DNA from: Callorhinchus milii
Lineage: Eukaryota
Length of the DNA stretch: 52,272 nt
Assembly: GCF_018977255.1 (NCBI RefSeq)
Contig: NW_024705351.1
Coordinates: 1-52,272 of the forward strand
Reading direction: 5' to 3'
The notes beneath the pieces are model-generated. The model saw only the letters and a list, made by a program, of their open reading frames with translations. It made no database searches and was not told the DNA's origin. This document shows, piece by piece, positions 1 to 52,272 of the stretch (its first letter is position 1; every line of letters begins with the position of its first letter). Made by a program: the position numbers and the translations under genes.

Positions 1-334
1 CCGTTGGAGAGGACACGGTCATCACCCCGAAACAAGCATGAGAAGATCAGCAAAATAGGGAAGTGAAATCAAAAGGTGAAAACAAAGTGCTGCAATGAGT
101 CCTGAAAAAAATGCATCTTTCGAACCTATGCAGGTGGATCCTGAGAGATGCGTGGATGTAGTGGATGTAATGAGTCCTGACGACAATTCCTTTTCGACCC
201 CATGCAGTTGGATCCTGCGAGATGGCTGGATGTACTGAGCCCTGACGCCAATTCTTTTCGACCCCATGCAGGTTGATAATGAGAAATGGCTGCTGGAGTG
301 GCTGGATAATCAAAGTATTGAGTACTTCTGTTAA
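1..334 (+). CDS. 3' end of ZF gene copy 1 (type A tail), truncated by window edge, with small indels
   Basis: Matches 5378-5716 ([15 protein letters not shown]...SIEYFC*) apart from single-base losses in homopolymer runs. Confidence 0.8.
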
Positions 335-964
335 AGTCCTGGAATGTGCACGTTTGTGTCTCTGTTAGATCAATTTATTAGGTGCAATTGATTATATCAG
401 TGATTTCCAGCACTACTCCAAGCTAGTGTAATTACTTTAACAAAACCGTTTGATTGCTCTGGTGTTGGAAGCATTTTCACGGTCAGCAACACTTCACAGG
501 CATCATCAAACAAAGAGTAAAAATGTTGTCATGAGTCCTAAACGAAATTCCTCTTTCGACCCCATGCAGTTGCATCCTGAGAGATGGACTTCAAGCTAGA
601 GTGATGTTGTGAATGCTCTATAATGTGTTCAGATGAATGTCTTCCTTTTAAGTTCCAGAAGTGTTCACTGATTTCAGAATGACAACAATTTTATACTTTG
701 GACGAATGGCTTCAGTCGAAAAGGACGTCAAAGGGGAAATCGACGTTTACGTGTTTGATTTTAAGAATATCTTTTAACTGTTGAATTCCTATTGGGAAAT
801 AATTTGCCTAGTTCCTTTCCTGTTTGAGCCTGCGTATTAATAAAGATTTCGATACGAGTATTAACGTGAGTTTTCTTGCAGATTAATAAAGACCTGATTT
901 GTTTTTAAAGATGACTAATCGTACGTTATTGCTACCATAGTTTTCCTTTAAAAAAACACGGACG

Positions 965-1725
965 AGTAGACATACACACACGAGTGTGCATCCAAACACG
1001 ACTGTATATACAGCGTTGTGCATTCACACACGAGTGTGCATGTGTTTCTACGAGTTTTAACGTTAATATACTTGCAGAACAATAAAGACCTGCTATGTTA
1101 AAGATGACTGATCGTCCCTTATTGCTACAATGTTCATAGCGAACACGTGTGGAGGCGAGTTTCAGGTGAAGCATCTCCATCACACAAGTTTACCCTTACC
1201 TGGCAGCATCGTGGCAGTCCGCTGGTCACACTCACTACGTCACACTCATGACGTCACACTCATGACGTCACACTCACGAGCTGTAGGGGCGGGGCTCTGT
1301 CTGCTCAGTGGCGCTGTTTTCATTCATTTAGCACCACGAGCGGGGAGTCTCATTCCTATCACATTGCCCCTAAATTCTTTGTACGACACAATATAAAAAT
1401 AATTTGTTTGTTCCAATGCATAATCATACACGAGTACACATATACACTCCCATGTACACAGACCCACACACGAGTGGACATACACAGCGCTGTAGATACA
1501 TACACACACGGGTGCACATGCATACAAGTGCGCATGCACACACGAGTGTACATACACAGCAGTGTACGTACAAAGGGATTGCGTTCTACTACACGAACAA
1601 ATGTGCGAACAAATGATTGTACATACCTATACACACCATTCACGCATGTACATATCCACATCAACGAGTGTAAATAAACACACGAGTGGACATACACAGA
1701 AGTACAGATCCATGTACATACAAAC
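965..1725 (+). repeat. CA/TA-rich low-complexity region with recurrent ACACGAGT motif (shorter version in all units)
   Basis: ACACGAGT at ~978, 1028, 1428, 1468, 1540, 1680 in a CATACACAC background. Confidence 0.7.
1224..1295 (+). promoter_or_regulatory. 14-bp tandem repeat with two CRE palindromes followed by a GC box
   Basis: GTCACACTCA core x4, TGACGTCA at 1249 and 1263, GGGGCGGGGC at 1286. Confidence 0.4.
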
Positions 1726-2505
1726 AGTAGTATACTTGGATAGCGGGGTTTTGTGATTATTTTCACAGGTTAAGCTGACGATATGGATTTTAGATGCCCC
1801 ACAACAATTATTAACAATATTAGGAATATTGGCCTCATATTTAATGAGTGTATTGAAGTCATAGGTTGCCATTGCTACGGCACACTGGTTCGGATTATTC
1901 TTCCCATTTATGAAATCTCGCTAGAATCATTTGCATTTTATTCATGAACTTATTTGCATTCAATTGCTATTCACGGTACTAAAGCTCCTCATATCTAGCA
2001 ACATACCTAAGCTTTGTGCTTAAGCCTATGTAGGAATATGCTGAATCATCGTTCGCTTCCGTTTGAATACGGATGGGCATCTCCTTGAATAATTATGTGC
2101 ATGTTGTTAGTTTGCACATTTACAATGGCCTGTAAGCTGTAATCAATTTATCGGCTTTATCTGTGAAAATAAGTATAAAATGTTGCAATGCTGATAGAGA
2201 TATACTAAGAGGTGCATGCTTTATTGCGTGGTGACTAGGTTTCATGGATATTTTTGAGGACTCTTGTTGATGAAGGTGTGTCTAGACAACGAAGGTTATT
2301 TGTTATATTCGATCAGTTAAAAAGTGTTACCATTGCTGTTTTTTTACCCATCTGGATGGTTAATTTTTTTATCGTTGTTTGTTATTTTGTAACGCAACCA
2401 TTATTACATTTCAGTCTATAGCATAAAGTGTCTTGTGTATTTTCACTGCTGTGCATTAACAGTGCTGTGTGTATGTATGCGTGTATATATTTTGCACGTG
2501 TTTTC

Positions 2506-3263
2506 ATGGTAAATGCATTGCATGTGGAGAAGTTACCAGCCCTTCGCACCTGTCCAGAGACCTCGTGGGCCGCTGTGGTGGCTACGAGCCTTCCCTCCAG
2601 GACATTGCTCACATCCACCACAGCGTTACCGTCCGGCATCGCCGATGAGGTAGGGGGGTTGTTTTTACAGAACTTTACTCATGTGTAGGGGAATCCCAAA
2701 CAACAGGGAGAGCAGCTCTTCTTCTGAACAAATTAATGAAGGAGCATAGAACCGTCACGGTGAGCTGTGGGAAGCTGTATGCCCCAGGCATGGAGTGGTG
2801 GTTGTTCCTTCCTGCACTGAAGGTGAACATCAGTGTAGAAATGCAGGCAAGGCTGATTAGTCATATGCCTTTCATAATATCCAGTATTTGAATCACACTG
2901 GGCTCGAATGCATACATTTTGTATGTAGCTATATTGGTACCAGATATGCGAGCTGCGGGATTTAAATTGCATTATAATCACTAGTATCACATTGTGGTCG
3001 TATTAGAATCACACTATCCACTGCTGTATCTGCCCTCTCAATGGATTCGTATATACATATGTACAGAGTATGATTATTTGAAGTTTATGTATTGATTCTT
3101 TAAATGTTGATTTCCTGAAAGCTTCCGCGGTGCCGGCCGGTAACGCTGCGGTGGATGTGAGCAATGTCCTGGAGGGAAGTCTCGTAGCCACCACAGAGGC
3201 CCACGAGGTCTCTGGACGGGTGCGAGGCGCTGGTAACCTCTCCATAGTCAATGCAATTATCAT
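2506..3263. repeat. Diverged ~137-bp inverted repeat pair with ~485-bp spacer (possible MITE/foldback relic)
   Basis: 2506-2642 is the reverse complement of 3127-3263 with scattered mismatches. Confidence 0.85.
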
Positions 3264-3429
3264 AAAAAAAAAATATTAAACACATACACACGAGTTTAAC
3301 ACGTAGGATTTCGGGACCAATATCATCCATAATAGAGGTTGTTAGGTTAGATCGCTGAAGTATATAAATGTGTCTTTAAAATAAAAACATTAAATAAATG
3401 CATGCCGACAAATGGCAGCATACTTCAAT

Positions 3430-3765
3430 AGAGCGCAGCTGCGTGGACAACACATCTATGCTTCTATATAAGCAACTAAACAGTGAGACTTCCCAAATCT
3501 GATTACTTCAGACCGCATTTCCCTGGTAACGGCTTTGAACTGGAAGCAGTTTGCAGCACATTGCAGGGTGAATATTAGCAAATTATTTTAATAAACACAA
3601 TAGACAGGAAGGACAAGTTTTAAAGGGCTCGCATAATGCACACGCGTAATGTGCATTGCCTCAATAATCCCACCCCCCCCCCCACATTGTGCAAGAGCGC
3701 AGCTGCGTGGTCAACATATCAATGCTTCTATGTAAGGAACGCAACAGTGAGACTTCCCAAATCTG
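3430..3765 (+). repeat. 72-bp direct repeat pair (single copy in unit 2)
   Basis: AGAGCGCAGCTGCGTGG...GAGACTTCCCAAATCTG at 3430-3501 and 3694-3765. Occurs once at ~8915-8986. Confidence 0.85.
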
Positions 3766-3773
3766 GCTGTCGA

Positions 3774-3808
3774 CTGATGAAGCTAGTTTTAATTGCAGGC
3801 GAAACGTC
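3774..3808 (+). ncRNA. Minimal type I hammerhead ribozyme-like motif (possibly degenerate)
   Basis: CTGATGA-20 nt-GAAAC-GTC core order. Stem II is imperfect, and AATCTG/CAGATT flanks could pair. Confidence 0.5.
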
Positions 3809-4402
3809 GTACTCAGATTGTAAATGTTGTGACTTGGCTCTCCAACACACCGGTGTGCTGTGCTAGTGACACATTTGCATGTTCTGTTTACGTGACAATC
3901 CTTACTAGTTGGCTGTGTCGGGTGGTGGCGGGTTTCAACGAAACATTTATATATTTAGGCAATCTTTCAGATGATCATTCAAAGTTCATGGCAGAAATTA
4001 TAATATAAAACACTCGTTTTCTAGAAGCACCCCGCTCAACACGATTGTCCTTAAATATATTTATAAAACAAAGTCAGTACAGTATAAACTTGCACATCTT
4101 ATTCTAAATCAATCTCGAGATCACCAATTTTTGATATTTCAGACTGTATGTCGCTTTATAATCCTCTAAACTTGCAGCAGTTTAGAGGACATTGGGGGTG
4201 AATATTAGCAAATTAACACGAATCACGGAATTATGCATGGAGATGCACATCCTTATTCAAACGGAAGTACAATTATGCAGTGAGATGTACATACGTATTA
4301 TGTTGCTAGATATGCGGATTGTTAATGCAAAAAATTACAATTGAATGCAAAGTCCATGAAGACCAAGTTCGAGAACAAAAGATTTGGATGCTAGAGCGAA
4401 GT

Positions 4403-4438
4403 TATAAGGGGCTTAAAATCAGACCTCAAGGTCATTTC
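4403..4438 (+). promoter_or_regulatory. TATA box plus initiator (type A copy)
   Basis: TATAAGG at 4403 and TCATTTC with its A at 4434, 31 bp downstream, which is canonical TATA-Inr spacing. Confidence 0.55.
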
Positions 4439-4812
4439 GAGAGGGATTTTGCTGAGGATAGACGCTCGACTCCCCGCTCTGCAGATAACCCTTCTTCCAC
4501 GAGACCCAGCCTGGCGAGCACGATTGCTTGGCGACTGGTTGGCGACTTCGCTTCGGGAGAGTTCGTGGCGATCTCTTCAGACGGGTTACAGGGACATCGA
4601 TATGCGGTGCATCAACAAGTAAGTGTCTTTGTTAGTGGATAAACTGGTAAACGCGTGTGTAGTCCGACTTAGGAGACGTTACTGTGTCTCAGTTAGACGT
4701 TGGTAAGAGTTTGCTTCTTGGCGATTTAAGCCAGACATCCACGCACCTTAGAGGTCGCCTTTAACTCTCAACAACACCCGCGACTGTTACTCTGCTCTGA
4801 AGAATCAGTCAC

Positions 4813-5716
4813 ATGGAGCGGAAAAACTCTCCACAGCGGCACGCACACACGGGCGAGAAGCGGTTCAATTGCTCTCTTTGTGGGAAGGCATTTGCAGATT
4901 CATCAAATCGTAACCGTCACCAGAAAACACACACGGGCGAAAAGCCATTCAATTGCTCTGTTTGTGAGAAGTCATTTTCACAGAAATCAAATCTTCACAC
5001 TCACCAAAAAACAACTCGGGTGAGAAGCCATTCGATTGCTCTGTGTGTGGGAAGGCATTTTCACTGAAACAAATCTTCACACTCACCAGAAAACACACTC
5101 AGGTGAGAAGCCATTCAGTTGCTCTGTGTGTGGGAAGGCATTTTCACAGAAATCAACTCTTCACAGTCACCAAAAAACACACACGGGTGAGAAGCCATTC
5201 CATTGCGCTGTGTGTGGGAAGTCATTTTCACAGAAATCAAATCTTCACACTCACCAGAAAACACACACGGGTGAGAAGCCATTCAATTGTTCTGTGTGTG
5301 GGAAGGCATTTTCACAGAAATCAACTCTTAACAATCACCAGAAAACACACACGGACGAGAAGCTATTCAATTGTTCTCCGTTGGAGAGGACACGGTCATC
5401 ACCCCGAAACAAGCATGAGAAGATCAGCAAAAATAGGGAAGTGAAATCAAAAAGTGAAAAACAAAGTGCTGCAATGAGTCCTGAAAAAAATGCATCTATC
5501 GAACCTATGCAGGAGGATCCTGAGAGATGCGTGGATGTAGTGGATGTAATGAGTCCTGACGACAATTCCTTTTTCGACCCCATGCAGTTGGATCCTGCGA
5601 GATGGCTGGATGTACTGAGCCCTGACGCCAATTCTTTTTTCGACCCCATGCAGGTTGATAATGAGAAATGGCTGCTGGAGTGGCTGGATAATCAAAGTAT
5701 TGAGTACTTCTGTTAA
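4813..5716 (+). CDS. C2H2 ZF gene copy 2, type A, 6 fingers plus acidic repeat tail (frameshifts near 5010-5070)
   Basis: ORFs 4813..5067 and 5036..5716. CxxC-x12-HxxxH fingers with HTGEKPF linkers. Helices DSSNRNR, QKSNLHT, (LKSNLHT after frameshift repair), [21 protein letters not shown]. Confidence 0.85.
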
Positions 5717-7195
5717 AGTCCTGGAATGTGCACGTTTGTGTCTCTGTTAGATCAATGTATTAGGTGCAATTGATTATATCAGTGATTTCCAGCACTACTC
5801 CAAGCTAGTGTAATTATTTTAACAAAACTGTTTGATTGCTCTGAGTGTTGGAAGCATTTTCACGGTCAGCAACACTTCACAGGCATCATCAAACAAAGAG
5901 TAAAAATGTTGTCATGAGTCCTAAACGAAATTCCTCTTTCGACCCCATGCAGTTGCATCCTGAGAGAGCTAGAGTGATGTTGTGAATGCTCTATAATGTG
6001 TTCAGATGAATGTTTCCTTTTAAGTTCCAGAAGTATTCACTGATTTCAGAATGACAACAATTTTATACTTTGGACGAATGGCTTCAGTCGAAAAGGACGT
6101 CAAAGGGGAAATCGACGTTTACGTGTTTGATTTTAAGAATATCTTTTAACTGTTGAATTCCTATTGGAAATAATTTGCCTAGTTCCTTTCCTGTTTGAGC
6201 CTGCGTATTAATAAAGATTTCGATACGAGTATTAACGTGAGTTTTCTTGCATATTAATAAAGACCTGATTTGTTTTTAAAGATGACTGATCGTACGTTAT
6301 TGCAACCATATTTTCCTTTAAAAAAACACGGACGAGGAGACATACACACACGAGTGTGCATCCAAACACGACTGTATATACAGCGGTGTGCATTCACACA
6401 CGAGTGTGCATGTGTTTCTACGAGTTTTAACGTTAATATACTTGCAGAACAATAAAGACCTGCTATGTTAAAGATGACTGATCGTCCCTTATTGCTACAA
6501 TGTTCATAGCGAACACGTGTGGAGGCGAGTTTCAGGTGAAGCATCTCCATCACACAAGTTTACCCTTACCTGGGCAGCATCGTGGCAGTCCGCTGGTCAC
6601 ACTCACTACGTCACACTCACGAGCTGTAGGGGCGGGGCTCTGTCTGCTCAGTGGCGCTGTTTTCATTCATTTAGCACCACGAGCGGGGAGTCTCATTCCT
6701 ATCACATTGCCGCTAAATTCTTTGTACGACACAATATAAAAATAATTTGTTCGTTCGAATATGCACAATCATACACGAGTACACATATACACTCCATATA
6801 CACAGACCCACACACGAGTGGACATACACAGCGCTGTAGAAACATACACGAATGTGCATACACACTGCTTCATACATACACACACGGGTGCACATGCATA
6901 CAAGTGCGCATGCACACACGAGTGTACATACACAGCAGTGTACGTACAAAGGGATTACGTTCTACTACACGAACAAATGTGCGAACAAATGATTGTACAT
7001 ACCTATACACCCAAATTCACGCATGTACATATCCACATCAACGAGTGTAAATAAACACACGAGTGGACATACACAGAAGTACAGATCCATGTACATACAA
7101 ACAGTAGTATACTTGGATAGCGGGGTTTTGTGATTATTTTCACAGGTTAAGCTGACGATATGGATTTTAGATGCCCCACAACAATTATTAACAAT

Positions 7196-7290
7196 TTTTT
7201 TTACATTTAAAGCTTTCGTGACTGCAGGGATTCATCTTCTTGGTTCTTTCGGTAAAGTCACGTGACTTTACCGAAAGAACCAAGAAGATG
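7196..7290 (-). mobile_element. 95-bp palindromic insertion with 13-bp TSD (Penelope-like pLTR end fragment)
   Basis: AATTATTAACAAT flanks both sides (7183-7195, 7291-7303) and occurs once at the empty site in unit 1 (~1807). Perfect spacerless 64-bp palindrome at 7230-7293. Same sequence as the end of the element at 43821. Confidence 0.8.
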
Positions 7291-7990
7291 AATTATTAAC
7301 AATATTAGGAATATTGGCCTCATATTTAATGAGTGTATTGAAGTCATAGGTTGCCATTGCTACGGCACACTGGTTCGGATTATTCTTCCCATTTATGAAA
7401 TCTCGCTAGAATCATTTGCATTTTATTCATGAACTTATTTGCATTCAATTGCTATTCACGGTACTAAAGCTCCTCATATCTAGCAACATACCTAAGCTTT
7501 GTGCTTAAGCCTAAGTAGGAATATGCTGAATCATCGTTCGCTTCCGTTTGAATACGGATGGGCATCTCCTTGAATAATTATGTGCATGTTGTTAGTTTGC
7601 ACATTTACAATGGCCTGTAAGCTGTAATCAATTTATCGGCTTTATCTGTGAAAATAAGTATAAAATGTTGCAATGCTGATAGAGATATACTAAGAGGTGC
7701 ATGCTTTATTGCGTGGTGACTAGGTTTCATGGATATTTTTGAGGACTCTTGTTGATGAAGGTGTGTCTAGACAACGAAGGTTATTTGTTATATTCGATCA
7801 GTTAAAAAGTGTTACCATTGCTGTTTTTTTACCCATCTGGATGGTTAATTTTTTTATCGTTGTTTGTTATTTTGTAACGCAACCATTATTACATTTCAGT
7901 CTATAGCATAAAGTGTCTTGTGTATTTTCACTGCTGTGCATTAACAGTGCTGTGTGTATGTATGCGTGTATATATTTTGCACGTGTTTTC

Positions 7991-8748
7991 ATGGTAAATG
8001 CATTGCATGTGGAGAAGTTACCAGCCCTTCGCACCTGTCCAGAGACCTCGTGGGCCGCTGTGGTGGCTACGAGCCTTCCCTCCAGGACATTGCTCACATC
8101 CACCACAGCGTTACCGTCCGGCATCGCCGATGAGGTAGGGGGGTTGTTTTTACAGAACTTTACTCGTGTGTAGGGGAATCCCAAACAACAGGGAGAGCAG
8201 CTCTTCTTCTGAACAAATTAATGAAGGAGCATAGAACCGTCACGGTGAGCTGTGGGAAGCTGTATGCCCCAGGCATGGAGTGGTGGTTGTTCCTTCCTGC
8301 ACTGAAGGTGAACATCAGTGTAGAAATGCAGGCAAGGCTGATTAGTCATATGCCTTTCATAATATCCAGTATTTGAATCACACTGGGCTCGAATGCATAC
8401 ATTTTGTATGTAGCTATAATGGTACCAGATATGCGAGCTGCGGGATTTAAATTGCATTATAATCACTAGTATCACATTGTGGTCGTATTAGAATCACACT
8501 ATCCACTGCTGTATCTGCCCTCTCAATGGATTCGTATATACATATGTACAGAGTATGATTATTTGAAGTTTATGTATTGATTCTTTAAATGTTGATTTCC
8601 TGAAAGCTTCCGCGGTGCCGGCCGGTAACGCTGCGGTGGATGTGAGCAATGTCCTGGAGGGAAGTCTCGTAGCCACCACAGAGGCCCACGAGGTCTCTGG
8701 ACGGGTGCGAGGCGCTGGTAACCTCTCCATAGTCAATGCAATTATCAT
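7991..8748. repeat. Same inverted repeat pair in the second long unit
   Basis: 7991-8127 versus 8612-8748. Confidence 0.85.
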
Positions 8749-8994
8749 TAAAAAAAAAATATTAAACACATACACACGAGTTTAACACGTAGGATTTCGG
8801 GACCAATATCATCCATAATAGAGGTTGTTAGGTTAGATCGCTGAAGTATATAAATGTGTCTTTAAAATAAAACATTAAATAAATGCATGCCGACAAATGG
8901 CAGCATACTTCAATAGAGCGCAGCTGCGTGGACAACACATCTATGCTTCTATATAAGCAACTAAACAGTGAGACTTCCCAAATCTGATTGTCGA

Positions 8995-9029
8995 CTGATG
9001 AAGCTAGTTTGAATTACAGGCGAAACGTC
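8995..9029 (+). ncRNA. Hammerhead-like motif, second long unit
   Basis: CTGATGAAGCTAGTTTGAATTACAGGCGAAACGTC. Confidence 0.5.
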
Positions 9030-10050
9030 GTACTCAGAATGTAAATGTTGTGGCTTGGCTCTCCAACACACCGGTGTGCTGTACTAGTGACACATTTGCA
9101 TGTTCTGTTTACGTGACAACCCTAACTAGTTGGCTTTGTCGGGTGGTGGCGGGTTTCAACGACACATTTGTATTTTTAAGCGTTCTAACCCAAAAAACCT
9201 TTAATGTGGACATGATAATAAACCACGCTTACAAGCTAAACCATTCAGATGATTATTAAAAGTTCATGGCAGAATTTTTAACATAAAACACTCGTTTTCT
9301 AGAAGCACCCCGCTCAACACGATTGTCCTTAAATATATTTATAAAACAAAGTCAGTACAGTATAAACTTGCACATCTTATTCCAAATCAAGCTCGAGATC
9401 ACCAATTTTGATACTTCAGACTGTATGTCACTTTATCATCCTCTAAACTTGCAGCAGTTTAGAGGACATTGGGGGTGAATATTAGCAAATTAACACGAAT
9501 CATGGAATTATGCATAGAGATGCACATCCGTATTCAAACGGAAGTGTACAATTATTCAGTGATATGTACATACGTATTATGTTGCTAGATATGCGGATTG
9601 TTAATGTAAAAATTAACAATTGAATGCAAAGTCCATAATAGGCCAAGTCGAGAACAAAGAATTTGGATGCTAGAGCGGAATTATAAAGGGCTTAAAATCA
9701 GACCTCAAGGGCATTTCGAGAGGGATTTTGATGAGCATAGACGCTCGACTCCCCGCTCTGCAGATAACCCTTCTTCCACGAGACCCAGCCTGGCGAGCAC
9801 GATTGCTTGGCGACTGGTTGGGGACTTTGCTTCGGGAGAGTTCGTGGCGATCTCTTCAGACGGGTTACAGGGACATCGATACGCCGTGCATCAACAAGTA
9901 AGTGTCTTTGTTAGTGGATAAACTGGTAATCGCGTGTGTATTCCGACTTCCGAGACGTTACTGTGACTCGGTTAAACGTTAGTGAGAGTTGTTTTTTGGC
10001 GATTTGAGCCAGACATCCACGAAGTTTCTCTGCTCTGAAAAATCAGTCAC

Positions 10051-11029
10051 ATGGAGCAGAAAAACTCTCCACAGCGGCACGCACACACGGGTAAGAAGCC
10101 ATTCAATTGCGCTGTGTGCGGGAAGGCATTTGCAGATTCATCAACTCTTCGCAATCACCAAAAACACACTCGGGTGAGAAGCCATTCAATTGCTCTGTTT
10201 GTGTGAAGGCATTTGCCCGTAAAGCAGATCTTCACACTCACCAAAAACACACACGGGCGAGAAGCCGTTCAATTGCGCTGTGTGCTGGAAGGCATTTGCA
10301 CGGAAATCAGATCTTCACAAGCACCAGAAAACACACACGGGCGAGAAGCCGTTCAATTGCTCTGTGTGTGGGAAGTCATTTGCAGATTCATCAACTCATC
10401 ACAAGCACCAGAAAACACACACGGGCGAGAAGCCGTTCAATTGCTCTGTGTGCGGGAAGTCATTTGCAGATTCATCAACTCTTCGCAATCACCAAAAAAC
10501 ACACTCGGGTGAGAAGCCATTCAATTGCTCTGTTTGTGTGAAGGCATTTGCCCGTAAAGCAGATCTTCACACTCACCAAAAAACACACACGGGCGAGAAG
10601 CCGTTCAATTGCTCTCTGTGTGGGAAGCCATTTTCACGGAAATCAAATCTTCATCGTCACCAGGAAACACACACGGACGATAAGCCATTCAATTGTTCTC
10701 CGTTGGAGAGGACACGGTCATCACCCCGAAACAAGCATAAGAAGATCCGCAATGATAGGAAAGTGAAATCAAAAGGAGAAATACAGAGTGCTGCAATGAG
10801 TCCTGAAAAAAATGCATCTTTCGAACCTATGCAGGTGGATCCTGAGAGATGCATGGATGTAATGAGTCCTGACGACAATTCCTATTTCGACCCCATGCAG
10901 TTGGATCCTGCGAGATGGCTGGATGTACTGAGCCCTGACGACAATTCCTATTTCGACCCCATGCAGGTTGATAATGAGAAATGGCTGCTGGAGTGGCTGG
11001 ATAATCAAAGTACTGAGAACTTCTGTTAA
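10051..11029 (+). CDS. C2H2 ZF gene copy 3, type B, 7 fingers (A-run frameshifts)
   Basis: ATG at 10051. ORF 10280..11029 matches the intact copy at 30942. Confidence 0.85.
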
Positions 11030-12876
11030 AGTCCTGGAATGTGCACGTTTGTTTCTCTGTTAGATCAATGTATTAGGTGCAATTGATAATATCAGTGATT
11101 TCCAGCACTACTCCAACCTAGTGTAATTATTTTAACAAAACCGTTTGATTGCTCTGTGTGTTGGAAGCATTTTCACAGTCAGTAACACTTCACAGGCATC
11201 ATCAAACAAAGAGTAAAAATGTTGTCATGAGTCCTCAACGAAATTCCTCTTTCGACCCCATGCAGTTGCATCCTGAGATATGGCTTGATGTAGTGGAGTA
11301 TTCGTGTCTCATATATATTTTTCGGTGATTTCTAGGACTTCAAGCTAGAGTGATGTTGTGAATGCTCTATAATGTGTTCAGATGAATGTCTTCCTTTAAG
11401 TTCCAGAAGTGTTCACGGATTTCAGAATGACAACAATTTTATACTTTGGACGAATGGCTTCAGTCGAAAAGGACGTCAAAGGGAAATCGACGTTTACGTG
11501 TTTGATTTTAAGAATATATTTTAACTGTTGAATTCCTATTGGGAAATAATTTGCCTAGTTCCTTTCCTGTTTGAGCCTGCGTATTAATAAAGATTTCGAT
11601 ACGATTATACGAGTATTAACGTGAGCTTTCTTGCAGATTAATAAAGACCTGTTTTTAAAGATGACTGATCGTACGTTATTGCTACCATAGTTTTCCTTAA
11701 AAAAACACGGACGAGTAGACATACACACACGAGTGTGCATCCAAACACGACTGTATATACAGCGGTGTGCATTCACACACGAGTGTGCATGTGTTTCTAC
11801 GCTGTTTTCATTCATTTCGCACCACGAGCGGGGAGTCTCATCCCTGTAGTTCCCTGTTGTGGTGGCGCATTCCTACCACGTTGCCCCTCAATTATTACGT
11901 TTCCCTTAAATGATTTGTACGACACAATATAAAAATAATTTGTTTGTTCCAATACATAATCATACACGAGTACACATATACACTCCCATGTACACACACC
12001 CACACACGAGTGGACATACACAGCAGTGTAAGTACAAAGGGATTGCGTTCGACTACGCGAACAAATGCAGAATTTTTAATATAAAACACTCGTTTTCTAG
12101 AAACACCCCGCTCAACACGATTGTACTTAAATATATTTATAAAACAAAGTCAGTACAGTATAAACTTGCACATCTTATTCCAAATCAAGCTCGAGATCAC
12201 CAATTTTGATACTTCAGACTGTATGTCACTTTATCATCCTCTAAACTTGCAGCAGTTTAGAGGACATTGGGGGTGAATATTAGCAAATTAACACGAATCA
12301 TGGAATTATGCATAGAGATGCACATCCGTATTCAAACGGAAGTGTACAATTATTCAGTGATATGTACATACGTATTATGTTGCTAGATATGCGGATTGTT
12401 AATGTAAAAATTAACAATTGAATGCAAATTCCATAATAGGCCAAGTCGAGAACAAAGAATTTGGATGCTAGAGCGGAATTATAAAGGGCTTAAAATCAGA
12501 CCTCAAGGGCATTTCGAGAGGGATTTTGATGAGCATAGACGCTCGACTCCCCGCTCTGCAGATAACCCTTCTTCCACGAGACCCAGCCTGGCGAGCACGA
12601 TTGCTTGGCGACTGGTTGGGGACTTTGCTTCGGGAGAGTTCGTGGCGATCTCTTCAGACGGGTTACAGGGACATCGATACGCCGTGCATCAACAAGTAAG
12701 TGTCTTTGTTAGTGGATAAACTGGTAATCGCGTGTGTATTCCGACTTCCGAGACGTTACTGTGACTCGGTTAAACGTTAGTGAGAGTTGTTTTTTGGCGA
12801 TTTGAGCCAGACATCCACGAACCTTAGAGGTCGCCTTTAACTCTCAACAACACCCGCGACTGTTTCTCTGCTCTGA

Positions 12877-14336
<1,460 letters not shown>

Positions 14337-16130
14337 AGTCCTGGAATGTGCACGTTTGTTTCTCTGTTAGATCAATGTATTAGGTGCAATTGATAATATC
14401 AGTGATTTCCAGCACTACTCCAACCTAGTGTAATTATTTTAACAAAACCGTTTGATTGCTCTGTGTGTTGGAAGCATTTTCACAGTCAGTAACACTTCAC
14501 AGGCATCATCAAACAAAGAGTAAAAATGTTGTCATGAGTCCTCAACGAAATTCCTCTTTCGACCCCATGCAGTTGCATCCTGAGATATGGCTTGATGTAG
14601 TGGAGTATTCGTGTCTCATATATATTTTTCGGTGATTTCTAGGACTTCAAGCTAGAGTGATGTTGTGAATGCTCTATAATGTGTTCAGATGAATGTCTTC
14701 CTTTAAGTTCCAGAAGTGTTCACGGATTTCAGAATGACAACAATTTTATACTTTGGACGAATGGCTTCAGTCGAAAAGGACGTCAAAGAGGAAATCGACG
14801 TTTACGTGTTTGATTTTAAGAATATATTTTAACTGTTGAATTCCTATTGGGAAATAATTTGCCTAGTTCCTTTCCTGTTTGAGCATGCGTATTAATAAAG
14901 ATTTCGATACGAGTATTAACGTGAGCTTTCTTGCAGATTAATAAAGACCTGTTTTTAAAGATGACTGATCGTACGTTATTGCTACCATAGTTTTCCTTTA
15001 AAAAAACACGGACGAGTAGACATACACACACGAGTGTGCATCCAAACACGACTGTATATACAGCGGTGTGCATTCACACACGAGTGTGCATGTGTTTCTA
15101 CGCTGTTTTCATTCATTTCGCACCACGAGCGGGGAGTCTCATCCCTGTAGTTCCCTGTTGTGGTGGCGCATTCCTACCACGTTGCCCCTCAATTATTTGT
15201 ACGACACAATATAAAAATAATTTGTTTGTTCCAATACATAATCATACACGAGTACACATACACTCTCATGTACACACACCCACACACGAGTGGACATACA
15301 CAGCAGTGTAAGTACAAAGGGATTGCGTTCGACTACGCGAACAAATGGCAGAATTTTTAATATAAAACACTCGTTTTCTAGAAACACCCCGCTCAACACG
15401 ATTGTACTTAAATATATTTATAAAACAAAGTCAGTACAGTATAAACTTGCACATCTTATTCCAAATCAAGCTCGAGATCACCAATTTTGATACTTCAGAC
15501 TGTATGTCACTTTATCATCCTCTAAACTTGCAGCAGTTTAGAGGACATTGGGGGGTGAATATTAGCAAATTAACACGAATCATGGAATTATGCATAGAGA
15601 TGCACATCCGTATTCAAACGGAAGTGTACAATTATTCAGTGATATGTACATACGTATTATGTTGCTAGATATGCGGATTGTTAATGTAAAAATTAACAAT
15701 TGAATGCAAATTCCATAATAGGCCAAGTCGAGAACAAAGAATTTGGATGCTAGAGCGGAATTATAAAGGGCTTAAAATCAGACCTCAAGGGCATTTCGAG
15801 AGGGATTTTGATGAGCATAGACGCTCGACTCCCCGCTCTGCAGATAACCCTTCTTCCACGAGACCCAGCCTGGCGAGCACGATTGCTTGGCGACTGGTTG
15901 GGGACTTTGCTTCGGGAGAGTTCGTGGCGATCTCTTCAGACGGGTTACAGGGACATCGATACGCCGTGCATCAACAAGTAAGTGTCTTTGTTAGTGGATA
16001 AACTGGTAATCGCGTGTGTATTCCGACTTCCGAGACGTTACTGTGACTCGGTTAGACGTTAGTGAGAGTTGCTTTTTGGCGATTTGAGCCAGACATCCAC
16101 GAAGTTTCTCTGCTCTGAAAAATCAGTCAC

Positions 16131-17670
16131 ATGGAGCAGAAAAACTCTCCACAGCGGCACGCACACACGGGTAAGAAGCCATTCAATTGCGCTGTGTGCG
16201 GGAAGGCATTTGCAGATTCATCAACTCTTCGCAATCACCAAAAAACACACTCGGGTGAGAAGCCATTCAATTGCTCTGTTTGTGTGAAGGCATTTGCCCG
16301 TAAAGCAGATCTTCACACTCACCAAAAACACACACGGGCGAGAAGCCGTTCAATTGCGCTGTGTGCTGGAAGGCATTTGCACGGAAATCAGATCTTCACA
16401 AGCACCAGAAAACACACACGGGCGAGAAGCCGTTCCATTGCTCTGTGTGTGGGAAGTCATTTGCAGATTCATCAACTCATCACAAGCACCAGAAAACACA
16501 CACGGGCGAGAAGCCGTTCAATTGCTCTGTGTGCGGGAAGTCATTTGCAGATTCATCAACTCTTCGCAATCACCAAAAAACACACACGGGTGAGAAGCCA
16601 TTCAATTGCTCTGTTTGTGTGAAGGCATTTGCCCGTAAAGCAGATCTTCACACTCACCAAAACACACACACGGGCGAGAAGCCGTTCAATTGCGCTGTGT
16701 GCTGGAAGGCATTTGCAGATTCATCAACTCATCACAAGCACCAGAAAACACACACGGGCGAGAAGCCGTTCAATTGCTCTGTGTGTGGAAGTCATTTGCA
16801 GATTCATCAACTCTTCACAAGCACCAGAAAACACACACGGGCGAGAAGCCGTTCAATTGCTCTGTGTGGGTGAAGGCATTTGCCCGTAAAGCAGATCTTC
16901 ACACTCACCAAAAGCATACTGCACATGTGTGAAGCATTTGTCACGAAAGCAGATCTTCACAAGCACCAAAAACACACACGGGCGAGAAGCCGTTCAATTG
17001 CTCTGTGTGTGGGAAGTCATTTGCAGATTCATCAACTCATCACAAGCACCAGAAAACACACACGGGCGAGAAGCCGTTCAATTGCTCTGTGTGCGGGAAG
17101 TCATTTGCAGATTCATCAACTCTTCGCAATCACCAAAAAACACACTCGGGTGAGAAGCCATTCAATTGCTCTGTTTGTGTGAAGGCATTTGCCCGTAAAG
17201 CAGATCTTCACACTCACCAAAAAACACACACGGGCGAGAAGCCGTTCAATTGCTCTCTGTGTGGGAAGCCATTTTCACGGAAATCAAATCTTCATCGTCA
17301 CCAGGAAACACACACGGACGATAAGCCATTCAATTGTTCTCCGTTGGAGAGGACACGGTCATCACCCCGAAACAAGCATAAGAAGATCCGCAATGATAGG
17401 AAAGTGAAATCAAAAGGAGAAATACAGAGTGCTGCAATGAGTCCTGAAAAAAATGCATCTTTCGAACCTATGCAGGTGGATCCTGAGAGATGCATGGATG
17501 TAATGAGTCCTGACGACAATTCCTATTTCGACCCCATGCAGTTGGATCCTGCGAGATGGCTGGATGTACTGAGCCCTGACGACAATTCCTATTTCGACCC
17601 CATGCAGGTTGATAATGAGAAATGGCTGCTGGAGTGGCTGGATAATCAAAGTACTGAGAACTTCTGTTAA
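16131..17670 (+). CDS. ZF gene copy 5, type B, expanded to ~13-14 fingers, several indels
   Basis: 1540 bp. ORFs 16131..16622, 16361..16873 and 17005..17670. Confidence 0.72.
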
Positions 17671-19464
17671 AGTCCTGGAATGTGCACGTTTGTTTCTCTG
17701 TTAGATCAATGTATTAGGTGCAATTGATAATATCAGTGATTTCCAGCACTACTCCAACCTAGTGTAATTATTTTAACAAAACCGTTTGATTGCTCTGTGT
17801 GTTGGAAGCATTTTCACAGTCAGTAACACTTCACAGGCATCATCAAACAAAGAGTAAAAATGTTGTCATGAGTCCTCAACGAAATTCCTCTTTCGACCCC
17901 ATGCAGTTGCATCCTGAGATATGGCTTGATGTAGTGGAGTATTCGTGTCTCATATATATTTTTCGGTGATTTCTAGGACTTCAAGCTAGAGTGATGTTGT
18001 GAATGCTCTATAATGTGTTCAGATGAATGTCTTCCTTTAAGTTCCAGAAGTGTTCACGGATTTCAGAATGACAACAATTTTATACTTTGGACGAATGGCT
18101 TCAGTCGAAAAGGACGTCAAAGAGGAAATCGACGTTTACGTGTTTGATTTTAAGAATATATTTTAACTGTTGAATTCCTATTGGGAAATAATTTGCCTAG
18201 TTCCTTTCCTGTTTGAGCATGCGTATTAATAAAGATTTCGATACGAGTATTAACGTGAGCTTTCTTGCAGATTAATAAAGACCTGTTTTTAAAGATGACT
18301 GATCGTACGTTATTGCTACCATAGTTTTCCTTTAAAAAAACACGGACGAGTAGACATACACACACGAGTGTGCATCCAAACACGACTGTATATACAGCGG
18401 TGTGCATTCACACACGAGTGTGCATGTGTTTCTACGCTGTTTTCATTCATTTCGCACCACGAGCGGGGAGTCTCATCCCTGTAGTTCCCTGTTGTGGTGG
18501 CGCATTCCTACCACGTTGCCCCTCAATTATTTGTACGACACAATATAAAAATAATTTGTTTGTTCCAATACATAATCATACACGAGTACACATACACTCT
18601 CATGTACACACACCCACACACGAGTGGACATACACAGCAGTGTAAGTACAAAGGGATTGCGTTCGACTACGCGAACAAATGGCAGAATTTTTAATATAAA
18701 ACACTCGTTTTCTAGAAACACCCCGCTCAACACGATTGTACTTAAATATATTTATAAAACAAAGTCAGTACAGTATAAACTTGCACATCTTATTCCAAAT
18801 CAAGCTCGAGATCACCAATTTTGATACTTCAGACTGTATGTCACTTTATCATCCTCTAAACTTGCAGCAGTTTAGAGGACATTGGGGGGTGAATATTAGC
18901 AAATTAACACGAATCATGGAATTATGCATAGAGATGCACATCCGTATTCAAACGGAAGTGTACAATTATTCAGTGATATGTACATACGTATTATGTTGCT
19001 AGATATGCGGATTGTTAATGTAAAAATTAACAATTGAATGCAAATTCCATAATAGGCCAAGTCGAGAACAAAGAATTTGGATGCTAGAGCGGAATTATAA
19101 AGGGCTTAAAATCAGACCTCAAGGGCATTTCGAGAGGGATTTTGATGAGCATAGACGCTCGACTCCCCGCTCTGCAGATAACCCTTCTTCCACGAGACCC
19201 AGCCTGGCGAGCACGATTGCTTGGCGACTGGTTGGGGACTTTGCTTCGGGAGAGTTCGTGGCGATCTCTTCAGACGGGTTACAGGGACATCGATACGCCG
19301 TGCATCAACAAGTAAGTGTCTTTGTTAGTGGATAAACTGGTAATCGCGTGTGTATTCCGACTTCCGAGACGTTACTGTGACTCGGTTAGACGTTAGTGAG
19401 AGTTGCTTTTTGGCGATTTGAGCCAGACATCCACGAAGTTTCTCTGCTCTGAAAAATCAGTCAC

Positions 19465-20684
<1,220 letters not shown>

Positions 20685-22475
20685 AGTCCTGGAATGTGCA
20701 CGTTTGTTCTCTGTTAGATCAATGTATTAGGTGCAATTGATATATCAGTGATTTCCAGCACTACTCCAACCTAGTGTAATTATTTTAACAAAACCGTTTG
20801 ATTGCTCTGTGTGTTGGAAGCATTTTCACAGTCAGTAACACTTCACAGGCATCATCAAACAAAGAGTAAAAATGTTGTCATGAGTCCTCAACGAAATTCC
20901 TCTTTCGACCCCATGCAGTTGCATCCTGAGATATGGCTTGATGTAGTGGAGTATTCGTGTCTCATATATATTTTTCGGTGATTTCTAGGACTTCAAGCTA
21001 GAGTGATGTTGTGAATGCTCTATAATGTGTTCAGATGAATGTCTTCCTTTAAGTTCCAGAAGTGTTCACGGATTTCAGAATGACAACAATTTTATACTTT
21101 GGACGAATGGCTTCAGTCGAAAAGGACGTCAAAGGGGAAATCGACGTTTACGTGTTTGATTTTAAGAATATATTTTAACTGTTGAATTCCTATTGGGAAA
21201 TAATTTGCCTAGTTCCTTTCCTGTTTGAGCCTGCGTATTAATAAAGATTTCGATACGAGTATTAACGTGAGCTTTCTTGCAGATTAATAAAGACCTGTTT
21301 TTAAAGATGACTGATCGTACGTTATTGCTACCATAGTTTTCCTTTAAAAAACACGGACGAGTAGACATACACACACGAGTGTGCATCCAAACACGACTGT
21401 ATATACAGCGGTGTGCATTCACACACGAGTGTGCATGTGTTTCTACGCTGTTTTCATTCATTTCGCACCACGAGCGGGGAGTCTCATCCCTGTAGTTCCC
21501 TGTTGTGGTGGCGCATTCCTACCACGTTGCCCCTCAATTATTTGTACGACACAATATAAAAATAATTTGTTTGTTCCAATACATAATCATACACGAGTAC
21601 ACATACACTCTCATGTACACACACCCACACACGAGTGGACATACACAGCAGTGTAAGTACAAAGGGATTGCGTTCGACTACGCGAACAAATGGCAGAATT
21701 TTTAATATAAAACACTCGTTTTCTAGAAACACCCCGCTCAACACGATTGTACTTAAATATATTTATAAAACAAAGTCAGTACAGTATAAACTTGCACATC
21801 TTATTCCAAATCAAGCTCGAGATCACCAATTTTGATACTTCAGACTGTATGTCACTTTATCATCCTCTAAACTTGCAGCAGTTTAGAGGACATTGGGGGG
21901 TGAATATTAGCAAATTAACACGAATCATGGAATTATGCATAGAGATGCACATCCGTATTCAAACGGAAGTGTACAATTATTCAGTGATATGTACATACGT
22001 ATTATGTTGCTAGATATGCGGATTGTTAATGTAAAAATTAACAATTGAATGCAAATTCCATAATAGGCCAAGTCGAGAACAAAGAATTTGGATGCTAGAG
22101 CGGAATTATAAAGGGCTTAAAATCAGACCTCAAGGGCATTTCGAGAGGGATTTTGATGAGCATAGACGCTCGACTCCCCGCTCTGCAGATAACCCTTCTT
22201 CCACGAGACCCAGCCTGGCGAGCACGATTGCTTGGCGACTGGTTGGGGACTTTGCTTCGGGAGAGTTCGTGGCGATCTCTTCAGACGGGTTACAGGGACA
22301 TCGATACGCCGTGCATCAACAAGTAAGTGTCTTTGTTAGTGGATAAACTGGTAATCGCGTGTGTATTCCGACTTCCGAGACGTTACTGTGACTCGGTTAA
22401 ACGTTAGTGAGAGTTGCTTTTTGGCGATTTGAGCCAGACATCCACGAAGTTTCTCTGCTCTGAAAAATCAGTCAC

Positions 22476-23571
<1,096 letters not shown>

Positions 23572-25361
23572 AGTCCTGGAATGTGCACGTTTGTTTCTCT
23601 GTTAGATCAATGTATTAGGTGCAATTGATATATCAGTGATTTCCAGCACTACTCCAACCTAGTGTAATTATTTTAACAAAACCGTTTGATTGCTCTGTGT
23701 GTTGGAAGCATTTTCACAGTCAGTAACACTTCACAGGCATCATCAAACAAAGAGTAAAAATGTTGTCATGAGTCCTCAACGAAATTCCTCTTTCGACCCC
23801 ATGCAGTTGCATCCTGAGATATGGCTTGATGTAGTGGAGTATTCGTGTCTCATATATATTTTTCGGTGATTTCTAGGACTTCAAGCTAGAGTGATGTTGT
23901 GAATGCTCTATAATGTGTTCAGATGAATGTCTTCCTTTAAGTTCGAGAAGTGTTCACGGATTTCAGAATGACAACAATTTTATACTTAGGACGAATGGCT
24001 TCAGTCGAAAAGGACGTCAAAGGGGAAATCGACGTTTACGTGTTTGATTTTAAGAATATATTTTAACTGTTGAATTCCTATTGGGAAATAATTTGCCTAG
24101 TTCCTTTCCTGTTTGAGCATGCGTATTAATAAAGATTTCGATACGAGTATTAACGTGAGCTTTCTTGCAGATTAATAAAGACCTGTTTTTAAAGATGACT
24201 CATCGTACGTTATTGCTACCATAGTTTTCCTTTAAAAAACACGGACGAGTAGACATACACACACGAGTGTGCATCCAAACACGACTGTATATACAGCGGT
24301 GTGCATTCACACACGAGTGTGCATGTGTTTCTACGCTGTTTTCATTCATTTCGCACCACGAGCGGGGAGTCTCATCCCTGTAGTTCCCTGTTGTGGTGGC
24401 GCATTCCTACCACGTTGCCCCTCAATTATTTGTACGACACAATATAAAAATAATTTGTTTGTTCCAATACATAATCATACACGAGTACACATACACTCTC
24501 ATGTACACACACCCACACACGAGTGGACATACACAGCAGTGTAAGTACAAAGGGATTGCGTTCGACTACACGAACAAATGGCAGAATTTTTAATATAAAA
24601 CACTCGTTTTCTAGAAACACCCCGCTCAACACGATTGTCCTTAAATATATTTATAAAACAAAGTCAGTACAGTATAAACTTGCACATCTTATTCCAAATC
24701 AAGCTCGAGATCACCAATTTTGATACTTCAGACTGTATGTCACTTTATCATCCTCTAAACTTGCAGCAGTTTAGAGGACATTGGGGGTGAATATTAGCAA
24801 ATTAACACGAATCATGGAATTATGCATAGAGATGCACATCCGTATTCAAACGGAAGTGTACAATTATTCAGTGATATGTACATACGTATTATGTTGCTAG
24901 ATATGCGGATTGTTAATGTAAAAATTAACAATTGAATGCAAATTCCATAATAGGCCAAGTCGAGAACAAAGAATTTGGATGCTAGAGCAGAATTATAAAG
25001 GGCTTAAAATCAGACCTCAAGGGCATTTCGAGAGGGATTTTGATGAGCATAGACGCTCGACTCCCCGCTCTGCAGATAACCCTTCTTCCACGAGACCCAG
25101 CCTGGCGAGCACGATTGCTTGGCGACTGGTTGGGGACTTTGCTTCGGGAGAGTTCGTGGCGATCTCTTCAGACGGGTTACAGGGACATCGATACGCCGTG
25201 CATCAACAAGTAAGTGTCTTTGTTAGTGGATAAACTGGTAATCGCGTGTGTATTCCGACTTCCGAGACGTTACTGTGACTCGGTTAACGTTAGTGAGAGT
25301 TGCTTTTTGGCGATTTGAGCCAGACATCCACGAAGTTTCTCTGCTCTGAAAAATCAGTCAC

Positions 25362-26341
25362 ATGGAGCAGAAAAACTCTCCACAGCGGCACGCACACACG
25401 GGTAAGAAGCCATTCAATTGCGCTGTGTGCGGGAAGGCATTTGCAGATTCATCAACTCTTCGCAATCACCAAAAAACACACTCGGGTGAGAAGCCATTCA
25501 ATTGCTCTGTTTGTGTGAAGGCATTTGCCCGTAAAGCAGATCTTCACACTCACCAAAAACACACACGGGCGAGAAGCCGTTCAATTGCGCTGTGTGCTGG
25601 AAGGCATTTGCACGGAAATCAGATCTTCACAAGCACCAGAAAACACACACGGGCGAGAAGCCGTTCAATTGCTCTGTGTGTGGGAAGTCATTTGCAGATT
25701 CATCAACTCATCACAAGCACCAGAAAACACACACGGGCGAGAAGCCGTTCAATTGCTCTGTGTGCGGGAAGTCATTTGCAGATTCATCAACTCTTCGCAA
25801 TCACCAAAAAACACACTCGGGTGAGAAGCCATTCAATTGCTCTGTTTGTGTGAAGGCATTTGCCCGTAAAGCAGATCTTCACACTCACCAAAAAACACAC
25901 ACGGGCGAGAAGCCGTTCAATTGCTCTCTGTGTGGGAAGCCATTTTCACGGAAATCAAATCTTCATCGTCACCAGGAAACACACACGGACGATAAGCCAT
26001 TCAATTGTTCTCCGTTGGAGAGGACACGGTCATCACCCCGAAACAAGCATGAGAAGATCCGCAATGATAGGAAAGTGAAATCAAAAGGAGAAATACAGAG
26101 TGCTGCAATGAGTCCTGAAAAAAATGCATCTTTCGAACCTATGCAGGTGGATCCTGAGAGATGCATGGATGTAATGAGTCCTGACGACAATTCCTATTTC
26201 GACCCCATGCAGTTGGATCCTGCGAGATGGCTGGATGTACTGAGCCCTGACGACAATTCCTATTTCGACCCCATGCAGGTTGATAATGAGAAATGGCTGC
26301 TGGAGTGGCTGGATAATCAAAGTATTGAGAACTTCTGTTAA
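25362..26341 (+). CDS. ZF gene copy 8, type B, 7 fingers (single A-run frameshift)
   Basis: ORFs 25362..25853 and 25592..26341. 980 bp versus 981 bp intact. Confidence 0.85.
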
Positions 26342-27622
26342 AGTCCTGGAATGTGCACGTTTGTTTCTCTGTTAGATCAATGTATTAGGTGCAATTGATA
26401 ATATCAGTGATTTCCAGCACTACTCCAACCTAGTGTAATTCTTTTAACAAAACCGTTTGATTGCTCTGTGTGTTGGAAGCATTTTCACAGTCAGTAACAC
26501 TTCACAGGCATCATCAAACAAAGAGTAAAAATGTTGTCATGAGTCCTCAACGAAATTCCTCTTTCGACCCCATGCAGTTGCATCCTGAGATATGGCTTGA
26601 TGTAGTGGAGTATTCGTGTCTCATATATATTTTTCGGTGATTTCTAGGACTTCAAGCTAGAGTGATGTTGTGAATGCTCTATAATGTGTTCAGATGAATG
26701 TCTTCCTTTAAGTTCCAGAAGTGTTCACGGATTTCAGAATGACAACAATTTTATACTTTGGACGAATGGCTTCAGTCGAAAAGGACGTCAAAGGGAAATC
26801 GACGTTTACGTGTTTGATTTTAAGAATATATTTTAACTGTTGAATTCCTATTGGGAAATAATTTGCCTAGTTCCTTTCCTGTTTGAGCATGCGTATTAAT
26901 AAAGATTTCGATACGAGTATTAACGTGAGCTTTCTTGCAGATTAATAAAGACCTGTTTTTAAAGATGACTGATCGTACGTTATTGCTACCATAGTTTTCC
27001 TTTAAAAAACACGGACGAGTAGACATACACACACGAGTGTGCATCCAAACACGACTGTATATACAGCGGTGTGCATTCACACACGAGTGTGCATGTGTTT
27101 CTACGCTGTTTTCATTCATTTCGCACCACGAGCGGGGAGTCTCATCCCTGTAGTTCCCTGTTGTGGTGGCGCATTCCTACCACGTTGCCCCTCAATTATT
27201 TGTACGACACAATATAAAAATAATTTGTTTGTTCCAATACATAATCATACACGAGTACACAAATACACTCCATGTACACACACCCACACACGAGTGGACA
27301 TACACAGCAGTGTAAGTACAAAGGGATTGCGTTCGACTACGCGAACAAATGGCAGAATTTTTAATATAAAACACTCGTTTTCTAGAAACACCCCGCTCAA
27401 CACGATTGTACTTAAATATATTTATAAAACAAAGTCAGTACAGTATAAACTTGCACATCTTATTCCAAATCAAGCTCGAGATCACCAATTTTGATACTTC
27501 AGACTGTATGTCACTTTATCATCCTCTAAACTTGCAGCAGTTTAGAGGACATTGGGGGGTGAATATTAGCAAATTAACACGAATCATGGAATTATGCATA
27601 GAGATGCACATCCGTATTCAAA

Positions 27623-27801
27623 CGGAAGTGTACAATTATTCAGTGATATGTACATACGTATTATGTTGCTAGATATGCGGATTGTTAATGTAAAAATTAA
27701 CAATTGAATGCAAATTCCATAATAGGCCAAGTCGAGAACAAAGAATTTGGATGCTAGAGCAGAATTATAAAGGGCTTAAAATCAGACCTCAAGGGCATTT
27801 C
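27623..27801 (+). promoter_or_regulatory. Proximal promoter of type B units (example copy 9): ETS, Sox-like, octamer, TATA, Inr-like
   Basis: CGGAAGTG 27623, ATTGTT 27681, AACAAT 27699, ATGCAAAT 27708, TATAAA 27766, GCATTTC with A at 27797 (31 bp after TATA). Repeated in nearly every short unit. Confidence 0.5.
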
Positions 27802-27981
27802 GAGAGGGATTTTGATGAGCATAGACGCTCGACTCCCCGCTCTGCAGATAACCCTTCTTCCACGAGACCCAGCCTGGCGAGCACGATTGCTTGGCGACTG
27901 GTTGGGGACTTTGCTTCGGGAGAGTTCGTGGCGATCTCTTCAGACGGGTTACAGGGACATCGATACGCCGTGCATCAACAA

Positions 27982-28130
27982 GTAAGTGTCTTTGTTAGTG
28001 GATAAACTGGTAATCGCGTGTGTATTCCGACTTCCGAGACGTTACTGTGACTCGGTTAGACGTTAGTGAGAGTTGCTTTTTGGCGATTTGAGCCAGACAT
28101 CCACGAAGTTTCTCTGCTCTGAAAAATCAG
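27982..28130 (+). other. Probable 5' intron (example copy 9; 4619-4808 in copy 2)
   Basis: Consensus donor CAA|GTAAGT in all complete copies. Candidate acceptors TTTCTCTGCTCTGAAAAATCAG (ends 28130) or CTCTCCACAG (ends 28158). Confidence 0.6.
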
Positions 28131-28134
28131 TCAC

Positions 28135-29115
28135 ATGGAGCAGAAAAACTCTCCACAGCGGCACGCACACACGGGTAAGAAGCCATTCAATTGCGCTGTG
28201 TGCGGGAAGGCATTTGCAGATTCATCAACTCTTCGCAATCACCAAAAAACACACTCGGGTGAGAAGCCATTCAATTGCTCTGTTTGTGTGAAGGCATTTG
28301 CCCGTAAAGCAGATCTTCACACTCACCAAAAAACACACACGGGCGAGAAGCCGTTCAATTGCGCTGTGTGCTGGAAGGCATTTGCACGGAAATCAGATCT
28401 TCACAAGCACCAGAAAACACACACGGGCGAGAAGCCGTTCAATTGCTCTGTGTGTGGGAAGTCATTTGCAGATTCATCAACTCATCACAAGCACCAGAAA
28501 ACACACACGGGCGAGAAGCCGTTCAATTGCTCTGTGTGCGGGAAGTCATTTGCAGATTCATCAACTCTTCGCAATCACCAAAAAACACACTCGGGTGAGA
28601 AGCCATTCAATTGCTCTGTTTGTGTGAAGGCATTTGCCCGTAAAGCAGATCTTCACACTCACCAAAACACACACATGGGCGAGAAGCCGTTCAATTGCTC
28701 TCTGTGTGGGAAGCCATTTTCACGGAAATCAAATCTTCATCGTCACCAGGAAACACACACGGACGATAAGCCATTCAATTGTTCTCCGTTGGAGAGGACA
28801 CGGTCATCACCCCGAAACAAGCATGAGAAGATCCGCAATGATAGGAAAGTGAAATCAAAAGGAGAAATACAGAGTGCTGCAATGAGTCCTGAAAAAAATG
28901 CATCTTTCGAACCTATGCAGGTGGATCCTGAGAGATGCATGGATGTAATGAGTCCTGACGACAATTCCTATTTCGACCCCATGCAGTTGGATCCTGCGAG
29001 ATGGCTGGATGTACTGAGCCCTGACGACAATTCCTATTTCGACCCCATGCAGGTTGATAATGAGAAATGGCTGCTGGAGTGGCTGGATAATCAAAGTATT
29101 GAGAACTTCTGTTAA
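28135..29115 (+). CDS. ZF gene copy 9, type B, intact 326 aa: 7 C2H2 fingers, basic NLS-like region, 3x22-aa acidic tail
   Basis: Uninterrupted ORF. Helices DSSTLRN, RKADLHT, RKSDLHK, DSSTHHK, DSSTLRN, RKADLHT, RKSNLHR. The true N-terminus may differ if splicing adds an upstream exon. Confidence 0.93.
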   Translation: MEQKNSPQRHAHTGKKPFNCAVCGKAFADSSTLRNHQKTHSGEKPFNCSVCVKAFARKADLHTHQKTHTGEKPFNCAVCWKAFARKSDLHKHQKTHTGEKPFNCSVCGKSFADSSTHHKHQKTHTGEKPFNCSVCGKSFADSSTLRNHQKTHSGEKPFNCSVCVKAFARKADLHTHQNTHMGEKPFNCSLCGKPFSRKSNLHRHQETHTDDKPFNCSPLERTRSSPRNKHEKIRNDRKVKSKGEIQSAAMSPEKNASFEPMQVDPERCMDVMSPDDNSYFDPMQLDPARWLDVLSPDDNSYFDPMQVDNEKWLLEWLDNQSIENFC

Positions 29116-29223
29116 AGTCCTGGAATGTGCACGTTTGTGTCTCTGTTAGATCAATGTATTAGGTGCAATTGATTATATCAGTGATTTCCAGCACTACTCC
29201 AACCTAGTGTAATTCTTTTAACA

Positions 29224-29383
29224 AAACCGTTTGATTGCTCTGTGTGTTGGAAGCATTTTCACAGTCAGTAACACTTCACAGGCATCATCAAACAAAGAGT
29301 AAAAATGTTGTCATGAGTCCTCAACGAAATTCCTCTTTCGACCCCATGCAGTTGCATCCTGAGATATGGCTTGATGTAGTGGA
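29224..29383 (+). pseudogene. Fossil finger-plus-tail duplicate downstream of the stop codon (present in every complete unit)
   Basis: Reads [24 protein letters not shown]...MSPQRNSSFDPMQLHPEIWLDVV with one frameshift shared by the copies. Confidence 0.8.
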
Positions 29384-29671
29384 GTATTCGTGTCTCATAT
29401 ATATTTTTCGGTGATTTCTAGGACTTCAAGCTAGAGTGATGTTGTGAATGCTCTATAATGTGTTCAGATGAATGTCTTCCTTTAAGTTCCAGAAGTGTTC
29501 ACGGATTTCAGAATGACAACAATTTTATACTTTGGACGAATGGCTTCAGTCGAAAAGGACGTCAAAGGGAAATCGACGTTTACGTGTTTGATTTTAAGAA
29601 TATATTTTAACTGTTGAATTCCTATTGGGAAATAATTTGCCTAGTTCCTTTCCTGTTTGAGCATGCGTATT

Positions 29672-29723
29672 AATAAAGATTTCGATACGAGTATTAACGT
29701 GAGCTTTCTTGCAGATTAATAAA
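29672..29723 (+). terminator. Tandem AATAAA polyadenylation signals (example copy 9)
   Basis: AATAAA at 29672 and 29718, ~560-600 bp after the stop and conserved across units. Confidence 0.5.
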
Positions 29724-30941
29724 GACCTGTTTTTAAAGATGACTCATCGTACGTTATTGCTACCATAGTTTTCCTTTAAAAAACACGGACGAGTAGACAT
29801 ACACACACGAGTGTGCATCCAAACACGACTGTATATACAGCGGTGTGCATTCACACACGAGTGTGCATGTGTTTCTACGCTGTTTTCATTCATTTCGCAC
29901 CACGAGCGGGGAGTCTCATCCCTGTAGTTCCCTGTTGTGGTGGCGCATTCCTACCACGTTGCCCCTCAATTATTTGTACGACACAATATAAAAATAATTT
30001 GTTTGTTCCAATACATAATCATACACGAGTACACATACACTCTCATGTACACACACCCACACACGAGTGGACATACACAGCAGTGTAAGTACAAAGGGAT
30101 TGCGTTCGACTACACGAACAAATGGCAGAATTTTTAATATAAAACACTCGTTTTCTAGAAACACCCCGCTCAACACGATTGTCCTTAAATATATTTATAA
30201 AACAAAGTCAGTACAGTATAAACTTGCACATCTTATTCCAAATCAAGCTCGAGATCACCAATTTTGATACTTCAGACTGTATGTCACTTTATCATCCTCT
30301 AAACTTGCAGCAGTTTAGAGGACATTGGGGGGTGAATATTAGCAAATTAACACGAATCATGGAATTATGCATAGAGATGCACATCCGTATTCAAACGGAA
30401 GTGTACAATTATTCAGTGATATGTACATACGTATTATGTTGCTAGATATGCGGATTGTTAATGTAAAAATTAACAATTGAATGCAAATTCCATAATAGGC
30501 CAAGTCGAGAACAAAGAATTTGGATGCTAGAGCGGAATTATAAAGGGCTTAAAATCAGACCTCAAGGGCATTTCGAGAGGGATTTTGATGAGCATAGACG
30601 CTCGACTCCCCGCTCTGCAGATAACCCTTCTTCCACGAGACCCAGCCTGGCGAGCACGATTGCTTGGCGACTGGTTGGGGACTTTGCTTCGGGAGAGTTC
30701 GTGGCGATCTCTTCAGACGGGTTACAGGGACATCGATACGCCGTGCATCAACAAGTAAGTGTCTTTGTTAGTGGATAAACTGGTAATCGCGTGTGTATTC
30801 CGACTTCCGAGACGTTACTGTGACTCAGTTAGACGTTGGTAAAAAGTTAGCTTTCTTGGCGGTTAAACGTTAGTGAGAGTTGCTTTTTGGCGATTTGAGC
30901 CAGACATCCACGAAGTTTCTCTGCTCTGAAAAATCAGTCAC

Positions 30942-31922
30942 ATGGAGCAGAAAAACTCTCCACAGCGGCACGCACACACGGGTAAGAAGCCATTCAATTG
31001 CGCTGTGTGCGGGAAGGCATTTGCAGATTCATCAACTCTTCGCAATCACCAAAAAACACACTCGGGTGAGAAGCCATTCAATTGCTCTGTTTGTGTGAAG
31101 GCATTTGCCCGTAAAGCAGATCTTCACACTCACCAAAAAACACACACGGGCGAGAAGCCGTTCAATTGCGCTGTGTGCTGGAAGGCATTTGCACGGAAAT
31201 CAGATCTTCACAAGCACCAGAAAACACACACGGGCGAGAAGCCGTTCAATTGCTCTGTGTGTGGGAAGTCATTTGCAGATTCATCAACTCATCACAAGCA
31301 CCAGAAAACACACACGGGCGAGAAGCCGTTCAATTGCTCTGTGTGCGGGAAGTCATTTGCAGATTCATCAACTCTTCGCAATCACCAAAAAACACACTCG
31401 GGTGAGAAGCCATTCAATTGCTCTGTTTGTGTGAAGGCATTTGCCCGTAAAGCAGATCTTCACACTCACCAAAAAACACACACGGGCGAGAAGCCGTTCA
31501 ATTGCTCTCTGTGTGGGAAGCCATTTTCACGGAAATCAAATCTTCATCGTCACCAGGAAACACACACGGACGATAAGCCATTCAATTGTTCTCCGTTGGA
31601 GAGGACACGGTCATCACCCCGAAACAAGCATGAGAAGATCCGCAATGATAGGAAAGTGAAATCAAAAGGAGAAATACAGAGTGCTGCAATGAGTCCTGAA
31701 AAAAATGCATCTTTCGAACCTATGCAGGTGGATCCTGAGAGATGCATGGATGTAATGAGTCCTGACGACAATTCCTATTTCGACCCCATGCAGTTGGATC
31801 CTGCGAGATGGCTGGATGTACTGAGCCCTGACGACAATTCCTATTTCGACCCCATGCAGGTTGATAATGAGAAATGGCTGCTGGAGTGGCTGGATAATCA
31901 AAGTATTGAGAACTTCTGTTAA
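30942..31922 (+). CDS. ZF gene copy 10, type B, intact 326 aa
   Basis: Uninterrupted ORF. Differs from copy 9 only at QKTHT versus QNTHM. Confidence 0.93.
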   Translation: MEQKNSPQRHAHTGKKPFNCAVCGKAFADSSTLRNHQKTHSGEKPFNCSVCVKAFARKADLHTHQKTHTGEKPFNCAVCWKAFARKSDLHKHQKTHTGEKPFNCSVCGKSFADSSTHHKHQKTHTGEKPFNCSVCGKSFADSSTLRNHQKTHSGEKPFNCSVCVKAFARKADLHTHQKTHTGEKPFNCSLCGKPFSRKSNLHRHQETHTDDKPFNCSPLERTRSSPRNKHEKIRNDRKVKSKGEIQSAAMSPEKNASFEPMQVDPERCMDVMSPDDNSYFDPMQLDPARWLDVLSPDDNSYFDPMQVDNEKWLLEWLDNQSIENFC

Positions 31923-33663
31923 AGTCCTGGAATGTGCACGTTTGTTTCTCTGTTAGATCAATGTATTAGGTGCAATTGATTATATCAGTGATTTCCAGCA
32001 CTACTCCAACCTAGTGTAATTATTTTAACAAAACCGTTTGATTGCTCTGTGTGTTGGAAGCATTTTCACAGTCAGTAACACTTCACAGGCATCATCAAAC
32101 AAAGAGTAAAAATGTTGTCATGAGTCCTCAACGAAATTCCTCTTTCGACCCCATGCAGTTGCATCCTGAGATATGGCTTGATGTAGTGGAGTATTCGTGT
32201 CTCATATATATTTTTCGGTGATTTCTAGGACTTCAAGCTAGAGTGATGTTGTGAATGCTCTATAATGTGTTCAGATGAATGTCTTCCTTTAAGTTCCAGA
32301 AGTGTTCACGGATTTCAGAATGACAACAATTTTATACTTAGGACGAATGGCTTCAGTCGAAAAGGACGTCAAAGGGAAATCGACGTTTACGTGTTTGATT
32401 TTAAGAATATATTTTAACTGTTGAATTCCTATTGGGAAATAATTTGCCTAGTTCCTTTCCTGTTTGAGCACTGCGTATTAATAAAGATTTCGATACGAGT
32501 ATTAACGTGAGCTTTCTTGCAGATTAATAAAGACCTGTTTTTAAAGATGACTGATCGTACGTTATTGCTACCATAGTTTTCCTTTAAAAAACACGGACGA
32601 GTAGACATACACACACGAGTGTGCATCCAAACACGACTGTATATACAGCGGTGTGCATTCACACACGAGTGTGCATGTGTTTCTACGCTGTTTTCATTCA
32701 TTTCGCACCACGAGCGGGGAGTCTCATCCCTGTAGTTCCCTGTTGTGGTGGCGCATTCCTACCACGTTGCCCCTCAATTATTTGTACGACACAATATAAA
32801 AATAATTTGTTTGTTCCAATACATAATCATACACGAGTACACATACACTCTCATGTACACACACCCACACACGAGTGGACATACACAGCAGTGTAAGTAC
32901 AAAGGGATTGCGTTCGACTACGCGAACAAATGGCAGAATTTTTAATATAAAACACTCGTTTTCTAGAAACACCCCGCTCAACACGATTGTACTTAAATAT
33001 ATTTATAAAACAAAGTCAGTACAGTATAAACTTGCACATCTTATTCCAAATCAAGCTCGAGATCACCAATTTTGATACTTCAGACTGTATGTCACTTTAT
33101 CATCCTCTAAACTTGCAGCAGTTTAGAGGACATTGGGGGGTGAATATTAGCAAATTAACACGAATCATGGAATTATGCATAGAGATGCACATCCGTATTC
33201 AAACGGAAGTGTACAATTATTCAGTGATATGTACATACGTATTATGTTGCTAGATATGCGGATTGTTAATGTAAAAATTAACAATTGAATGCAAATTCCA
33301 TAATAGGCCAAGTCGAGAACAAAGAATTTGGATGCTAGAGCAGAATTATAAAGGGCTTAAAATCAGACCTCAAGGGCATTTCGAGAGGGATTTTGATGAG
33401 CATAGACGCTCGACTCCCCGCTCTGCAGATAACCCTTCTTCCACGAGACCCAGCCTGGCGAGCACGATTGCTTGGCGACTGGTTGGGGACTTTGCTTCGG
33501 GAGAGTTCGTGGCGATCTCTTCAGACGGGTTACAGGGACATCGATACGCCGTGCATCAACAAGTAAGTGTCTTTGTTAGTGGATAAACTGGTAATCGCGT
33601 GTGTATTCCGACTTCCGAGACGTTACTGTGACTCGGTTAAACGTTAGTGGAAAAATCAGTCAC

Positions 33664-34642
33664 ATGGAGCAGAAAAACTCTCCACAGCGGCACGCACACA
33701 CGGGTAAGAAGCCATTCAATTGCGCTGTGTGCGGGAAGGCATTTGCAGATTCATCAACTCTTCGCAATCACCAAAAAACACACTCGGGTGAGAAGCCATT
33801 CAATTGCTCTGTTTGTGTGAAGGCATTTGCCCGTAAAGCAGATCTTCACACTCACCAAAAACACACACGGGCGAGAAGCCGTTCAATTGCGCTGTGTGCT
33901 GGAAGGCATTTGCACGGAAATCAGATCTTCACAAGCACCAGAAAACACACACGGGCGAGAAGCCGTTCAATTGCTCTGTGTGTGGGAAGTCATTTGCAGA
34001 TTCATCAACTCATCACAAGCACCAGAAAACACACACGGGCGAGAAGCCGTTCAATTGCTCTGTGTGCGGGAAGTCATTTGCAGATTCATCAACTCTTCGC
34101 AATCACCAAAAAACACACTCGGGTGAGAAGCCATTCAATTGCTCTGTTGTGTGAAGGCATTTGCCCGTAAAGCAGATCTTCACACTCACCAAAAAACACA
34201 CACGGGCGAGAAGCCGTTCAATTGCTCTCTGTGTGGGAAGCCATTTTCACGGAAATCAAATCTTCATCGTCACCAGGAAACACACACGGACGATAAGCCA
34301 TTCAATTGTTCTCCGTTGGAGAGGACACGGTCATCACCCCGAAACAAGCATGAGAAGATCCGCAATGATAGGAAAGTGAAATCAAAAGGAGAAATACAGA
34401 GTGCTGCAATGAGTCCTGAAAAAAATGCATCTTTCGAACCTATGCAGGTGGATCCTGAGAGATGCATGGATGTAATGAGTCCTGACGACAATTCCTATTT
34501 CGACCCCATGCAGTTGGATCCTGCGAGATGGCTGGATGTACTGAGCCCTGACGACAATTCCTATTTCGACCCCATGCAGGTTGATAATGAGAAATGGCTG
34601 CTGGAGTGGCTGGATAATCAAAGTATTGAGTACTTCTGGTAA
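33664..34642 (+). CDS. ZF gene copy 11, type B, 7 fingers (2 frameshifts)
   Basis: ATG at 33664. ORFs 33894..34154 and 34139..34642. Confidence 0.8.
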
Positions 34643-35180
34643 AGTCCTGGAATGTGCACGTTTGTGTCTCTGTTAGATCAATGTATTAGGTGCAATTGAT
34701 AATATCAGTGATTTCCAGCACTACTCCAACCTAGTGTAATTATTTTAACAAAACCGTTTGATTGCTCTGTGTGTTGGAAGCATTTTCACAGTCAGTAACA
34801 CTTCACAGGCATCATCAAACAAAGAGTAAAAATGTTGTCATGAGTCCTCAACGAAATTCCTCTTTCGACCCCATGCAGTTGCATCCTGAGATATGGCTTG
34901 ATGTAGTGGAGTATTCGTGTCTCATATATATTTTTCGGTGATTTCTAGGACTTCAAGCTAGAGTGATGTTGTGAATGCTCTATAATGTGTTCAGATGAAT
35001 GTCTTCCTTTAAGTTCCAGAAGTGTTCACGGATTTCAGAATGACAACAATTTTATACTTAGGACGAATGGCTTCAGTCGAAAAGGACGTCAAAGGGAAAT
35101 CGACGTTTACGTGTTTGATTTTAAGAATATATTTTAACTGTTGAATTCCTATTGGGAAATAATTTGCCTAGTTCCTTTCC

Positions 35181-35412
35181 TTCGATTTAAAGCTTTCGTG
35201 ATGCAGGATCATCTTTTGTCTATCGTATATCAGTAGAAGGAATAATAAAAATAAAAATAAAACATAATAAACAATTCTCACGACGTTCGCCACAACGCAA
35301 GCAGCGTCTAACGGCTCAAGCAGCCTCCTCAACGGCTGCTTCGTTGGCCGAAACGTCTAGATTTATATGTTTATTATTATTATACCCCTACGTACTACGA
35401 AAAACCAAAATA
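35181..35412 (-). mobile_element. Same foldback insertion, heavily garbled, after copy 11
   Basis: Same site. TTCGATTTAAAGCTTTCGTG start and GGCCGAAACGTC retained. Confidence 0.65.
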
Positions 35413-36577
35413 TCCTTCCTAGCATCTATAATAAAGATTCATCGATATAACTGACTTTTCAGAAAAAAGACCTGTTTTAAAGATGACTGATCGTACGTTA
35501 TTGCTACCATAGTTTTCCTTTAAAAAAACACGGACGAGTAGACATACACACACGAGTTTGCATCCAAACACGACTGTATATACAGCGGTGTGCATTCACA
35601 CACGAGTGTGCATGTTTTCTACGCTGTTTTCATTCATTTCGCACCACGAGCGGGGAGTATCATCCCTGTAGTTCCCTGTTGTGTGGCGCATTCCTACCAC
35701 GTTGCCCCTCAATTATTTGTACGACACAATATAAAAATAATTGTTTGTTCCAATACATAATCATACACGAGTACACATACACTCTCATGTACACACACCC
35801 ACACACGATGGACATACACAGCAGTGTAAGTACAAAGGGATTGCGTTCGACTACGCGAACAAATGGCAGAATTTTTAATATAAAACACTCGTTTTCTAGA
35901 AACACCCCGCTCAACACGATTGTACTTAAATATATTTATAAAACAAAGTCAGTACAGTATAAACTTGCACATCTTATTCCAAATCAAGCTCGAGATCACC
36001 AATTTTGATACTTCAGACTGTATGTCACTTTATCATCCTCTAAACTTGCAGCAGTTTAGAGGACATTGGGGGGTGAATATTAGCAAATTAACACGAATCA
36101 TGGAATATGCATAGAGATGCACATCCGTATTCAAACGGAAGTGTACAATTATTCAGTGATATGTACATACGTATTATGTTGCTAGATATGCGGATTGTTA
36201 ATGTAAAAATTAACAATTGAATGCAAATTCCATAATAGGCCAAGTCGAGAACAAAGAATTTGGATGCTAGAGCAGAATTATAAAGGGCTTAAAATCAGAC
36301 CTCAAGGGCATTTCGAGAGGGATTTGATGAGCATAGACGCTCGACTCCCCGCTCTGCAGATAACCCTTCTTCCACGAGACCCAGCCTGGCGAGCACGATT
36401 GCTTGGCGACTGGCTGGGGACTTTGCTTCGGGAGAGTTCGTGGCGATCTCTTCAGACGGTTACAGGGACATCGATACGCCGTGCATCAACAAGTAAGTGT
36501 CTTTGTTAGTGGATAAACTGGTAATCGCGTGTGTATTCCGACTTCCGAGACGTTACTGTGACTCGGTTAAACGTTAA

Positions 36578-37553
36578 GTGGAGCAGAAAAACTCTCCACA
36601 GCGGCACGCACACACGGGTAAGAAGCCATTCAATTGCGCTGTGTGCGGGGAAGCATTTGCAGATTCATCAACTCTCCGCAATCACCAAAAAACACACACG
36701 GGTGAGAAGCCATTCAATTGCTCTGTTCGTGTGAAGGCATTTGCCCGTAAAGCAGATCTTCACACTCACCAAAAAACACACACGGGAGAGAAGCCGTTCA
36801 ATTGTGCTGGTGTGCTGGAAGGCATTTGCACGGAAATCAGATCTTCACAAGCACCAGAAAACACACACGGGCGAGAAGCCGTTCAATTGCTCTGTGTGTG
36901 GGAAGTCATTTGCAGATTCATCAACTCATCACAAGCACCAGAAAACACACACGGGCGAGAAGCCGTTCAATTGCTCTGTGGCGGGAAGTCATTTGCAGAT
37001 TCATCAACTCTTCGCAATCACCAAAAAACACACTCGGGTGAGAAGCCGTTCAATTGCTCTGTGTGAAGGCATTTGCCCGTAAAGCAGATCTTCACACTCA
37101 CCAAAAAACACACACGGGCGAGAAGCCGTTCAATTGCTCTCTGGTGGGAAGCCATTTTCACGGAAATCAAATCTTCATCGTCACCAGGAAACACACACGG
37201 ACGATAAGCCATTCAATTGTTCTCCGTTGGAGAGGACACGGTCATCACCCCGAAACAAGCATAAGAAGATCCGCAATGATAGGAAAGTGAAATCAAAAGG
37301 AGAAATACAGATTGCTGCAATGAGTCCTGAAAAAAATGCATCTTTCGAACCTATGCAGGTGGATCCTGAGAGATGCATGGATGTAATGAGTCCTGACGAC
37401 AATTCCTATTTCGACCCCATGCAGTTGGATCCTGCGAGATGGCTGGATGTACTGAGCCCTGACGACAATTCCTATTTCGACCCCATGCAGGTTGATAATG
37501 AGAAATGGCTGCTGGAGTGGCTGGATAATCAAAGTATGAGTACTTCTGGTTAA
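36578..37553 (+). CDS. ZF gene copy 12, type B, ATG removed by upstream deletion, several indels
   Basis: GTGGAGCAG replaces ATGGAGCAG. Fragmented finger ORFs. Confidence 0.7.
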
Positions 37554-38093
37554 AGTCTGGAATGTGCACGTTTGTTTCTCTGTTAGATCAATGTATTAGG
37601 TGCAATTGATAATATCAGTGATTTCCAGCACTACTCCAACCTAGTGTAATTATTTTAACAAAACCGTTTGATTGCTCTGTGTGTTGGAAGCATTTTCACA
37701 GTCAGCAACACTTCACAGGCATCATCAAACAAAGAGTAAAAATGTTGTCATGAGTCCTCAACGAAATTCCTCTTTCGACCCCATGCAGTTGCATCATGAG
37801 ATATGGCTTGATGTAGTGGAGTATTCGTGTCTCATATATATTTTTCGGTGATTTCTAGGACTTCAAGCTAGAGTGATGTTGTGAATGCTCTATAATGTGT
37901 TCAGATGAATGTCTTCCTTTAAGTTCCAGAAGTGTTCACGGATTTCAGAATGACAACAACTTTATACTTAGGACGAATGGCTTCAGTCGAAAAGGACGTC
38001 AAAAGGGAAATCGACGTTTACGTGTTTGATTTTAAGAATATATTTTAACTGTTGAATTCCTATTGGGGAAAAAAATTGCCTAGTTCCTTTCCT

Positions 38094-38341
38094 TTCGATT
38101 TAAAGCTTTCGTGACTGCAGGATTCATCTTCTTGTTCTTCCGTAAGTCACGTAAAGGAGTAATAAAATAATAAAAAAAACATAATAACAATTCTCCGACG
38201 TTCGGCCACAACCAGCAGTCCTCACCTGCAAGCACCGTCCTCAACGGCTGCTGCGTTTGCCGAAACGTCGTGAGAATGTTTTTATGTTTATTTTTTATTT
38301 TATTACTTCCCTCTACGTGACTTTACCGAAAAACCAAAAGA
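38094..38341 (-). mobile_element. Same foldback insertion, degraded or poorly resolved, after copy 12
   Basis: Same site. Recognisable arms with many small deletions. Confidence 0.7.
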
Positions 38342-39604
38342 TAGTCCTTCCGTTTGAGCATGCGTATTAATAAAGATTTCGATACGATATTAACGTGAGC
38401 TTTCTTGCAGATTAATAAAGACCTGTTTTTAAAGATGACTGATCGTACGTTATTGCTACCATAGTTTTCCTTTAAAAAAAACACGGACGAGTAGACATAC
38501 ACACACGAGTTTGCATCCAAACACGACTGTATATACAGCGGTGTGCATTCACACACGAGTGTGCATGTGTTTCTACGCTGTTTTCATTCATTTCGCACCA
38601 CGAGCGGGGAGTATCATCCCTGTAGTTCCCTGTTGTGGTGGCGCATTCCTACCACGTTGCCCCTCAATTATTTGTACGACACAATATAAAAATAAATTGT
38701 TTGTTCCAATACATAATCATACACGAGTACACATACACTCTCATGTACACACACCCACACACGAGTGGACATACACAGCAGTGTAAGTACAAAGGGATTG
38801 CGTTCGACTACGCGAACAAATGGCAGAATTTTTAATATAAAACACTCGTTTTCTAGAAACACCCCGCTCAACACGATTGTACTTAAATATATTTATAAAA
38901 CAAAGTCAGTACAGTATAAACTTGCACATCTTATTCCAAATCAAGCTCGAGATCACCAATTTTGATACTTCAGACTGTATGTCACTTTATCATCCTCTAA
39001 ACTTGCAGCAGTTTAGAGGACATTGGGGGGTGAATATTAGCAAATTAACACGAATCATGGAATTATGCATAGAGATGCACATCCGTATTCAAACGGAAGT
39101 GTACAATTATTCAGTGATATGTACATACGTATTATGTTGCTAGATATGCGGATTGTTAATGTAAAAATTAACAATTGAATGCAAATTCCATAATAGGCCA
39201 AGTCGAGAACAAAGAATTTGGATGCTAGAGCAGAATTATAAAGGGCTTAAAATCAGACCTCAAGGGCATTTCGAGAGGGATTTTGATGAGCATAGACGCT
39301 CGACTCCCCGCTCTGCAGATAACCCTTCTTCCACGAGACCCAGCCTGGCGAGCACGATTGCTTGGCGACTGGCTGGGACTTTGCTTCGGGAGAGTTCGTG
39401 GCGATCTCTTCAGACGGGTTACAGGGACATCGATACGCCGTGCATCAACAAGTAAGTGTCTTTGTTAGTGGATAAACTGGTAATCGCGTGTGTATTCCGA
39501 CTTCCGAGACGTTACTGTGACTCGGTTAAACGTTAGTGAGAGTTGCTTTTTGGCGATTTGAGCCAGACATCCACGAAGTTTCTCTGCTCTGAAAAATCAG
39601 TCAC

Positions 39605-40584
39605 ATGGAGCAGAAAAACTCTCCACAGCGGCACGCACACACGGGTAAGAAGCCATTCAATTGCGCTGTGTGCGGGAAGGCATTTGCAGATTCATCAACT
39701 CTTCGCAATCACCAAAAAACACACTCGGTGAGAAGCCATTCAATTGCTCTGTTTGTGTGAAGGCATTTGCCCGTAAAGCAGATCTTCACACTCACCAAAA
39801 AACACACACGGGCGAGAAGCCGTTCAATTGTGCTGTGTGCTGGAAGGCATTTGCACGGAAATCAGATCTTCACAAGCACCAGAAAACACACACGGGCGAG
39901 AAGCCGTTCAATTGCTCTGTGTGTGGGAAGTCATTTGCAGATTCATCAACTCATCACAAGCACCAGAAAACACACACGGGCGAGAAGCCGTTCAATTGCT
40001 CTGTGTGCGGGAAGTCATTTGCAGATTCATCAACTCTTCGCAATCACCAAAAAACACACTCGGGTGAGAAGCCGTTCAATTGCTCTGTTTGTGTGAAGGC
40101 ATTTGCCCGTAAAGCAGATCTTCACACTCACCAAAAAACACACACGGGCGAGAAGCCGTTCAATTGCTCTCTGTGTGGGAAGCCATTTTCACGGAAATCA
40201 AATCTTCATCGTCACCAGGAAACACACACGGACGATAAGCCATTCAATTGTTCTCCGTTGGAGAGGACACGGTCATCACCCCGAAACAAGCATAAGAAGA
40301 TCCGCAATGATAGGAAAGTGAAATCAAAAGGAGAAATACAGAGTGCTGCAATGAGTCCTGAAAAAAATGCATCTTTCGAACCTATGCAGGTGGATCCTGA
40401 GAGATGCATGGATGTAATGAGTCCTGACGACAATTCCTATTTCGACCCCATGCAGTTGGATCCTGCGAGATGGCTGGATGTACTGAGCCCTGACGACAAT
40501 TCCTATTTCGACCCCATGCAGGTTGATAATGAGAAATGGCTGCTGGAGTGGCTGGATAATCAAAGTATTGAGTACTTCTGTTAA
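39605..40584 (+). CDS. ZF gene copy 13, type B, 7 fingers (1 frameshift)
   Basis: ATG at 39605. ORF 39661..40584. Confidence 0.85.
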
Positions 40585-42307
40585 AGTCCTGGAATGTGCA
40601 CGTTTGTTTCTCTGTTAGATCAATGTATTAGGTGCAATTGATAATATCAGTGATTTCCAGCACTACTCCAACCTAGTGTAATTATTTTAACAAAACCGTT
40701 TGATTGCTCTGTGTGTTGGAAGCATTTTCACAGTCAGTAACACTTCACAGGCATCATCAAACAAAGAGTAAAAATGTTGTCATGAGTCCTCAACGAAATT
40801 CCTCTTTCGACCCCATGCAGTTGCATCATGAGATATGGCTTGATGTAGTGGAGTATTCGTGTCTCATATATATTTTTCGGTGATTTCTAGGACTTCAAGC
40901 TAGAGTGATGTTGTGAATGCTCTATAATGTGTTCAGATGAATGTCTTCCTTTAAGTTCCAGAAGTGTTCACGGATTTCAGAATGACAACAACTTTATACT
41001 TAGGACGAATGGCTTCAGTCGAAAAGGACGTCAAAAGGGAAATCGACGTTTACGTGTTTGATTTTAAGAATATATTTTAACTGTTGAATTCCTATTGGGA
41101 AAAAATTGCCTAGTTCCTTTCCTGTTTGAGCATGCGTATTAATAAAGATTTCGATACGAGTATTAACGTGAGCTTTCTTGCAGATTAATAAAGACCTGTT
41201 TTTAAAGATGACTGATCGTACGTTATTGCTACCATAGTTTTCCTTTAAAAAAACACGGACGAGTAGACATACACACACGAGTGTGCATCCAAACACGACT
41301 GTATATACAGCGGTGTGCATTCACACACGAGTGTGCATGTGTTTCTACGCTGTTTTCATTCATTTCGCACCACGAGCGGGGAGTCTCATCCCTGTAGTTC
41401 CCTGTTGTGGTGGCGCATTCCTACCACGTTGCCCCTCAATTATTTGTACGACACAATATAAAAATAATTTGTTTGTTCCAATACATAATCATACACGAGT
41501 ACACATACACTCTCATGTACACACACCCACACACGAGTGGACATACACAGCAGTGTAAGTACAAAGGGATTGCGTTCGACTACGCGAACAAATGGCAGAA
41601 TTTTTAATATAAAACACTCGTTTTCTAGAAACACCCCGCTCAACACGATTGTACTTAAATATATTTATAAAACAAAGTCAGTACAGTATAAACTTGCACA
41701 TCTTATTCCAAATCAAGCTCGAGATCACCAATTTTGATACTTCAGACTGTATGTCACTTTATCATCCTCTAAACTTGCAGCAGTTTAGAGGACATTGGGG
41801 GGTGAATATTAGCAAATTAACACGAATCATGGAATTATGCATAGAGATGCACATCCGTATTCAAACGGAAGTGTACAATTATTCAGTGATATGTACATAC
41901 GTATTATGTTGCTAGATATGCGGATTGTTAATGTAAAAATTAACAATTGAATGCAAATTCCATAATAGGCCAAGTCGAGAACAAAGAATTTGGATGCTAG
42001 AGCGGAATTATAAAGGGCTTAAAATCAGACCTCAAGGGCATTTCGAGAGGGATTTTGATGAGCATAGACGCTCGACTCCCCGCTCTGCAGATAACCCTTC
42101 TTCCACGAGACCCAGCCTGGCGAGCACGATTGCTTGGCGACTGGTTGGGGACTTTGCTTCGGGAGAGTTCGTGGCGATCTCTTCAGACGGGTTACAGGGA
42201 CATCGATACGCCGTGCATCAACAAGTAAGTGTCTTTGTTAGTGGATAAACTGGTAATCGCGTGTGTATTCCGACTTCCGAGACGTTACTGTGACTCGGTT
42301 AACGTTA

Positions 42308-43282
42308 GTGGAGCAGAAAAACTCTCCACAGCGGCACGCACACACGGGTAAGAAGCCATTCAATTGCGCTGTGTGCGGGAAGGCATTTGCAGATTCATCA
42401 ACTCTCGCAATCACCAAAAAACACACACGGGTGAGAAGCCATTCAATTGCTCTGTTGTGTGAAGGCATTTGCCCGTAAAGCAGATCTTCACACTCACCAA
42501 AAAACACACACGGGCGAGAAGCCGTTCAATTGCGCTGTGTGCTGGAAGGCATTTGCACGGAAATCAGATCTTCACAAGCACCAGAAAACACACACGGGCG
42601 AGAAGCCGTTCAATTGCTCTGTGTGTGGGAAGTCATTTGCAGATTCATCAACTCATCACAAGCACCAGAAAACACACACGGGCGAGAAGCCGTTCAATTG
42701 CTCTGTGTGCGGGAAGTCATTTGCAGATTCATCAACTCTTCGCAATCACCAAAAAACACACTCGGGTGAGAAGCCATTCAATTGCTCTGTGTGAAGGCAT
42801 TTGCCCGTAAAGCAGATCTTCACACTCACCAAAAAACACACACGGGCGAGAAGCCGTTCAATTGCTCTCTGTGTGGGAAGCCATTTTCACGGAAATCAAA
42901 TCTTCATCGTCACCAGGAAACACACACGGACGATAAGCCATTCAATTGTTCTCCGTTGGAGAGGACACGGTCATCACCCCGAAACAAGCATAAGAAGATC
43001 CGCAATGATAGGAAAGTGAAATCAAAAGGAGAAATACAGATTGCTGCAATGAGTCCTGAAAAAAATGCATCTTTCGAACCTATGCAGGTGGATCCTGAGA
43101 GATGCATGGATGTAATGAGTCCTGACGACAATTCCTATTTCGACCCCATGCAGTTGGATCCTGCGAGATGGCTGGATGTACTGAGCCCTGACGACAATTC
43201 CTATTTCGACCCCATGCAGGTTGATAATGAGAAATGGCTGCTGGAGTGGCTGGATAATCAAAGTATTGAGTACTTCTGTTAA
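42308..43282 (+). CDS. ZF gene copy 14, type B, ATG deleted, indels
   Basis: ORFs 42447..42794 and 42782..43282. Confidence 0.72.
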
Positions 43283-43820
43283 AGTCCTGGAATGTGCACG
43301 TTTGTTTCTCTGTTAGATCAATGTATTAGGTGCAATTGATAATATCAGTGATTTCCAGCACTACTCCAACCTAGTGTAATTATTTTAACAAAACCGTTTG
43401 ATTGCTCTGTGTGTTGGAAGCATTTTCACAGTCAGCAACACTTCACAGGCATCATCAAACAAAGAGTAAAAATGTTGTCATGAGTCCTCAACGAAATTCC
43501 TCTTTCGACCCCATGCAGTTGCATCATGAGATATGGCTTGATGTAGTGGAGTATTCGTGTCTCATTTATATTTTTCGGTGATTTCTAGGACTTCAAGCTA
43601 GAGTGATGTTGTGAATGCTCTATAATGTGTTCAGATGAATGTCTTCCTTTAAGTTCCAGAAGTGTTCACGGATTTCAGAATGACAACAACTTTATACTTA
43701 GGACGAATGGCTTCAGTCGAAAAGGACGTCAAAGGGAAATCGACGTTCACGTGTTTGATTTTAAGAATATATTTTAACTGTTGAATTCCTATTGGGAAAA
43801 AATTGCCTAGTTCCTTTCCT

Positions 43821-44103
43821 TTTCGATTTAAAGCTTTCGTGACTGCAGGGATTCATCTTCTTGGTTCTATCGGTATAGTCACGTAGAAGGGAAGTAATAA
43901 AATAATAAAAATAAAACATAATAAAACAATTCTCACGACGTTTCGGCCACAACGCAAGCAGCCGTCCTCAACGGCTGCAAGCAGCCGTCCTCAACGGCTG
44001 CTTGCGTTGTGGCCGAAACGTCGTGAGAATTGTTTTATTATGTTTTATTTTTATTATTTTATTACTTCCCTTCTACGTGACTTTACCGAAAGAACCAAGA
44101 AGA
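43821..44103 (-). mobile_element. 283-bp foldback insertion with 13-bp TSD and hammerhead-like core (Penelope-like inverted pLTR fragment)
   Basis: TSD TAGTTCCTTTCCT (43808-43820, 44104-44116). 110-bp inverted arms 43856-43965 and 43994-44103 with 2 mismatches, plus a 35-bp unpaired tail. Minus strand reads TTGAGGA-C-GGCTGC..GTGGCC-GAAACGTC. Confidence 0.8.
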
Positions 44104-45264
44104 TAGTTCCTTTCCTGTTTGAGCATGCGTATTAATAAAGATTTCGATACGAGTATTAACGTGAGCTTTCTTGCAGATTAATAAAGACCTGTTTTTAAAG
44201 ATGACTGATCGTACGTTATTGCTACCATAGTTTTCCTTTAAAAAAACACGGACGAGTAGACATACACACACGAGTTTGCATCCAAACACGACTGTATATA
44301 CAGCGGTGTGCATTCACACACGAGTGTGCATGTGTTTCTACGCTGTTTTCATTCATTTCGCACCACGAGCGGGGAGTATCATCCCTGTAGTTCCCTGTTG
44401 TGGTGGCGCATTCCTACCACGTTGCCCCTCAATTATTTGTACGACACAATATAAAAATAATTGTTTGTTCCAATACATAATCATACACGAGTACACATAC
44501 ACTCTCATGTACACACACCCACACACGAGTGGACATACACAGCAGTGTAAGTACAAAGGGATTGCGTTCGACTACGCGAACAAATGGCAGAATTTTTAAT
44601 ATAAAACACTCGTTTTCTAGAAACACCCCGCTCAACACGATTGTACTTAAATATATTTATAAAACAAAGTCAGTACAGTATAAACTTGCACATCTTATTC
44701 CAAATCAAGCTCGAGATCACCAATTTTGATACTTCAGACTGTATGTCACTTTATCATCCTCTAAACTTGCAGCAGTTTAGAGGACATTGGGGGGTGAATA
44801 TTAGCAAATTAACACGAATCATGGAATTATGCATAGAGATGCACATCCGTATTCAAACGGAAGTGTACAATTATTCAGTGATATGTACATACGTATTATG
44901 TTGCTAGATATGCGGATTGTTAATGTAAAAATTAACAATTGAATGCAAATTCCATAATAGGCCAAGTCGAGAACAAAGAATTTGGATGCTAGAGCGGAAT
45001 TATAAAGGGCTTAAAATCAGACCTCAAGGGCATTTCGAGAGGGATTTTGATGAGCATAGACGCTCGACTCCCCGCTCTGCAGATAACCCTTCTTCCACGA
45101 GACCCAGCCTGGCGAGCACGATTGCTTGGCGACTGGTTGGGGACTTTGCTTCGGGAGAGTTCGTGGCGATCTCTTCAGACGGGTTACAGGGACATCGATA
45201 CGCCGTGCATCAACAAGTAAGTGTCTTTGTTAGTGGATAAACTGGTAATCGCGTGTGTATTCCG

Positions 45265-46206
45265 ACGGGTAAGAAGCCATTCAATTGCGCTGTGTGCGGG
45301 AAGGCATTTGCAGATTCATCAACTCTCCGCAATCACCAAAAAACACACACGGGTGAGAAGCCATTCAATTGCTCTGTTCGTGTGAAGGCATTTGCCCGTA
45401 AAGCAGATCTTCACACTCACCAAAAAACACACACGGGAGAGAAGCCGTTCAATTGTGCTGTGTGCTGGAAGGCATTTGCACGGAAATCAGATCTTCACAA
45501 GCACCAGAAAACACACACGGGCGAGAAGCCGTTCAATTGCTCTGTGTGTGGGAAGTCATTTGCAGATTCATCAACTCATCACAAGCACCAGAAAACACAC
45601 ACGGGCGAGAAGCCGTTCAATTGCTCTGTGTGCGGGAAGTCATTTGCAGATTCATCAACTCTTCGCAATCACCAAAAAACACACTCGGGTGAGAAGCCGT
45701 TCAATTGCTCTGTGGTGAAGGCATTTCCCCGTAAAGCAGATCTTCACACTCACCAAAAAACACACACGGGCGAGAAGCCGTTCAATTGCTCTCTGTGTGG
45801 GAAGCCATTTTCACGGAAATCAAATCTTCATCGTCACCAGGAAACACACACGGACGATAAGCCATTCAATTGTTCTCCGTTGGAGAGGACACGGTCATCA
45901 CCCCGAAACAAGCATAAGAAGATCCGCAATGATAGGAAAGTGAAATCAAAAGGAGAAATACAGATTGCTGCAATGAGTCCTGAAAAAAATGCATCTTTCG
46001 AACCTATGCAGGTGGATCCTGAGAGATGCATGGATGTAATGAGTCCTGACGACAATTCCTATTTCGACCCCATGCAGTTGGATCCTGCGAGATGGCTGGA
46101 TGTACTGAGCCCTGACGACAATTCCTATTTCGACCCCATGCAGGTTGATAATGAGAAATGGCTGCTGGAGTGGCTGGATAATCAAAGTATTGAGTACTTC
46201 TGTTAA
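45265..46206 (+). CDS. ZF gene copy 15, type B, open frame but ATG and leader deleted, finger 6 lacks its second Cys
   Basis: ORF 45253..46206 (GTG start call). Deletion junction TTCCG-ACGGGTAAG. CSVVKAF in finger 6. Confidence 0.75.
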   Translation, partial: TGKKPFNCAVCGKAFADSSTLRNHQKTHTGEKPFNCSVRVKAFARKADLHTHQKTHTGEKPFNCAVCWKAFARKSDLHKHQKTHTGEKPFNCSVCGKSFADSSTHHKHQKTHTGEKPFNCSVCGKSFADSSTLRNHQKTHSGEKPFNCSVVKAFPRKADLHTHQKTHTGEKPFNCSLCGKPFSRKSNLHRHQETHTDDKPFNCSPLERTRSSPRNKHKKIRNDRKVKSKGEIQIAAMSPEKNASFEPMQVDPERCMDVMSPDDNSYFDPMQLDPARWLDVLSPDDNSYFDPMQVDNEKWLLEWLDNQSIEYFC

Positions 46207-46747
46207 AGTCCTGGAATGTGCACGTTTGTTTCTCTGTTAGATCAATGTATTAGGTGCAATTGATAATATCAGTGATTTCCAGCACTACTCCAACCTAGTG
46301 TAATTATTTTAACAAAACCGTTTGATTGCTCTGTGTGTTGGAAGCATTTTCACAGTCAGCAACACTTCACAGGCATCATCAAACAAAGAGTAAAAATGTT
46401 GTCATGAGTCCTCAACGAAATTCCTCTTTCGACCCCATGCAGTTGCATCATGAGATATGGCTTGATGTAGTGGAGTATTCGTGTCTCATTTATATTTTTC
46501 GGTGATTTCTAGGACTTCAAGCTAGAGTGATGTTGTGAATGCTCTATAATGTGTTCAGATGAATGTCTTCCTTTAAGTTCCAGAAGTGTTCACGGATTTC
46601 AGAATGACAACAACTTTATACTTAGGACGAATGGCTTCAGTCGAAAAGGACGTCAAAAGGGAAATCGACGTTTACGTGTTTGATTTTAAGAATATATTTT
46701 AACTGTTGAATTCCTATTGGGGAAAAAAATTGCCTAGTTCCTTTCCT

Positions 46748-47028
46748 TTTCGATTTAAAGCTTTCGTGACTGCAGGGATTCATCTTCTTGGTTCTATCGG
46801 TATAGTCACGTAGAAGGGAAGTAATAAAATAATAAAAATAAAACATAATAAAACAATTCTCACGACGTTTCGGCCACAACGCAAGCAGCCGTCCTCAACG
46901 GCTGCAAGCAGCCGTCTAACGGCTGCTTGCGTTGTGGCCGAAACGTCGTGAGAATTGTTTTATTATGTTTTATTTTTATTATTTTATTACTTCCCTTCTA
47001 CGTGACTTTACCGAAAGAACCAAGAAGA
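46748..47028 (-). mobile_element. Same foldback insertion, after copy 15
   Basis: Same site, TSD and arms as 43821. Confidence 0.8.
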
Positions 47029-48294
47029 TAGTTCCTTTCCTGTTTGAGCATGCGTATTAATAAAGATTTCGATACGAGTATTAACGTGAGCTTTCTTGCA
47101 GATTAATAAAGACCTGTTTTTAAAGATGACTGATCGTACGTTATTGCTACCATAGTTTTCCTTTAAAAAAACACGGACGAGTAGACATACACACACGAGT
47201 GTGCATCCAAACACGACTGTATATACAGCGGTGTGCATTCACACACGAGTGTGCATGTGTTTCTACGCTGTTTTCATTCATTTCGCACCACGAGCGGGGA
47301 GTATCATCCCTGTAGTTCCCTGTTGTGGTGGCGCATTCCTACCACGTTGCCCCTCAATTATTTGTACGACACAATATAAAAATAATTTGTTTGTTCCAAT
47401 ACATAATCATACACGAGTACACATACACTCTCATGTACACACACCCACACACGAGTGGACATACACAGCAGTGTAAGTACAAAGGGATTGCGTTCGACTA
47501 CGCGAACAAATGGCAGAATTTTTAATATAAAACACTCGTTTTCTAGAAACACCCCGCTCAACACGATTGTACTTAAATATATTTATAAAACAAAGTCAGT
47601 ACAGTATAAACTTGCACATCTTATTCCAAATCAAGCTCGAGATCACCAATTTTGATACTTCAGACTGTATGTCACTTTATCATCCTCTAAACTTGCAGCA
47701 GTTTAGAGGACATTGGGGGGTGAATATTAGCAAATTAACACGAATCATGGAATTATGCATAGAGATGCACATCCGTATTCAAACGGAAGTGTACAATTAT
47801 TCAGTGATATGTACATACGTATTATGTTGCTAGATATGCGGATTGTTAATGTAAAAATTAACAATTGAATGCAAATTCCATAATAGGCCAAGTCGAGAAC
47901 AAAGAATTTGGATGCTAGAGCGGAATTATAAAGGGCTTAAAATCAGACCTCAAGGGCATTTCGAGAGGGATTTTGATGAGCATAGACGCTCGACTCCCCG
48001 CTCTGCAGATAACCCTTCTTCCACGAGACCCAGCCTGGCGAGCACGATTGCTTGGCGACTGGTTGGGACTTTGCTTCGGGAGAGTTCGTGGCGATCTCTT
48101 CAGACGGGTTACAGGGACATCGATACGCCGTGCATCAACAAGTAAGTGTCTTTGTTAGTGGATAAACTGGTAATCGCGTGTGTATTCCGACTTCCGAGAC
48201 GTTACTGTGACTCGGTTAGACGTTAGTGAGAGTTGCTTTTTGGCGATTTGAGCCAGACATCCACGAAGTTTCTCTGCTCTGAAAAATCAGTCAC

Positions 48295-49268
48295 ATGGAG
48301 CAGAAAAACTCTCCACAGCGGCACGCACACACGGGTAAGAAGCCATTCAATTGCGCTGTGTGCGGGAAGGCATTTGCAGATTCATCAACTCTTCGCAATC
48401 ACCAAAAAACACACGGGTGAGAAGCCATTCAATTGCTCTGTTTGTGTGAAGGCATTTGCCCGTAAAGCAGATCTTCACACTCACCAAAAAACACACACGG
48501 GCGAGAAGCCGTTCAATTGCGCTGTGTGCTGGAAGGCATTTGCACGGAAATCAGATCTTCACAAGCACCAGAAAACACACACGGGCGAGAAGCCGTTCAA
48601 TTGCTCTGTGTGTGGGAAGTCATTTGCAGATTCATCAACTCATCACAAGCACCAGAAAACACACACGGGCGAGAAGCCGTTCAATTGCTCTGTGTGCGGG
48701 AAGTCATTTGCAGATTCATCAACTCTTCGCAATCACCAAAAAACACACTCGGGTGAGAAGCCATTCAATTGCTCTGTGTGAAGGCATTTGCCCGTAAAGC
48801 AGATCTTCACACTCACCAAAAAACACACACGGGCGAGAAGCCGTTCAATTGCTCTCTGTGTGGGAAGCCATTTTCACGGAAATCAAATCTTCATCGTCAC
48901 CAGGAAACACACACGGACGATAAGCCATTCAATTGTTCTCCGTTGGAGAGGACACGGTCATCACCCCGAAACAAGCATAAGAAGATCCGCAATGATAGGA
49001 AAGTGAAATCAAAAGGAGAATACAGAGTGCTGCAATGAGTCCTGAAAAAAATGCATCTTTCGAACCTATGCAGGTGGATCCTGAGAGATGCATGGATGTA
49101 ATGAGTCCTGACGACAATTCCTATTTCGACCCCATGCAGTTGGATCCTGCGAGATGGCTGGATGTACTGAGCCCTGACGACAATTCCTATTTCGACCCCA
49201 TGCAGGTTGATAATGAGAAATGGCTGCTGGAGTGGCTGGATAATCAAAGTATTGAGTACTTCTGTTAA
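48295..49268 (+). CDS. ZF gene copy 16, type B, 7 fingers, indels
   Basis: ATG at 48295. ORFs 48233..48781, 48769..49038 and 49035..49268. Confidence 0.78.
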
Positions 49269-49802
49269 AGTCCTGGAATGTGCACGTTTGTTCTCTGTTA
49301 GATCAATGTATTAGGTGCAATTGATATATCAGTGATTTCCAGCACTACTCCAACCTAGTGTAATTATTTTAACAAAACCGTTTGATTGCTCTGTGTGTTG
49401 GAAGCATTTTCACAGTCAGTAACACTTCACAGGCATCATCAAACAAAGAGTAAAAATGTTGTCATGAGTCCTCAACGAAATTCCTCTTTCGACCCCATGC
49501 AGTTGCATCATGAGATATGGCTTGATGTAGTGGATATTCGTGTCTCATATATATTTTTCGGTGATTTCTAGGACTTCAAGCTAGAGTGATGTTGTGAATG
49601 CTCTATAATGTGTTCAGATGAATGTCTTCCTTTAAGTTCCAGAAGTGTTCACGGATTTCAGAATGACAACAATTTTATACTTAGGACGAATGGCTTCAGT
49701 CGAAAAGGACGTCAAAGGGAAATCGACGTTTACGTGTTTGATTTTAAGAATATATTTTAACTGTTGAATTCCTATTGGGAAAAAATGCCTAGTTCCTTTC
49801 CT

Positions 49803-50051
49803 TTTCGATTTAAAGCTTTCGTGACTGCAGGGATTCATCTTCTTGGTTCTATCGGTATAGTCACGTAGAAGGGAAGTAATAAAATAATAAAAATAAAAAC
49901 ATAATAAAACAATTCTCACGACGTTTCGGCCACAACGCAAGACGGCTGCTTGCGTTGTGGCCGAAACGTCGTGAGAATTGTTTTATTATGTTTTATTTTT
50001 ATTATTTTATTACTTCCCTTCTACGTGACTTTACCGAAAGAACCAAGAAGA
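49803..50051 (-). mobile_element. Same foldback insertion with central deletion, after copy 16
   Basis: Same site and TSD. Apex shortened to CGCAAG-ACGGCTGC. Confidence 0.78.
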
Positions 50052-51229
50052 TAGTTCCTTTCCTGTTTGAGCATGCGTATTAATAAAGATTTCGATACGA
50101 GTATTAACGTGAGCTTTCTTGCAGATTAATAAAGACCTGTTTTTAAAGATGACTGATCGTACGTTATTGCTACCATAGTTTTCCTTTAAAAAAACACGGA
50201 CGAGTAGACATACACACACGAGTTTGCATCCAAACACGACTGTATATACAGCGGTGTGCATTCACACACGAGTGTGCATGTGTTTTACGCTGTTTTCATT
50301 CATTTCGCACCACGAGCGGGGAGTCTCATCCCTGTAGTTCCCTGTTGTGGTGGCGCATTCCTACCACGTTGCCCCTCAATTATTTGTACGACACAATATA
50401 AAAATAAATTGTTTGTTCCAATACATAATCATACACGAGTACACATACACTCTCATGTACACACACCCACACACGATGACATACACAGCAGTGTAAGTAC
50501 AAAGGATTGCGTTCGACTACGCGAACAAATGGCAGAATTTTTAATATAAAACACTCGTTTTCTAGAAACACCCCGCTCAACACGATTGTACTTAAATATA
50601 TTTATAAAACAAAGTCAGTACAGTATAAACTTGCACATCTTATTCCAAATCAAGCTCGAGATCACCAATTTTGATACTTCAGACTGTATGTCACTTTATC
50701 ATCCTCTAAACTTGCAGCAGTTTAGAGGACATTGGGGGTGAATATTAGCAAATTAACACGAATCATGAATTATGCATAGAGATGCACATCCGTATTCAAA
50801 CGGAAGTGTACAATTATTCAGTGATATGTACATACGTATTATGTTGCTAGATATGCGGATTGTTAATGTAAAATTAACAATTCTATAATAGGCCAAGTCG
50901 AGAACAAAGAATTTGGATGCTAGAGCAGAATTATAAAGGGCTTAAAATCAGACCTCAAGGGCATTTCGAGAGGGATTTTGATGAGCATAGACGCTCGACT
51001 CCCCGCTCTGCAGATAACCCTTCTTCCACGAGACCCAGCCTGGCGAGCACGATTGCTTGGCGACTGGTTGGGGACTTTGCTTCGGGAGAGTTCGTGGCGA
51101 TCTCTTCAGACGGTTACAGGGACATCGATACGCCGTGCATCAACAAGTAAGTGTCTTTGTTAGTGGATAAACTGGTAATCGCGTGTGTATTCCGACTTCC
51201 GAGCGTTACTGTGACTCGGTTAAACGTTA

Positions 51230-52200
51230 GTGGAGCAGAAAAAACTCTCCACAGCGGCACGCACACACGGGTAAGAAGCCATTCAATTGCGCTGTGTGCG
51301 GGAAGGCATTTGCAGATTCATCAACTCTCCGCAATCACCAAAAACACACGGTGAGAAGCCATTCAATTGCTCTGTTCGTGTGAAGGCATTTGCCCGTAAA
51401 GCAGATCTTCACACCACCAAAAACACACACGGGAGAGAAGCCGTTCAATTGTGCTGTGTGCTGGAAGGCATTTGCACGGAAATCAGATCTTCACAAGCAC
51501 CAGAAAACACACACGGGCGAGAAGCCGTTCAATTGCTCTGTGTGTGGGAAGTCATTTGCAGATTCATCAACTCATCACAAGCACCAGAAAACACACACGG
51601 GCGAGAAGCCGTTCAATTGCTCTGTGTGCGGGAAGTCATTTGCAGATTCATCAACTCTTCGCAATCACCAAAAAACACACTCGGGTGAGAAGCCGTTCAA
51701 TTGCTCTGTGTGTGAAGGCATTTCCCGTAAAGCAGATCTTCACACTCACCAAAACACACACGGGCGAGAAGCCGTTCAATTGCTCTCTGTGTGGGAAGCC
51801 ATTTTCACGGAAATCAAATCTTCATCGTCACCAGGAAACACACACGGACGATAAGCCATTCAATTGTTCTCCGTTGGAGAGGACACGGTCATCACCCCGA
51901 AACAAGCATAAGAAGATCCGCAATGATAGGAAAGTGAAATCAAAAGGAGAAATACAGATTGCTGCAATGAGTCCTGAAAAAAATGCATCTTTCGAACCTA
52001 TGCAGGTGGATCCTGAGAGATGCATGGATGTAATGAGTCCTGACGACAATTCCTATTTCGACCCCATGCAGTTGGATCCTGCGAGATGGCTGGATGTACT
52101 GAGCCCTGACGACAATTCCTATTTCGACCCCATGCAGGTTGATAATGAGAAATGGCTGCTGGAGTGGCTGGATAATCAAAGTATTGAGAACTTCTGTTAA
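51230..52200 (+). CDS. ZF gene copy 17, type B, ATG deleted, indels
   Basis: ORFs 51390..51854 and 51451..52200. Confidence 0.72.
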
Positions 52201-52272
52201 GTCCTGGAATGTGCACGTTTGTTTCTCTGTTAGATCAATGTATTAGGTGCAATTGATAATATCAGTGATTTC

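What the first reader, a model, noticed from the sequence alone, without database searches (positions are those of the whole stretch)
4813..11029. Type A versus type B fingers differ at DNA-contact positions while scaffold and tail are conserved (PRDM9-like pattern)
Type A helices are mostly Q(-1)/N or T(+3) (QKSNLHT, QKSTLHS). Type B are R(-1)/D(+3) or D(-1)/T(+3) (RKADLHT, RKSDLHK, DSSTLRN, RKSNLHR). Linkers, tail and flanks stay highly similar. By the canonical recognition code, type A would prefer A-rich triplets and type B nCG/GAG triplets, so the amplified type would read CpG-rich and possibly methylation-sensitive DNA. This suggests specificity switching under selection.
Basis: partly seen in the sequence, partly recalled or inferred. 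Interest (0 to 1): 0.7.

Follow-up and report, generated by a model that had tools for sequence, protein, structure and literature searches.

The report
Lamprey zinc-finger radiation, likely PRDM9-derived
The two finger 'types' are real but are just two mixes from a shared pool of DNA-reading zinc fingers in a large gene family that is most likely lamprey DNA misfiled in a jawed fish's assembly; their DNA-touching residues change about three times faster than silent sites, as in the family's other branches, and the family likely arose from the last exon of the recombination gene PRDM9 and likely acts as a set of transcription regulators.

Summary
The helices are as described. A-versus-B differences peak at -1/+3/+6 (top triple of 1,540); contact dN/dS is about 3 and scaffold 0.2. 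But there is no A-to-B switch. Within-B divergence equals A-vs-B (3.6 vs 3.7), and 16 of 49 non-B paralogues mix both finger kinds. Related arrays elsewhere in the assembly give the same 3.0. By Baker's PRDM9 statistic A and B score 0.32, below the background median (0.37) and sea-lamprey PRDM9 (0.37-0.47). No PR/SET or SSXRD lies in the units. B is one allele amplified into 15 near-identical 2.8-kb tandem units. The contig is very likely lamprey DNA in a jawed-vertebrate assembly: named tail relatives are all lamprey, it shares no host repeats, and the assembly holds a lamprey mitogenome. New here: a KRAB-less lamprey radiation whose main branch keeps a remnant of the PRDM9 last-exon leader, with SUMO-motif tails in that branch and acidic-aromatic tails in this one. 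Targets, expression and methylation sensitivity are untested. The scan noted this finger pattern before in other genomes, and lamprey DNA in this one.

The parts
1..334 (+). 3' end (tail) of a further non-B family unit, cut by the contig start
   Evidence: 93% to the B tail, 98% to the A tail
4403..4808 (+). Type A predicted promoter and leader: TATA-like box 4403, initiator-like CATTTC ~4433, probably non-coding exon 1, GTAAGT donor 4619, intron to acceptor 4808
   Evidence: Motifs kept in A, B and the 75%-identical sister subfamily; no spliced read seen, so predicted only
4813..5365 (+). Type A start (MERKNSP) and six 84-bp C2H2 fingers (4864-5365), two 1-nt frameshifts
5366..5716 (+). Type A acidic-aromatic tail with three 22-25-aa repeats
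   Evidence: the B version of the tail has no Pfam family
7291..8989 (.). 1.7-kb spacer segment, 99.7% identical to 1806-3504, present between the non-B units only
   Evidence: its matches lie only on small contigs
9682..10046 (+). First type B unit, predicted promoter and leader: TATA-like 9682, initiator ~9712, donor 9898, acceptor 10046
   Evidence: predicted only
10051..10687 (+). Type B start (MEQKNSP) and seven fingers, three of them R(-1)/D(+3); two 1-nt deletions in A-runs
10688..11029 (+). Type B acidic-aromatic tail: 18 D/E, 4 K/R, 3 W in the last 76 aa; no psi-K-x-E motif; predicted disordered with a terminal amphipathic helix
   Evidence: measured on the copy ending at 29115
9682..52200 (+). 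Head-to-tail array of 15 type B units, period 2.77-3.33 kb; eight compared units differ by 0.4% on average; units ending 14336, 17670, 20684 and 23571 have longer, rearranged finger arrays
28141..29115 (+). Intact type B open reading frame (324 aa)
30948..31922 (+). Second intact type B open reading frame
29233..29400 (+). Degenerate finger plus one tail-repeat remnant in the predicted 3' UTR (recurs behind the other units)
43827..44104 (.). ~280-bp palindromic insertion (89-bp arms) in the 3' flank, shared by five adjacent B units (also 35182-35463, 38094-38348, 46754-47029, 49809-50052); marks a sub-lineage amplified after the insertion

Best explanation
The window is a tandem array of small zinc-finger genes, most likely lamprey DNA misfiled in a jawed-vertebrate assembly, whose members draw different combinations from one pool of 84-bp finger units and likely act as sequence-specific transcription regulators, with an acidic tail predicted to be an activation domain. 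Shown: the shared finger pool, the excess of amino-acid change at -1/+3/+6, the recent amplification of one allele (type B), and the absence of PRDM9's catalytic parts from the units. Inferred: unequal crossing-over and gene conversion shuffle the fingers and homogenise the scaffold, while selection favours new contact residues across the whole radiation, not at an A-to-B step. Inferred: the radiation descends from the last exon of lamprey PRDM9 and later gained its own C-terminal tails, SUMO-motif-rich in the main branch and acidic-aromatic here. Predicted from the recalled recognition code: type B would read a CpG-rich site (roughly GAG-nCG-nYC-kYC-kCG-nCG-nYC) and prefer it unmethylated.
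For: Selection: contact dN/dS 2.99 (2.2-3.8), scaffold 0.22; A x B 3.74, within A 3.45, within B 3.63, related arrays 2.99. Pool: 78 units in 12 contigs; 19 distinct arrays among 20 genes outside the B tail class with at least 4 detected fingers; 16 of 49 non-B units mix Q(-1) with RxxD/DSST fingers. Lamprey origin: 16 of 16 hits to a related tail are lamprey proteins at 52-87%. The tail profile finds 9 real hits among 1.84 billion proteins, all named lamprey, plus 2 weak unrelated repeats. The window tail aligns to a Lethenteron protein (46% over 56 aa, E 2e-5). None of the 12 family contigs (368 kb) shares repeats with 20 host stretches, which each share 5-38% with one another. Contig C800 is a second mitogenome with a gene order unlike the host's, and 7 of 7 of its proteins match lamprey records exactly; C17 has an intact RAG1. 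PRDM9 link: 15 of 15 main-branch leaders beat all 300 shuffles against the PRDM9-like leader; 13 of 17 do so at p<=0.022 on the finger-0 remnant and spacer alone. Finger scaffold identity to PRDM9-like arrays is 82%, against 61% for a host ZF gene.
Against: The window genes themselves show no significant leader similarity to PRDM9 (z -1.2 and 0.1); the link runs through the main branch, via the shared start and tail head. PRDM9's post-array sequence matches 0 of 5 tails. Gene conversion homogenises synonymous sites, so pairwise dN/dS can be inflated, and the fingers are not independent. In the one raw RNA run with reads, 126 reads were laid: only 2 at 99% or more, in both orientations, including upstream of the predicted start, with no splice joint. 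Only 2 of 15 B copies are fully open from the ATG. The tail shows no constraint between A and B (pN/pS about 1.1) and moderate constraint against the sister subfamily (0.51). No annotated protein with the window's own tail was found (lengths 178-567 aa only).
Confidence: 0.62

Rival explanations
1. One reading: a discrete specificity switch from an A-rich-reading type A to a CpG-reading type B was selected, and B was then amplified.
For: A and B differ most at contact sites. Two B helices (RKSDLHK, DSSTHHK) occur in 0 of 49 non-B units. B is the most amplified lineage (26 of 78 units) and exists in independent runs at 99% or more (19 of 63 and 6 of 14 contigs).
Against: Divergence within B equals that between A and B. 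RxxD fingers occur in 13 of 49 non-B units. A is not shown to be B's ancestor. Amplification of a tandem unit needs no selection.
Confidence: 0.12
2. The radiation works as repressors of transposable elements, like FiNZ-ZNFs and KRAB-ZNFs, and the acidic tail recruits a co-repressor.
For: Main-branch tails carry 5-7 psi-K-x-E SUMO-consensus motifs (4 of 4 counted). FiNZ is also acidic and its genes repress young transposons (PMC10547256, passages).
Against: The window's branch has 0 such motifs and instead has repeated W/L/F acidic motifs. A degenerate B-site scan gave no clear enrichment in a retrotransposon-bearing contig (10 vs 6.5 and 10 vs 7.5 expected).
Confidence: 0.3
3. The B array is a mostly inert macrosatellite of decaying gene copies, and the selection signal is inherited from older functional fingers.
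For: 13 of 15 B copies are frameshifted or 5'-deleted. RNA reads do not match B well and are unspliced. One B finger has lost the +4 leucine.
Against: The breaks in the seven-finger units are mostly short (1-4 nt) deletions in A-runs and TG tracts. Two copies of the mitogenome in the same contig class differ by 22 gaps in 13.8 kb, so many breaks are expected from sequencing error. TATA and donor motifs are kept in 16 of 16 units.
Confidence: 0.25
4. The family is native to the jawed host, or was transferred horizontally from a lamprey.
For: The contig is filed in this assembly, and tandem arrays can lack dispersed repeats for other reasons.
Against: Several distinct lamprey subfamilies and a whole lamprey mitogenome are present. 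The 50-kb non-array part of C574 also lacks host repeats. The spacer matches no contig larger than C193 among the 40 candidates scored.
Confidence: 0.05

Closest known systems
PRDM9 zinc-finger coding minisatellite (Baker et al. 2017, PMC5519329; sections 10 and 25, passages, supplement 3B rows read)
   Same: 84-bp units with a homogenised scaffold (fingers 82-85% identical; sea-lamprey PRDM9 0.14-0.18 diversity), variable contact residues, shuffled order; the main branch shares the atypical first finger and spacer with the PRDM9-like genes in the same contig class.
   Different: No PR/SET or SSXRD; a multi-copy tandem gene family rather than one locus; Baker statistic 0.32 for A and B against 0.37-0.47 (sea lamprey) and 0.69 (human), though non-B members reach 0.33-0.52; has its own acidic C-terminal tail.
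Cyprinid FiNZ-ZNFs and tetrapod KRAB-ZNFs (Wells et al. 2023, PMC10547256; abstract and passages read)
   Same: Lineage-specific, clustered, fast-turnover poly-finger genes with positive selection at base-contacting residues and an acidic accessory segment.
   Different: The effector segment is C-terminal and in the finger exon; it has no KRAB or other Pfam match; the word lamprey does not occur in that paper's main text.
Lamprey 'zinc finger protein 664-like / OZF-like / uncharacterized' annotations (P0121-P0145); germline-specific ZNF and PRDM9 entries of sea lamprey (PMC10166183, Table S3 rows read)
   Same: Same start motif, finger scaffold and tail head; the sea-lamprey germline-specific list holds 11 zinc-finger entries and one PRDM9.
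   Different: The annotated proteins have the SUMO-motif tail, not the window's triple acidic-aromatic tail. Whether the 11 germline entries belong to this family was not tested.
DUX4/Dux macrosatellites (recalled, no call)
   Same: A 3-kb-scale tandem unit, each carrying a compact transcription-factor gene with an acidic C-terminal end.
   Different: C2H2 fingers instead of homeodomains; no homology; an analogy of layout only.

Membership tests
PRDM9 | PR/SET methyltransferase domain | tested here: not met
   tblastn of PR exons: no hit in 12 family contigs, strong hits in the PRDM9-like contigs; no PR/SET among the 25 Pfam families shown of 30
PRDM9 | SSXRD and KRAB upstream | tested here: not met
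   SSXRD-like exon absent from family contigs, present in 5 PRDM9-like contigs. The genome-wide KRAB and SSXRD scans rang nowhere, controls included, so they are uninformative
PRDM9 | Homogenised 84-bp finger minisatellite | tested here: met
   82-85% identity among fingers of B arrays
PRDM9 | [quoted passage not shown] | tested here: not met
   A 0.32, B 0.32; 37 and 39 of 48 background arrays higher. The background is the best hits of two searches, not all ZF genes
PRDM9 | Meiotic expression and hotspot H3K4me3 | not testable with these tools
   needs testis RNA and ChIP
KRAB-ZNF / FiNZ-ZNF | N-terminal KRAB or FiNZ exon | tested here: not met
   The protein starts 15 aa before finger 1. The upstream ORF has no Pfam hit. 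The exon-1 ATG is present in 31 of 55 copies and absent from type A. FiNZ was not scanned with a model
Lineage-specific poly-C2H2 radiation | Clustered paralogues with dN/dS above 1 at -1/+3/+6 and a conserved scaffold | tested here: met
Lineage-specific poly-C2H2 radiation | Binds and silences transposable elements | tested here: inconclusive
   degenerate motif scan too weak
Lamprey germline-restricted genes | Sperm-over-blood read enrichment | not testable with these tools
   run tissues are coded; only the sea-lamprey precedent was read

The most novel reading that the evidence does not exclude
Lampreys built their own KRAB-free zinc-finger radiation from the last exon of PRDM9, independently of tetrapod KRAB-ZNFs, and split it into SUMO-tailed repressors and acidic-tailed activators. 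The window's branch is a DUX-like tandem activator array that reads unmethylated CpG and sits on, or acts in, the germline-restricted chromosomes removed by programmed genome rearrangement.
Probability: 0.12. Interest if true: 0.82.

Novelty: new variant of a known kind. Interest (0 to 1): 0.45.

Why it matters
Contact-site diversification in young zinc-finger families is known and would alone be ordinary. Three things add value. (1) It points to a large jawless-vertebrate zinc-finger radiation with effector tails that match no Pfam family; five paper searches on lamprey or elephant-shark zinc-finger expansions and one on lamprey PRDM9 arrays found no description. (2) If the PRDM9 ancestry holds, PRDM9 seeded a regulator family in lampreys by a route that dropped KRAB. 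(3) About half of a small sample of this assembly's small contigs (11 of 20) share no host repeats, so conclusions about cartilaginous-fish PRDM9 or ZNF counts drawn from unplaced contigs need checking.

Tried and rejected
No RNA holder was listed by the run search; this is no evidence either way. Run X24 gave 0 reads on the leader (no test). Four runs that hold the unit were laid on the host RAG1 3' flank and showed only a 36-bp piece under 90% identity in two of them; lack of cover is no proof of absence and is not used as evidence. A search for a family recalled as lamprey VLR-specific (PF11921) found nothing and its control did not ring. KRAB and SSXRD genome scans were likewise uninformative. 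The whole-protein homologue search gave only generic ZF proteins at 62% or less. Exact look-ups of two window proteins, RAG1 and L146 found none in the collection. The protein atlas gave no answer. The PDB search with the PRDM9-like finger 0 did not single out human PRDM9 among the 60 of 99 hits shown, so that finger's ancestry in PRDM9 is recalled, not tested. PRDM9's post-array sequence does not match the tails. The predicted B site was not found in the unit's own flank; one half-site was above expectation in lamprey-type random DNA (46 vs 29), probably from GC-rich repeats. Rfam found nothing. The first A-vs-B tail dN/dS was out of frame and was redone. The classification by tail identity misplaced some B-derived units and was redone by promoter identity. 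My first P statistics used other columns than Baker's; one search uses theirs (11, 12, 15, 18). The finger tree (60 nt per finger) is poorly resolved and violated by conversion; it is not used for direction. My early guess that the family was native to the jawed host was dropped.
Full report
1. Observation. The window is a whole 52-kb contig (G000:C610) made of 17 head-to-tail units: a cut tail at 1-334, one 'type A' gene (4813-5716) and 15 'type B' units. A has six fingers, four with Q(-1); its first finger is D(-1). B has seven, three with R(-1)/D(+3), three with D(-1)/T(+3) and one RKSNLHR. A-vs-B differences are greatest at -1, +6 and +3; this is the top triple of 1,540. These three positions hold 31% of the differences, against 28% within B.

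2. Selection. Among 30 distinct in-frame fingers seen at least twice (of 83 distinct, 210 in all), contact-site dN/dS is 2.99 (bootstrap over fingers 2.2-3.8) and scaffold dN/dS is 0.22. Using all 83 gives 3.02. A x B gives 3.74, within A 3.45 (4 in-frame fingers), within B 3.63. Pooled within-array pairs from related arrays on other contigs give 2.99, and PRDM9-like fingers 3.39. The signal is therefore real but belongs to the whole radiation. Conversion between fingers can depress dS, so the values are upper-leaning. With Baker's columns (11, 12, 15, 18; read from supplement 3B of PMC5519329), A and B both score 0.32. Nine arrays on the other family contigs score 0.33-0.52, 48 background arrays have a median of 0.37, sea-lamprey PRDM9 scores 0.37-0.47 and human 0.69.

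3. Not two types. I fetched 11 further contigs named (C1117 and C1605 were not fetched; only 40 of about 315 candidates were scored per search). Together they hold 78 units: 26 of the B lineage and 52 others, 49 of these with a detected finger. Of those 49, 30 have Q(-1) fingers, 13 have RxxD fingers and 16 mix Q(-1) with RxxD or DSST fingers. DSSTLRN occurs in 9, RKADLHT in 2 and RKSNLHR in 2; RKSDLHK and DSSTHHK occur in none. B is one combination, recently amplified: eight B units differ by 0.4% on average. The A-B tail is no more conserved than the flanks (pN 0.055, pS 0.048).

4. Gene anatomy (predicted). Each unit has a TATA-like box about 31 bp before an initiator-like CATTTC, a 185-nt first exon, a GTAAGT donor, a short intron, and one coding exon followed by AATAAA. 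TATA and donor are present in 16 of 16 units and conserved in a 75%-identical sister subfamily. The tail is acidic with three W/L/F-rich repeats; AlphaFold models it as disordered with one fairly confident terminal helix (mean pLDDT 58). In RNA run X21, 126 reads were laid, 2 at 99% or more, in both orientations and without a splice joint, so neither the model nor B expression is confirmed. Two of 15 B frames are fully open. Breaks in the seven-finger units are mostly short deletions in A-runs and TG tracts, and the two mitogenome copies in C800 differ by 22 gaps in 13.8 kb, so many breaks are probably sequencing errors.

5. Whose DNA. The large scaffolds are jawed-vertebrate: intact RAG1 on C17 and a mitogenome of the usual vertebrate order (order recalled), C1762. 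C800 is 2.2 copies of a second mitogenome with the order ND6-Thr-Glu-CYTB-Pro-Phe, and 7 of 7 of its proteins match lamprey records exactly, most labelled Lethenteron. Tails of related ZF genes on small contigs hit only lamprey proteins (16 of 16; all 9 real profile hits), and the window tail aligns to one of them. Twenty host stretches each share 5-38% with one another; the 12 family contigs and 59 other small-contig ZF loci share 0 bp with them but do share DNA with 8 of 20 random small contigs. Lamprey contamination is the best reading (about 0.93). An earlier AI note reached the same view for another contig (e1-9950488) and suggested germline-restricted chromosomes. The sea-lamprey germline list has 11 ZF entries and a PRDM9 (PMC10166183 Table S3 rows), but I could not test this family.

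6. The wider radiation and PRDM9. The assembly has 4,432 first-look candidates for the double-finger family, and the best are mostly on small contigs. Most sampled genes start MEQ, carry an atypical first finger (QCDxCAYSTD) and end in a tail with 5-7 psi-K-x-E motifs. The window's branch and its sister share the start and tail head but have the acidic-aromatic end, and are far less CpG-depleted (window 0.89, sister median 0.84, others 0.51). Nine small contigs carry near-identical or close PR-domain exons. I examined five; C668 has a PR domain closest to human PRDM9 (E 3e-20), a sub-threshold SSXRD match and a finger array. Its last-exon leader (finger 0, spacer, atypical finger 1) aligns with the main-branch leaders: 15 of 15 beat every shuffle and 13 of 17 do so without finger 1. 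In the radiation the finger-0 remnant lies upstream of the ATG, which suggests PRDM9 was the donor. The loci are paralogues, not independent tests, and the window genes have lost the signal. I put derivation at about 0.65.

7. What B would bind. By the recalled canonical code, B reads roughly GAG-nCG-nYC-kYC-kCG-nCG-nYC. A review states that Asp in place of Glu beside the key Arg, as in CTCF ZF7, selects unmodified cytosine (PMC6222495, passages). These fingers lack the usual +2 Asp, and one has lost its +4 Leu. A motif scan was uninformative.

8. Verdict. It works like the finger arrays of PRDM9 and of young KRAB/FiNZ families (PMC10547256, abstract and passages) but is a member of neither. 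It is a new variant of a known kind: a lamprey KRAB-less radiation with C-terminal tails, not found described in my searches (the T2T lamprey preprint was read in passages only). Interest 0.45.

Noticed in passing
G000:C800 (L180, L195-L197): A 35.7-kb contig holds 2.2 tandem copies of a lamprey mitochondrial genome. Its COX1 is patchily host-like (74-96% to the host protein, against mostly 45-78% for other genes), probably from polishing with host reads.
   Followed up: yes
G000:C668, C1096, C936, C1362, C737 (also C1226, C1419, C969, C1143): Multi-copy PRDM9-like genes on small contigs; the five examined lack dispersed host repeats (two share only a low-complexity tract), with PR exons 98-100% identical among four of them and differing finger arrays. 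Separate PR-domain genes lie on host-type contigs C17, C31, C40 and C84, the last two with fingers.
   Followed up: partly
L095-L154 (e.g. L116, L127, L146, L151): Main-branch ZF genes with up to 21 fingers end in a lamprey-specific tail of repeated psi-K-x-E motifs and a terminal FVEVEVWVDFL motif, with no Pfam match; a candidate SUMO-dependent repression domain.
   Followed up: partly
G000:C664, C766, C745, C759, C376 (L096-L107, L114, L130, L132): A sister subfamily, in about 3.1-kb tandem units on C664, with one copy of the acidic-aromatic motif and RSSTLQT-type fingers.
   Followed up: partly
window 35182-35463, 38094-38348, 43827-44104, 46754-47029, 49809-50052: A palindromic insertion of about 280 bp in five adjacent B units; it resembles the lamprey Penelope-element stubs of earlier notes. 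Rfam gave no hit.
   Followed up: partly
window, first exon of B units (e.g. ~27814): 31 of 55 copies have an ATG in exon 1 that could add about 56 residues in frame if the predicted splice is used; type A lacks it and the sister subfamily does not keep the frame.
   Followed up: partly
20 small contigs sampled at round numbers (L175-L194): 11 share no repeats with host chromosomes, so a large share of the unplaced contigs may be foreign DNA.
   Followed up: partly
L178 (G000:C620) 5295-7922; C574 about 35-41 kb; L190 (C1200) 6367-8840: An unidentified 876-aa ORF whose contig shares DNA with family contig C1067, and retrotransposon-like ORFs on contigs without host repeats.
   Followed up: no
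G000:C203:1852-3050: A degenerate COX1 copy, probably a nuclear mitochondrial insertion.
   Followed up: no
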